A stretch of 32,000 bases of DNA, taken from contig OZ245049.1 in assembly GCA_965224465.1 (NCBI GenBank), forward strand, positions 3,060,001-3,092,000, in the 5' to 3' direction. The stretch is from Flavobacteriaceae bacterium. GTDB lineage: Bacteria; Bacteroidota; Bacteroidia; Flavobacteriales; Flavobacteriaceae. The notes under the pieces were generated by a model. The model was given only the letters and a program-made list of their open reading frames with translations, made no database searches and was not told where the DNA came from. Positions within the stretch are counted from its first letter, which is position 1; every line of letters begins with the position of its first letter. Position numbers and translations under genes: made by a program. This document shows, piece after piece, positions 1 through 32,000 of the stretch.

Positions 1-11
1 GGATAGTATTA

Positions 12-93
12 GCTATCGTTCTATTTTTTAACAACGCTAGAACGTAAAACAAACTATTTATATCGGTCATTTTGGGTTTTAGTTGGTATTACT
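12..93 (+). repeat. R1 interspersed repeat, copy a
   Basis: gctatcgttctattttttaacaacgctagaacgtaaaacaaactatttatatcggtcattttgggttttagttggtattac. It recurs at 5330, 10362, 16590, 18081, 20252 and 23776. It contains a 7-bp hairpin, cgttcta (17-23) / tagaacg (38-44). The last ~13 codons and the stop of ORF 54..3338 lie inside it. Confidence 0.8.
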
Positions 94-3000
94 TGTTCAA
101 AAGCTGCTTTTACTTGCTTCTTTTTGCTTTCAGGAACGGCATTATACATTTGTAAATAGAGGTTCTTAAACACGATTAACGAACCTGTATTATGGCGTAT
201 ATAATCTTTTATAATTGTATTAAAAATATCAAATCCAATACGATTGCTTAAGGCATACAGTTCATAGGTTCCTTTGTTTTCTTCGAGGTAGCTAGATCCA
301 TCAGCAAAAATTAACGGTGGTTCTGTATTTGCTTCATTCCCACGACCTTTCTCATACGTGTTTTTCTTTTGTGTTAGATAGTCTGATACTATTTCTTCTC
401 CGAATTTTTGCTTTATCATTTGTAATGCAATGGCTTGTGGTAAGGCAGTATTTAACATTTCTGCTCCTTGTACATTGGCAAATCCAATGTTAGAAAGTAG
501 TTGCTGTTTTATCAGCTGCGTTATCACAGAAAAATAGAGGTAACTTTCTTCTTTCTTTAAACTGGTATCTGCTCTCCATCCTTCTTTTTCAGAAATAAGA
601 ATCAAATTAGAATTTGTATAAAAAGGAGCTCCATAATAGGGGATTTCTGCTATGTTTATCTCTTTATATGGAAGTTCTCCTAGATTTTTCTCGACAAACT
701 GCAGCCCTTCACGGATCACTTTTTTATAGAGATCGATATTAAAACCATTTGTTTTTTTATACCAAATATGTGTATCTATATCTTTATAAGTAATTTTTGT
801 GTTTATATAATCAGAAGATACTATATGGATGTCAAAATCAGTAGGGTTGCTAATTTCATAATGCACATAATTCCGATTGTTCTCCGTCCATCTTTTAGTT
901 GTTTTTCCTATTGATATTGCTTGTTGATCTATGGAAGTACTCACGGTAATTTTCCCAATTACTTTGCCGGCATCTATAGAAAAGTAGTTTTGATTTAACG
1001 CTTTTAGGTTGTTGAGAGCTGGCATTTTAGAGCTTATTTTTTCCAATAGATGAGCCCTTCTTTTTTTGTTTTCGTCGAGCTCTTTTTTAGAATTGTAACC
1101 AAATAAAGGAAAAATATCTCTGTTTATTACAGAGCCGTTAAAGGTCAAGTCCCCCTGTGGATCTGTAGGTGAAAAACCATGATATTGTTTCGAAGCTTTT
1201 AGGCTACACTGGATTTCATCATTTGGAAGTAATCTTTTTGACAAGGGGTAGGCGTATATATTATGTTCTTTATCCTCCCAGCCAACAGATAGCACAGTAT
1301 TGTTGACCTTTAGTTCTTGGATTGTCGTAAAATCGGATACATTTAGGTACAGTGTATCTATAGCAAGCTGACTTTTATTTTTTAATTGAAAGATAGAAGT
1401 ATAGCTTGCTTTTCGTTTATTTGGGTAGAGATCAATATGGATATCTATGTTGTTAATAATGGGTTGAGAAACAGTCTCTAGGTGTTTGTATTTCACTTCA
1501 TAATCAGCGTGTTCTTTTTCTTGGCTCTCTATGGTTTTATAATTACCATTTATTTTCCCTGAAATAAAGGATTGTAACACAAAAAAGAGGATGACCATAC
1601 TGGCAGCGATACTTTTTCCGAACCAGTTGAGCTGATCACCTCTAAAGCTTAGCTTTTTTAACCATTCTTTTTTAAGACCACGTTGCCAAAAATAGATTGC
1701 GCAGAGCATTAGAAAAACAGCGAATGTAGCCCACACCATAAAATACCAAAAAGAGCTGGTAGAAAAAATACCGTAGCCCGCAATTTCAGAGAATTCTTCT
1801 AGCCCAGGAATTCCGATCAATACAGCAAGTCTGTGATCTTCGATAACACCTAAATCAAATGCGATAATAGAGAAGATAAAAATCCCAATAGATAGGATAT
1901 GAGTTAGAAATCTTTTCCCCGTAATTCCTGCTATAAAAAACGGCAAGGTTATGATACTTAAGTAGGTAAGCCATCCGAATTTATAGCCTAAAAGATCTTG
2001 GGCATAAAGACTCCACTCTATATGGGTAAAACCTTTTAGTAATTGGGTTATTAATCCAGCAGATATAATACCAAGTACTAGTATAAGACTGACACCTGCC
2101 ATGGCAACATATTTTGATACGAGTCTTACCCATATAGGTATAGGTAGTGTGTCTGTAATTTGCCAAAGATTTGTGGTTTTTTCTTTAAAGATTAGTTCTC
2201 CAGTCCAGAATAGCAATAGGATGATTATAAAAACCCCTAATATGAGCCTGTTTTGGGTCATATTGGTTGTAATAGGATACTCAGGTCCAATATAATAAGA
2301 GGCATTAAATAGAAAGTTTTGTAATAAGAAAATAAAAATAACGATTCCAAAAACAATTTTGAAACTCTTGGGACGCACCAGATTTATAAATTCCAGTTTT
2401 GCCAAACGCAGAAACTTAAAGGTGTATTCTTTTAAGGAGAATTGTAATTGAACATTTGGAATTAAAACAGTTGTTTTTACCGTTGTTGCAGTACGTTTAG
2501 GGTTGGGATTAAATACACTGTTTTGTTTCGGAGATTTCTTCTCTATAAAATATATAAAAGAAAACTTTTTGTATGCCCAAAACAATCCAATAAAAGACAG
2601 AGACAACCACAGTCCTTTATTTAAAAAATAGGTACTAGTAAGTGGTAAAAAGGCTGTGTTTTTTAGATAGGTTGGTATGGTGTCGAGTGTTTCGGAAACA
2701 TATACGTATGTAAAAGGGTCTAGAATTTCTATGATCCTAATGCTTGTTGAGGTGTGACTTACTCCTTCAAAAACGATAAAAAGTATGGTTAGAAACAGGA
2801 TTCCGAGATAACTGGAATACAGTTTTTTTGTAAGAACCAACGGGACAAAGCAGGCTGCTGTAAGCATAAAAATATTGGGTAATAAGAGTACAAAATATCC
2901 ATGAAGCATTTGTAATAATGGAGGCGGACCAAAATCTTCTGGCTTACCAATACCCGAATATGGCAATAAGAACATTCCGATAACAAAACCAGAGGTTACA

Positions 3001-3338
3001 ATTAAATTGATAAGAAAAGCTGCCAGAAATTTCCCGACAAAAAAAGTTTTTTCATTGATAGGAAAAGTATAGAAGGTTTCTGCGGTTTTATATTCAATAT
3101 CTTTATACAAAACCATTCCTGTAATAACAGCAATAAGTATGATTAATAGCATCCCTCCACCTGTAAAGTTTTTGTAGAGTACCGTAGAAGAGTTTATTAA
3201 AATAGCATCATTAATATAATAATCATAAATCCCTTTGGTTAATATGAATACCTGAAAAAACATCAAAAAGATGTAGAAATAAAATACAGGATTTTTTAAA
3301 TGATTAAGTACCTCAAAATTGATGATTTTTCTAAGCAT
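54..3338 (-). CDS. ABC-2-type transporter permease fused to a C-terminal M1-aminopeptidase-like domain (zinc motif absent)
   Basis: 1094-aa ORF. The N-terminal ~600 aa are strongly hydrophobic and multi-TM. The C-terminal ~470 aa resemble the M1 catalytic region (ANVQG...ML block) seen in Flavobacteriia permease/M1 fusions. The start overlaps the stop of the ATPase gene by 8 nt (3331-3338). There is no HEXXH anywhere in the protein. Confidence 0.75.
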   Translation of the reverse strand: MLRKIINFEVLNHLKNPVFYFYIFLMFFQVFILTKGIYDYYINDAILINSSTVLYKNFTGGGMLLIILIAVITGMVLYKDIEYKTAETFYTFPINEKTFFVGKFLAAFLINLIVTSGFVIGMFLLPYSGIGKPEDFGPPPLLQMLHGYFVLLLPNIFMLTAACFVPLVLTKKLYSSYLGILFLTILFIVFEGVSHTSTSIRIIEILDPFTYVYVSETLDTIPTYLKNTAFLPLTSTYFLNKGLWLSLSFIGLFWAYKKFSFIYFIEKKSPKQNSVFNPNPKRTATTVKTTVLIPNVQLQFSLKEYTFKFLRLAKLEFINLVRPKSFKIVFGIVIFIFLLQNFLFNASYYIGPEYPITTNMTQNRLILGVFIIILLLFWTGELIFKEKTTNLWQITDTLPIPIWVRLVSKYVAMAGVSLILVLGIISAGLITQLLKGFTHIEWSLYAQDLLGYKFGWLTYLSIITLPFFIAGITGKRFLTHILSIGIFIFSIIAFDLGVIEDHRLAVLIGIPGLEEFSEIAGYGIFSTSSFWYFMVWATFAVFLMLCAIYFWQRGLKKEWLKKLSFRGDQLNWFGKSIAASMVILFFVLQSFISGKINGNYKTIESQEKEHADYEVKYKHLETVSQPIINNIDIHIDLYPNKRKASYTSIFQLKNKSQLAIDTLYLNVSDFTTIQELKVNNTVLSVGWEDKEHNIYAYPLSKRLLPNDEIQCSLKASKQYHGFSPTDPQGDLTFNGSVINRDIFPLFGYNSKKELDENKKRRAHLLEKISSKMPALNNLKALNQNYFSIDAGKVIGKITVSTSIDQQAISIGKTTKRWTENNRNYVHYEISNPTDFDIHIVSSDYINTKITYKDIDTHIWYKKTNGFNIDLYKKVIREGLQFVEKNLGELPYKEINIAEIPYYGAPFYTNSNLILISEKEGWRADTSLKKEESYLYFSVITQLIKQQLLSNIGFANVQGAEMLNTALPQAIALQMIKQKFGEEIVSDYLTQKKNTYEKGRGNEANTEPPLIFADGSSYLEENKGTYELYALSNRIGFDIFNTIIKDYIRHNTGSLIVFKNLYLQMYNAVPESKKKQVKAAFEQVIPTKTQNDRYK

Positions 3339-4230
3339 AGCTCAATTCTTTTTTGGTGAGACGTTTGGGTTGGATTTCGTAAAAATAGACATCTTCAAGT
3401 GTGGGGGGTTTCGCCCGAAAACTGGAGTTTGGTTGTTCTTCCGACACTACTGTGATCATCATTTTTCCACGATGAAAACGATTGGATATAACAAGATAAT
3501 CTTTTTGGTATTTTTCCAATTGATTTTTCTCTATGTCTAATTCCCAGAGTTTATTTTTTAATGATTGTTCTAGGACACCTGGTTTTCCTGCACGCAATAC
3601 CTTTCCGTTTCCTATAATTGCCATGTCGTTACACAAGGTGCTTACATCTTCTACAATATGTGTAGATAGTATTACAATTGTATCTTCACTTAATTCAGAG
3701 AGCAGGTTGTAAAAACGGTTGCGTTCCATGGGGTCTAGCCCTGCTGTAGGTTCGTCAACAATAATAAGTTGGGGGTTGTTTAACAATGCTTGCGCTATTC
3801 CAAAACGTTGTTTCATACCACCAGAATAGCCTCCTAGATTGTTCTTTTTTACATCCCATAGGTTTACTTTTTTTAACAAAGATTCAACGATTTCTTTCCG
3901 TTGTTTTTTACTACTGATGCCTTTCATATCTGCCAAATGCAGTAGCATTTCATACGCATTTACATTAGGGTAGACTCCAAATTCTTGAGGTAAATAACCT
4001 AAAACTTTGCGTATCTGATGAGGTTCTTTAAGGATATTGATACCGTTAAAATGAATGTTTCCAGTATCAGGATTTTGCAATGTAGCGATGATGCGCATAA
4101 GGGTAGATTTACCGGCTCCATTTTGTCCGAGTAAACCAAACATTCCTTTGCCTATGGATAGAGAGACATCTTGCAATGCTTTGACTCCATTGCTATACGT
4201 CTTTGATAAATTATTTATTTCTAATTTCAT
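3331..4230 (-). CDS. ABC transporter ATP-binding protein
   Basis: Walker A GQNGAGKST, ABC signature YSGGMKQR, Walker B LIIVDEPTAGLD, H-loop STHIVED. Translationally coupled to the downstream permease. Confidence 0.95.
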   Translation of the reverse strand: MKLEINNLSKTYSNGVKALQDVSLSIGKGMFGLLGQNGAGKSTLMRIIATLQNPDTGNIHFNGINILKEPHQIRKVLGYLPQEFGVYPNVNAYEMLLHLADMKGISSKKQRKEIVESLLKKVNLWDVKKNNLGGYSGGMKQRFGIAQALLNNPQLIIVDEPTAGLDPMERNRFYNLLSELSEDTIVILSTHIVEDVSTLCNDMAIIGNGKVLRAGKPGVLEQSLKNKLWELDIEKNQLEKYQKDYLVISNRFHRGKMMITVVSEEQPNSSFRAKPPTLEDVYFYEIQPKRLTKKELSYA

Positions 4231-4249
4231 GAGATTTTTTTTAGTATTT

Positions 4250-4840
4250 TTAGTTGAAAGTAGAGGTTACTGTTATAGAAACATCATCCCATAATTTTAC
4301 GATACCGTCACTTCCTCTGTGTACCAATTCGCATTGGTTATTTAAGGATGCAATCGCTTTTTCTACATTCCATTTGCGCAGATCCATAATGGCTGTTAAT
4401 TTGAATTTTTCTCCCTCTATGCTGTATGTAAAGTGTAATTGATCTGTGATTCCGTTCATTGTGAATTCAACAAAACCAGTGGTTTCGTCTGTTAATTTGA
4501 TCTTTCCAGATAAAAGAGAGGTGTTGTCCATCACTTTAAAAAAGTAATTGATGATATTGTATTTTCCTCCACTACTAACAAGAGAACTAATAGGAATTGA
4601 AAACGTTACATTTTCTATTGCTTCTTTTAGCGTGTTTCCCTCCCCTTGCGAAGTGATTTTAATCTTAGAAAATTTTCCTATTACAGGGGTTTTGGAGCTT
4701 GTCTTATAGGCAGTCCATTCAATATTATTTTCAGCATCATTTAATTTATATTTAAGAGGTATTTCATTCTTGTCAGTACAGCAACTGGATAAAATAAGGA
4801 AGAAATATAGGGGGATAAGTACTAAATTATGTTTTTTCAT
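4250..4840 (-). CDS. Lipoprotein, YceI-like (tentative)
   Basis: Signal peptide plus lipobox (LILSSC). The beta-rich sequence pattern is compatible with the YceI fold. It is adjacent to a DoxX gene. The function call rests on resemblance only. Confidence 0.55.
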   Translation of the reverse strand: MKKHNLVLIPLYFFLILSSCCTDKNEIPLKYKLNDAENNIEWTAYKTSSKTPVIGKFSKIKITSQGEGNTLKEAIENVTFSIPISSLVSSGGKYNIINYFFKVMDNTSLLSGKIKLTDETTGFVEFTMNGITDQLHFTYSIEGEKFKLTAIMDLRKWNVEKAIASLNNQCELVHRGSDGIVKLWDDVSITVTSTFN

Positions 4841-4870
4841 GAGTCGTTTTTTGAGTTGATTGTTTTGTGC

Positions 4871-5287
4871 CTATATCCACCTGTCTTGCCGTTGTAAAAT
4901 GGCAGGTTTTATTTTATTGAAATTGTATCCGATTAAACTGAGGTTACATATAAAAAGGAAAAAATCGAAAGCTACGTACGATGCGTTTCTTGAAATAAAA
5001 ACGTGTACCATTACCACACATAATAGGATAGGTGTAAGCATGATGCTCCCCAATAAATAGGTTCGTTTAAAAATTAGAAGTATTCCACATAATAATTGAA
5101 AAAAACCTACAAAATATAGAAAACCTGTATGTTGTAAGAGTTCGTAGAATTCTATAAAATGAATGCTGCTTCCTGCGGAGCTTTCTTTAAAAGCAGCGGA
5201 GTTATAAGGAAGGAATAGTTTTTCTATGCCGTGAAATATAAAGAGCAGCCCTAAGAGAAAACGAATACTATATATAATTATTTTCAT
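4871..5287 (-). CDS. DoxX family membrane protein
   Basis: 138 aa with four hydrophobic helices and an N-terminal FIFHGIEKLF motif typical of DoxX. Confidence 0.7.
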   Translation of the reverse strand: MKIIIYSIRFLLGLLFIFHGIEKLFLPYNSAAFKESSAGSSIHFIEFYELLQHTGFLYFVGFFQLLCGILLIFKRTYLLGSIMLTPILLCVVMVHVFISRNASYVAFDFFLFICNLSLIGYNFNKIKPAILQRQDRWI

Positions 5288-5329
5288 AAGATTTAATAAT
5301 GGTTAATCACTGTTTGGATATGAGAACGT

Positions 5330-5420
5330 ATACTTATTACAATTTGAAATGATCCCTATAAATAGTTTCTTTTATGTTCTAGTGTTGTTAAAAAATAGAA
5401 CGATAGCTAAGGCCATCCAT
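5330..5420 (-). repeat. R1 interspersed repeat, copy b (inverted orientation)
   Basis: The reverse complement reads ...gctatcgttctattttttaacaacactagaacataaaagaaactatttatagggatcatttcaaattgtaataagta, which aligns along the full R1 core. Confidence 0.7.
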
Positions 5421-5508
5421 CTATTTTCTGCCTAGCTAAAACAAAAAATAATTCCATTTCTACAGTCACTCGGAAATGTATTTGAATTGTGTATTAGCAG
5501 AAAAAAAA

Positions 5509-5526
5509 GGGGAGTCAGACCTCCCC
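5509..5526 (-). terminator. Rho-independent terminator (bidirectional shape) downstream of the DUF4374-like gene
   Basis: ggggag-tcagac-ctcccc, with an A8 run upstream and attctttttt downstream. On the minus strand this is a GC stem followed by U8, 16 nt after the stop at 5542. Confidence 0.65.
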
Positions 5527-5541
5527 ATTCTTTTTTCTAGG

Positions 5542-6819
5542 TTATTTTAACTTCAAAATTCTGGGGATACCAGCAGTCGTAAACATTTTTTTACTTTTCA
5601 GCGTATTTATATCTATCTCTTTTATATAAGATGCTGTTTTGTTTACATAAGGAATGTATGCTTTTCCTTTCTCGAAGTAAATATTACTAGCCATTGCACC
5701 AATGGTATATTCATCATTTACTTTTTGAGCAGTTTTATCATATAGGTTAAATTTGTACCACTGTGCAATTGGATCGGTATAATAAGAATACGGATTGTCT
5801 GGGTTTACTTTAGATTTATCATTTGAAGTCGCAAAGAAGTTTCCATTTCCTATATATTCGAAATTCACAACGGGGTTGTTTAAACCTCTACTTGCGGTTT
5901 CTAAATCAAAGTAATAATCGGGATCAAAATCGGTTTCTCCCTTTTTTATACGTAAAATACAGGCAGGTTTACCAACATTTAATCCTCCCCAGTAGTTGTG
6001 ACAAAGCATATAAATATCATTTTTACTATCTTTTATCATAAATTTTGCTCCTTGTCCAGAATTCCAAGAACCTACACTATTTCCTTTGTCACTAGAGATC
6101 CATTTTACAACAGCTCCAGAATTATCAGAAGAGTGAATGTCTACTTTATTTAAATCTATGACAAGCATGTCGGCTGTAGGAGACGCAGGGATGTCTGGGG
6201 TAAGGCTGTTAAGAAAGAAAAATCCGATAAAAAGGTGATTTCCACTTATGATCATTTCGGTAGGGACTTGTGCATTAATTTTTTTTCCTTCCGAAGGGAA
6301 ATTGGTCACTTCTCCTAAACGAGAAAACGAACTAAAATCTATTTGCCCTGTTTTTTCCATGCTTTCAGGGTTGAATATTAGTATTTTACTGCTAGAAGGT
6401 CCTCCAACAAAAGCTGTGTTTTTGTCTTTAAAACAGATATTACCTTGGTATCCAAGTTCAGAAACACTAAGTCTTCCTTCTTTTGTAAACCCTTCTTTTT
6501 TATCATAAACCCATTTTGTTATTTCTTGCGGGGCGCCAAATTTATTAGCGTAAAAATTCCCGTTGAATTCATAAATCCCAGCAATTCCTTCGGCTATAAT
6601 TTCTGTCGCTTTTTTATTGTTATATTCTTTTTTATCGCTCAATGTTTTAATGGACTGTAGGTAAAATCCGTAATTAAATGTCCCTCCTTTTACGGTTGTG
6701 ACAAGGGCGTATTTGGCACTGTTATCTACTTTTGGTTCATCGTCATCATTTTTGTTACAGGAACAAAACAGTAGGCTTATAAAAGCTATTAGTACTAAAT
6801 GGTTTCTTAATTTCATCAT
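5542..6819 (-). CDS. Cell-surface lipoprotein, DUF4374-like (tentative), partner of the TonB-dependent receptor
   Basis: Signal peptide plus lipobox (LLFCSC). 425 aa and immediately downstream of a TonB-dependent receptor, which is the usual DUF4374 position. The family call is from memory of this synteny, not a search. Confidence 0.55.
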   Translation of the reverse strand: MMKLRNHLVLIAFISLLFCSCNKNDDDEPKVDNSAKYALVTTVKGGTFNYGFYLQSIKTLSDKKEYNNKKATEIIAEGIAGIYEFNGNFYANKFGAPQEITKWVYDKKEGFTKEGRLSVSELGYQGNICFKDKNTAFVGGPSSSKILIFNPESMEKTGQIDFSSFSRLGEVTNFPSEGKKINAQVPTEMIISGNHLFIGFFFLNSLTPDIPASPTADMLVIDLNKVDIHSSDNSGAVVKWISSDKGNSVGSWNSGQGAKFMIKDSKNDIYMLCHNYWGGLNVGKPACILRIKKGETDFDPDYYFDLETASRGLNNPVVNFEYIGNGNFFATSNDKSKVNPDNPYSYYTDPIAQWYKFNLYDKTAQKVNDEYTIGAMASNIYFEKGKAYIPYVNKTASYIKEIDINTLKSKKMFTTAGIPRILKLK

Positions 6820-6844
6820 TTTATTTTATTTAAATTAGGTTACT

Positions 6845-9208
6845 TTATTTGATATACATTCTTAGTTTTAGGTAAAAACTTCTTCCTGGTTTTTCTACCT
6901 TATAATTGTCATAAGCAAGTTGTCCTGTAAAATTGACACACTCTAAATTTATGCTGTACTTGTCATTCGGAAATACATAACCTATAGAAGCATTATGAGT
7001 AAATTGTGTGGGTATTTTTGCTTTGGATTTTGCGCTACCATCGTCTTCCCAAGCCAGAAAAAAGTCATGAACATACGTATTGTTGTAACTTAATTCTACA
7101 CGACTGTTTTTTATGAATACATCTGAAAAACTATAGGTAGCTACCATGTTTGCAAAGAGATATGGAGTGTTTGGGATTCTAGAACCGATGTGTCGAGGTT
7201 CTATTTTTCCAGATCCATCAGTGTTTTTTAAGGTGATTTTTTGCCACGTAGCATTTGTACATAAGAATAGATTTTTAAAGGGGTTTATTTTGAATGTTGC
7301 TTCAATACCTAGAGACTTGGTGTTGAGTAGGTTGTCGTATAAAGAAATGCTTCTGGAAACTATATTTAAAAATATTTGATTTTTGGTGTTTCTATAAAAT
7401 CCATTTACAGAAATCCCAAGGTTGTTTTTTGGGAGGTTAAATTCCAATCCAGTATTGATATTGTGGCTTTTTTCTGGTACTAAGTTTGGATTGGCGGAAA
7501 TGGTGATGCCGTTCCCAAATAATTCTTCTCCATCAGGAAGCCTGAGTGCGTATTCGTAGCCGAGATAGAAAGAAAGTTCAGGGCTAAATAGAACCTTTAA
7601 GGCATCCCCATATCCTACTATAGAATATTGATTGTCTAGGTACTGATCAAAACTATTATCCTCATTTAAATTCGCTATATGATTTTTCATATAATGGTAT
7701 TTTACAGAGAGCATGTTGGTTATATTTTTATTGAAGACTTTGGTTTCTAGTGAGAGGCCAAAAAATGTTTTTGTAAAATTTTGAGGCTTGCTATAAAAAT
7801 CTTCTTTATAAGTTGCGGATCCTGCTTTGTCCTCTCCCGTGATTTCTCTAAAAGAAGTTAGATTGGTGAAATTGAGAGTGTGGTGCGGATTGAGTTTGTA
7901 ATTGATGTTGATTCTTCCAAATATCTTTTCTATAGCTATTTTAGGCGTACGGCCTTCTACATAAAAGCCGCTTTCTCCTTTGTTGTATTTATTTGTGAAA
8001 TGTCCATCCCAAAAATAATTTTTACCTGCAACATCCACTATTTTCCATTTTTGGAAATTATAGCCCAATAGGCTCGAGATTTTTAGCGTATTGTTTCTCG
8101 TGTTTTTTTTCCAGGAGACAACACTGTTAAAGTCGCTGTTTTTTCCATGTACTTCTCCCCAAGGAGCTATTGCCCTTATGCCATGTTGCCATTCTTTGTC
8201 AATGTCGGATACGCTAAGTAATAGCCTAAAATCATCTGCCCAAGAAACGTTTTGAAACCCATACTGAACCCTACCTAAATACGAAGTGTAAGCATCATTA
8301 AAGCGTCTTGCTTTTCCTTTTTTTGTATTGTAGAGATCATCAATAACCAAATCTACATCATGCATCCAATAATCATTATCAGAATGATTAAAGAAACCGT
8401 CTACTTGAAAAAATTGCTTTTTATTTTTGTTCAAATATCTTTTTAGCCCAATGCCAACTTTATGTGTATTCCAGGATCCCACTGTATAGGAAGCCTCCAT
8501 ATAATTCTGATACCTGTTTGTAGTTTCAATATGGATAACACCTCCCAATGCATCTGTACCAAATTCTACAGGAACAAGGCCTTTATAAATTTCTATATGT
8601 TTAATGATGTTTGGTGAAATGTTGTTTAGATTAAAACCAGCGCCTAATAAGTCCAAGGGAATGTCATCTACAAAAGTCCGAATGCCTTTTCCTGATATTC
8701 CGTTGATCATAATGTTTGAGGCACTGCCTACACCGCCTTGTTTTCTGACACGTATGCCAGATATTTGCCCCACTAGATCTATAACATTGGTAGATTTAGT
8801 ATGTATTTCTTTTAAGGATATAACCGTTGGCTTGAGGACCGTTTCTCTTAGGATTTGATTTGCGCTCTTGCCTCTAATTACCACTTGATTTAGGTTACTG
8901 GTTGTTTCTTGAAGTGTAAAATTAATTGTTTTTCTGCCTCCTTTAAGTGTGATGGTTTTCCGAATTGTTTCTTTACCTATATAGGAAACGATAAGTTCAT
9001 AGTTCCCGTTTGGAATGTTTTTAAGATAATAACCACCACCTTCTTTACTAGTAGTTCCAATATCGGTTCCAGGTAAATAAATGGATACATTAGGGATGCC
9101 AATTCCTGTTGTAGATAACATTTTTCCGGAAATTGTATTCTGACTATGTAGAAAAGGAATAATGAAGAGCATAAATGCAATAATTAACGGAGATTGTTTG
9201 TTTGACAT
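6845..9208 (-). CDS. TonB-dependent receptor with N-terminal carboxypeptidase-regulatory-like domain
   Basis: Signal peptide. CarbopepD_reg-like ISGKMLS...GNYELIVSYIG, plug region (VVIRGKSA...NIMINGISG...FVDDIPL), and a long beta-barrel with alternating aromatic patterns. Confidence 0.9.
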   Translation of the reverse strand: MSNKQSPLIIAFMLFIIPFLHSQNTISGKMLSTTGIGIPNVSIYLPGTDIGTTSKEGGGYYLKNIPNGNYELIVSYIGKETIRKTITLKGGRKTINFTLQETTSNLNQVVIRGKSANQILRETVLKPTVISLKEIHTKSTNVIDLVGQISGIRVRKQGGVGSASNIMINGISGKGIRTFVDDIPLDLLGAGFNLNNISPNIIKHIEIYKGLVPVEFGTDALGGVIHIETTNRYQNYMEASYTVGSWNTHKVGIGLKRYLNKNKKQFFQVDGFFNHSDNDYWMHDVDLVIDDLYNTKKGKARRFNDAYTSYLGRVQYGFQNVSWADDFRLLLSVSDIDKEWQHGIRAIAPWGEVHGKNSDFNSVVSWKKNTRNNTLKISSLLGYNFQKWKIVDVAGKNYFWDGHFTNKYNKGESGFYVEGRTPKIAIEKIFGRININYKLNPHHTLNFTNLTSFREITGEDKAGSATYKEDFYSKPQNFTKTFFGLSLETKVFNKNITNMLSVKYHYMKNHIANLNEDNSFDQYLDNQYSIVGYGDALKVLFSPELSFYLGYEYALRLPDGEELFGNGITISANPNLVPEKSHNINTGLEFNLPKNNLGISVNGFYRNTKNQIFLNIVSRSISLYDNLLNTKSLGIEATFKINPFKNLFLCTNATWQKITLKNTDGSGKIEPRHIGSRIPNTPYLFANMVATYSFSDVFIKNSRVELSYNNTYVHDFFLAWEDDGSAKSKAKIPTQFTHNASIGYVFPNDKYSINLECVNFTGQLAYDNYKVEKPGRSFYLKLRMYIK

Positions 9209-9338
9209 ATATAAAATGAGTTGTCTTTATTTAGACTAATTATAAATAACGTATATTTGAAGACAAATATAAATTGGATATGAAGAATCGAAGCTACGCG
9301 AAACGGAAAGTTTTGTACATAAAACGGAATAATTTGAT

Positions 9339-10331
9339 ATGACAAAATACAGGTTAGATTACAACGATATAGAAGATTTTTTTTTTGAAGCTAAAAACAG
9401 TTTTTATTCGGTAGATGAGTGTGGTACCCAAATCTTAGATTTCTCATATAATTATAAATCTATAAAGGGGCAGTACAAAGGGATTATTACCGATAATTTT
9501 AAGATTAGCTTTGGCAATGGAATTATTATAGATGATACGGTTATTGATTTTTCGTTTGAAGGAGAGACCGTAGAAATGCATTTTGCATTGGATGGGTTTT
9601 CTAATACAAAAATCACTAATATGAAAGATGATTTTTCAATTAAAACCAATGAACATAATATTTTTTATGGGAATGATATAAAGGGTGAATTGCAATGGGG
9701 CTCTAAAAACATGTCCTTTTTTAAAATAAATTTACAGCCGTGTTTTTTTGAGAAATACTTACCCAATGAATGTCTGTTTAGTACCTTTAAAAAGCTTATT
9801 CAGAATAAAGAAATTGGTTTTTTAAATCGATTTAATTATCCTATTACGCGCCAAATGCGTGCTGTTATTTGCGAAATAATACACTGTGAATGTAAAAATC
9901 AGTACCGATTGCTCTTTTTAGAGTCTAATATTTTAGTGCTTCTGTTATTGCAATTAGAGCAAATTAAAAGCTACAGTTTAAATACAATAACCTCTAAAAA
10001 ATCAAAAACTGTTTTGGAAAAAATGTATTATGCTAAAAATATAATTCTAGAAAAAATAAATAATCCGATGTGTTTATCTGATTTAGCGAGAGAGGTTAAC
10101 ACGAACGAGTGCACTTTGAAAAAGGAATTTAAAAATTTATTTGGCACTACGGTTTTCTCTTATATAAGGGATGTTAAAATGCAAAAAGCGAAGAAAATGT
10201 TGCTTTATCAAGAGCTATCGGTCAATGAGGTTTCTGATGTTTTGGGCTATAAAAACCCACAGCATTTTTCAACCGCTTTTAAAAAACAATACGGGGTAAC
10301 ACCGAGTAATGTAAAAAACATATATCGTTAA
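9339..10331 (+). CDS. AraC family transcriptional regulator
   Basis: C-terminal double HTH (LSDLAREVNTNECTLKKEFKNLFG ... VSDVLGYKNPQHFSTAFKKQYGVTPS). Divergent from the TonB receptor operon. Confidence 0.9.
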   Translation: MTKYRLDYNDIEDFFFEAKNSFYSVDECGTQILDFSYNYKSIKGQYKGIITDNFKISFGNGIIIDDTVIDFSFEGETVEMHFALDGFSNTKITNMKDDFSIKTNEHNIFYGNDIKGELQWGSKNMSFFKINLQPCFFEKYLPNECLFSTFKKLIQNKEIGFLNRFNYPITRQMRAVICEIIHCECKNQYRLLFLESNILVLLLLQLEQIKSYSLNTITSKKSKTVLEKMYYAKNIILEKINNPMCLSDLAREVNTNECTLKKEFKNLFGTTVFSYIRDVKMQKAKKMLLYQELSVNEVSDVLGYKNPQHFSTAFKKQYGVTPSNVKNIYR

Positions 10332-10361
10332 AAACCTCCCTTTATTCCACTTAAAATTAGT

Positions 10362-10442
10362 TGCGATTGTTTTTCAACAACGATAAAACGTAAAAGAAAC
10401 TATTTATATCGGTTATTTTGGATTGTAGTTGGTATAAGTAAC
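10362..10442 (+). repeat. R1 interspersed repeat, copy c
   Basis: tgcgattgtttttcaacaacgataaaacgtaaaagaaactatttatatcggttattttggattgtagttggtataagtaac. Located just after the AraC stop. Confidence 0.7.
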
Positions 10443-10475
10443 TGCTAGCATAAGATAAATTGATATGTTTGTAGG

Positions 10476-11258
10476 ATGAAAAACAATAGTACTTGTATTC
10501 GCCTAAATGCAGAGAAAGATCAAATGATGGGTTTAAAATCCCTTGAATATTTGGTTTGTTTCATTGTGTTTTTTACGTTGCTTTCTTTTAGAGGAGTTGC
10601 CCAAGAATACCCAAGTTTAAAGGAATATCAAAAAGTAACAGGCAGGCAGGTTTTACAAGAAGGCACTTGGCTTAGAAAGGATAGGAGGAGAAATAAAAAC
10701 CGTTGGAAAGCTGCAAATACATTCAATTTGTCTTTAAAAAAAGGGTTTTATAAATATGAAACAATAGGTCAGATACGTGATTTTTATACGTGGTTTGATG
10801 GGGAGCGTATTGCACAAGGAAGGCATTTTAAAAGTGCTGGAATTGCCGGGGTTGCCGCAAAACAATTGTCAAAAGTAGACCATGGGTGGATTCGTTTTTT
10901 TATTGTTAGGAATAAAGAAGTTGTTCGTTTTGTTCGACGGGGGTCTAAACAAGTATTTGAGTTCTCATTTCCGTTACTGCGCGAACGTTATTTTTCTAAA
11001 AATATCATGTCCCCAAAGGAGGCTGTTTTGTGGGATCATAGTAATGGCATTAAGGAACAGTGTCAAATATTAGATACTTTGTACCAAGGTTTGTCTCCAA
11101 AAGCATTTCATCGCTTAGAAAAAATGGCAAAAGGAGAGGGAGTTTTTTTCTTGGGAGTCCCTAAGTCATTGCGTTTTGAAGGGGATTTACTCAATTGTAA
11201 TCTGCGATTTACTCATGGGATTACAAAGATTTTAAACCATTACTTGTCTCGTCAATAA
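10476..11258 (+). CDS. Hypothetical secreted/membrane-anchored protein
   Basis: 260-aa ORF with a hydrophobic segment (LVCFIVFFTLLSF) after the possible internal starts at 10524/10527. I recognise no family. Confidence 0.5.
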   Translation: MKNNSTCIRLNAEKDQMMGLKSLEYLVCFIVFFTLLSFRGVAQEYPSLKEYQKVTGRQVLQEGTWLRKDRRRNKNRWKAANTFNLSLKKGFYKYETIGQIRDFYTWFDGERIAQGRHFKSAGIAGVAAKQLSKVDHGWIRFFIVRNKEVVRFVRRGSKQVFEFSFPLLRERYFSKNIMSPKEAVLWDHSNGIKEQCQILDTLYQGLSPKAFHRLEKMAKGEGVFFLGVPKSLRFEGDLLNCNLRFTHGITKILNHYLSRQ

Positions 11259-11310
11259 AAAGCATCACTTCGTGTAAGGATGGTTGTTTTTTTGTGTATT
11301 TTCGTCAGCT

Positions 11311-11877
11311 ATGAATCTTCAGAACTATATCAATACTATTGTCTCTTTTCCTGAGAAGGAAATGCAAATTATTAGAGGGGCTTTTAAAAAGATAACACTT
11401 AAAAAAGGACATGTATTGCTACAGGAAGGGGCCATTTGCAAACAACTTTATTTTCTAGAAAAAGGCTTGGCGCGAAGTTATTATGCCAATGATAAAGGGA
11501 AAGAAATCACCGTTTGGTTTTTTAAAGAGAATAGTTTTTTAGTAGGAATGGATAGTTTTTTCAATCAAATTCCCAGTACGCATACTACAGAGCTTTTGGA
11601 GGATTGTACTTTATATGCTATTTCGTATGAGAAGATGCACCAATTATTTGATGCATATCATCTGATGGAGCGTTTTGGACGTATCATAATTACCCAAATG
11701 ATGTGTACCATGCTAGACCGATTAAATGCCATACAGTTTCAAACGGCAAGAGAACGCTATGATTTTATGCTTAAAAAATACCCGAAAATAGTTTCTAGAG
11801 CTCCTTTAGGAACTATAGCGTCTTATTTAGGAATTACTCAAGAGACCCTGAGTAGAATTAGGTCTAAATCTTCATAA
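11311..11877 (+). CDS. Crp/Fnr family transcriptional regulator
   Basis: cNMP-binding beta-roll (LLQEGAICKQLYFLEKGLARSY) and C-terminal HTH (IASYLGITQETLSRIR). I prefer the ATG at 11311 to the TTG at 11284 given in the ORF track. Confidence 0.85.
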   Translation: MNLQNYINTIVSFPEKEMQIIRGAFKKITLKKGHVLLQEGAICKQLYFLEKGLARSYYANDKGKEITVWFFKENSFLVGMDSFFNQIPSTHTTELLEDCTLYAISYEKMHQLFDAYHLMERFGRIIITQMMCTMLDRLNAIQFQTARERYDFMLKKYPKIVSRAPLGTIASYLGITQETLSRIRSKSS

Positions 11878-11969
11878 GAGTAGGAATTATTTTATTTTTT
11901 GATATAGGTCAAAAAATTATTTTGTACTTTGTTATACCTTTGCGCTCTATTAACAGTGAGGATTAACGA

Positions 11970-13334
11970 ATGAGAAAAGTAATACAGTTTAGTATTTTAG
12001 TGTCCATACTTTCTATGGTGAATGTAGGACAATTGACTGCTCAACATAGCAATTCAGAATTATCGCATTTAATCAATAAAGCATTAGATAAAAGTAATGC
12101 CTTAAAGATTAACAGGTTGAGTATTGAGCAAACGCAGGCAGATCGTAAGAATGCTAAAAATACCTTTTTACCCAATTTCACCCTTAATGCAAGTTATACT
12201 AGATTAAACGATGCCATACGTTTTGATTCTAATTTGGTGAATTTACTTCAAGGAACCGAAAAACTATTGATTAAAGAAGCTGTTGGAATTCCTTTTAATA
12301 ATGCATTTCCAGCAGGGATTCCTACCAGTGATATTCCTCCTTTATTGGATCAAGATGTTCTCAAAGCATCGGTGGATATGGAGTGGGTTTTGTTTAGTGG
12401 ATTTAAAGTTTTAAATGCGGTAAAAGCCACGAAACACAAAGAGAAAGCCCAAGAATATGCTTTAGAAACCACCAAGACAAAAACGGTGATGGCTGTAAGT
12501 GATGCCTATTATAAGTTAGGATTGGTATTGGCATCAGAACGCGTATTAAAAAGCAGTGAAAAATATTTAAAAGTACAAGAAAAATTTGTTAGAGCTGCCA
12601 TTAAAAACGGATTGGCTATTCCTATAGATCGACAAAAAATTATTCTTGCGACTAAGCGTTTAGAAGTAAAAAAACTGGAAGTTCAGAATAAAAAAGCGCT
12701 TGTTATTGCATTGTTATATCAACTTACAGGAGAGGATAAATCAAAATTAAATAGCTTGATTCCTGTCTTAAGTTCATTTTCTGAAATTACCATAGCTCCT
12801 CGTAAAAAGAGAAGTGAAGTGAGTTCGCTAGAAGAAGTGATACGGGCAACATCTTATCAAGAGAAGATGGAACAAACCAATTTTGTTCCAAAAATAGCAG
12901 CCAAAGGACATTACGAACTCTTAGAAGACGATTTGTCTTTATTAGACCCAAAATGGTATATCGGTGTGGGGGTCAAATGGAAAGTGTTTGATGGGTTTAA
13001 AGCGCACACGAATAGAAAAAAAATAAGAGCTACACGTTCTAAATATGAAGCTCAATTGTCAGAAGCTAAAGAATTAATAGCATTGAGCGAAACAAAATAC
13101 TCTTTTACACTTCAGTCCATCAATAAAAAGATAGTGATGGTGCAACAAGAAGTAGTGTTAGCAGAAGATATGTATCATTTTGTCACAAAACAATACCGTA
13201 ATGGCCTGACAACTATTACGGAATTAATGGATGCCATTAATGAGGTTGAAAAATCGAATTTTAATTTACAAAACGCATTTTACCAACAGCGAATAGCACG
13301 ATTGAATGTATTAAAAGCTAAAGGACAGCTTTAA
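11970..13334 (+). CDS. TolC family outer-membrane efflux protein
   Basis: Signal peptide and two-repeat coiled-coil/beta layout (NPNFTLNASYTRLN ... WYIGVGVKWKVFDGF). First gene of the efflux operon. Confidence 0.9.
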   Translation: MRKVIQFSILVSILSMVNVGQLTAQHSNSELSHLINKALDKSNALKINRLSIEQTQADRKNAKNTFLPNFTLNASYTRLNDAIRFDSNLVNLLQGTEKLLIKEAVGIPFNNAFPAGIPTSDIPPLLDQDVLKASVDMEWVLFSGFKVLNAVKATKHKEKAQEYALETTKTKTVMAVSDAYYKLGLVLASERVLKSSEKYLKVQEKFVRAAIKNGLAIPIDRQKIILATKRLEVKKLEVQNKKALVIALLYQLTGEDKSKLNSLIPVLSSFSEITIAPRKKRSEVSSLEEVIRATSYQEKMEQTNFVPKIAAKGHYELLEDDLSLLDPKWYIGVGVKWKVFDGFKAHTNRKKIRATRSKYEAQLSEAKELIALSETKYSFTLQSINKKIVMVQQEVVLAEDMYHFVTKQYRNGLTTITELMDAINEVEKSNFNLQNAFYQQRIARLNVLKAKGQL

Positions 13335-13354
13335 TTTAAGAAGAAAAGATAATT

Positions 13355-14314
13355 ATGAATAAATTTGTTAAAAACATATGCTTTCTTATAGGCACAGCTG
13401 CCTTATTATTCAGTTGTGGAAGGGAAGAAATTACAGAACTTAAAGGGAAAGTGAAATTTGAAACCCTATCTGTTACTACAAAAATTGCAGGTAGAATTAC
13501 CGAGGTCTATGTTGTGGAAGGACAACAGGTAAAAAAAGGAGATACGCTGGCTATTATTGATATGCCAGAAGTTCAAGCAAAACTATCTCAAGTAGCAGGA
13601 GCTATTGAGGCGGCAGAAGCTCAACTTTTAATGGCTCACAATGGTGCTACAAACGAACAAATTGCCCAAATAGATGGGAAGTTAGATGCTGCAAAAGCAC
13701 AATTAACTTTTGCAAAAGAATCTTTTTCTCGTGTAGGAAATATGTTTAAAGACTCCTTAGTTTCTTCTCAGAAATACGACGAAGTACGGATGAAATTAGA
13801 CATGGCATCTGCCCAAGTAAAAGCGATACAAGCCAAACGAAAAGATGTATTAAATGGAACACGTAGAGAAATTATTTTACAGGCAAAAGGACAGTTAGCT
13901 CGTGCTAATGGGATGAGACAGGAAGTTTTAGTAGCTAAAGGTGAACAGTATGTAATTGCCCCAGTAGCCATGTCTATAGAAACAATTACTTTGCGTAAAG
14001 GAGAATTAGCAACGCCTGGTTATTCCCTGTTTAATGGTTATGAACTCAGTAGCCTGTATTTTAGGTTTACCGTTAGCGAATCTAAGGTTTATGACTATAA
14101 AATTGGACAAGAATTAACCGTAGTAAATCCCTATACTCACAAGGAGTTTCCTTCCAAGATAATTGCGATTAAACAACTAGCTCGCTATGCAGATATTACC
14201 AGTACTTCTCCAATGTATACATTAACAGAGGCCGTGTATGAGTTAAAACTTATCCCCTTGGAACAGATAAAAACTCAGGATATGTACCTTAATTCAACCG
14301 TTTTAATCAACTAG
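13355..14314 (+). CDS. HlyD family periplasmic adaptor (membrane fusion protein)
   Basis: Lipoyl-like hairpin (GRITEVYVVEGQQVKKGDTLAIID), a long alpha-helical hairpin and a C-terminal beta domain. Lies 20 nt after the TolC gene. Confidence 0.9.
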   Translation: MNKFVKNICFLIGTAALLFSCGREEITELKGKVKFETLSVTTKIAGRITEVYVVEGQQVKKGDTLAIIDMPEVQAKLSQVAGAIEAAEAQLLMAHNGATNEQIAQIDGKLDAAKAQLTFAKESFSRVGNMFKDSLVSSQKYDEVRMKLDMASAQVKAIQAKRKDVLNGTRREIILQAKGQLARANGMRQEVLVAKGEQYVIAPVAMSIETITLRKGELATPGYSLFNGYELSSLYFRFTVSESKVYDYKIGQELTVVNPYTHKEFPSKIIAIKQLARYADITSTSPMYTLTEAVYELKLIPLEQIKTQDMYLNSTVLIN

Positions 14315-14317
14315 ACG

Positions 14318-15493
14318 ATGAAACAATTTGTACAATTAGTAAAGGTTGAATTTAGTCGAATATTTTCAAATAATGTGCTCTTAGCCATCTTTTTTGGAGC
14401 ACCTGTATTATATGGACTACTGTTTGGGTATGTGTATAAACAAGCCAAAGTATTGGATTTGCCTATTGTTCTTATCGATCAAGATATGAGTCCTTTAAGT
14501 GATAAAATTACGGACGCTTTACATGATAATGAAACTATAAAAATTGTCGAATTTAAAGGAGGTATCGAAGACATTGCAACATTAATGCCTCGCAATGGGT
14601 ATACTGCAGTGCTCACAATTCCAAGTAGGTTTGAAGCGGATGTTTTACAAAAAAGATATCCAGAAATAAGAGTGGATTTAAATATGACCAATATTTTAAA
14701 TGCCAATTTTGCAAGTAAGAATATTTTGAAAATTTTAGGAACTCTAAAAGCGGGTATTGAAATTGAGGGTCTTAAAAAACAAGGCATGTCTCCACAGCAA
14801 GCCTTAAAATCGTATGAGCCGTTTAAAACCAATTTTAATAAATTGTACAATTCCTCGGGAAACTATACCGTTTTTATGATGCCTGGCTTGATGGGAGCTA
14901 TTATGCAGCAAATTATATTTTTGGGATTGGCATTGGTTTTTGCACGTGATTTTGAAGATGGGTATTTTACAACCTTAATTAAAAAAAGCAGATGGTCTCT
15001 GTATCATGTACTGCTTAAAATGACTCCCTTTATATTTTTAGTTACCATTGTGTGGGTGGCAGTTGCATGTTTTGTGCCTTATTTTAACATAGAGGTAGAT
15101 GTGTTTACAGGAGCCATGCTTGTACTGGTCGTTTTATTGTCACTAGCAGCTATTTTAATTGGAATGTTGTTCTCGATATTAATTCCAAATCAATTAAAAG
15201 CTACAGAATTATTAATGGTTATTTCTACCCCAGCATTTGTGTTGAGTGGGTTTACATGGCCTATGTCTGCAATGCCTGTATTTATTCAAAAGATAGCTCA
15301 AATTATTCCCCTTACTCATTTTTTAGAAGGGTTTAAAAAAACAGCTTTGTACGGAGGTGGAATCGCAGATATTGTGCCAGAGATACAATCTTTACTAATG
15401 ATTATACTTAGTAGCTTTATCTTTATTTTGGTAGCGTTGCAAACCAAAATTGAAATAACTCGGAAAAAGAATAAATTAACTTCCCCAAATTAA
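14318..15493 (+). CDS. ABC-2 type transporter permease (YhhJ-like)
   Basis: N-terminal TM helix, a ~150-aa periplasmic loop, then five C-terminal TM helices. Lies 3 nt after the HlyD gene. No ATPase gene is present in the operon. Confidence 0.85.
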   Translation: MKQFVQLVKVEFSRIFSNNVLLAIFFGAPVLYGLLFGYVYKQAKVLDLPIVLIDQDMSPLSDKITDALHDNETIKIVEFKGGIEDIATLMPRNGYTAVLTIPSRFEADVLQKRYPEIRVDLNMTNILNANFASKNILKILGTLKAGIEIEGLKKQGMSPQQALKSYEPFKTNFNKLYNSSGNYTVFMMPGLMGAIMQQIIFLGLALVFARDFEDGYFTTLIKKSRWSLYHVLLKMTPFIFLVTIVWVAVACFVPYFNIEVDVFTGAMLVLVVLLSLAAILIGMLFSILIPNQLKATELLMVISTPAFVLSGFTWPMSAMPVFIQKIAQIIPLTHFLEGFKKTALYGGGIADIVPEIQSLLMIILSSFIFILVALQTKIEITRKKNKLTSPN

Positions 15494-15504
15494 GAATAAA
15501 AATT

Positions 15505-15582
15505 AGGCGATTTAGCACTATACAGCGTTAATGTTCGAATTACTTTGTTAAATAGGAAACCCAATTTCTCGCTAAATCGCCT
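15505..15582. repeat. Perfect 12-bp inverted repeat with 54-nt spacer followed by a T-run (terminator-like)
   Basis: aggcgatttagc (15505-15516) pairs with gctaaatcgcct (15571-15582), followed by tttttc. Lies between convergent genes. Confidence 0.4.
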
Positions 15583-15802
15583 TTTTTCTTACCAACAAAG
15601 AACTAAATAATATCAAATACATCTCCAAGTGATTGTTTAGAAATGGAATTGGTATAAGTACATGAGTTCCTTGTTTCTGCGTTACAATATGATATTTTTT
15701 TTAATAAAAACCTGAGAACCTTTGTTTTATTTTGTTTTTTTGGTGGTATTCTTTCCGTAACCTTGTCAAATGTTATTTTTAATCGGTTTTTTGAGAATCA
15801 AT

Positions 15803-16396
15803 TTAAAGATATACCTTTCTGTTTATAATTTGAATAGCCCCATTGGTTTCAAGTAATTTGATGGCTCTAATTACAGTTTCTACTCGGAGCCCTGTTAGAT
15901 TTGCTAATTCTTGGCGAGTCAGTTCTATTTTAAAGAGGGTTTTTGAATCTGAGTTTTTAGAATATTTTTTTATGTAATTTAAGATACTTAGGATGATATG
16001 AGAAGGGTTTTCATAAGATATTTCTGAAGCTATTAAAGATTTAAAATAAAGGCGTTTTGCAAACGATTTGGTGATTTCTATACAGTGGGTAGGTTGTGAG
16101 ATCAATTCCAAGAAATCAGCCTTAGGAAGCTGCATAATCACCGCGTTTTTGACAACTTCTGCATTGGATGGATAAGGCCTGTCTACCAATAACGGAGGTT
16201 CTCCAAAACTGGCACCTTCTTTAAAAATTCCCTGTATAAATTCTTTTCCTTGATCGTTAAAATTATTGATTTTTACCTCTCCAGAAATTATTTGAAAATA
16301 GTAGAGAGCCAGTTCCTCTTTCTCAAATATAAACTCCCCTTTTTTATAGGTTTTGCTAATAGCACCATGTTTTTGTAATAATTTAATTGCAATCAT
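15803..16396 (-). CDS. Crp/Fnr family transcriptional regulator
   Basis: cNMP-binding domain (FEKEELALYYFQIISGEVKI ... FGEPPLL) and C-terminal HTH (LANLTGLRVETVIRAIK). Confidence 0.85.
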   Translation of the reverse strand: MIAIKLLQKHGAISKTYKKGEFIFEKEELALYYFQIISGEVKINNFNDQGKEFIQGIFKEGASFGEPPLLVDRPYPSNAEVVKNAVIMQLPKADFLELISQPTHCIEITKSFAKRLYFKSLIASEISYENPSHIILSILNYIKKYSKNSDSKTLFKIELTRQELANLTGLRVETVIRAIKLLETNGAIQIINRKVYL

Positions 16397-16589
16397 AATT
16401 AAAGCGATGTTTACAGATGAGCAAAATTACTGATATTATGTAGAACTAGTCTAAATAATTAAATTCATTTTAGACAGTCGGGAAGCACATCGCTTTTGTA
16501 AAAACCAATGTTTATTTGTGTATCGGGTGCGTACCTAATCAAAAAGAGACTGCTGGCATAAGAACTACAAATCAGGAACTAACAGAAAT

Positions 16590-16670
16590 AGAATAGCTAG
16601 CACAGGTCAATACATAAACTATTAATATTGGATATTTTGGATTGTAATTGGTATTACTTAATTTAGAGTA
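16590..16670 (+). repeat. R1 interspersed repeat, copy d (5' part degenerate)
   Basis: ...gctagcacaggtcaatacataaactattaatattggatattttggattgtaattggtattactta aligns with the 3' two-thirds of R1. Confidence 0.6.
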
Positions 16671-16723
16671 AGTATCTTTGAATGATGTTTAGTGATAACT
16701 TAAAAAAAATAGAGGCTTGAAAC

Positions 16724-17863
16724 TTGCTGCTATTCTTACTACTAGGCGTTTTACGTAACGTATATCAACTAAATTTCCAACCATCCGTGAAAAAAAGAAT
16801 AATAGGAATTGATGTGGCAAGAGCTTTTGCAGTTATCGGAATGATAATTGTAAATTTTAAAGTTGTATTTGGAGGAAATGGACAGCATTGGGTACAATCA
16901 TTTGCAGGTGTTTTTGAAGGGAAAGCAGCAGCAACATTTGTAGTTTTAGCGGGAGTAGGTCTTGCGCTAATGACAAACACTGCAATTAAAAATAATGACC
17001 AAGCCAAATTAAGAATTGCTCGGAATAGGATTCTAAAAAGGGCATTGTTTTTATTTGTTATAGGAATTTCTTATATAGCAATTTGGCCAGCGGATATCTT
17101 GCATTTCTATGGGGTTTATATGGCAATTGTAATCTTGCTCTTAACCAGTAAGGAAAAAACTATTGTAATTTCAGCTATTTCTCTTATTGTATTCTTTCCA
17201 ATACTAATGACTTTTTGGAATTACGAAACAGGATGGAATTTTGAAACATTAGACTATCAAGATTTTTGGACAATCAAAGGTTTTATAAAGAATCTATTTT
17301 TTAATGGTTTTCACCCAGTAATTCCTTGGGCTTCCTTTATGTTATTTGGTTATTGGTATGGTAAACAAGATTTACATAACGTCAAATTCGTAAAAAAGAT
17401 TTTTTGGATTAGTTCAATCATTTTTATTTCTATTCAAGCATTGTCTTTTATTTCTATCTTATTTTTATCAGAAGGAAACCCAGAAGTTGCAAAGGAATTA
17501 AACGAAATTATTGGAACCAATCCAATGCCACCATTGCCTATTTATATGATAAATGGAATTGCAGTAGCATTTTCAATAATATCAGCATGTATAATAATTG
17601 CCAAACGATTTGAGAATAGTTTTATAATTGACGCTTTAAATAAAACGGGTCAATTGGCATTAACCTTCTATGTAGCCCACGTAATTATTGGAATGGGAAT
17701 AATTGATACAATAGACCCAAATAAAATGGGGAACTATTCAATTGAATTCTCGGTAATATACGCTTTAGTATTTAGTGTGTGTTGTATAATATTTGCAGTG
17801 ATTTGGAGGAAATACAAAAAATCGGGACCTTTAGAATGGATAATGCGAAAAATCACGGATTAA
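16724..17863 (+). CDS. DUF418/DUF1624-type membrane protein (YeiB / heparan-alpha-glucosaminide N-acetyltransferase-like)
   Basis: KRIIGIDVARAFAVIGMIIVNF N-terminal motif, ~10 TM helices, C-terminal GPLEWIMRKIT motif typical of DUF418. TTG start, so the exact N-terminus is uncertain. Confidence 0.75.
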   Translation: MLLFLLLGVLRNVYQLNFQPSVKKRIIGIDVARAFAVIGMIIVNFKVVFGGNGQHWVQSFAGVFEGKAAATFVVLAGVGLALMTNTAIKNNDQAKLRIARNRILKRALFLFVIGISYIAIWPADILHFYGVYMAIVILLLTSKEKTIVISAISLIVFFPILMTFWNYETGWNFETLDYQDFWTIKGFIKNLFFNGFHPVIPWASFMLFGYWYGKQDLHNVKFVKKIFWISSIIFISIQALSFISILFLSEGNPEVAKELNEIIGTNPMPPLPIYMINGIAVAFSIISACIIIAKRFENSFIIDALNKTGQLALTFYVAHVIIGMGIIDTIDPNKMGNYSIEFSVIYALVFSVCCIIFAVIWRKYKKSGPLEWIMRKITD

Positions 17864-18080
17864 GAATGTCGTTGCCTAATTGGCTGCCGAGTTTTATTTG
17901 CGCTATCGATTATGGTCAACTTGTGCCACTTTAAAAGATCAAGTTCAATTAAATTATTGCCCAATACACTTGCTCCGATGGACTTAAAAAAATCATCACG
18001 AAACATAAAAGAAGCAATCGTAATGAGAAAAATAAATAATTTTATGATTTGTTTAGGGGGAATATGGATGGATATCCTTT

Positions 18081-18344
18081 GCTATCGTTCTATTTTTTAA
18101 CAACGCTAGAACGTAAAACAACCTGTTTATATCGGTTATTTTGGATTTTAATTGGTGTTAGGTTATGCTTCTCCAAAAACCACAAAGATTTACACCAAGA
18201 CCATCGAGATAAACAATAAATAATTATTGGACCGCTTGAAAATTTAAAAAATTTGAATACTTTTAACAAAAAAACGACACATAACCCTAAACTATTATAG
18301 ACATAACGTCAATTTTTGGAAGTTTATGGATGATATACGGGTGT
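18081..18344 (+). repeat. R1-long: R1 core plus tyrosine-recombinase 3'-end remnant plus shared leader (cassette 1 left flank)
   Basis: R1 core 18081-18155. 18155-18223 then reads VLGYASPKTTKIYTKTIEINNK*, which is the ...LGHxSxKTTEIYTH... tail (including the catalytic Tyr) of a tyrosine recombinase. Stops lie immediately upstream, so there is no recombinase body. The shared block ends with gatatacgggtgt (18332-18344). Paralogous to 20252-20522. Confidence 0.8.
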
Positions 18345-18346
18345 AA

Positions 18347-19042
18347 TATGTTGCAAGACGAAAATTAGAATTAAATTATTTGGTAAAATTTTAAATAAGG
18401 AAATTGAGAAATTAAAAGATGGAGGTCGAATTGATGAAAACTTAATGCATAATCTTATTTTTCAACAGAGTAGTGATAACCCAGAACTTGGCGATTTATG
18501 GCTAATAATTGAAGATTTTATATATTTCAAAGGATTTTTTTAAAGAAAATTAGATAAAATTGAAATAGAAGGAGATTTGCTATTCAACAAAGAGTTCTCT
18601 ACAGAAGAACAAAGATTTCTCAACTCTTTGGGCGAAAAATGATTAACAAAACGACCAGGCATCTTAATTATTCCCTGACGAAGGAAAATGTATAATTATT
18701 AAATTTAAAGGACCTAACACAAATATTTCAGAACATTTAACGCAAATATATTTTTTTACAACTCTAATACGTAATTATACAAATGATAAATTCCAAGTAA
18801 CTACATTTTATGGCTATTTAATTTGAGAAAGTATGGAAGATAGAGACGTTAGAGGTCGATTTAGTAGGTTTGAACATTCTTATCATTTAGATTATTGGTT
18901 TCTACCATATGAAAATGTAAACAGTTTTGATAATCGATCAAATGGTTCAATTTACAAAGAAGTCTTAAAGTATAGTACAATATTAGAATGTGTTAAACTT
19001 AGAAATAGAATTTTCATTAATAAATTTGAAAACACAAAATAA
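18347..19042 (+). pseudogene. Decayed, internally deleted gene of the GHKL-ATPase/PD-(D/E)xK nuclease class (only a C-terminal nuclease-like region remains)
   Basis: Joining three frames gives LFGKILNKEIEKLKDGGRIDENLMHNLIFQQSSDNPELGDLWLIIEDFIYFKG / KLDKIEIEGDLLFNKEFSTEEQRFLNSLGEK / KRPGILIIPDEGKCIIIKFKGPNTNISEHLTQIYFF...FYGYLI / MEDRDVRG...RNRIFINKFENTK*. There are at least 4 frame disruptions (near 18541, 18640, 18676 and 18823). The motif order parallels the C-terminus of ORF 20544..22535. Confidence 0.6.
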
Positions 19043-19050
19043 GGAAATCA

Positions 19051-19893
19051 ATGGAAAACCAACAAAATAAACTAATCGTATTCCAAGATAAAAATATTCG
19101 TAGAATTTGGCACGAAAACGAATGGTTTTATGCTGCTGTTGATGTTATAGAAGTCCTCACAGAAAGTTCTAAACCAAGAGATTATTGGTATCGAGTAAAA
19201 AAAAGAGCCTCTGAAGATGAAAAAATGGAGTTGTCGACAATTTGTCGACAACTGAAGGTTCAATCGAAAGATGGTAAAAAATATAATACTGATTGTTCTA
19301 ATACTGAAGGTGTTTTTAGAATAATACAATCAATTCCATCACCCAAAGCAGAACCATTTAAAAGATGGTTAGCAAAAGTAGGAAAAGAAAGGTTAGATGA
19401 AATAGAAAATCCTGAGTTGGCTCAAGAGAGAATGAAAGAACTCTATGAACAAAAAGGATATCCTAAAGATTGGATTGATAAACGATTGAGAGGAATTGCC
19501 ATTCGTCAAAACCTAACAGATGAATGGAAGCAAAGAGGGATAAAAGAACATAGTGATTATGCTATTTTAACTGCTGAAATATCAAAAGCCACTTTTGGAA
19601 TGACACCAAGCGAATACAAAGAATATAAAAATATACCTATAAAATCTAAAATCAATTTACGTGATAATATGGACGATTTAGAATTGATTTTTTCAATGTT
19701 AGGAGAACGTGTTACTACTGAAATATCAAAAAAAGAAAAACCGAACACCTTTTTAAAAAATAAAAAAGTAGCACAAAGAGGAGGGAAAGTTGCAGGAAAT
19801 GCATTAAAAGAAACTGAAAAGGAATTAGGAAGAAATGTTATAACAGACAAAAATAATTTAGATAGCGATAACCAATTAAAATTAGACGAATAG
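19051..19893 (+). CDS. Bro-N domain-containing protein (phage antirepressor-like)
   Basis: N-terminal Bro-N pattern (VFQDKNIRRIWHENEWFYAAVDVIEVL ... EGVFRIIQSIPSPKAEPFKRWLAKV). The C-terminal region (YAILTAEISKATFGMTPSEYKEYK) is common in Bro-N/KilA-type mobile-element proteins. Confidence 0.8.
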   Translation: MENQQNKLIVFQDKNIRRIWHENEWFYAAVDVIEVLTESSKPRDYWYRVKKRASEDEKMELSTICRQLKVQSKDGKKYNTDCSNTEGVFRIIQSIPSPKAEPFKRWLAKVGKERLDEIENPELAQERMKELYEQKGYPKDWIDKRLRGIAIRQNLTDEWKQRGIKEHSDYAILTAEISKATFGMTPSEYKEYKNIPIKSKINLRDNMDDLELIFSMLGERVTTEISKKEKPNTFLKNKKVAQRGGKVAGNALKETEKELGRNVITDKNNLDSDNQLKLDE

Positions 19894-20004
19894 CCAACGA
19901 ATAAGCCATACATCTTTTTAATTCACTAAAGCCCTAGTCGCAAACCTAAAATTGCAAAAGAGTATGTCTTGCGACGCTATCAGCAGGATGTAAAGAATTA
20001 CCAG

Positions 20005-20262
20005 TTGCCAATAACTAAACGTTCGTGCGGTGCGCGCCCAGTACGAACATCCTGTTGACTATACCGGCTCAAAAGATGATACTATGAGGTTGGCGCAATT
20101 AATTAAGAGGCTATCAACAAAGACCTTAATAGGTACCACCTATTTTTAGGTCATTTTCTCTCACGCTCTTTTGTGGGGATATCTTTTTACTGTTTTTAGA
20201 TACGGATAAGTGTTGGTCAGCAGTATTTTGGCATGCGTTTCCCCTTTCGTGGCTACGTTTGT
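20005..20262 (+). repeat. R2 conserved ~260-bp element, copy 1 (candidate structured RNA / cassette right flank)
   Basis: Aligns end to end with 23408-23672. GC-rich hairpin 20021-20028/20041-20048, long-range helix 20053-20058/20114-20119, and an identical hairpin gacct..taggt-acc-accta..aggtc (20122-20152) followed by a U-rich tract. Confidence 0.75.
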
Positions 20263-20522
20263 TTTTTAACAACGCTAGTACGTAAACCAACCTATTTATA
20301 TCGGTTATTTTGGATTGTAATTGGTGTTAGGTTATGCTTCTCCAAAAACCACAGAGATTTACACCAAGTCCATCGAAATTAACAATAAAAAGATTAAAGG
20401 ACCGCTTGAAAACTTAAAAAATTTGAATACTTTTAACAAAAAAACAAATAATCACTCATTCTACTCTAGCTATGTTAGAAATAACAGCTACTCTAAGAGT
20501 TCTATAGTCGATATACGGGTGT
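20252..20522 (+). repeat. R1-long: R1 core plus tyrosine-recombinase 3'-end remnant plus shared leader (cassette 2 left flank)
   Basis: R1 core 20252-20325. 20324-20443 reads VLGYASPKTTEIYTKSIEINNKKIKGPLENLKNLNTFNKK (recombinase C-terminal tail), preceded by an in-frame TAA. It ends with gatatacgggtgt (20510-20522), 22 nt before the GHKL gene ATG. Track ORF 20321..20572 is this remnant, not a gene. Confidence 0.8.
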
Positions 20523-20543
20523 TGCCAGTAATACCAAAACCAA

Positions 20544-22535
20544 ATGCAGAAAGAAGCGAAAATCACATCTAAAGGAATTAAAAAAGTTTTAAAGAACTAT
20601 AATCCTGCTTCTTCTTTTGCCGAATATATTTGGAATGGTTTTGACGCTAAGGCAACCAAAATTGAGATAAACTACGATTCGAACGAATTAGGTAGAATTG
20701 GCTTTATTCAAATTAGAGATAACGGTACAGGAATTGACCTTGAAAACTTGGCATACAAGTTTGATAATTTCTATGAATCCGAAAAGTCCATTCAAATTCA
20801 ATCACCAAAACATTCTTCAATTCTACACGGTAAAAACGGAGTTGGTAGACTTACATTTTTCACTTTTGCTAACGATGCTAAATGGACTACACTTTATGAA
20901 AATAAAGGGATTAAAGGAGGAACAATAAGTATCTCAGCAGAAAACTTAAAAGTTTATGACAACAATTTTGTAAACACAGATTCAAAATTTACTGGAACGA
21001 CTGTTTACTTCACCAACTTGCTTATTGGCCTAGATACATTTCAACAAGAATTGACAAACTATATAAAGAAAGAGTTTTGTTGGTTTTTAGAATTAAACAA
21101 AGAGTATTCAATTCTAATAAATGGAATACCACTAGATTACTCTGATTTAGTTGCAGATAGAGATTCTTTTGAATTAGAAAACAGCAACAGTTTTTTCAAA
21201 ATTAAATATGTCCAATGGACTGAATTATTAAATAAGGAACACTCTAAGTTTTATTTTCAAGATTCTAGTGGAAAAGAAATATATAAAAACTTCACTACAC
21301 TTAATAAAAAAGGAGATTATTACTATCACAGTATTTACATTGAAAGTGATTTCTTTTCACATTTTGATTTTACAAAAAATGAAGAAAGCAATCAAATAAG
21401 TTTGTTTGCTAAAGCAAAATCATCTGTAGAATACAAATACTTAATTAGTAAACTTAACGAATACTTAAAAACCAAACGAAAGCCCTACTTAAGGGCATAT
21501 GCTGAAAGGCTGGTAATGGATTATGAATTAGATGGTATAATACCAACTTATAATAACTCTTGGGAGCAGATTAGAAGTAAAGAGTTAAAAGATACTATTA
21601 TTGGATTATATGAAGTCCAACCTAAAATATTCTCTAATTTAAACCTTGAACAAAAAAAGATATTCGTTCAATTTATAGACTTACTACTTGACTCTAACGA
21701 AAGAGAAAATATTTTCAAAATAATAGAAGGTGTTACCAAACTCGAACCAGAAGAAAGAGAGGACTTATCAAATATTTTACACAAAACAAGTTTAAACAGA
21801 GTCATAGATACTATTAAATTGATTGAAGATAGATACAAAACATATTATCAATTAAAAGAACTTGTGTTTAATGAAGAACTAGGAGCCAAAGAAATTCCTC
21901 ATTTACAAGATTTAATAGAAAATCATTATTGGCTTTTCGGTGAAGAATACCATTTGGTTACAGCTGCTGAACCAAAATTTGAAGAAGCATTAAAAAGATA
22001 TATTTATAAAACAACAGGTGAAATTAAAGACCAAAAAATAAACCATATCGACAAAAACAGAGAAATGGATATTTTTGCTTGCAGACAACATCAAAAAGAC
22101 GCAAAAATTGAGAATATCGTTCTTGAATTAAAACATCCTAAAATCCAACTAGGCGAAAAAGAGTACTCACAAGTAATGAAATATCTAAGTGTTATAAGTT
22201 CAAGACAAGAATTTAACGCACCAAATATGTCTTGGAAATTTTATCTCATAGGCAATAAATTTAATACTAGTCAATTTATTGAGAGACAGATTAAGACAAA
22301 CAAAAACCACGGAGAAGAGTCTTTAGTATACAATGATGAAGGTAGAATTAAGGTTTACGTTAAAACTTGGAGCGAAATATTTACTGAGTTTGAATTAAGA
22401 CATAATTTCCTTGATGAAAAATTAAAATTGGAAAGAGAGAAACTTTATGAATTAAGCAAAGACGCTGACGAAATTGTAGAAAAGGCATTAAATAACACAG
22501 CTATTAGCAAACCTGAAATTGTCGTTCCAAAATAG
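20544..22535 (+). CDS. GHKL (HATPase_c_3/MORC-like) ATPase fused to a C-terminal PD-(D/E)xK, Shedu/DUF4263-like nuclease domain
   Basis: N-box EYIWNGFDAKATKIEI, G1 IRDNGTGID, G2 HGKNGVGRLTFF. C-terminus: NHYWLFGEEYHLV ... REMDIFACRQ ... IVLELKHPK ... QVMKY (a D ... ExK arrangement). No signal peptide. Confidence 0.75.
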   Translation: MQKEAKITSKGIKKVLKNYNPASSFAEYIWNGFDAKATKIEINYDSNELGRIGFIQIRDNGTGIDLENLAYKFDNFYESEKSIQIQSPKHSSILHGKNGVGRLTFFTFANDAKWTTLYENKGIKGGTISISAENLKVYDNNFVNTDSKFTGTTVYFTNLLIGLDTFQQELTNYIKKEFCWFLELNKEYSILINGIPLDYSDLVADRDSFELENSNSFFKIKYVQWTELLNKEHSKFYFQDSSGKEIYKNFTTLNKKGDYYYHSIYIESDFFSHFDFTKNEESNQISLFAKAKSSVEYKYLISKLNEYLKTKRKPYLRAYAERLVMDYELDGIIPTYNNSWEQIRSKELKDTIIGLYEVQPKIFSNLNLEQKKIFVQFIDLLLDSNERENIFKIIEGVTKLEPEEREDLSNILHKTSLNRVIDTIKLIEDRYKTYYQLKELVFNEELGAKEIPHLQDLIENHYWLFGEEYHLVTAAEPKFEEALKRYIYKTTGEIKDQKINHIDKNREMDIFACRQHQKDAKIENIVLELKHPKIQLGEKEYSQVMKYLSVISSRQEFNAPNMSWKFYLIGNKFNTSQFIERQIKTNKNHGEESLVYNDEGRIKVYVKTWSEIFTEFELRHNFLDEKLKLEREKLYELSKDADEIVEKALNNTAISKPEIVVPK

Positions 22536-22565
22536 AAAGTTTTGTCCATCTTCCAATAGTATTCA

Positions 22566-23396
22566 ATGACCGAAAACAAATACACCAAAGAAACAGACAA
22601 AATTGTAAGTGATTTAATCACTAATCGGATTTTAAGACATACAATTCAGTTTTTCAAAAAAGGAGAGAAACGACTTGAACCATTTGGCTCAGGTGTTTTT
22701 GCGAAAATACATAATGACTATTTTATTTTAACTGCATCACACGTAGCAGATTTTTTTGAAAAAAATCCTAAAGAAGACTTACTAATTCGTGTAAATAAAA
22801 AATCTTATATCAATGTTCTTGGAGATATAAAGTATACTGATATTAAAAAAAGTAAGGGTGTCGATTTAGCTTATATCAAGGTTGACAAACAAATGATTGA
22901 GCCTTTATGCAACCCCTACATTCCTTTAGAAATAGATAAAATAAGAAGTCATCACAATGTATTTCACGCAATGAATTATTGTGTTTTGGGCTATCCTGAA
23001 ACGAATATCACTAAAGATGATGAGCCTTTAGATACTGGAGCGTCTTTTTATTTAACGAGCGCGAGTAAATATAATAGGTATCAAAAATATGGATATGATA
23101 AAAAAGACTATATCATAGTCGATATGCAAGGGAAAGGAAAAGATGTGAAAACGAATAAAAAATCAAAAATAAACACTCACTTTTATGGAATAAGTGGTTG
23201 CGGACTTTGGCTTTTGCTCATCTACAAAAATCCAATTACCGGCAAAGAAGAAATTGATTACCGATTAGTCGGAATAATGTCCGAATTTAAAAACTCAAAA
23301 TATTTTTGTTTAATAGCTAATAAAATTAAACTTTTGATTGAGGCTTTAAAAGTTATCGAAAAACATAAATTTAAAGAAATAAAAATAGAGTATTGA
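22566..23396 (+). CDS. Cytoplasmic trypsin-fold (S1-like) serine protease
   Basis: Catalytic triad in canonical order: His in FILTASHVADF, Asp in GVDLAYIKVD, Ser in YGISGCGLW. No signal peptide. Lies 30 nt downstream of the GHKL gene on the same strand. Confidence 0.75.
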   Translation: MTENKYTKETDKIVSDLITNRILRHTIQFFKKGEKRLEPFGSGVFAKIHNDYFILTASHVADFFEKNPKEDLLIRVNKKSYINVLGDIKYTDIKKSKGVDLAYIKVDKQMIEPLCNPYIPLEIDKIRSHHNVFHAMNYCVLGYPETNITKDDEPLDTGASFYLTSASKYNRYQKYGYDKKDYIIVDMQGKGKDVKTNKKSKINTHFYGISGCGLWLLLIYKNPITGKEEIDYRLVGIMSEFKNSKYFCLIANKIKLLIEALKVIEKHKFKEIKIEY

Positions 23397-23407
23397 AAGA
23401 GTACTAC

Positions 23408-23672
23408 TGGCAATAACTAAGTGTTCGTGCGGTGCGTAGCACCCAGCATGAACATCCTGTTGACTATACCGGCTCAAAAGATGATACTATGGGGATTGCG
23501 CGAAGTTTATTAAGAGGCTATCGACAAAGACCTTAATAGGTACCACCTATTTTTAGGTCATTTTCTCTCACGCTCTTTTGTGGGGATAGTTTTTTACTGT
23601 TTTTTGATACTGATTATTGTTGGTTAGTAGCGTTTAGGCATGCGTTTTCCATTACGTGGCTACGTTTATTTT
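23408..23672 (+). repeat. R2 conserved ~260-bp element, copy 2
   Basis: Starts 12 nt after the protease stop. Same helices as copy 1 (23423-23430/23446-23453 and 23458-23463/23521-23526). The substitutions relative to copy 1 preserve pairing through G-U wobbles on the + strand. Confidence 0.75.
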
Positions 23673-23775
23673 TTTTGTTCGGTTATTAGTACATGCTTTT
23701 ATTCGTTGCAACCAATAGGCAGGAGGTCCTCTTCCGTTAAGCAGATAGACTGTTTTGAGTTTCCCTGTCTTACAA

Positions 23776-23829
23776 TTGTTCTATTTTTTAACAACGCTAG
23801 AACGTAAAACAACCTATTTATATCGGTTA
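23776..23829 (+). repeat. R1 interspersed repeat, copy g (3'-truncated)
   Basis: ttgttctattttttaacaacgctagaacgtaaaacaacctatttatatcggttat, after which similarity stops. It marks the boundary to the PAAR locus. Confidence 0.7.
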
Positions 23830-24096
23830 TAAGATAAAGGTCAAATCGGTACGGTAATTAGATGAATAAAAATACAGGGAAATATAATCTGAAAACCACT
23901 ACTGCGTATAACTATTTTTTGTACTTTTGATTACTGCTTATAGATATATACGTCTTAATAATTAAAATAACCCAATGCTACATCGTAGGTTAAATGGATA
24001 TGCCTTCTTGTTTAGCACTGCTACTGTGAGAATATGGGATTATAAGTAATTTAACACACTCAAGCGGTAGAACATAACATAAAAAACAAATAAATT

Positions 24097-24558
24097 ATGC
24101 CAGGACCAGCAGCAACAATATCGCACATGCACACATGCCCTATGTATAGTGGGACAAGCCCACATACTGGCGGCCCCATTATAGGCCCGGGAGTGCCAAC
24201 AGTTTTAATAGGAGGAAAACCTGCCGCAGTAATGGGGGATCAATGTACCTGTTCGGGACCACCCGATGTAATTGTAGAAGGTGTTTCTACCGTATTAATT
24301 GGTGGGAGACCTGCAGCTACTATGGGATCAAAAACAGGTCATGGAGGCGAAGTAAGCATTGGAAATCCTACCGTACTTATTGGTACAAGATGTAGTGCTC
24401 CTACCGCAATAATGCCTTTGAGTCAAATACCTTTTCCTAAAATCACTCTAATTAATAGAATATTAGGGAATACAAGGCAAGCGCAAGAAAACCAAGAAAA
24501 AATAAAAGAAGAAGCTAAGAAAAATGGATATCTAAGCCTTGTTGATTTTAGTATTTAA
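24097..24558 (+). CDS. PAAR domain-containing protein (contractile-injection spike tip)
   Basis: Repeated PAAR blocks: PTVLIGGKPAAVMGD, STVLIGGRPAATMGS, PTVLIG. Cys/His-rich N-terminus (HMHTCPM, CTCSGPPD). Confidence 0.9.
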   Translation: MPGPAATISHMHTCPMYSGTSPHTGGPIIGPGVPTVLIGGKPAAVMGDQCTCSGPPDVIVEGVSTVLIGGRPAATMGSKTGHGGEVSIGNPTVLIGTRCSAPTAIMPLSQIPFPKITLINRILGNTRQAQENQEKIKEEAKKNGYLSLVDFSI

Positions 24559-24569
24559 TTATAAATGTT

Positions 24570-25640
24570 ATGAAAGTAGAGTACCCATTATTACCTTCTG
24601 ATAAAAAAGATGCTGAAGAATTTACTAAAGAAGAACTTATTTCTAAATATTATGGGCAAAAAAATCGCTTTGGTTTTTTTCCTATAGGACGTTTAAACTC
24701 TTGGCATGGAGGGATTCATATAGAAAGTTCAAGTAGTAAAGTTAGAGCTGTTGCAGATGGAAGAATAATAGCTTATAGAATTACAGAGGATCTTTTGACT
24801 GAAAAAGAAAGGGATAAAAAGTACTCTAACAGTTTTATTCTAATACAGCACAATTTTGAAACTCCTAAAAAACAAAAGTTGCGTTTTTATAGTTTGTATA
24901 TGCATTTACAAACTAAAAATCAATTAGAAAGTGGGTCTGGAAAACATATCCCAAATTTATATGCTAAATATATTGCAAAAGTAACAGGAAAACAGCAACG
25001 AGGTGGACTTAATGCAAGATCTGGTTCTGAAACATATGTTAGCAGTAGTAAAAAATGGGGGAAAATAAAAATGGTTATTTATAAAGACGAAATTGTTAGT
25101 TATGATATATCCCCTATAACTGGAGAAAAAGGGGAAAAGATAATGGGAGCTTCTTTTGCAGATGACCATTGGATTAATGACCATGATTATAAATATATCC
25201 CAATTATATATAAAGGACATAGCGATTTATTTATAGCAAGTTCAGGAACTAGAGTTAAAAATAAAGGTGATGGATGTGTGCAAATAGCCACAGCTGAAGA
25301 CTTCGATAAAAATGACATAAAAGGAGCTATTGTAAGAAATAAACCCAGTACAGGAAGTCGTACCTATGTTCGAACTATTAAAAAAGGAACTAATTTAGGG
25401 CTAGTTGAAATAGTCAATAGTGAATGGGTTAAGTTAAAAGGGAAAGAAGAATATATTCAGAAAAAAGCCCTTAAAATTTCTAAAAAACTAGGCGATCAAT
25501 TTGTGTATAATAAAACAAGTGACACAGCTAATTTAAATAAAGTGCAAAACGTTGATATGCCTATAAAAGCGGGAGATATAATAGGTGTTCCAAGTAAATT
25601 TGAATTGAAAAGCAAGAGCAATATAGTACGGTTCATTTAG
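24570..25640 (+). CDS. Polymorphic effector, N-terminal segment (M23/LytM-like peptidase first half); frameshifted relative to the next segment
   Basis: NSWHGGIHIES...VRAVADGRIIAY and RFYSLYMHL resemble the first two M23 blocks. PIKAGDIIGVPS resembles the pre-HxH block. No signal peptide. Ends at a TAG inside the overlap with the next open frame. Confidence 0.6.
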   Translation: MKVEYPLLPSDKKDAEEFTKEELISKYYGQKNRFGFFPIGRLNSWHGGIHIESSSSKVRAVADGRIIAYRITEDLLTEKERDKKYSNSFILIQHNFETPKKQKLRFYSLYMHLQTKNQLESGSGKHIPNLYAKYIAKVTGKQQRGGLNARSGSETYVSSSKKWGKIKMVIYKDEIVSYDISPITGEKGEKIMGASFADDHWINDHDYKYIPIIYKGHSDLFIASSGTRVKNKGDGCVQIATAEDFDKNDIKGAIVRNKPSTGSRTYVRTIKKGTNLGLVEIVNSEWVKLKGKEEYIQKKALKISKKLGDQFVYNKTSDTANLNKVQNVDMPIKAGDIIGVPSKFELKSKSNIVRFI

Positions 25641-27640
25641 AGGTTTTTACAGACGATGCCGAAGTAGAAAATTTTATAAATAATAATAAGAAAGATGATG
25701 ATCGTAAAACATATGATGTAGCAAGCGGAAAAACATTAAAAAAGGCTAAGCCAAGTAACAATTTAAAATTAGGAAATAAAATAAAAATTAAACAACGTAA
25801 AGGTAATTATGTTGAAATAGGATTTGGAAAAATAATTGCTATTATTGAAAAGAAAAATCTAAAAGGGTACAAAAATCATAAAGGTTACCCGATAAAACTT
25901 GACGTTTTTGATGACGTTAATGTACTGTATCATGGGTATTTAAAAAAGAATAGTTTATTAAAATGGATAACAGATCAAACTTATGTTAAAAAAGTTGACA
26001 ATAAGTTTGTAACATGCCCTAAAAATGAAGAACCAGGTGATAATTATCCATACAGAAGGTTGTCATTTAATGTTGAAGGAAGTAGTTTATGGGTTGATTC
26101 ATTTGTGTTGCCAGCAGAAACAGCCAATGAAAAAGATGATTGGGTAGCATTAACCCAAGATGTAACTCAAGTATATGAAAAAGAACCAAAAGAAACCGAT
26201 AATGATATTGTGACTACAGAAGCGTTTTCTGTACGAAAAGTAACAGCTACTAAGGATAAAGATGGTATAGAATGGTTACAAGTAAAAGGTAAAAGAAAAC
26301 ATAAAGATAAACAAGGTTGGATAAAATTAAGTGAACTAACAGAGATAAACCCATATGAATGGAAAGGTGATACGTATGGATGGCAAATCCTTAATGATAC
26401 CGGATCACAATACTTTTATCAATTTGGAGATTCTGTAGAAAATACCGAGCCTCATAATTTTGTTACTACATTATGGGAGCAATTAAAGCAATACGATAGC
26501 GATAATGATAAAGTGTTAAGCGTATATGAGTTACAAAAAGCAAGAAGTTCAGAAGCAGGAGCTAAAATACTAAGTAAATTTATATGTAAGCATTTTAGTG
26601 AGTGGGATACTAATAGCAAAATAAGAGATTTTAAAACTGAGGTAGAAAATATTTATAAAAAAGGAATAGAGCAAGAAACAGTTAAAGCTGAGATAACAGC
26701 TTTAGAAGAGGCAAGAGATAATAAAATAGCACTCTTAGAAGATAAAATTAATAACCTTTGTTTTTGGGATAAAATCCAAACAGGAGATCTTGTACCTACC
26801 AGTAAACGTAAACAAGATTATATTGACAAACATAAACCTGTGCGTACAAGTATGTTACCGAAAGGCACAAGTAAAGAAGAGATTCGTTTAGCAAAAGAGT
26901 TTGATGACTTAGAGAAAGAAAGAACTCCGAGAGAGTTTCCTGCTGATTCTAATGTGTATCACTTCCACCCTATTGCATTTGTGGAACAGATGAAGATGAT
27001 ATGTGCTGCTACTACACCGCCTTGGATGGAGGTGGCTTTAGCAGAAGCTAAAAAAGCTAAGTTTATTAGAGAAACTTTGAGTCCAACATCTGAAATGGCT
27101 AATAAATACCATACTTATGTAGGGATACCTAAAGCTACTGGTTCTACAGCTTGGTGTGCCTCTTTTGTTAATTGGTGTTTAAACGAATCTGGTCAAAAAA
27201 GTGTAAAATCAGCGGGTTCACAAAGTATACTTTGGAATGAAGGAAAACTATTTAAGCGTATTAATGAACCGGTATATGGTTGTATTGTTTTATTAACTAA
27301 TTATGTTAAAAGTAATGGTAAACAAACTTCTAATGGACACGTTACTTTTTTATACGGAATTGATTCTAACGATAATTTAATATGCTTAGGAGGAAATCAA
27401 CGTGATACAATAAAGTTTTCTAGATATAAAAAAAAAGGAGTTTTAGCTACTTTTCGACAGTATCAAAAATCAGAAGGAGGTAAAGTTTTTGTGGAGCAAA
27501 AATTTAATGGCTTCTTTTTACCAATTGATTATTCTCCTACAAATAGTAAACAACCAGATGTTGTAAATATGAAAAAATTAAATAATGAACTGGCTGGTAA
27601 AGCTGTGAAATCTGATGGGGAAAATGAAAAAACTACTTAG
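25604..27640 (+). CDS. Polymorphic effector, C-terminal segment: end of the M23-like domain, EF-hand-like loop, and a TIGR02594/NlpC-P60-superfamily peptidoglycan amidase-like domain
   Basis: The frame is open from 25604, but the first canonical start is TTG at 26060. STVHLEVFTDD continues the M23-like domain. DSDNDKVLSVYE (26495-26530) fits an EF-hand loop. C-terminus: PPWMEVALAE...STAWCASFVNWCL...NGHVTFLYG...LGGNQRDTI, which is the TIGR02594 pattern. Confidence 0.7.
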   Translation: MEKQEQYSTVHLEVFTDDAEVENFINNNKKDDDRKTYDVASGKTLKKAKPSNNLKLGNKIKIKQRKGNYVEIGFGKIIAIIEKKNLKGYKNHKGYPIKLDVFDDVNVLYHGYLKKNSLLKWITDQTYVKKVDNKFVTCPKNEEPGDNYPYRRLSFNVEGSSLWVDSFVLPAETANEKDDWVALTQDVTQVYEKEPKETDNDIVTTEAFSVRKVTATKDKDGIEWLQVKGKRKHKDKQGWIKLSELTEINPYEWKGDTYGWQILNDTGSQYFYQFGDSVENTEPHNFVTTLWEQLKQYDSDNDKVLSVYELQKARSSEAGAKILSKFICKHFSEWDTNSKIRDFKTEVENIYKKGIEQETVKAEITALEEARDNKIALLEDKINNLCFWDKIQTGDLVPTSKRKQDYIDKHKPVRTSMLPKGTSKEEIRLAKEFDDLEKERTPREFPADSNVYHFHPIAFVEQMKMICAATTPPWMEVALAEAKKAKFIRETLSPTSEMANKYHTYVGIPKATGSTAWCASFVNWCLNESGQKSVKSAGSQSILWNEGKLFKRINEPVYGCIVLLTNYVKSNGKQTSNGHVTFLYGIDSNDNLICLGGNQRDTIKFSRYKKKGVLATFRQYQKSEGGKVFVEQKFNGFFLPIDYSPTNSKQPDVVNMKKLNNELAGKAVKSDGENEKTT

Positions 27641-28073
27641 TATACTGGTACTACTTTTTGGAATGTCTACTTGTAAGAAAGTTTCTAAAATCAATCCTGC
27701 AAAAGTAATAGTAGTTAACGAACAGCTTGAAAAGATAGTTTCGGAAAAAGAACAAACTATTGAATATTTTTTAAAACAATTACAAATTGCAGTTGAAAAA
27801 AAAGATATTGATAACATAGAAAATAAAATAATATTTCCGCTAAAGTTTAGTAGTGGTGGAGAATCTATTTTTTACAATAACTATCAAGAGATTAAAGAAG
27901 ATGGAAGCAATGAAGAATTTTCAAAAATACTAGAAGCAAAATTTATAGGAATTGAGGATGGATTTTATATGATAGAATATCAAGATCCACAAAGTATAGA
28001 TTATTTTATTACTTTTTATTTTATTAAAAGTATTGATGGTTTTAAATTAAAGAGTTTTTCAGAACCTTATTAA
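27615..28073 (+). CDS. Lipoprotein, candidate cognate immunity protein 1
   Basis: Signal peptide plus lipobox (LLFGMSTC). Overlaps the effector 3' end by 26 nt. Small periplasm-facing protein immediately after a cell-wall-targeting toxin domain. Confidence 0.6.
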   Translation: MGKMKKLLSILVLLFGMSTCKKVSKINPAKVIVVNEQLEKIVSEKEQTIEYFLKQLQIAVEKKDIDNIENKIIFPLKFSSGGESIFYNNYQEIKEDGSNEEFSKILEAKFIGIEDGFYMIEYQDPQSIDYFITFYFIKSIDGFKLKSFSEPY

Positions 28074-28117
28074 AAAAACTAAACGGTGAATTAATTAAAA
28101 ATATTGAAGATGCTTTT

Positions 28118-28399
28118 GTGGGAGCTGTAATAGTTTTCTCGCATTCCCATGTAGCTTTTATTGCTGGACAATCTAAAGACAAAAAAAGTTTAATTTATTT
28201 AGGAGGTAACCAATCAGATGGAGCTACAAATGATGGACCGGGAAAAAGAACAATTTGTACAAATCCAAAATCTAAATCAGGTTTTAATACAAAGTTTTGG
28301 TTAGTAAAACCAAAAAATTATCCTTTAAATTCAAATAAAGAATTACCTATAATATCTTCAGATGGAAAAGAATTAGGTTATAAAGAAACACATAACTAA
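28118..28399 (+). pseudogene. Orphan 3' fragment of a second TIGR02594-like toxin domain (lacks the Cys-bearing N-terminal half)
   Basis: GAVIVFSHSHVAFIAG...LIYLGGNQSD aligns with GCIVLL...NGHVTFLYG...LICLGGNQRD of the main effector. No WCA-type nucleophile block and no pre-toxin junction upstream. Confidence 0.6.
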
Positions 28400-28401
28400 T
28401 T

Positions 28402-29040
28402 ATGAAAACATATAATAATATTAGATTACTATTAATTGCAATAATTTTCTTAACAATTATTTCTTGTAAGAATAATAAAGAAACCCCTAAAAACAATCAT
28501 GTTTCAATATATTTAAAAACAAAAACGGAAGCAAAAAAACAAGACAGTACAAAAAAACAAATATTTGATGACAAAGAATTAAAAAATATTTTAAAACAAC
28601 AATTAGCGAAGGGTAAATCTGCTTTGTATGATGATTCTTTTGATGTTGTGACCTATAAATATAGTCAGAAGGATTTAGATGTCATTCTACCTTTTTTGAA
28701 GGAAAATCTAATCGGTTATGATGTTCCTTCAAATATAAAGTTTAAAAAAATAATCAAACAGATATTTGGTAGAACTGTTGATTTTGCAAGTAATTCAAAT
28801 TATTTATATGTGAATTTTAATAATAAATTAGATAGAGCTAAAAAGTTTTATAGAAATGATAATTCAATTCAAATAAACCCTTTCGCTATATTTATTATTA
28901 AAAAGGGTAATTTTATAACACCTCTTTATTCTGTAGCAGAGATTTTAAATTACAAAAATATATATCCAGAAATATCTAAATTTGAAAATAAAGTTAAAAT
29001 CAATCAAAAAAATAAAAATGGTGAATCAATAAAGGGCTGA
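28402..29040 (+). CDS. Lipoprotein, candidate immunity protein 2, 3' end interrupted by IS30
   Basis: Signal peptide plus lipobox (LTIISC). Starts 2 nt after the orphan fragment. Its stop codon TGA (29038-29040) is at the IS terminal inverted repeat. Confidence 0.55.
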   Translation: MKTYNNIRLLLIAIIFLTIISCKNNKETPKNNHVSIYLKTKTEAKKQDSTKKQIFDDKELKNILKQQLAKGKSALYDDSFDVVTYKYSQKDLDVILPFLKENLIGYDVPSNIKFKKIIKQIFGRTVDFASNSNYLYVNFNNKLDRAKKFYRNDNSIQINPFAIFIIKKGNFITPLYSVAEILNYKNIYPEISKFENKVKINQKNKNGESIKG

Positions 29041-30160
29041 ATTCAACTTATAAACGCAACTTTTTGGTTAAACAATAATTGATTCATTACAAATATAGGG
29101 TTTTGATATGAAAACCTTTTCCTAGGCCTTCTATTTAATTTTCCTTCCACCTGTTTTATCATCTGCTTAGTTAATATCGAAAAGTCACTTCCTTTAGGGA
29201 AATATTGCCGAATAAGCCCATTTAAATTTTCATTAGATCCTCTTTCCCATGAATGGTAAGGATGTGCAAAATAATAATCGATTCCTAAAAATTCAGCTAC
29301 TTTTTTATGTCCTGCAAACTCTTTTCCGTTATCAGCTGTTATAGTGTTTATATACGGTATCCAATCTTCTAAAAGCTCATTAATAGCAGCTGTTACAACA
29401 GAAGATTCTTTAGATGCTATTTTTTTCATCTTTAGCATCCCAGAAGCCCTGTCATTGATTGTAAGAATGGCTTGATGATGATTTTTTCCAATTATTAAAT
29501 CCACTTCTAAATCTCCAAAACGTTCTCTTTTCTCCACTATATCTGGTCGTTTTTCAATACTAATTCGATCTTTAATAATACCACGTGAGTCCTTGAATGC
29601 CCCTCGTTTCCTGTACTTCCTTCCTTGTCTTCTTAAATGAGTATAGAGTGTGCCTTTATGCTTCTTATCTTGCCAGATATGCTGATAAATACGTTCTACT
29701 GAAACAACTTCTTTTCCTTGCTTAGTAAGTATTCCAACCACTTGTTCTGGACTATAATCATCACGTAACAGCTTTTCAACCTCGCTTCTTATCTTCTCAG
29801 TAAACCTAATGTGCTTTCGCTTTTTCTTATGTCTATCCTTCCACTTTCTATGTGCTAATTCGTATTCATAGGAGCCGCTACGAGCATCGCAATTACGTTT
29901 GCATTCTCTACTTATAGTGCTTTTATGTTTCCCTATAGCCAAGGCTATTTTGGACTTAGAATACCCCTGTGATAACATACAGGTAATTGTGTATCTTTGT
30001 TCTTTGGTTAAATGTGCCATACTACTTCTTTTTCAGAGACTTGAGGGCGTAAGGTAACTATTCCATCAAAACATGAAGGAGAGGTGACTCTCTTTCTGTT
30101 TTGAAAAATAAACCTTAGAAACTCTCAAATCTAAGAAGTTGCATTTACTACTTGAATTTA
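29038..30160 (-). mobile_element. IS30-family insertion sequence (~1.12 kb)
   Basis: Terminal inverted repeats: aattcaacttataaacgcaactt (29040-29062) against the reverse complement of aagttgcatttactacttgaatt (30136-30158), about 19/23 matches. A single transposase ORF lies inside. The exact ends and the target-site duplication are not resolved. Confidence 0.8.
29043..30020 (-). CDS. IS30 family transposase
   Basis: N-terminal HTH (GYSKSKIALAIGKHKSTISRECKRN). DDE region (LEVDLIIG ... ITADNGKEF ... HSWERGSNENLNGLIRQYFPK). Confidence 0.95.
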   Translation of the reverse strand: MAHLTKEQRYTITCMLSQGYSKSKIALAIGKHKSTISRECKRNCDARSGSYEYELAHRKWKDRHKKKRKHIRFTEKIRSEVEKLLRDDYSPEQVVGILTKQGKEVVSVERIYQHIWQDKKHKGTLYTHLRRQGRKYRKRGAFKDSRGIIKDRISIEKRPDIVEKRERFGDLEVDLIIGKNHHQAILTINDRASGMLKMKKIASKESSVVTAAINELLEDWIPYINTITADNGKEFAGHKKVAEFLGIDYYFAHPYHSWERGSNENLNGLIRQYFPKGSDFSILTKQMIKQVEGKLNRRPRKRFSYQNPIFVMNQLLFNQKVAFIS

Positions 30161-30161
30161 A

Positions 30162-30371
30162 GAGGTATTTAAATGGAGTGAAGACAAAGAAAATAATATT
30201 TCAAATAATTTAAAAACATTTGTAGCTAGAAATAAATATCTTTTTAATAACGATAAAAGCCAATTAGATTGGCTACTAAAAAACGACGAAGAGTTTATGG
30301 AAGCGTTGATAAGGGTTTATAATTATTCTAAAGACCAAAAACATAAAGATTGGTATGCTAAAAGAAATTAA
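30162..30371 (+). pseudogene. Displaced 3' end of the IS-interrupted immunity gene (probable)
   Basis: 69-codon open frame with no start codon beginning right at the IS end: EVFKWSEDKENNISNNLKTFVARNKYLFNNDKSQLDWLLKNDEEFMEALIRVYNYSKDQKHKDWYAKRN*. Frame continuity across the IS could not be reconstructed exactly. Confidence 0.4.
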
Positions 30372-30466
30372 ATACAAATACGAACACATTGATAAACATA
30401 AATATGGACACATCAGTATGCCTCCTAAAGGATTGAGTTAAAAGACAATTTTCAACTAATTCTAAT

Positions 30467-31090
30467 GTGTATCATTTTCACCCGATTGCATTTGTGGAAC
30501 AGATGAAGTTGATTGCTGGGGAACTTGATATTAAATCTGGTATTGAGTGGTTAGACTCTATTGCTATAAATCAGGAAAAAGCAGGGGTAAAATCTAATTA
30601 TAAGGTTTTATATGTTCAAGAAGGGCCTAAATTGAGAACGTCAGATTCAGATGAAGCCTTAAAATATTCCGATTGTTCAGAATTAGTCTGTAGATTTTTA
30701 AATAAAATAGGGTGGAGTAAAAAAGTTAAACACTTAAACACTTCTGCTTTGTATTCATTTGCGCAGAAAAACCCAAATTTATTAGAAAAACATGACAAAG
30801 ATTATGTTCCTCAAAAAGGAGGTATTTTTCTTTGGGCTAACAAAGCAGGTTCAAATGGTCATACGGGAATTGTTGTAGATTATGACAGTAAAATTGATGT
30901 TGTAACTACAATTGAAGCTATTAATTTTAAAGAAAGACCTTATGGTGCTACAAGTAGTATCAAATTACAAGGAGTTGTTAAAGCTAAGTGGAAAAGAAAA
31001 TCAAGTCACTTAATGAGTCATCCATTAATAACTACTAGATATGAAGCACACCCTTGTAGATTCTATTCTCCTAAAAAATCAGATAAATAA
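30467..31090 (+). CDS. Orphan toxin module: NlpC/P60- or CHAP-like cysteine peptidase domain preceded by the conserved pre-toxin junction
   Basis: Begins NVYHFHPIAFVEQMK, which is 47/50 nt identical to 26946-26995 of the main effector. Nucleophile-like YSDCSELVCRFL and GSNGHTGIVVDY. No N-terminal delivery region. A degenerate, stop-containing homology block (30388-30445) lies upstream. Confidence 0.65.
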   Translation: MYHFHPIAFVEQMKLIAGELDIKSGIEWLDSIAINQEKAGVKSNYKVLYVQEGPKLRTSDSDEALKYSDCSELVCRFLNKIGWSKKVKHLNTSALYSFAQKNPNLLEKHDKDYVPQKGGIFLWANKAGSNGHTGIVVDYDSKIDVVTTIEAINFKERPYGATSSIKLQGVVKAKWKRKSSHLMSHPLITTRYEAHPCRFYSPKKSDK

Positions 31091-31100
31091 TATTTACACT

Positions 31101-31769
31101 ATGAAAAAAACAAATTATTATATCTTATTAGGATTGATATTTTTATTAATATGTTGTAAAAATAAGGTTCCTAAAAGTGATTTATTGGGTAGTGAAAATA
31201 CTAATCATTTAATTGAAGAAAATGACCGCAAAGCAGACAGTTCATTAATTTTAGAAAAAGCTATAAATTTTGATGAGATTTATAATATTCTTTTAAATTC
31301 ATACCAAAAAAGAAATAACAAATTAGTTAAAAAGCTAGATAATAATTATTTGGAAAAATTAATTATAAAAAATAAAATTTCAAAAATTAATATAGATAAG
31401 TACGTGCAAATCAATTTCTTCTTAACTTTTTTAGATCAAAATAAAGATTACGGCGAATCATTATATGATGTTTTACCAATTAATGAGTTTGAGCCATCAA
31501 AGGATGCATATAAATATGTTGAAAGACCTTTTAATTATTTAGAAAATAATATAGAAGAAATAATAGAGAAAGTTGATTTAAAAAAAAATGATCCATTATG
31601 GGTTAAATATTACCTAAGTGAAGAAGGAATAAATAATATGCTTACGTTCTATGACAAGCAAATTAATTTTAAAAAATACTCTACTCTACTTAATCTTCTG
31701 AAGAAAGAACCTTTATTAATCCAATTCGAAAATACAGAACGAATAATTAAAGAAATAAGCGAAAAATAA
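31101..31769 (+). CDS. Lipoprotein, candidate immunity protein 3
   Basis: MKKTNYYILLGLIFLLICC lipobox. I prefer the ATG at 31101 to the track start at 31041, which overlaps the toxin module. Directly follows the orphan toxin. Confidence 0.6.
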   Translation: MKKTNYYILLGLIFLLICCKNKVPKSDLLGSENTNHLIEENDRKADSSLILEKAINFDEIYNILLNSYQKRNNKLVKKLDNNYLEKLIIKNKISKINIDKYVQINFFLTFLDQNKDYGESLYDVLPINEFEPSKDAYKYVERPFNYLENNIEEIIEKVDLKKNDPLWVKYYLSEEGINNMLTFYDKQINFKKYSTLLNLLKKEPLLIQFENTERIIKEISEK

Positions 31770-32000
31770 CCGAGTATCTTTCTCGTACTCACAACAAAAA
31801 CAAGACTATGCTCCCCCGCTGGCGCAAGCAGAACAAATAGCCTGGTAAAGGCTAGTGCGAGTGTCACGCTCGTACCGTTAAGAGTAAGAAAAGAAATGAT
31901 ACGCTTAAATAATTCAGAAGAGAGAACAGGAAAATAAAATAGAGGGTTTAGTTTGTTTAACGGCACAAGCAAGATGTTTGTGCGAGCGAGGCATGAGCGA

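Follow-up and report, generated by a model that had tools for sequence, protein, structure and literature searches.

How two neighbouring units came to share the 3' end of a recombinase gene and to carry different cargo is the question raised by the 32-kb stretch of DNA analyzed here (the window; coordinates are window positions, and comparison loci are labelled L001-L032). We consider it likely that the region at 18.07-23.83 kb belongs to an integron-like gene-capture system of Flavobacteriaceae, as an array without an integrase. The integron-like system behind the window's two mobile cassettes is common among marine Flavobacteriaceae.

Two truncated platforms lie in tandem

The window contains two tandem copies of a platform, each consisting of a recombinase stub with an attI-like site and one cassette. 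The segments are as follows.

18066..18156, +: R1a, a MITE-like repeat copy with its right end fused to the recombinase remnant (R1 core 18079-18139); 92% identical to L013 9640-9727, a copy ~210 nt 5' of an intact recombinase gene
18157..18297 (repeat match from 18155), +: remnant 1 of the recombinase (residues ~331-378), with a frame shift and with LGY in place of LGH
18298..18343, +: leader of type A with attI-like GATATACGGGTG| at its end, presumed crossover 18343|18344; 82% identical to the L013 leader that follows the intact gene
18344..20054, +: cassette 1, degenerate
18346-19042, +: frame-shifted ORF fragments of cassette 1
19051-19893, +: Bro-N gene of cassette 1 (Pfam 1e-14; PADLOC PDC-S13 2e-116)
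19892-19970, +: conserved 80-nt element of cassette 1
20001-20054, +: compact attC-like site of cassette 1
20055..20257, +: R2a right arm, conserved and non-coding, beginning TTGACTATACC and finishing GGCTACG|; 88% identical to 23460-23664 and 87% to L013 8540-8803
20258..20325 (repeat match from 20252), +: R1b, left-truncated, meeting R2a inside a T-run (core 20248-20308)
20326..20452 (repeat match from 20324), +: recombinase remnant 2, residues 331-373, LGY
20453..20521, +: leader type B, ending in attI-like GATATACGGGTG|, crossover 20521|20522; 90% identical to L013 7270-7431
20522..23459, +: cassette 2, 91.8% nucleotide identity to L020-L027
20544-22535, +: GHKL ATPase gene of cassette 2
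22566-23396, +: trypsin-like protein gene of cassette 2
23405-23459, +: compact attC-like site of cassette 2 (TACTGGCAA, hairpin, CCTG|)
23460..23664, +: R2b right arm
23665..23774, +: spacer, the platform's conserved right flank; 89% identical to L013 8804-8896
23775..23830, +: R1c, truncated at its right end (core 23770-23830)

All three R1 copies, both R2 copies and both remnant-plus-leader segments of the original prediction were present at their predicted positions. The R1 cores are mutually 77-96% identical, and the R2 copies (20006-20267 and 23408-23674) are 88-90% identical. The first 43 nt of the spacer also terminate an array in L003 (7886-7927), and the spacer-R1 junction at R1c recurs in L013, where it is followed by a zinc-ribbon gene and an intact recombinase. 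In both window platforms, everything between the upstream R1 and recombinase codon ~331 is missing, and the His of the catalytic motif is mutated.

The remnants match an intact recombinase in the same genome

An intact gene with a 3' end like that of the remnants, which the original prediction had proposed to look for, was found in the same genome: it encodes P0103, a 378-aa Xer/IntI-like tyrosine recombinase ending in ...NMLGHASPKTTEIYTKTIEINNKKIKGPLENLKNLNTFNKK, and shares a contig of 5,241,564 bp with the window's cargo genes. A tblastn search of the 32-kb window with P0103 gave two matches, confined to residues 331-378, with 86-96% identity, and detected no recombinase body. Remnant 1 was 86% identical over residues 331-352 and 96% over 354-378, and remnant 2 was 88% identical over 43 aa. 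As predicted, the short ORFs correspond to the extreme 3' terminus of a gene for a tyrosine recombinase, and the window has no recombinase body. A pattern scan of the genome collection for the remnant matched the L002 contig only.

The R1|remnant junction is identical in the two units, and both have Tyr for His in the conserved LGH motif (LGYAS), which indicates a single origin of the R1-plus-remnant part. The last ~70 nt of the leaders differ in type, A in unit 1 and B in unit 2; type A resembles the L013 leader behind the intact gene, and type B resembles L013 7270-7431 and L002. The flanks, described earlier as identical, are homologous and similar.

The recombinase family comprises more than 3,000 sequence clusters at E <= 1e-60, in Algibacter, Winogradskyella, Galbibacter, Aureibaculum, Polaribacter and other genera. 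Relatives in viral contigs reached only 38-40%, so the recombinase is not a phage integrase. The protein has an extra N-terminal region of ~95 aa. Integron integrases carry an additional domain of ~35-40 aa in the catalytic fold, which is thought to be essential for attC recognition. This IntI-specific insertion is absent from P0103: chain residues 207-245 of VchIntIA (2a3v) had no counterpart in the alignment. P0103 scored 180 bits against TIGR02249 (cut-off 265) and 129 against PRK15417 (cut-off 435).

Intact platforms explain the position of the remnants

In six platforms, which come from at least five genera, a divergently oriented zinc-ribbon gene accompanies the recombinase. The partner is 58-87% identical, and both partner and attI-like motif are kept in Galbibacter, Algibacter, Winogradskyella and metagenomic relatives. 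The attI-like motif, TATACRRGTG|TT, lies 47-71 nt past the recombinase stop in L007, L010, L013, L014, L016 and L032, and is also found behind both window stubs; the first cassette begins at this G|TT. Downstream of it are co-oriented cassettes, mostly with terminal hairpin sites (...CG|TT). An intact platform is made up of a divergent zinc-ribbon gene, a ~370-aa recombinase, an attI-like site ~50 nt past the stop, and co-oriented cassettes, each closed by an attC-like site.

L013 comes from the same sample as L001, a near-identical copy of the window. Its order is R2, spacer, R1, zinc-ribbon gene (-), R1, recombinase, leader GATATACGGGTG|TTGGCAAC and cassettes, with R1 ~210 nt upstream of the recombinase start and the insertion site ~50 nt downstream of the stop. 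Because the insertion site is 3' of the recombinase stop, any truncated platform retains the 3' end of the gene. The remnants are internal-deletion stubs of truncated platforms adjoining the insertion site, not target duplications, and the earlier idea that they are a replacement copy of a target's 3' end is abandoned. For annotation, a short "recombinase C-terminus" ORF in one of these genomes is thus a sign of a decapitated capture platform.

Syntenic loci vary in content and in recombinase state, the gene being intact in L013, disrupted by the MITE-like R1 in L014 and L002, and deleted in L003 and the window. The comparison of syntenic loci suggested by the original prediction showed that relatives are filled differently, at a CbiA locus (L003, L013, L014) and at a YebC locus (L016, L032). 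The combination of an intact platform and an integrase-less array recurs in a second sample pair (L016 with L003, L019 with L004). No empty or alternative state of the exact window locus was seen; L001 is 99.8% identical and has the same cargo. Relatives bearing R1 and R2 were very rare in the collections scanned.

Cassette 2 is mobile and has base-exact boundaries

Cassette 2 was present at 91.8% DNA identity in L020-L027, in four left and three right contexts, without the window flanks. The four left contexts bear out the suggestion that the cargo units are mobile cassettes. The homology of the cassette 2 copies always switched at G20521|T20522, an exact G|TT. A hallmark of integron cassettes is that the first bases are complementary to the start of the cassette's own site. 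The start of cassette 2, TTGCCAGTA, is the exact reverse complement of 23405-23413, the start of R2b, at nine of nine positions. Likewise, the first 9 nt after G| were the reverse complement of the closing site's start in 12 of 14 cassettes (10 exact, two with one mismatch), and two further exact cases were found in L032. The distance from the start of the closing site to the next crossover was 42-197 nt in 11 of 12; it was 1,985 nt in the twelfth, L013 cassette 2, whose attC-like site is split by a group II intron of ~1.8 kb. The start of cassette 1, TAATATGTTGCAAG, is only partly complementary to the start of R2a, CCAGTTGCCAA.

As the original prediction proposed, the locus could instead be a hotspot where cargo is swapped by homologous recombination between long conserved flanks, with no site-specific step. 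The flanks (R1, remnant and leader on the left, R2 on the right), ~250 nt each and 88-94% identical, are in keeping with such exchange, and gene conversion is suggested by left parts that look homogenised (junction, His-to-Tyr) next to leaders that differ. However, cassette 2 occurs in L020-L027 without the window flanks and with base-exact junctions at G|TT, and the complementarity between start and closing site covaries across at least 12 cassettes, which homologous exchange does not predict. We regard the hotspot as improbable and retain integron-like capture as our explanation.

The first genes of both cassettes had been assigned to a nuclease class. In cassette 1, this assignment fell away: the gene is a frame-shifted wreck with no detectable family, and no homology to the cassette 2 proteins was found. 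In cassette 2, the GHKL protein yielded only weak matches of this kind (HSDR_N_2, E 0.0017). The cargo in relatives includes restriction-modification, toxin-antitoxin, mer and SIR2-HerA-like genes.

R2 contains a compact attC-like site

R2, which closes each window cassette, is a compact attC-like site followed by a conserved 205-nt arm. The attC-like sites of the platforms have 5' ...CAAC..., usually a long imperfect hairpin, and 3' ...CG|TT, with sizes of 46 to ~195 nt. When 12 such sites of relatives were folded as single-stranded DNA, end-to-end pairing was obtained in eight, seven of them with at least 14 pairs; z ranged from -0.5 to -6.4 for the strand as written (top). The 5' 55-nt part of R2 has an attC-type layout, with a hairpin z of -2.8 in R2b and -0.8 in R2a, and this compact hairpin was significant in two of five copies. 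We rejected R2 as a single long attC hairpin (z -0.1 to -1.9, no terminal stem; window R2 -1.6 and -1.9). R2 was also rejected as a known RNA: it had no Rfam match at the gathering score or at E <= 5, and the two-sequence consensus fold was uninformative.

R1 is a dispersed repeat

Seven R1 copies lie on both strands of the 32-kb window, between unrelated housekeeping genes. The four copies outside the array are as follows.

1..92, +: R1 copy, 92.5% identical to R1a
5329..5462, -: R1 copy, near full length, inverted
10364..10437, +: R1 copy
16616..16657, +: R1 fragment comprising only the right end, 5' of a DUF418 gene

R1 is a dispersed MITE-like repeat; given these dispersed copies, it is neither peculiar to this locus nor an attachment site. 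It is non-coding, ~170 nt long, and has TIR-like ends of 11-14 bp (..TCAAATAC.. / ..GTATTTGA..) in L002, L014 and w5400; R1a includes a hairpin, CGTTCTA-N14-TAGAACG. No clear target-site duplication and no cognate transposase were identified for R1. Pattern scans gave no matches to R1 or R2 in the metagenomes and none to R1 in viral contigs. R1...leader was rejected as an inverted-repeat pair around the recombinase, the alignment scores being within those of shuffles in all platforms and in both window units; the R1-to-leader unit folded no better than shuffles.

These properties bear on tandem accretion, the other mechanism offered by the original prediction, in which integrative elements would have entered at R1 or at the recombinase 3' end, each with a replacement copy, leaving R1 as duplicated att sites. 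Integration linked to a tRNA was rejected for the window, in which no tRNA gene was detected. Three direct R1 copies do bracket the two units, and in L013 the R1 copies bracket the zinc-ribbon gene and precede the recombinase, with platform units in tandem there too. This scenario is nevertheless very improbable, in view of the seven R1 copies on both strands, the TIR-like ends of R1, its inverted insertion within the recombinase gene of L002 and L014, and its absence from the platforms of other genera. In addition, R1 does not split the remnant but precedes it, and the boundary of the cargo is G|TT, not R1. Capture at an attI-like site remains the preferred reading.

A model of cassette capture and platform decay

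The window's two integrase-deleted platform copies are probably serviced in trans. In our model, cassettes would arrive as circles, and their own attC-like site would recombine with the attI-like site at G|TT; the predicted junction of such a circle is ...CATGAACATCCTG|TTGCCAGTAATACC. The enzyme would belong to the P0103-type family and now be supplied in trans by the genome's CbiA-linked platform, a role in cassette capture that genomic association suggests. The recombinase body may have been lost once, by recombination involving R1 or at a core-like GTTAGG within the gene, and the stub may then have been duplicated or converted.

A related possibility is that the array, integron-like in origin, is a decaying relic no longer serviced in trans. 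Cassette 1 has a frame-shifted gene and a damaged attI junction, and both recombinase stubs are mutated; the degeneration of cassette 1 and of its attI-side junction suggests that the first unit is perhaps a fossil. No cargo difference was seen in L001, the metagenomic near-duplicate, and R2 folds poorly. On the other hand, the ORFs and attI-like motif of cassette 2 are intact, its start is fully complementary to that of R2b, and the genome encodes an intact recombinase. Inactivity of the whole array therefore seems unlikely to us, and we keep to a platform pair serviced in trans.

Comparison with known capture systems

Integrons are the textbook case of site-specific gene capture, and IntegronFinder surveys report almost none in Bacteroidetes. 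Their attC sites are imperfect inverted repeats with AAC...GTT ends; they fold as hairpins, and it is the folded bottom strand that recombines. The system described here is an integron analogue, with a recombinase from which the IntI-specific domain is missing. The nearest integrons are sedentary chromosomal ones with homogeneous attC, and the "inverted" group, in which the integrase is co-oriented with the array. Shared features are an Xer/IntI-branch tyrosine recombinase beside a fixed insertion site; co-oriented cassettes, each with one or more ORFs and, usually, an imperfect-palindrome site; a crossover at G|TT, often GTTAGG(C/T), corresponding to the integron core GTTRRRY; a cassette start that complements the start of its own site; the occurrence of one cassette in different arrays; cargo rich in defence, toxin-antitoxin and restriction-modification genes; and a group II intron in one site. 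Unlike integron integrases, P0103 lacks the ~40-aa insertion and scores below the TIGR02249 and PRK15417 cut-offs. The system also differs in the recombinase's extra ~95-aa N-terminus, the conserved divergent zinc-ribbon partner, site sizes of 46 to ~195 nt, and an attI-like site downstream of the recombinase stop, so that truncated platforms leave 3'-end stubs.

Taken together, these features tentatively suggest a distinct, widespread integron class in Flavobacteriaceae and some other Bacteroidota, with an Xer-like recombinase lacking the IntI domain, a zinc-ribbon partner, attC-like hairpins and G|TT, that stocks anti-phage and accessory cassettes and whose integrase-less arrays are still serviced in trans. 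No earlier description of the system in Flavobacteria was found in the literature searched, which does not prove novelty. Such a class would amount to a second route to integron-type capture, convergent or deep-branching, in a phylum scored as nearly integron-free. The recombinase family shows the diagnostic integron-cassette footprints without the domain that attC recognition is considered to require. If active, the system would explain the spread of GHKL-protease, SIR2-HerA-like, restriction-modification and toxin-antitoxin genes among marine Flavobacteriaceae, offer a natural experiment in folded-DNA recognition by tyrosine recombinases, and might also account mechanistically for the rAID arrays found in gut Bacteroidales.

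Like a CALIN (at least two attC, no integrase nearby), the array has cassettes and recombination sites without a nearby recombinase, and an intact recombinase elsewhere could act in trans; its two candidate attC sites are the R2 copies. Unlike in a CALIN, each cassette stands behind its own attI-like site and recombinase stub, forming two decapitated platforms. The rAID-1 (recombinase-associated acquired interbacterial defence) clusters of gut Bacteroidales carry orphan T6SS immunity genes of 100-300 codons (10.1101/471110; PMC12247911) behind a 5' recombinase defined by an identity of at least 44% with B. fragilis BF9343_RS08045 (10.1101/471110); close homologues of the rAID recombinase are reported to be restricted to Bacteroidales (10.1101/471110; PMC12247911). 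In contrast, the cargo here is not an immunity-gene array and consists of defence-like, restriction-modification, toxin-antitoxin and mer genes. Tycheposons and other tandem arrays of integrated islands likewise have cargo units split by repeats with a partial gene copy, some without their own recombinase, but the partial gene here is the recombinase rather than the integration target, and the bracketing R1 is dispersed and MITE-like. Nor does the locus resemble an integrative element with target-derived att duplication, since R1 is dispersed and the remnant is the platform's own deletion stub.

Two tandem stubs with different cargo

The array in the window is, we consider, probably made of two decapitated integron-like platforms with one cassette each. 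Each tandem unit consists of R1 (a MITE-like repeat), a recombinase 3'-end remnant, a leader, a cassette and R2 (a compact attC-like site with an arm). Sequence reading and repeat finding in the window bore out the repetition of R1, R2 and the remnant with its leader that the original prediction had described.

18079-18139, R1 core
20248-20308, R1 core
23770-23830, R1 core
20006-20267, R2 (88-90% identity between the two copies)
23408-23674, R2

The coding remnant VLGYASPKTT(K/E)IYTK... is present twice in the window, each time followed by a leader with GATATACGGGTG at its end. In a protein-family check, unit 1 proved to carry a gene wrecked by frame shifts and a Bro-N protein (PADLOC candidate PDC-S13, E 2e-116); the cargo of unit 2 is a GHKL ATPase of 663 aa with a weakly trypsin-like protein of 276 aa. 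The recombinase body was absent from the whole window, as had been claimed: tblastn with an intact recombinase matched only residues 331-378, twice. The window yielded neither tRNA genes nor Rfam families.

An intact recombinase with the same tail

With the 41-aa tail as query, just short ORFs were retrieved from relatives. From one of these (L005) we reached a large Flavobacteriaceae family of tyrosine recombinases (PF13495 + PF00589), ~368 aa long. A member of this family, the intact recombinase P0103 (378 aa), has exactly the window's tail as its C-terminal end. P0103 is encoded in the contig L013, which shares one sample with L001, a near-identical copy of the window, and an exact-sequence index placed P0103 and all window cargo proteins on one 5,241,564-bp contig. 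The remnant does derive from a recombinase gene, as proposed, and an intact version of this gene lies in the same genome. The recombinase is nearest to archaeal XerA and IntI4. It lacks the ~40-aa IntI-specific insertion and so falls outside the definition of an integron integrase, although the behaviour of the system is integron-like.

Anatomy of intact platforms

The order of elements in L013, from left to right, is as follows.

CbiA (- strand)
partial remnant, leader B, 359-aa gene
R2, spacer, R1
150-aa zinc-ribbon gene (- strand)
R1, then 210 nt
recombinase
leader A, ...GATATACGGGTG|TTGGCAAC
cassettes: CYTH gene, site, 656-aa GHKL gene, site split by a group II intron, further cargo

We compared this platform with those of Galbibacter (L007), Algibacter (L010), Winogradskyella (L032) and metagenomic relatives (L014, L016-19). 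In these platforms the zinc-ribbon partner gene recurs at 58-87% identity, and the motif TATACRRGTG|TT recurs 47-71 nt past the recombinase stop codon. Co-oriented arrays of accessory genes (including restriction-modification, toxin-antitoxin, mer, SIR2+DUF87 and AAA15+HNH) recur as well, with repeated sites between the genes. The group II intron of L013 (RT + maturase; Rfam group-II-D1D4-3, 126 bits; about 13940-15760, - strand) sits within an attC-like site in the orientation opposite to the cassettes, much like the group IIC introns that target attC in integrons.

The same loci differ among relatives. At the CbiA locus, the platform is intact in L013 and preceded by a degenerate unit, L014 has an R1-disrupted recombinase, and in L003 and L004 the recombinase is deleted to an MLGH... 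tail and the array holds six different genes. At the YebC locus, L016 carries DUF4844 cargo, whereas W. forsetii carries SIR2+DUF87. The window's own locus was compared with a single contig, L001, which is 99.8% identical.

Origin of the stubs

The attI-like site lies just 3' of the recombinase gene; loss of the gene body therefore leaves the gene's 3' end in the platform, and this is what stands before each window cassette. One of the two readings offered originally took the remnant for a replacement 3' end of a target gene; it is instead the platform's own recombinase end, retained after loss of the gene body. The two stubs share an R1|GTTAGG junction and, in the LGH motif, a change of His to Tyr, which points to a common origin; the leaders behind them are of two types, both of which also occur in L013. 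The sequence AATATG|TTAGG, in the N-M-L-G-H codons, is the break point of both the window junction and the independent L003 truncation, and it resembles the system's own core. The gene body may have been lost through recombination at this secondary site; alternatively, a deletion between two R1 copies could have removed it.

The window carries R1 seven times, on either strand and between unrelated genes, which rules it out as an attachment site. Four copies lie beyond the array:

1-92, R1
5329-5462 (- strand), R1
10364-10437, R1
16616-16657, R1

It is a dispersed, non-coding, MITE-like element of ~80-170 nt, with a full form of ~170 nt and TIR-like ends, and seven copies per 32 kb imply a very high genomic copy number. 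Its hairpin, CGTTCTA-N14-TAGAACG, is conserved, the L002 version (GTCGTTTT..AAAACGAC) being a compensatory change. An inverted R1 with 11-bp terminal inverted repeats disrupts the recombinase of L002 (353-517) and L014 (10928-11090) at one shared position, the catalytic Arg-His codons ...TVH|TLRH... (HTLRH), with ~10 nt lost. R1 is missing from the platforms of L016, L007 and L010.

In the first ~55 nt of R2, a start complementary to the cassette start is followed by a hairpin and then CCTG|TT, a layout that matches the compact sites at L016 12044-12092 and L014 12599-12653; R2 as a whole gave no hairpin fold. The compact site is followed by a conserved 205-nt arm beginning TTGACTATACC and then by the spacer, which also terminates the arrays in L013 and L003. 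Arm and spacer may represent the platform's original right side. On the left, a short stretch (..TATTTG..CGATTATGGTC.ACTT.TGCCACTT) is conserved at window 17893-17933, after the DUF418 gene, and at L002 4612-4654, after R2. Both this stretch and the partial R1 at 16616 hint at a possible former extension of the array to the left.

Cassette sites and mobility

We read the cassettes as integron-type. Inter-cassette sites start with ...(G)TTGSCAAC or ...CAAC and end with ...A(A/C)(A/C)CG|TT(A/G)..., often GTTAGG(C/T). Single-stranded DNA folding was run on 12 sites of relatives: in eight the ends paired with each other, seven of these having at least 14 such pairs, and top-strand z ranged from -0.5 to -6.4. 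Of 14 cassettes, 12 open, right after the crossover, with 9 nt that form the reverse complement of the beginning of their own closing site (exact in 10). The complement lies 42-197 nt ahead of the next crossover in 11 of these 12; in the twelfth, L013 cassette 2, the distance is 1,985 nt because the ~1.8-kb group II intron splits the site. L032 supplied two further exact cases. The complementary sequences vary from cassette to cassette while the pairing is maintained, which, as read from sequence, is the footprint predicted for recombination of circular intermediates at G|TT.

Window cassette 2 has complementarity of 9/9 (TTGCCAGTA at 20522-20530 versus TACTGGCAA at 23405-23413), and its excised circle would have the junction ...GCACCCAGCATGAACATCCTG|TTGCCAGTAATACCAAAACC. 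Eight contigs (L020-L027) contain this cassette with 91.8% nucleotide identity, next to four different left and three different right neighbours, as expected of the mobile cargo originally proposed. Homology starts exactly at G20521|T20522. The other copies have a third, paralogous protease-like gene, and in them the window's TACTGG... remains as a relic between genes, suggesting cassette fusion. From the original mechanism, mobile cassettes and a recombinase located in trans stand; the role given to R1, the replacement 3' end and homologous exchange do not.

The three-gene module of L020-L027 (e.g. L020 302-4023) encodes a 663-aa GHKL ATPase and two trypsin-like paralogues (276 and 281 aa). 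It travels as a cassette and is widespread, with 63 blocks in the index and a copy at least 90% identical in Cellulophaga lytica. No PADLOC model covers it, and it is a candidate defence system.

An ~80-nt element, GCCAACGC...AGCCATACA...AAAAGAGTATGTCT.GCCAACGC, recurs inside cassettes of different genera, ahead of ORFs or between an ORF and the attC-like site, and could serve as a promoter, terminator or RNA carried by the cassette.

window 19892-19970, ~80-nt element
L007 13494-13572, ~80-nt element
L032 14725-14810 and 11225-11320, ~80-nt element
L013 15960-16030, ~80-nt element

Integron surveys record almost no integrons in Bacteroidetes, and our literature search found no description of this Flavobacterial system. 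The rAID-1 clusters of Bacteroidales are described as arrays headed by a recombinase, with integron-like intergenic repeats (10.1101/471110; PMC12247911), and may be relatives.

Region downstream of the PAAR gene

The window (24582 onward) and the metagenomic contig L001 (13545 onward) diverge completely just past the PAAR gene, where L001 has one 1264-aa CHAP effector and the window has ORFs of 356 and 526 aa; this looks like a polymorphic-toxin swap. In the window, an IS30-like transposase (HTH_38 + rve) lies between two CHAP-domain genes sharing the motif YHFHPIAFVEQMK (region at 26060-27640, 29043-30020 on the - strand, and 30467-31090). The CHAP genes could represent effector C-terminal modules, either duplicated or orphaned, adjoining small lipoprotein-like, possibly immunity, genes.

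Follow-up and report, generated by a model that had tools for sequence, protein, structure and literature searches.

A conserved intergenic repeat as a candidate 3' flank module of integron-like cassette arrays in marine Flavobacteriaceae

Whether a conserved intergenic element that follows genes in two places acts as an RNA, as a DNA site or as something else is the question raised by the 32,000-nt stretch of a Flavobacteriaceae genome analyzed here (contig OZ245049.1 of assembly GCA_965224465.1; hereafter the window). The original prediction for this element, R2, was a transcribed structured RNA or a strand-specific folded recombination site of about 260 bp at the 3' end of each cassette. 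Both copies were recovered where they had been predicted (window 20003-20267 and 23405-23674). Their alignment, at 89.7% identity, has about 261 ungapped columns, of which 234 match and 27 differ (15 transitions and 12 transversions), plus two short indels, and copy 2 matches copy 1 in nhmmer with an E-value of 1e-58. The predicted length fell short, as copy 2 extends to about 23776 and the element is longer. On the evidence given below, R2 has about an even chance of being a conserved non-coding 3' flank module of an integron-like, recombinase-associated cassette array in marine Flavobacteriaceae.

According to the alignment of its copies, R2 is a modular element of about 395 nt, consisting of a conserved head, a subfamily-specific middle and a tail. 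The highly conserved head of about 100 nt opens with AATAACTAAG, followed by the hairpin H1 and then by ..GTTGACTATACCGGCTCAAAAGATG..TGGGGATTG. The middle features a terminator-like hairpin and occurs in four variants, which define the subfamilies A to D. These subfamilies have only the head in common, and a tail of ~180 nt is common to subfamilies A and B. Both window copies belong to subfamily A, whose middle comprises two hairpins, the third one of the original prediction and, behind it, a terminator-like one with a T tract. Copy 1 stands 110 nt behind the BroN ORF, lacks the final ~110 nt and runs directly into another repeat, R1, while the 276-aa ORF stops 16 nt ahead of copy 2 (Table 1).

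The family of 24 copies comprises those of the window, of two Flavobacteriaceae MAGs and of marine metagenome contigs. Most of them were collected by one genome and one metagenome scan with 20-24-mers of the conserved core, followed by nhmmer on the matched DNA, and two further copies (L018 and L021) were obtained via protein look-ups. As the bait for most copies was the R2 head itself, those 20 bases are invariant by construction, and the sequences are few, closely similar and drawn from few lineages. Frequently, two or three copies are found per contig, 1-3 kb apart, or copies are located at contig ends. One candidate (L014) was rejected as a chance 20-mer match within a gene. Besides, two shortened variants were observed at L019 7836-7944 and L009 56-178, both with GCCTAG at the joint. 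One consists of only the hairpin 5' arm and loop fused to the tail, the other of only the hairpin loop, 3' arm and mid-head fused to the tail. R2 had no blastn match in known plasmid or phage DNA and no match in viral contigs, and no tRNA or tmRNA was found in the window.

Table 1. Features of the R2 locus (window coordinates).
Feature	Position	Strand	Remarks
Cassette cargo	20521..23410	+	HATPase_c_3 ATPase 20544-22535 and 276-aa protein 22566-23396
Preceding cassette cargo	18345..20002	+	includes BroN / PDC-S13 protein 19051-19893
Array-side core ATATACGGGTGTTG	20511..20524	+	cassette-specific DNA starts after GTT
Second core copy ATATACGGGTGT	18333..18344	+	upstream of BroN cassette
XerD-like tyrosine recombinase gene, 3' fragment	20329..20452	+	..GYASPKTTEIYTKSIEINNKKIKGPLENL..; second copy 18160-18277
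R2 copy 1	20010..20262	+	head and middle; tail truncated at T run where R1 begins
R2 copy 2	23412..23776	+	full length: head, middle, tail
Hairpin H1, copy 1	20019..20050	+	loop triplet GTA deleted
Hairpin H1, copy 2	23421..23455	+	10 + 5 bp, 2-nt bulge, loop GTA
ORF-like head frame	23421..23513	+	VFVRCVAPSMNILLTIPAQKMILWGLREVY, then stop; in-frame TAA at 23418-23420
Terminator-like hairpin and T tract, copy 1	20159..20188	+	hairpin 20159-20178
Terminator-like hairpin and T tract, copy 2	23566..23595	+	hairpin 23566-23585
R1 repeat	20262..20328	+	abuts R2 copy 1
R1 copies	1-102, 5307-5453 (-), 10346-10465, 16616-16659, 18035-18160, 20199-20330, 23749-23850

The limits of the cargo in front of copy 2 can be placed exactly. 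This cargo is 92% identical to contigs L022-L027 and 84% identical to Cellulophaga lytica, with unrelated flanks, and the similarity ends at exactly 20521 and 23410. The left break reads GTT↓G(C/G)CAG in all four contexts (the arrow marks the break). In the window, it corresponds to the end of ATATACGGGTGTT↓G, i.e., to the GTT of a core 60 nt past a truncated XerD-like recombinase gene. The right break is located 2 nt before the R2 head, within what is elsewhere the spacer before gene 3. The pair of ATPase and 276-aa genes recurs in many contigs and in Cellulophaga lytica with a third gene next to it. In L022-L027, the pair belongs to a three-gene unit, the third gene encoding 281 aa, and the unit of the window is cut 14 nt past gene 2, at the R2 start. 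The junction past gene 3 in L022-L027 ends with ..CATATACGAGACGTT↓ and is followed by three different sequences.

The core ATATACGGGTGT(TG) is found about 60 nt past the recombinase 3' fragment (..LGHASPKTTEIYTK..KGPLENL). This layout is featured by the window copies c5 and c6, L002, L018, and L019/20, and in L001 the core and the upstream spacer are kept with no recognisable recombinase fragment. In all six of these core instances, similarity is lost directly after the core. L002 and L019/20 represent the same chromosomal site, adjoining cbiA, and their first cassettes differ. The recombinase P0041 occurs, identical and in full length, in three contigs, which stop or part from one another directly behind TATATACTAGTT↓, about 50 nt beyond its stop codon. 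A full-length recombinase relative of Mariniflexile ostreae (L033) is followed by the core ATATAC-AAGT-GTT↓ 40 nt past its stop and by cassettes with a helicase and then a reverse transcriptase, each ending in an imperfect palindrome of ~130 nt with ..TATAC-N6-GTT↓. The first palindrome folds with -27.8 kcal/mol on the top and -30.9 kcal/mol on the bottom strand (z -5.7 and -7.2), and the second folds weakly on either strand (z about -1.2).

Since the cargo breaks at a core on its left and at the R2 start on its right, and different DNA follows the GTT, R2 can be read as the 3' flank of a cassette. The recombination site proposed by the original prediction is thus supported in its location, as R2 ends discrete cassettes in a recombinase-associated array, but not by a crossover within R2: all crossover points that could be mapped lie at the ATATAC..GTT cores. 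Moreover, the head is conserved for ~45 nt past the GTT that follows the palindrome, and therefore R2 cannot be a simple attC with a crossover at this GTT. The arrays of L022-L027 and of Mariniflexile do without R2, which makes it an optional part of such arrays.

The recombinase is represented in the window only by 3' fragments of ~40 codons, and activity in this genome therefore appears doubtful. An exhaustive search with the fragment returned mostly short proteins beginning at the same MLGH, plus full-length relatives of ~370 aa that are XerD- or integron-integrase-like. In Bacteroidota, the family numbers over 4900 members, and most of their contigs are short and break off in the array. 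The relatives are annotated as XerD or tyrosine-type, with named examples from Bacteroidales, Cytophagales, Marinilabiliales, and Flavobacteriales, and R2 was absent upstream of the full-length genes. All truncated fragments start with ..GTT↓AGG, at the M-L-G codons of the LGH motif (window 18157-18165 and 20326-20334, L002 ~207, L019 ~2792, and L018 ~581). The reading frame upstream of this point is kept in L018 alone, and this M is also the first residue of many 39-44 aa proteins in a library of 1.84 billion. These observations point to repeated recombination at a secondary site within the gene of the recombinase. Besides, a degenerate ATATAC..TT core may be present at window 23943-23957 (GATATATACGTCTTAAT), between R1 copy c7 and the PAAR gene.

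R2 is closely linked to the ends of genes. In 15 of 23 copies, an ORF of 100 codons or more on the same strand has its stop codon close to the head, which starts between -45 and +25 nt from it, compared to 3.3% of random positions (P = 2e-17). The genes upstream are mutually unrelated and include HigBA, Fic, TPR, LRR, beta-helix, and BroN genes as well as the ATPase system. The cargo genes scanned against PADLOC or Pfam correspond to phage-defence or toxin-antitoxin types, and the BroN-domain protein (19051-19893) matches the PADLOC phage-defence candidate PDC-S13 with E = 2e-116. Both window copies further show the arrangement of an intrinsic terminator, with a G+C-containing hairpin and a T tract behind it, both on the upstream gene's strand. 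A U-rich tract had been placed behind the third hairpin (20122-20152). This hairpin is indeed the same in both copies, but the tract follows the next one (Table 1). A scan called terminator-like hairpins in subfamily A only, and the terminator stem is eroded, together with the third hairpin, in L001 and L018. The stem of subfamily B contains only 2 G-C pairs and was not called. A sigma-70 promoter candidate in the head (TTGACT-17-GATACT, score 9/12) was discarded, as its frequency is not above that in shuffles and the promoter type is the wrong one for Bacteroidota.

The R2 head also serves as an insertion site. An IS110-family element (DEDD_Tnp_IS110 and Transposase_20, split ORF) is located inside the head of L021 (5100-6442), and the same IS end adjoins an R2 head in a second contig (L005 1456-1490). 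In both, AACTAAG on one side and GTGTTCG on the other delimit the insertion point, which coincides exactly with the 5' base of the palindrome. This suggests that an IS110-family element targets R2 heads. The IS110 family is known to target repeats, e.g., REP and attC sites, and the insertion fits a multi-copy palindromic target.

In the 3' flank reading, a cassette would reach from one GTT core (..ATATAC-N2-6-GTT↓) to the next and would comprise, in this order, the cargo genes, R2, further junction repeats (R1 and, in the window, the truncated recombinase gene) and the next core. The opening motif of the head would stop two reading frames. The 15-bp imperfect palindrome between AAC-N4 and N4-GTT would most likely serve as a protein-binding site, probably of the XerD-like recombinase or one of its partners, and may help to join the cargo to the array or to hold it there. 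The hairpin and T tract ~150 nt further on would end the transcription of the cargo, and the head would bear the signature of a short translated frame, present or past. Against this model, the palindrome is weak in copy 1 and L018, the terminator-like hairpin was called in subfamily A only, and the coding-like substitution pattern is left unexplained by a pure DNA site.

A structured plus-strand RNA, be it an element of the 3'-UTR or an sRNA derived from the cargo mRNA by processing, appears a very unlikely reading of R2. The pairings from which this was proposed exist. In H1 (GTGTTCGTGC GGTGC GTA GCGCC AA GCATGAACAT), gttcgtgc (20021-28) faces gtacgaac (20041-48) in copy 1 and gcatgaac in copy 2, the two differences of the 3' arm (20042 T/C and 20044 C/T) each turn a G-C into a G.U, and tgttga/tcaaca at 20053-58/20114-19 becomes tgttga/tcgaca in copy 2. 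This argument used just three of the 27 substitutions. An RNA is favored by the constant orientation along the upstream ORF, the terminator-like hairpin downstream, the fold of copy 2 (z -2.8 relative to shuffles, with minus strands at about 0) and two double-sided changes in one stem of the third hairpin (L018 and L001b) compared to 1.2 expected. In addition, the consensus H1 contains three G.U pairs, which the opposite strand would read as A.C, and the plus strand therefore pairs better (93.6% vs. 77.6% of cells). The predicted strand bias holds at this consensus level but not for individual copies, in which specific changes give A.C mismatches in 15 cells. The H1 of L018, with three A.C and one G.U, folds on neither strand, and its A.C mismatches would pair on the minus strand only. 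As single-stranded DNA, H1 of copy 1 is weak (-7.0 kcal/mol, z -1.2), and H1 of copy 2, flanked by AAC-TAAG and TCCT-GTT, reaches -11 kcal/mol on the plus (z -4.1) and -9.2 kcal/mol on the minus strand. An RNA is further opposed by the fold of copy 1, which is no better than that of shuffles (z -1.0), and by the Rfam comparison, which gave 0 matches in the whole window at gathering thresholds. With E up to 10, Rfam 15 returned for 19850-20450 only chance-level hits to JA04 (17.7 bits vs. a threshold of 81) and FuFi-1 (11.8 vs. 59.6). RNAalifold found 0 compensatory pairs among 20 copies (covariation term -0.05) and retained only H1 and two small helices in the 20 heads. H1 has no double-sided change, and 93.6% of its cells are paired vs. 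93.7% in shuffles. For the five proposed helices, counted in the five copies of subfamily A, no measure leaves the range of the shuffles, each measure for H1 and these helices being reached by 111-500 of 500 shuffles. The long-range helix UGUUGA/UCAACA, rejected for lack of a consistent partner across subfamilies, and the third hairpin are broken in L001a/b (the long-range helix in L001b) or replaced in subfamilies B-D, helices 2-5 altogether being broken in relatives or absent from B-D. Thus, breakage of the helices in further copies, which the original prediction itself had named as evidence against an RNA, is what the relatives display, and the claim of helix-preserving substitutions is not supported by these few and similar sequences. 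The sequence conservation of the head also lies far above any structural need. A group II intron domain V (hairpin of 34-35 nt with a 2-nt 3' bulge) was rejected as well, with no AGC triad, no GNRA loop, no Rfam intron match in the window and no reverse transcriptase in the Pfam-scanned window ORFs.

The wobble-preserving changes of H1 are at the same time synonymous third-codon-position changes in one reading frame, and in motif hunting such hairpin substitutions may equally be of this kind. This plus-strand frame begins with the first triplet of H1, a GTG, and is uninterrupted in nearly all copies (VFVRCVAPSMNIVLTIPAQKMLLWGLR..), and the peptide that it would encode includes VFVRCVAPSMNI(V/L)LTIPAQK. 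Its pN/pS of 0.29, compared to 1.05-1.76 in other frames and 0.40 in the antisense frame sharing third positions, was reached by just 1 of 2000 column permutations (p = 0.0005). Moreover, 8 of the 12 common head polymorphisms are synonymous and the remainder are mostly V/L/I/M swaps, the 3-nt deletion of copy 1 removes exactly one codon, and the frame is preceded by A-rich sequence, which is typical of Bacteroidota start sites. Nevertheless, it is unlikely that the head is, or recently was, a tiny gene of ~30 codons with its own terminator, be it an attenuator of the leader-peptide type or a small protein that travels behind each cargo, in which the hairpin substitutions would be synonymous codon changes instead of helix maintenance. 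A TAA or TAG stands in frame directly upstream, and the putative GTG start, situated inside the hairpin stem, is lost in 4 of 20 copies by changes that would be "synonymous". L018 is frameshifted, copy 1 of the window (20019-20087) has lost both GTG and ATG and contains a premature TGA, and the C-terminus varies by subfamily. Among 5.8 billion proteins, a profile search found one called ORF of 42 aa as the only homologue. A dead recombinase fragment yields a pN/pS of 0.18 with the same method, and the signal of the head can therefore be a legacy of past coding. It may be such a relic, with no parent gene found: the searches gave no longer protein with the head peptide, and on inspection the N-termini of the full-length recombinase relatives did not resemble it. 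Read-through of the upstream ORF into the frame was rejected, as the stop-to-head distances fall in all three phases. Distinctly unlikely is also a selfish non-autonomous repeat, MITE- or REP-like, that lands behind genes and has no role in cassette exchange. R2 has much in common with such repeats, being multi-copy, modular and mosaic, with subfamilies that share the head alone, deleted variants in L009 and L019, copies that break metagenome assemblies, and co-occurrence with the dispersed R1, itself also found beside ordinary operons. REP/BIME elements, in particular, are short, palindromic, multi-copy and mosaic intergenic modules behind genes, which are targeted by the IS110 family as R2 is and can stabilise or terminate upstream transcripts. 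However, R2 is far longer than REP/BIME elements, keeps strictly to the orientation of the upstream gene, occurs mainly in cassette arrays and is marked by the coding-like substitution pattern. The ends compared feature neither terminal inverted repeats nor target-site duplications, no empty site was seen and no partner transposase was found. The strict co-orientation, the proximity to upstream stops and the link to cassette arrays would be unusual for a transposing MITE.

As to the other parts of the junctions, R1 (TTTTTTAACAACGCTAGAACGTAAAACAACCTATTTATATCGGTTATTTTGGATTGTAATTGGT) is present in 7 copies in the window, and the copy at 23777-23830 directly follows R2 copy 2. Some copies adjoin ordinary operons for transporters and regulators, 54-5287 is enclosed by an inverted pair, and inverted partial copies also occur in L001 and L018. 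Compact R1 copies were rejected as attC-like hairpins, since they fold no better than shuffles, and the core region by itself shows no fold. CAAC-CTATT-TATATCG of R1 (20287-20302) is complementary to the core CGATATA-CGGGT-GTTG (20508-20524) ~190 nt downstream, with equal 5-nt spacers, and the recombinase fragment lies in between. This resembles the layout of the R and L boxes of attC and could be due to chance. In the metagenome array L004, two further repeat families, different from those of the window junctions, were observed in junctions of 640-760 nt (2985-3051, 6579-6645, and 9610-9676; 2844-2893, 4029-4078, and 6439-6488). Window 24097-31769 contains a PAAR protein, then pieces of CHAP-amidase-type effectors along with small ORFs resembling lipoproteins, and an IS30-like transposase is located there on the minus strand (29043-30020). 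The sister contig L017 (13061-17328) encodes one intact protein of 1264 aa, whose window counterpart consists of 356 aa, a gap and 526 aa, and a repeat at 26930-27000 and 30443-30513 encodes HFHPIAFVEQMK.

Among known systems, the R2 arrays resemble rAID-1, i.e., recombinase-associated acquired interbacterial defence clusters of Bacteroidales, whose 5' XerD-like recombinase, by definition, shares over 44% identity with BF9343_RS08045 (Ross et al.; bioRxiv 10.1101/471110; PMC12247911). Both share a XerD-family tyrosine recombinase at the 5' end, co-oriented AT-rich accessory genes behind it, conserved repetitive intergenic sequences "reminiscent of integrons" and assemblies that break within the array. 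At least two co-directional downstream genes with repetitive intergenic motifs, as in rAID-1, were found at window 18.3-24 kb and in L004, L011, L019, and L033. The phylum is the same, but the orders differ (Bacteroidales vs. Flavobacteriales), and so does the cargo, which consists of orphan T6SS immunity genes in rAID-1 and is phage-defence-like here (PDC-S13 BroN, ATPase system, HigBA, Fic, and helicase with reverse transcriptase). The window contains only truncated recombinase genes.

The resemblance to integrons is one of architecture. As with attC sites and the VCRs of Vibrio, co-oriented cassettes each end in a conserved repeat just past the stop codon, the cassette boundaries lie at GTT cores beside a recombinase gene, and the repeat is near-uniform within the lineage, as in sedentary chromosomal integrons. 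Toxin-antitoxin and defence cargo and the insertion of IS110/IS1111-type elements in the repeat are further common traits, and the ~130-nt imperfect palindromes of Mariniflexile, the first of them clearly more stable on the bottom strand, may be another. In contrast, the full-length recombinase relatives lie below the cut-off for integron integrases and lack the IntI-specific segment: the nearest ones reach 198 bits vs. 265 for TIGR02249, matching at profile positions 1-181 and at the C-terminus and not in the segment between. Unlike in integrons, the recombinase gene is co-oriented with the cassettes. Whereas an attC site is an imperfect palindrome of 57-141 nt with RYYYAAC and GTTRRRY boxes that is folded from the bottom strand, R2 measures about 395 nt, features a single hairpin of 35 nt, folds better on the top strand and has no such boxes. 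Its head reads AAC-N4-[15-bp stem, 2-nt bulge]-N4-GTT within 55 nt, the boxes being off consensus, and conservation runs past the hairpin-adjacent GTT. The arrangement around this recombinase is an integron architecture with a different recombinase and different sites. For Bacteroidetes, hardly any integrons are reported by IntegronFinder (PMC9024848). No paper joining integron-like, tyrosine recombinase, cassette, and Flavobacteri- came up in a full-text search, and an integron-like capture system was not found described for Flavobacteriaceae; R2 helps to mark it out.

Going beyond the 3' flank reading, it is conceivable, though somewhat unlikely, that the arrays represent a second integron-like gene-capture system in marine Flavobacteriaceae with an origin separate from classical integrons. 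It would consist of the XerD-like recombinase, the core ATATAC-N2-6-GTT↓ and cassette-side elements, with R2 as one portable family. Joined behind a stop codon, R2 would turn arbitrary genes, even parts of operons, into insulated and mobilisable cassettes by its stop motif, palindrome, frame and terminator. The many truncated "MLGH..." fragments would arise from cuts by the recombinase at the secondary GTT↓AGG within its own gene.

How integron cassettes gain their recombination sites is a long-standing question, and rAID systems shape gut ecology in the same phylum, Bacteroidota. In the Flavobacteriaceae array studied here, cassette boundaries are mapped to the nucleotide and tied to a family of XerD-like recombinases with very many members in Bacteroidota, and R2 is a conserved element directly behind diverse cargo, including a defence operon cut past its second gene. 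If R2 acts in the formation or exchange of cassettes, it would provide a tractable model for the conversion of a gene into a cassette.

What the first reader, a model, noticed from the sequence alone, without database searches (positions are those of the whole stretch)
20544..23396. Candidate undescribed two-gene immune module: GHKL ATPase fused to a Shedu-like PD-(D/E)xK nuclease, plus an intracellular trypsin-fold protease
ORF 20544-22535 (663 aa) has all three Bergerat-fold ATPase boxes near its N-terminus: EYIWNGFDAKATKIEI, IRDNGTGID and HGKNGVGRLTFF. Its last ~200 aa have the layout I associate with Shedu SduA/DUF4263-type nucleases: NHYWLFGEEYHLV ... REMDIFACRQ ... IVLELKHPK ... QVMKY. 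Thirty nt downstream on the same strand is a 276-aa protein with a complete His/Asp/Ser trypsin-fold triad (LTASHV, VDLAYIKV, GISGCGLW). It has no signal peptide, so it would be an intracellular protease. The pair sits in a repeat-bounded cassette beside a decayed paralogue, a Bro-N gene, an IS30 and a polymorphic-toxin locus, which is typical defence-island context. ATPase-plus-protease defence pairs exist (ietAS uses an S8 subtilase), and Shedu nucleases are known with varied N-terminal domains. I do not recognise GHKL-nuclease plus S1 protease as a named system. As a mechanism (inference only), the protease could gate or mature the nuclease, or act as a second abortive-infection effector.
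Basis: partly seen in the sequence, partly recalled or inferred. Interest (0 to 1): 0.85.

Follow-up and report, generated by a model that had tools for sequence, protein, structure and literature searches.

The report
Known defence nuclease beside unrelated protease
The two genes are real, but the first belongs to an already described family of ATP-driven defence nucleases that work alone, and the protease next to it is an independent gene that sits there only in a few close relatives, so this is not a new two-gene immune system.

Summary
Both ORFs exist as described. ORF1 (20544-22535, 663 aa) has an N-terminal GHKL ATPase domain (Pfam HATPase_c_3, E=2.4e-15) and a C-terminal PD-(D/E)xK nuclease with invariant D509, E528-x-K530 and Q543/Y547. 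ORF2 (22566-23396, 276 aa) is a cytoplasmic trypsin-fold serine protease (AlphaFold pLDDT 84; 383 PDB matches, all S1 proteases; invariant H59/D100/S210).

The "undescribed two-gene module" reading fails. The GHKL-nuclease fusion is published as paraMORC3 (2008), Shedu type I-D (2023) and VcSduA, a validated single-gene phage defence (2025).

The adjacency is not conserved. The protease follows the ATPase in 1 of about 64 informative metagenome loci. The ATPase precedes the protease in 2 of about 57 informative genome loci. All paired loci belong to one narrow clade (ATPase at least 91% identical). ATPases 85-94% identical lack the protease and are collinear with the paired ones, with no indel. 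DNA homology breaks exactly at the gene borders, so each gene also occurs alone. Distant ATPase homologues sit inside type I R-M operons or stand alone near other defence genes.

DUF4263 membership was not met by sequence; the structural match to Shedu is weak. The stand-alone protease family is uncharacterised and often lies in defence islands. That is the only open lead.

The parts
20544..22535 (+). Gene for a 663-aa GHKL ATPase fused to a PD-(D/E)xK nuclease (paraMORC3-type / Shedu type I-D-like)
   Evidence: ORF. More than 1500 homologues. 659 representative clusters at E<=1e-30. Full-length PHROG 6203 match, E=2e-67.
20601..20906 (+). GHKL (Bergerat-fold) ATPase domain, residues 20-121 as matched by Pfam
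   Evidence: HATPase_c_3 E=2.4e-15. Invariant E27, N31, D59, G61, G63, G96, G99, G101.
21891..22403 (+). PD-(D/E)xK nuclease core, about residues 450-620, with D509, E528-x-K530, Q543, Y547
   Evidence: Invariant motifs. Weak HSDR_N_2 hits in 25/30, 21/37 and 4/4 members. Model topology. Foldseek top hits are PD-(D/E)xK nucleases, Shedu 8ti8 first.
22566..23396 (+). Gene for a 276-aa stand-alone cytoplasmic trypsin-fold serine protease (H59, D100, S210)
   Evidence: ORF. Invariant triad. 21/34 homologues touch Trypsin_2. AF2 pLDDT 83.8, pTM 0.86. 383 Foldseek PDB hits at E<=1e-3, all S1 proteases. No hydrophobic N-terminus.
20521..23416 (+). 2.9-kb stretch shared as one block with L001, L002 and L071 (87-91% DNA identity); flanks unrelated
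   Evidence: blastn boundaries.
20006..20449 (+). Upstream copy of a ~445-nt composite host repeat (contains a terminator-like hairpin at 20159-20178 and a recombinase-3'-end-like ORF fragment)
23408..23851 (+). Downstream copy of the same composite repeat (hairpin at 23566-23585), starting 12 nt after the protease stop codon

Best explanation
The locus holds two independent stand-alone genes that lie side by side and are probably co-transcribed in this lineage. It is not a dedicated two-component system.

Gene 1 is a member of the widespread paraMORC3-type family: GHKL ATPase, a middle region, then a C-terminal PD-(D/E)xK nuclease. By analogy with the validated relative-by-architecture VcSduA and with other GHKL enzymes, it most likely acts alone as a dimeric, ATP-gated clamp. 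The clamp would license its own nuclease to cut invading DNA. This mechanism is inferred, not shown here.

Gene 2 belongs to a mainly Bacteroidota family of small cytoplasmic trypsin-fold serine proteases with an intact catalytic triad. The family has no fixed partner and often sits in variable or defence regions. Its substrate and role are unknown.

In a narrow clade the two genes became joined 30 nt apart, and they spread as one 2.9-kb block into at least four unrelated genomic contexts.
For: Domain identities.

Independence of the two genes:
- The protease is downstream of the ATPase in only 1 of 80 metagenome loci (about 64 have enough downstream sequence). It is absent from 4 further loci of close homologues.
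- The ATPase is upstream in only 2 of 66 protease loci, about 57 of them informative.
- DNA homology stops exactly at the gene borders. ATPase alone spans 20521-22534 in L067/L069/L070/L072. Protease alone spans 22557-23397 in L003.
- Paired and unpaired ATPases are collinear, with no indel and only two discriminating columns (residues 657 and 661). Unpaired L072 nests among the paired sequences by identity.
- Downstream genes of unpaired close homologues are lipoproteins or a membrane protein, i.e. flanking host genes.

Defence role of gene 1:
- 13 of 80 loci have it wedged inside type I R-M operons (hsdR or hsdM, then GHKL-nuclease, then hsdS) with overlapping or abutting stop and start codons.
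- Plasmid homologues stand alone next to Drt2, Dcm/LlaMI and VapBC.
- There is a full-length prophage family match.
- Published single-gene defence by the same architecture, abolished by E27A and by the nuclease lysine mutant (PMC12137116).
- paraMORC3 was described as stand-alone in Bacteroidetes and Proteobacteria (PMC2292703).
Against: - The two genes are only 30 nt apart on one strand, with no terminator-like signal between them.
- They moved together as one block into four different contexts. That is what a functional pair would also do.
- No experiment was possible.
- The middle (S5-like) domain was not modelled.
- The C-terminal model is of only moderate confidence.
Confidence: 0.7

Rival explanations
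1. In this narrow clade the pair has become a true two-gene defence system. The protease would act as a second effector or as a regulator that is triggered by, or processes, the GHKL-nuclease.
For: - 30-nt spacing, same strand, no terminator between the genes.
- The 2.9-kb block is shared as a single HSP across four unrelated contexts.
- Trypsin-like proteases are known modular add-ons of defence systems (PMC12799240, PMC12642450).
Against: - Both genes occur alone with near-identical sequences.
- There is no insertion or pro-domain in the paired ATPases. Unpaired L072 nests within the paired group.
- Known protease add-ons are fused to the sensor and paired with a dedicated pro-effector gene (MBL, alpha/beta-hydrolase, Pepco, EACC1). 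None of these is present here.
- The same architecture works as a single gene in V. cholerae (PMC12137116).
Confidence: 0.15
2. The stand-alone protease is itself an undescribed single-gene defence or abortive-infection effector. Its position next to the GHKL-nuclease would then be ordinary defence-island clustering of two separate systems.
For: - Neighbours of protease homologues include pAgo with associated effectors, type IIG R-M, DpdF, DrmMII, PDC-S04/S06, AbiV, an AAA_13 ATPase, integrases and recombinases.
- The neighbourhood is highly variable.
- The protein is cytoplasmic with an intact triad.
Against: - No hit in PADLOC and only a marginal PHROG hit.
- Some neighbours are housekeeping genes: IlvD, LigA, an ABC transporter.
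- No enrichment statistic with a proper background was computed.
- No sensor domain is evident in a 276-aa protein.
Confidence: 0.2
3. The GHKL-nuclease is not an immune gene but a DNA-repair or R-M accessory factor (a MutL-like role), and the protease is an unrelated housekeeping enzyme.
For: - Weak sequence similarity of the ATPase domain to MutL/PMS1.
- Iyer et al. raised a possible repair role for stand-alone paraMORC3 (PMC2292703).
Against: - Patchy distribution with sharp horizontal-transfer boundaries.
- Presence on plasmids and in a prophage protein family.
- Embedding in R-M operons and defence islands.
- Experimental defence by the same architecture (PMC12137116).
Confidence: 0.07

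Closest known systems
paraMORC3 family (Iyer, Abhiman & Aravind 2008, PMC2292703)
   Same: - N-terminal GHKL ATPase plus a C-terminal endonuclease of the restriction-endonuclease fold with E-D-ExK motifs.
- Prevalent in Bacteroidetes and Proteobacteria.
- Occurs either in R-M operons or as a stand-alone gene. Both contexts are seen here.
   Different: The S5 middle domain that is part of the family definition was not tested here. No protease neighbour was reported for the family.
VcSduA / Shedu type I-D (GHKL-Shedu; PMC12137116; bioRxiv 10.1101/2023.08.10.552793)
   Same: - Same architecture and size class.
- The catalytic glutamate is at the same position (E27).
- The nuclease lysine lies in an ExK motif.
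- Single-gene organisation in most loci.
- The best structural match of the C-terminal domain is B. cereus Shedu.
   Different: - VcSduA is reported to carry DUF4263. No member of this family (71 tested) matches Pfam SduA_C, and PADLOC gives no Shedu hit.
- The profile-profile match to a true SduA_C profile is not significant.
- Direct homology to VcSduA was not testable.
Trypsin-like protease plus pro-effector modules (trypsin-MBL in Hachiman/AVAST/Lamassu/DRT; PMC12799240, PMC12642450)
   Same: A trypsin-fold serine protease encoded next to a defence nuclease on the same strand.
   Different: - In those systems the protease is fused to the sensor protein, and a dedicated latent effector gene lies upstream and co-evolves with it.
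- Here the protease is a free 276-aa protein with no MBL, alpha/beta-hydrolase, Pepco or EACC1 partner.
- The nuclease shows no inhibitory insertion.
- The two genes do not co-occur.
IetAS (Gao et al. 2020)
   Same: An ATPase gene followed by a serine-protease gene in a defence context.
   Different: IetA is an AAA-type ATPase and IetS is an S8 subtilase (my own knowledge). Neither window protein hits the PADLOC models. The folds differ: GHKL and S1.
Type 2 Shedu (DUF4263-only proteins)
   Same: PD-(D/E)xK nuclease of defence islands. One such gene lies directly after the GHKL-nuclease in L070.
   Different: It is a separate protein family, clearly recognised by PF14082. That contrasts with the nuclease domain of the window protein.

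Membership tests
GHKL (Bergerat-fold) ATPases | Motif I E-x-x-x-N, motif II D-x-G-x-G and the glycine-rich motif III, recognised by the HATPase_c/HATPase_c_3 profiles | tested here: met
   HATPase_c_3 E=2.4e-15, above the curated cut-off. E27, N31, D59, G61, G63, G96, G99, G101 invariant.
paraMORC3 | C-terminal globular endonuclease domain of the restriction-endonuclease fold with E-D-ExK motifs, fused to the GHKL module | tested here: met
   Invariant or nearly invariant E450, D509, E528-x-K530, Q543, Y547. PD-(D/E)xK topology in the model. PD-(D/E)xK nucleases top the Foldseek list.
paraMORC3 | S5-fold domain after the GHKL domain | not tested
No Pfam hit in that region.
paraMORC3 | Occurs in R-M operons or as a stand-alone gene, mainly in Proteobacteria and Bacteroidetes | tested here: met
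   13 of 80 loci lie inside type I R-M operons. Stand-alone in L067-L072 and on plasmids.
Shedu (SduA) | DUF4263 / SduA_C (PF14082) nuclease domain detectable by profile | tested here: not met
   No PF14082 hit at E<=1 in 30 close members, at E<=0.01 in 37 distant members, or at E<=0.1 in 4 plasmid homologues. No Shedu model hit in PADLOC. hhalign against a true SduA_C profile gives probability 1.3%, E=0.039.
Shedu (SduA) | Structural similarity of the nuclease domain to solved SduA | tested here: inconclusive
   8ti8_D is the top Foldseek hit (prob 0.97), but E=0.011 and TM 0.35/0.44 from a model with pLDDT 67. Other PD-(D/E)xK enzymes follow closely.
VcSduA (GHKL-Shedu) | Sequence homology to V. 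cholerae A1552VC_00276 | not testable with these tools
   The sequence tables are truncated in the stored supplements. No named Vibrio member was found.
S1 / PA-clan serine proteases | Double beta-barrel trypsin fold with His-Asp-Ser in that order and a G-x-S-G-G-type motif | tested here: met
   Model pLDDT 83.8. 383 PDB matches at E<=1e-3, all S1 proteases. H59, D100, S210, G208, G211, G213 invariant.
S1 / PA-clan serine proteases | Pfam Trypsin_2/Trypsin above the gathering score | tested here: not met
   The window protein scores 13.4 bits against a cut-off of 27.6 (E=0.14). 21 of 34 homologues give sub-threshold hits, best 1.7e-5. The family is divergent.
Protease plus pro-effector defence modules (trypsin-MBL and relatives) | Protease fused to a sensor, with an adjacent co-evolving latent effector (MBL, alpha/beta-hydrolase, Pepco, EACC1) | tested here: not met
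   The protease is a free 276-aa protein. Neighbours in the window are the GHKL-nuclease and, after the repeat, a PAAR protein. There is no co-occurrence with any partner.
IetAS | IetA ATPase plus IetS S8 subtilase | tested here: not met
   No PADLOC hit for either protein to Iet models. The protease has an S1 fold, not S8.
A dedicated two-gene system (any) | Conserved adjacency of the two families across divergent lineages | tested here: not met
   The pair occurs in the window, L001, L002 and L071 only. Each gene occurs alone with sharp homology borders.

The most novel reading that the evidence does not exclude
The small cytoplasmic trypsin-fold protease family (276 aa, no Pfam assignment, no PADLOC model, no fixed partner) is an undescribed stand-alone immune or abortive-infection effector of Bacteroidota. 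Alternatively, in this one clade it has been newly recruited as a functional partner of a GHKL-nuclease, giving an early snapshot of how a protease add-on joins a defence gene.
Probability: 0.2. Interest if true: 0.55.

Novelty: new member of a known kind. Interest (0 to 1): 0.25.

Why it matters
As proposed, a new GHKL-nuclease plus S1-protease immune system would have been a notable addition to the catalogue of defence systems. The evidence shows something more ordinary.

- The nuclease belongs to a large, already described family. A protein of the same architecture has been validated as a single-gene defence.
- The protease is a separate, independently mobile gene.

Three useful points remain.
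1. This large GHKL-nuclease family (659 representative clusters at 50% identity) is not picked up by the Pfam SduA_C or PADLOC Shedu models. Current defence annotation pipelines probably miss it.
2. It is frequently wedged between hsdR/hsdM and hsdS of type I R-M operons.
3. There is an uncharacterised family of stand-alone cytoplasmic trypsin-fold proteases that often lies in defence islands and deserves a controlled enrichment test.

Tried and rejected
- **PADLOC and NCBIfam on both proteins.** No named system. The only hits were a weak REase_II hit and weak MutL/MzaB hits on the GHKL domain.
- **Profile search of PDB sequences.** The full-length and C-terminal profiles gave only weak MutL/PMS hits and nothing for the nuclease. 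The protease profile gave only a marginal exfoliative toxin B hit.
- **hhalign of the shallow C-terminal profile against one SduA_C protein.** Nothing found. Repeated with diverse profiles: not significant.
- **Link to VcSduA or the Gu et al. census by accession or sequence in supplements.** The tables are truncated. Source names of longer family members showed no Vibrio.
- **Conserved partner of the protease by clustering neighbours in 66 loci.** None found. The largest recurrent neighbours are integrases, plus a MORN-trypsin protein in three loci.
- **Variable 'effector slot' downstream of the ATPase.** I considered this after seeing different 256-307-aa genes there. I rejected it because they are lipoproteins or a membrane protein, plus one neighbouring type 2 Shedu.
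- **Pro-nuclease activated by the protease.** Rejected, because paired and unpaired ATPases are collinear.
- **Integron-like or mobile cassette bounded by the repeats.** Rejected as the vehicle of the pair, because the repeats are host-specific and dispersed.
- **Rfam on the repeat region.** No match.
- **Sigma-70 promoter scan.** Not above the shuffled expectation, and of little value for Bacteroidota.
Full report
**1. What is in the sequence**

Two ORFs lie at 20544-22535 (663 aa) and 22566-23396 (276 aa) on the + strand, 30 nt apart. No terminator-like signal lies between them. A terminator-like hairpin follows about 170 nt after the second gene. G+C content is about 28-35%, like the rest of the window.

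**2. ORF1**

- Pfam places residues 20-121 in HATPase_c_3 (E=2.4e-15, above the cut-off).
- In an alignment of 30 homologues (53-91% identical), the Bergerat motifs are invariant: E27, N31, D59, G61, G63, G96, G99, G101. So are D509, E528-x-K530, Q543 and Y547 in the C-terminal part.
- N31, K530, Q543 and Y547 stay invariant, and D59, G61, G63, G99, G101, E450, D509 and E528 nearly so, in 36 further homologues only 26-34% identical.
- An AlphaFold model of residues 330-663 has moderate confidence: mean pLDDT 67, and 72-86 in the nuclease core. It shows a helical region followed by the alpha-beta-beta-beta-alpha-beta core expected of PD-(D/E)xK enzymes, with D509, ExK and QxxxY in the canonical places.
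- Foldseek against the PDB ranks B. cereus Shedu (8ti8) first, with probability 0.97 but E=0.011 and TM 0.35/0.44. MspJI, EcoO109I, FokI, Cap4, McrC, HamA and NucC follow. No hit passes E=0.001.
- By sequence, no family member is recognised as DUF4263/SduA_C. That covers 30 close members at E<=1, 37 distant ones and 4 plasmid homologues from Gamma- and Alphaproteobacteria and Deinococcus.
- Instead, most members give a weak, sub-threshold hit to HSDR_N_2, another PD-(D/E)xK family.
- PADLOC has no Shedu hit.
- A profile-profile comparison with a true SduA_C profile, built from 30 type 2 Shedu proteins, aligns the catalytic motifs to each other but is not significant (probability 1.3%, E=0.039).
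- Conclusion: GHKL plus a PD-(D/E)xK nuclease is solid. 'Shedu-like' holds at the level of architecture and nearest fold, not of demonstrable DUF4263 membership.

**3. ORF2**

- The window protein has no Pfam hit at E<=0.1 and no PADLOC or NCBIfam hit.
- 21 of 34 homologues give sub-threshold Trypsin_2 hits.
- H59, D100, S210 and the G-x-S-G-x-G motif are invariant.
- The AlphaFold model is confident (pLDDT 83.8, pTM 0.86). It matches 383 PDB chains at E<=0.001, and all 50 listed hits are S1 proteases.
- There is no hydrophobic N-terminus.
- The protein is therefore a divergent cytoplasmic trypsin-fold serine protease, preceded by a short N-terminal helix.

**4. Are the two genes a conserved pair? 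No.**

From the protease side:
- A scan of one genome per species gave 66 loci. Only L001 (a Cytophagales MAG) and L002 (Maribacter huludaoensis) have the ATPase upstream.
- L003, whose protease is 81% identical, does not.
- The other loci have heterogeneous neighbours. These include tyrosine and serine recombinases, AbiV, IlvD, LigA, an ABC transporter, an AAA_13 ATPase, an HNH-TPR protein and a second MORN-trypsin protease.

From the ATPase side:
- Of 80 metagenome loci, about 64 have at least 1 kb of downstream sequence. Only L071 has the protease.
- Four loci of close homologues do not: L067 (Cellulophaga lytica, 90%), L069 (Aequorivita antarctica, 91%), L070 (85%) and L072 (94%).
- Their downstream genes are lipoproteins, a membrane protein, or a neighbouring type 2 Shedu.

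DNA homology to the window is very sharply bounded:
- 20521/20536 to 23413/23416 in L001, L002 and L071: both genes, in one HSP.
- 20521/20544 to 22534 in L067, L069, L070 and L072: the ATPase gene only, ending at its stop codon.
- 22557 to 23397 in L003: the protease gene only.

Paired and unpaired ATPases are collinear, with no indel. They differ consistently at only two positions, residues 657 and 661, next to the junction. The unpaired L072 is closer to paired L071 (96.5%) than paired L001 is (93.2%). Presence of the protease is therefore a recent, patchy character. There is also no sign of a protease-dependent pro-domain in the nuclease.

**5. What the wider family context says**

- The GHKL-nuclease family is large: more than 1500 clusters at 90% identity, and 659 representative clusters at E<=1e-30, nearly all full-length at about 650-690 aa.
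- It reaches Desulfobulbaceae, Saccharibacteria, Deinococcus, Firmicutes, Proteobacteria and Streptomyces.
- In 13 of 80 loci it is wedged inside type I R-M operons, as hsdR or hsdM, then GHKL-nuclease, then hsdS, with overlapping or abutting stop and start codons. In L115 and L116 it follows an MmeI/Eco57I-type methylase.
- On annotated plasmids it is a stand-alone 'ATP-binding protein' next to Drt2, Dcm/LlaMI, VapBC and integrases.
- It has a full-length prophage family match (PHROG 6203, E=2e-67).
- All of this fits a defence nuclease that works on its own or alongside R-M systems.

**6. Comparison with what is known**

- Iyer, Abhiman and Aravind (2008, PMC2292703) defined paraMORC3 as GHKL plus S5 plus a C-terminal RecB-like endonuclease with E-D-ExK motifs. 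They found it prevalent in Proteobacteria and Bacteroidetes. They noted that the nuclease-bearing members occur as stand-alone genes without conserved neighbours.
- Gu et al. (bioRxiv 10.1101/2023.08.10.552793) list Shedu homologues with a HATPase_c_3 fold plus a middle domain (N24) among type 1D.
- The Nature Microbiology 2025 paper on the West African-South American lineage of V. cholerae (PMC12137116) showed that VcSduA, with the same architecture, protects as a single gene against T1-like phages. Protection is lost with E27A or the nuclease lysine mutant.
- The window protein therefore fits a described kind.
- Recent work on trypsin-like proteases in defence (PMC12799240, PMC12642450) describes proteases fused to sensors that activate a dedicated latent effector. 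Neither paper mentions Shedu, GHKL or MORC, and the architecture here differs.
- No paper in the library links this family to a protease.

**7. The flanking repeats**

- The pair lies between two copies of a ~445-nt composite repeat, at 20006-20449 and 23408-23851, about 90% identical over much of their length. A partial copy lies at 18070-18280.
- The ~90-nt core of the repeat occurs six times across the window, at positions 1, 10347, 16616, 18070, 20239 and 23761.
- It is absent from L001, L002, L003 and L069.
- The repeat therefore belongs to this host genome and is not the vehicle of the two genes.
- It has no Rfam match.
- No decayed paralogue of either gene exists in the window.

**8. 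Most likely mechanism**

- *Shown:* the domain identities, the conservation of catalytic residues, the independence of the two genes, and the defence-type contexts.
- *Inferred from the families:* ORF1 acts as an ATP-gated, probably dimeric GHKL clamp controlling its own nuclease against foreign DNA.
- *Unknown:* the substrate and trigger of the protease. It may be a separate defence or toxic effector. Its homologues' neighbours include pAgo systems, type IIG R-M, DpdF, DrmMII and PDC candidates. No controlled enrichment test was done.

**9. Verdict**

The interpretation as a new two-gene immune module is not supported. Novelty: a new member of a known kind, plus an uncharacterised neighbouring protease. 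Interest is low to moderate (0.25). The most novel surviving reading, with probability about 0.2, has two versions. Either the protease family is an undescribed stand-alone immune effector, or it has just been recruited by the nuclease in this clade.

Noticed in passing
window 1-91, 10347-10437, 16616-16659, 18070-18160, 20239-20329, 23761-23851; composite copies 20006-20449 and 23408-23851: A dispersed ~90-nt intergenic repeat with core TTTTTTAACAACGCTAGAACGTAAAACAACCTATTTATATCGGTTATTTTGGATT. Around the Bro-N and GHKL/protease genes it is part of a longer ~445-nt duplicated segment. That segment carries a terminator-like hairpin and short ORF fragments (LVLGYASPKTTEIYTK...IKGPLENL) that look like the 3' end of a tyrosine recombinase gene; that resemblance comes from my own knowledge and was not tested. 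There is no Rfam match, and the repeat is absent from related loci. It could mark repeated insertion or recombination at one kind of site.
   Followed up: partly
L076, L081, L082, L083, L086, L087, L089, L094, L095, L121, L123, L127, L136 (ATPase at about 4001-6030 in most): Homologues of the GHKL-nuclease (44-59% identical) are inserted inside type I R-M operons, between hsdR or hsdM and hsdS, with overlapping or abutting stop and start codons. Neither the Pfam SduA_C model nor any PADLOC Shedu model recognises this family, so annotation pipelines may miss it.
   Followed up: partly
L070 5964-6887: A type 2 Shedu gene (PF14082) lies immediately after an 85%-identical GHKL-nuclease. The called start overlaps the ATPase by 29 nt, but homologues suggest a start about 45 codons further downstream. 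This puts two PD-(D/E)xK defence nucleases side by side.
   Followed up: partly
L007 1027-2772, L008, L014 1897-3717; L032 4101-4895 and 5653-6501: In three loci a 582-607-aa protein with MORN repeats and a canonical Trypsin_2 domain starts 2-3 nt after the stop codon of the protease homologue. L032 has two paralogues of the small protease close together. A tandem-protease arrangement might be a real operon.
   Followed up: no
neighbours of protease homologues in L003-L033 (alignment A7): Several neighbours hit PADLOC models strongly: pAgo with Aga_REase/SIR2 partners, type IIG R-M, DpdF, DrmMII, PDC-S04, PDC-S06 and mad2. This suggests the stand-alone protease family often sits in defence islands. 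No background control was run.
   Followed up: partly
window 24097-31769, especially 26930-27000 and 30443-30513: A PAAR protein is followed by a CHAP-like toxin and small putative immunity genes. A 71-nt stretch, 86% identical, is duplicated at the junction before the toxin domains of two genes, and a transposase-like ORF (29043-30020, minus strand) lies between them. This looks like a polymorphic-toxin locus with an orphan toxin module.
   Followed up: no
window 20544-23396 versus L001, L002, L071: The identities of the two proteins are incongruent across the paired loci. ATPase/protease identities are 91/89% in L001, 96/84% in L002 and 98/86% in L071. This hints at different rates of evolution or at recombination within the block.
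   Followed up: no
L034 6004-6270 and 6276-7391: A truncated protease homologue (the last ~88 residues) is followed after 5 nt by an alpha/beta-hydrolase (Hydrolase_4). That is one of the effector classes reported to be activated by proteases in defence modules. It is a single locus.
   Followed up: no

Follow-up and report, generated by a model that had tools for sequence, protein, structure and literature searches.

A PAAR-led locus of a Flavobacteriaceae bacterium, probably an accessory T6SS-iii effector island with a TseP-like polymorphic toxin

Gene content of the locus

The locus lies in a 32,000-nucleotide stretch of a Flavobacteriaceae contig, referred to here as the window. It comprises, in order, a gene for a PAAR protein, a frameshifted effector gene, a first lipoprotein gene, the 3' remnant of a TIGR02594-type toxin gene, a second lipoprotein gene that carries an IS30 element, an orphan CHAP/Amidase_5 module and a third lipoprotein gene (Table 1). 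A first-pass annotation had given this gene order, and all seven elements were found in the ORF list where it had placed them. The remaining ~25 genes of the window read as intact ORFs. It had also held that Hcp, VgrG, sheath and baseplate genes are absent from the window, and none was detected: Pfam searches of all large ORFs gave no T6SS structural or core gene (TssB/C, TssK, TssN/O/P, Hcp, VgrG), and tblastn with seven VgrG queries revealed neither a VgrG gene nor a VgrG remnant.

Table 1. Features of the locus (positions are those of the window)
Feature	Position	Strand	Basis
PAAR spike-tip protein, 153 aa	24097..24558	+	Pfam PF05488 (PAAR_motif)
TseP-like effector gene, 1023 aa after repair	24570..27640	+	Reading frames; 491 homologues; invariant residues; BLASTP blocks
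N-terminal catalytic-like domain	24657..25665	+	hhalign against family-borne M23 domains; invariant columns; weak SH3_3; AF2
EF-hand-like segment, aa ~635-683, then conserved KHxSEW	26471..26617	+	Sub-cutoff Pfam matches; invariant residues
Junction motif YHFHPIAFVEQMK, boundary of scaffold and variable toxin domain	26957..26995	+	Regex scan of all loci
C-terminal TIGR02594 toxin domain (NlpC/P60-CHAP clan)	27107..27448	+	NCBIfam TIGR02594; Pfam CHAP
Lipoprotein 1, 152 aa, candidate immunity protein	27615..28073	+	Signal ...LLFGMSTC; synteny
Second TIGR02594-type toxin, 3' remnant	28082..28399	+	L017 match; TIGR02594 positions 80-115 only
Lipoprotein 2, 5' part, 212 codons	28402..29037	+	Signal ...FLTIISC
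IS30-family insertion sequence, ~1.12 kb	29038..30160	-	NF033563, HTH_38, rve; transposase ORF 29043-30020
Lipoprotein 2, 3' part, 69 codons and stop, displaced by the IS	30162..30371	+	L017 comparison
CHAP/Amidase_5 orphan toxin module	30443..31090 (ORF 30467-31090)	+	Pfam; homology stub
Lipoprotein 3, 222 aa, candidate immunity protein for the CHAP orphan	31101..31769	+	Lipobox-like N-terminus

The PAAR protein matches PF05488 well above the cutoff (75.2 bits versus 27; E = 4.8e-21). The T6SS_PAAR equivalog NF033420 reaches only 34.7 bits versus a cutoff of 124, which marks the protein as a divergent subtype. Its C-terminal tail of ~55 amino acids ends in ...KKNGYLSLVDFSI. For comparison, 80 related genomic loci were assembled, and the PAAR gene was counted over 51 and the VgrG gene over 44 Bacteroidota loci. 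Full-length homologues of the PAAR protein (41-69% identity) are encoded directly upstream of the effector gene, at a distance of 2 to 20 nt, in 49 of the 51 loci.

The effector gene is interrupted by a 1-nt frameshift. Frame 0 stops at position 25640, while the open stretch of frame 2 runs from 25604 to 27640, behind a TGA stop codon at 25601-25603, placing the shift between 25604 and 25640. Its simplest site is the AAAA run at 25608-25611, where the addition of one A yields a single protein of 1,023 amino acids, in agreement with the ~1020-aa effector expected from the first-pass annotation. The repaired protein aligns end to end with intact homologues of ~1,000 amino acids, with identities of up to 50-63%. 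The family has 491 homologues, many of which are named "hypothetical," "SH3 domain," or "TIGR02594 family"; the best match, from Aquimarina longa, has 50% identity and covers 100% of the length. The protein begins with a hydrophilic stretch, MKVEYPLLPSDKKDAEEF, as expected for a protein that had been described as lacking a signal peptide.

A conserved scaffold, a junction motif and variable toxin tips

A conserved N-terminal scaffold of ~800 amino acids makes up ~80% of the effector. It begins with a catalytic-like domain in two pieces (aa ~30-130 and ~320-365) that are parted by SH3-like, β-rich inserts, with a weak Pfam match to SH3_3 at aa 252-301. The domain carries the motifs WH46GGIH50, H94, FYSLYMH112L and VH356LEVF, and within these the residues H46, H50, H94, H112, H356 and E358 show little or no variation across 37 sequences. 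An M23-like domain had been proposed for this protein, and part of that proposal stands, as a remote similarity: when the split domain was compared with bona fide M23 domains, hhalign returned a probability of 91% (E = 9e-7), and the profile-profile alignment recovered, in correct order, the M23/LytM (PF01551) elements H-x3-[DH], A-DG-V, Y-HL, KxGxxIG and H-[LF]-E-[VI]. However, Pfam gave no match to PF01551 in the effector even at E ≤ 1, the domain is split by an insert of ~200 amino acids, and the catalytic motifs are altered, with HxxxD replaced by HxxxH (WH46GGIH50, with H for D) and HxH by xxH (TVH356, a single His). AF2 models had pLDDT values of 76-77, and Foldseek searches of the PDB with the full-length and 385-aa models returned nothing significant, the best M23-containing match being 3csq_D (E = 3.3).

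The closest known relative of the effector is TseP. TseP of Aeromonas dhakensis, like its homologues AHA_1849 and PSPTO_5204, is a chimeric T6SS effector that combines an amidase with a lysozyme (Wang et al., eLife 2025, PMC11893102). According to that work, TseP is an experimentally verified T6SS effector with an N-terminal Zn amidase, a predicted EF-hand, a structural role in T6SS assembly, the carrier VgrG2 and the immunity protein TsiP; TseP-N was superimposed on the M23 protein 3SLU, and its N/C boundary lies at aa 603/604. BLASTP of the window effector against the TseP-like Aeromonas protein P0102 gave collinear blocks at residues 1-122 (E = 4e-21), 309-382 (E = 9e-5) and 559-679 (E = 3e-7). 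The scaffolds share WHGGIH, FYSLYMHL, HLEVF, the EF-hand and KHxSEW in the same order. The EF-hand-like segment of the window effector has sub-cutoff Pfam matches to EF-hand_7 (E = 0.0093) and to EF-hand_6 (E = 0.051), while D643, E654, H675, E678 and W679 are invariant in the 37 sequences. We conclude that the N-terminal domain is a TseP-N-type variant and not a canonical M23 peptidase. By sequence it is probably an M23-like, Zn-dependent domain of the amidase type, amidase being the activity reported for TseP-N, in contrast to the endopeptidase activity of M23 enzymes.

The scaffold ends at the junction motif, in which H798, H800 and P801 are nearly invariant (37 sequences). The motif is equivalent to the N/C boundary of TseP, and the corresponding sequence in P0102 is EVWHFSPIG. 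In both proteins, the published boundary has a WHF(H/S)P junction with a peptidoglycan hydrolase domain behind it. In the window effector this domain belongs to TIGR02594, as the first-pass annotation had suggested with its TIGR02594/NlpC-P60-like call; the match at aa 847-960 exceeds the curated cutoff (82.8 bits versus 70.55; E = 2.6e-23), and Pfam CHAP also matches (E = 8.3e-5). The putative catalytic pair consists of the Cys in STAWCASF and the His in NGHVTF. Across the family the C-terminal domain varies and may be of the TIGR02594, CHAP, M23, GH19, GH24, GH73 or pesticin-like type. Like TseP, the window effector lacks a signal peptide and has an immunity gene candidate downstream, and its family is linked to VgrG spikes. 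It differs from TseP in that identity is only ~25-38%, in separate blocks; in its predicted cysteine peptidase tip in place of a lysozyme; in lacking an adjoining VgrG carrier gene; and in a dedicated PAAR gene that lies between VgrG and the effector in Bacteroidota members, whereas TseP binds VgrG2 directly. Orphan tip arrays, and a junction motif acting as recombination stub, are undescribed for TseP.

Downstream of the effector gene lie three lipoprotein genes and two further toxin pieces. The lipoprotein 1 gene starts 26 nt before the effector gene ends, an overlap also seen in loci L001 and L002, and its homologues (27-47% identity, E values down to 1.5e-35) are encoded directly 3' of TIGR02594-type effectors at eight loci (L002, L001, L007, L012, L013, L009, L019 and L023). 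The frame of the second toxin is open from 28049, with homology from ~28082, just past the lipoprotein 1 stop codon; the remnant is 75% identical to the last 105 amino acids (900-1004) of the intact 1,004-aa effector of locus L017. Since the junction motif and the half with the catalytic Cys are missing, this toxin is dead. Lipoprotein 2 would have 281 amino acids without the IS, and it is 55% identical over 273 amino acids to the product of the gene after the L017 effector, in an alignment that spans the insertion point. The IS30 transposase matches NF033563 (293 bits, E = 2.4e-87) as well as the Pfam families HTH_38 and rve, and the element is bounded by imperfect terminal inverted repeats (TGAATTCAACTT... 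and ...AAGTAGTAAATGCAACTTC as reverse complement; ~20 of 25 bases match), its ends being approximate.

The third module has matches to CHAP (27.0 bits versus a cutoff of 26; E = 6.5e-6) and Amidase_5 (25.8 bits versus 21; E = 1.1e-5), with a Cys in YSDCSELV and a His in NGHTGIV, and the delivery region is absent. It opens with a 71-nt direct repeat of the main effector gene (30443-30513 versus 26930-27000, 86% identical) that encodes the junction motif. An orphan module of the Olleya locus L010 shares 71% identity with it, and a CHAP toxin on the metagenome contig L085 shares 89%. Lipoprotein 3, which follows, most likely starts at 31101 (MKKTNYYILLGLIFLLICC), the annotated 242-aa form beginning at 31041, and has only two relatives in the database. 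The proposal that every toxin piece is paired with a cognate lipoprotein thus holds for the first module (eight loci) and the second (L017) but is weaker for the third: on L085 the 89%-identical toxin is again followed by a relative of lipoprotein 3 (73% identity), whereas the Olleya orthologue is followed by an unrelated lipoprotein. Overall, a lipoprotein-like ORF follows the toxin module in 43 of 66 cases, compared with a background of 13.8% of ORFs.

The organization recalls Rhs, CdiA and MafB toxins. As in those loci, a conserved region for delivery is separated by a conserved junction motif (VENN and PxxxxDPxGL being the comparable ones) from a variable C-terminal toxin domain, an immunity gene lies directly downstream, and downstream orphans keep a short homology stub, although the second orphan of the window has lost its own. 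The scaffold is unrelated, with no Rhs/YD or FHA repeats, and all toxins seen here are predicted to be cell wall hydrolases acting in the periplasm, with lipoproteins as immunity proteins, rather than nucleases or pore formers. A regex scan found orphan modules headed by the junction motif at ~14 other loci. With the conserved N-terminal part, the diverse toxins, the junction motif and the 71-nt stub, the orphan array organization claimed for the locus was confirmed, and the comparative data support interpreting it as a polymorphic toxin locus led by PAAR, with a full-length peptidoglycan hydrolase effector, orphan modules and lipoprotein immunity. The window locus illustrates well a type of system that is already known and is nothing new in kind.

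Delivery machine and proposed mechanism

The delivery machine had been left between a T6SS-iii and an eCIS-like particle. Synteny points clearly to the former. VgrG is encoded upstream of the PAAR gene in 25 of 44 Bacteroidota loci, and in 17 of the 44, as in the window, PAAR leads and VgrG is missing. The PAAR-effector pair stands at the end of a T6SS-iii core cluster (TssN/K/O, ClpV, TssE/F, Hcp) in Tenacibaculum and Cellulophaga: the order is TssN, TssE, TssF, two TssD, VgrG, PAAR, effector, a small gene and orphan M23/YkuD modules in Tenacibaculum geojense and TssN, TssK, TssO, ClpV, TssE, TssF, VgrG, PAAR and effector in Cellulophaga baltica. Related loci thus end clusters with TssN, TssO, TssK, ClpV, TssE, TssF and TssD, as in the T6SS-iii of Flavobacterium johnsoniae and Bacteroidales, systems whose effectors are linked to PAAR and VgrG, whereas the window is without any core gene. 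What is apparently the source contig, on which a protein with 100% identity to lipoprotein 3 is encoded, also appears to carry at least five VgrG genes (five VgrG clusters), VgrG being the T6SS component recorded there, and a second effector of the family (P0033). Delivery by an eCIS/Afp-like or other PAAR-using particle is highly improbable; PAAR-like spike tips are known in eCIS too, and the window is devoid of T6SS genes, but related PAAR-effector pairs are contiguous with VgrG and the T6SS-iii-specific TssN, TssO and TssD (PF17642), the nearest characterized relative, TseP, is delivered by a T6SS (PMC11893102), and eCIS sheath, tube, tail fiber and baseplate families were found neither in the window nor in the homologous neighborhoods inspected.

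In light of this, we consider the locus likely to be an accessory island of effector genes that belongs to a Bacteroidota T6SS-iii and carries a TseP-like polymorphic toxin with swappable tips. The enzymatic activities, the binding of the effector by PAAR, the immunity functions and the recombination are all inferred from homology and synteny. The PAAR protein would cap a VgrG spike encoded elsewhere in the genome and, most likely through its conserved C-terminal tail, carry the adjoining ~1,000-aa effector. The ~800-aa scaffold, ending at YHFHPIAFVEQMK, would be needed for loading and possibly also for cutting peptidoglycan, while the TIGR02594/NlpC-P60 cysteine peptidase tip is predicted to act in the periplasm of a neighboring cell, where it would cleave peptidoglycan. 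The lipoprotein encoded directly downstream, with its overlapping start, would neutralize the tip in the periplasm of the producer itself. The orphan modules could then represent stored alternative tips with their immunity genes, and the 71-nt stub common to the main gene and the orphan could serve as a substrate of homologous recombination for a tip swap.

Beyond this locus, the balance of the evidence tips slightly toward a broader view, in which the TseP-N scaffold is a widespread, dedicated carrier of polymorphic cell wall toxins in Bacteroidota, Myxococcota and Pseudomonadota, loaded onto the T6SS-iii via a tailed PAAR adaptor, with the invariant (Y/W)HFHPIAF junction as the recombination handle for silent orphan tips. 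If true, this would be the functional counterpart of the orphan switching of Rhs/CdiA, which has not yet been described for TseP-type effectors or the T6SS-iii. TseP itself has been assigned to T6SS-i; literature searches found no earlier description of the effector family in T6SS-iii, to which it is assigned here. The comparison also connects the recently characterized proteobacterial TseP with unannotated proteins of marine Bacteroidota that form a large family, and the TseP architecture, previously read as a single fusion event, emerges as a modular polymorphic toxin system whose junction is defined and which includes orphan cassettes. A PAAR gene followed by a WHGGIH...HLEVF...HFHPIAF scaffold provides a simple sequence rule for mining new peptidoglycan hydrolase toxins and their lipoprotein inhibitors.

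Decay of the island

The island is decaying: the effector gene is frameshifted, the second orphan has lost its 5' half and the corresponding immunity gene is split by IS30. The frameshifted effector may not be made at all, and the present benefit of the island may be mainly immunity; because of this partial inactivation, the biological weight of this particular window is limited. It is conceivable, and a serious if less favored possibility, that the locus is a dead relic kept for defense only, with a pseudogene for an effector and with lipoproteins 1 and 3 as orphan immunity proteins against relatives that fire the same toxins, resembling the acquired interbacterial defense gene clusters of Bacteroidales. 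Besides the lesions listed above, no VgrG gene is adjacent and the closest orthologue of the effector, from A. aquimarini (L012), is split too, at a different site (~aa 540). A generally error-prone assembly is disfavored because the other genes of the window are intact. Against a relic speaks that a single-base frameshift in a homopolymer could reflect a mistake in the assembly, or else a mutation that is very recent or can revert, that the full attack architecture is still present, and that the PAAR gene and both halves of the effector gene show no further stops or decay, with all invariant residues kept.

The two effector ORFs could also be a regulated pair produced by programmed -1 ribosomal frameshifting, with no mutation at all. 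The frame change is indeed -1 and falls at an A-rich run (GAA TTG AAA AGC), but a canonical X XXY YYZ slippery heptamer is absent, all inspected homologues except L012 have a single continuous ORF, that orthologue is broken elsewhere and no conservation of the same site was seen in independent genomes, so this explanation is hardly credible. The locus offers a tractable case for how such arsenals are swapped and decay; the PAAR gene, two of the lipoprotein genes and the CHAP orphan ORF are still intact.

Effector gene and its place in the TseP-type family

The two long open reading frames (ORFs) that follow the PAAR gene (see the table below) are one gene carrying a frameshift. Frame 2, whose preceding stop is the TGA at 25601-25603, is open from 25604 (...YSTVHLEVFTDD...), and frame 0 ends at 25640. 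With one A added to the A4 run (25608-25611), the two frames join into a single protein of 1023 aa, to which uninterrupted proteins of ~1000 aa in Aquimarina, Tenacibaculum, and related bacteria align end to end, in agreement with the first-pass annotation of an effector of ~1020 aa after frameshift repair. The frameshift could be an assembly error instead of a genuine mutation, as the site is a homopolymer and the contig may have been assembled from long reads; however, the rest of the genes in the window are intact, and the closest orthologous locus (63% identity; L012 10001-12954, Aquimarina aquimarini Aq135), which is likewise PAAR led and without VgrG, also has a split effector, with the break at a different site. 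In that locus, the effector is present as two ORFs (541 plus 402 aa; break at ~aa 540), followed by a lipoprotein 1 homologue. Taken together, the splits in A. aquimarini and in the window suggest that VgrG-less copies decay recurrently. Decay can be read straight from the sequence as the effector frameshift, the cut-down toxin 2, and the insertion sequence (IS)-split immunity gene 2, and the window copy is partly dead. Programmed frameshifting of the effector was also weighed and discarded. Sec or T9SS export was ruled out, as the protein has no signal peptide, as already noted in the first pass, and no Por_Secre_tail.

Features of the toxin locus (window positions)
Feature	Position	Strand	Basis
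PAAR ORF, 153 aa	24097-24558	+	PF05488, E 4.8e-21
Effector, upstream ORF	24570-25640	+	ORF map 22-32 kb
Effector, downstream ORF, other frame	26060-27640	+	ORF map 22-32 kb
Lipoprotein 1 ORF, 152 aa	27615-28073	+	ORF map 22-32 kb
Module 2 toxin remnant ORF, 93 aa	28118-28399	+	ORF map 22-32 kb
Lipoprotein 2 5' ORF, 212 aa	28402-29040	+	ORF map 22-32 kb
IS30-family transposase ORF, 325 aa	29043-30020	-	E 2.4e-87
CHAP orphan ORF, 207 aa	30467-31090	+	ORF map 22-32 kb
Lipoprotein 3 ORF, 242-aa form	31041-31769	+	ORF map 22-32 kb

Residues 847-960 of the effector match TIGR02594 above the curated NCBIfam cutoff, with the Cys and the His each in its expected motif, which bears out the TIGR02594/NlpC-P60-like domain proposed before; the other ~800 aa have no strong Pfam match. 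A database search returned 491 relatives. Coverage of the query by Flavobacteriia members is 77-100%; those with ~80% coverage have the N-terminal part in common and differ after it, ending in CHAP, M23, GH19, GH24, PG-binding, GH104, DUF5675-type, and other C termini. Invariant or nearly invariant in 37 aligned members are WH46GGIH50, H94, FYSLY, H112, H356-L-E-V-F, the EF-hand-like D643...E654, K-H675-x-S-E-W, and H798-F-H800-P. The same blocks are matched collinearly by Aeromonas proteins of 770-860 aa, which are TseP-type effectors. For TseP itself, the published study reports that the N-terminal part (TseP-N, aa 1-603) acts as an amidase that depends on Zn and contains conserved His residues, and compares it with the M23 protein 3SLU; it further reports that an EF-hand is predicted, that the protein contributes structurally to T6SS assembly, that its carrier is VgrG2, that TseP-C is a lysozyme, and that the immunity protein is TsiP (PMC11893102). 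The "(W/Y)HF(S/H)P" motif of the family, here called the junction motif, falls at the N/C boundary given in that study, and the window effector is a distant family member. It differs from the described TseP proteins in its toxin tip, its obligatory PAAR gene, its T6SS-iii context, and its orphan arrays.

The N-terminal domain had been described as M23-like. When its halves (aa 30-130 and 320-375) were joined and aligned to bona fide M23 tips from the same family, the motifs lined up and the alignment had a probability of 91% (E 9e-7), a remote resemblance. However, the motifs deviate from canonical M23 (HxxxD to HxxxH and HxH to xxH), Pfam does not detect the domain as M23, and Foldseek against the PDB found nothing significant for AlphaFold models of the full-length protein or the 385-aa N-domain (pLDDT 76-77). 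Because of these three observations, we class the domain as a putative LytM-fold variant of the TseP-N type and not as a Peptidase_M23 member. Sequence searches of the PDB with the N-terminal ORF, the TIGR02594 domain, and the CHAP orphan gave no match, and the C terminus of the effector had only weak papain-like or CHAP Foldseek matches in the PDB.

We also observed the WHGGIH...FYSLYMHL N-terminal module in Myxococcota (loci L058-L062, L067, and L081; Minicystis and Polyangium) and in many Pseudomonadota (loci L071-L084; Pseudomonas, Aeromonas, Stenotrophomonas, and Caballeronia). These members have no adjoining PAAR gene and often match just the first 120-400 aa. The range of the scaffold is far wider than the survey of Gram-negative bacteria in the TseP paper suggests. 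In the literature that we searched, the subfamily is not described in Flavobacteriaceae or T6SS-iii, and TIGR02594 effectors are just predicted, in the Stenotrophomonas T6SS. The locus provides a useful annotation and a mining rule, although it will not surprise a T6SS specialist.

Delivery machine

A PAAR gene lies immediately 5' of the effector gene in the neighbourhoods of all four homologues inspected. The gene order in Tenacibaculum geojense runs TssN, TssE, TssF, TssD, TssD, VgrG, PAAR, effector, and a small gene, followed by several short M23/YkuD modules, each with a small gene after it; in Cellulophaga baltica, it is TssN, TssK, TssO, ClpV, TssE, TssF, VgrG, PAAR, and effector. A scan at one genome per species yielded 475 relatives, with 80 loci retained; the source genome is outside the GTDB representatives scanned, where the best locus is 63% identical. 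A homologous PAAR gene was found directly 5' of the effector in 49/51 Bacteroidota-type loci with enough flank, in most of them at a spacing of 2-20 nt. VgrG precedes PAAR in 25/44 loci, and 17/44 are PAAR led without VgrG, as in the window. Members from outside the Bacteroidota (Aeromonas, Pseudomonas, Polyangia, and others) do not have this PAAR gene.

TssN, TssO, and a PF17642-type TssD are markers of T6SS-iii, and since these markers accompany the family, its delivery machine is, as judged from gene content, T6SS-iii. Delivery by an eCIS-like particle, which the first-pass annotation had held out as the other option, was discarded, as no eCIS gene was found in any neighbourhood inspected and T6SS-iii markers are present in homologous loci; the T6SS-iii option is upheld by the synteny of related loci. 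In the window itself, the remaining large ORFs encode ABC transporters, a TonB-dependent receptor, regulators, an efflux system, a Bro-N protein, and an HATPase_c_3 protein, with no T6SS or eCIS structural gene among them, as expected from the earlier remark that Hcp, VgrG, sheath, and baseplate genes are missing there. A VgrG remnant 5' of the window PAAR gene was looked for and is absent. Searches of the window for tRNAs and Rfam families gave none, and a scan for sigma-70 promoters, which is unsuited to Bacteroidota, gave no more matches than background.

A contig of 5,241,564 bp carries a 100%-identical copy of lipoprotein 3. Five distinct VgrG clusters (P0198-P0201 and P0228) are recorded on a contig of the same length and provenance, presumed to be the same, as is a second family effector (P0033; ~1047 aa, with a GH19-like tip) that shares 67.5% identity with the effector linked to VgrG and PAAR in another locus (L026). 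On this indirect evidence, a T6SS is likely to be present in the source genome, and because the VgrG clusters and P0033 lie on the presumed source contig, this genome probably carries several spike/effector islands.

Orphan modules and their lipoproteins

None of the three lipoproteins has a Pfam or NCBIfam match. The start of lipoprotein 1 (27615-27640) overlaps the effector 3' end by 26 nt, and similar overlaps of 17 nt each are found in the orthologous loci of Aquimarina longa and T. geojense (L001 12966-12982 and L002 13023-13039), consistent with translational coupling of the putative immunity genes. Homologues of lipoprotein 1 come after TIGR02594-type effectors in eight loci. In module 2, the toxin remnant is part of an open frame that begins directly after the lipoprotein 1 stop and that, from ~28082, is 75% identical to residues 900-1004 of the intact 1004-aa effector of a Saprospiraceae metagenome-assembled genome (L017). 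Since only these residues are matched, module 2 has neither the junction motif nor the Cys half of the toxin domain. With window 29038-30161 taken out, lipoprotein 2 is 55% identical over 273 aa to the gene next in L017, and the alignment spans the insertion point with just a 2-aa irregularity, which proves, by sequence comparison, both the pairing of the module 2 toxin with lipoprotein 2 and the interruption by IS30.

At the head of the module 3 orphan lies a 71-nt stub that codes for YHFHPIAFVEQMK and shares 86% identity with the junction-motif region of the main gene. This stub is followed by a CHAP/Amidase_5 domain, in line with the NlpC/P60- or CHAP-like module described earlier. In Olleya sediminilitoris (L010 13957-15081), a 71%-identical CHAP orphan is followed by an unrelated lipoprotein (175 aa versus 222 aa) with no detectable similarity to lipoprotein 3. 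Either replacement is quicker for immunity genes than for toxins, or the immunity protein is not lipoprotein 3. Lipoprotein 3 has just two database relatives; one, 73% identical, is likewise encoded directly after a toxin (89% identical to the orphan) on a short metagenome contig, which probably comes from a close relative and therefore lends little independent weight to the pairing. The proposal that the lipoprotein after every toxin provides immunity is thus backed by paired homologues for modules 1 and 2 and more weakly for module 3, where the metagenome contig supports the pairing and the Olleya locus contradicts it.

Across the loci, the junction motif stands at the head of short modules (upstream open frame of <300 aa) in about 14 loci, which, with the stub in module 3, agrees with the orphan-array organization first proposed. 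A lipoprotein-like ORF follows 43/66 motif-bearing toxin modules at -90 to +300 nt, compared with a background of 13.8% of ORFs of at least 150 aa with a lipoprotein-like N terminus in the same loci, as called by a heuristic regex and not by a trained predictor.

Proposed mechanism and neighbouring islands

The architecture, synteny, homology stub, and decay are read directly from the sequence, and from these we infer all activities, the PAAR-effector contact, immunity, and recombination. In the mechanism that we consider most likely, the PAAR protein, with the effector loaded via the PAAR tail, would cap a VgrG encoded elsewhere, and the T6SS-iii would fire the effector into the periplasm of a neighbouring cell. 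Peptidoglycan would be cut there by the amidase-like scaffold domain and the TIGR02594 peptidase, with lipoprotein 1 shielding the producer. Orphan tips may serve as a reservoir from which the main gene is refitted by recombination at the junction motif. The locus would work like polymorphic toxin loci of the Rhs/CdiA type.

Upstream of the toxin locus, we noticed a mosaic repeated element (18079-18275, 20006-20445, and 23408-23674 plus 23770-23830) with a 61-nt core (TTTTTTAACAACGCTAGAACGTAAAACAACCT.TTTATATCGGTTAT) in three copies; the right half of the element codes for a tyrosine-recombinase C-terminal remnant (...LGYASPKTTEIYTKS, ORF 20321-20572). Its copies bracket three cassettes, one with the Bro-N gene, one with the HATPase/276-aa pair, and one with the PAAR toxin locus, in what looks like tandem island accretion at one attachment site. 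The Bro-N protein (19051-19893) matches PF02498 (E 1.1e-14) and, very strongly, PDC-S13 (E 2e-116), which PADLOC lists as a candidate defence family. The region 20544-23396 encodes a 663-aa HATPase_c_3 (GHKL/MutL-like) protein with a possible HSDR_N/nuclease-like C-terminal part and, 30 nt after its gene, a 276-aa protein with no family match; the only PADLOC match of the pair is weak (REase_II, E 3.9e-7), and the two genes are a possible defence cassette. In A. longa (L003, contig18, 156-18871), a PAAR-effector-immunity locus lies within an apparent integrative conjugative element, the genes of which include a NikA-like gene, a relaxase, TraG/T4CP, and a tyrosine integrase, and because of this location, the toxin islands may move horizontally.
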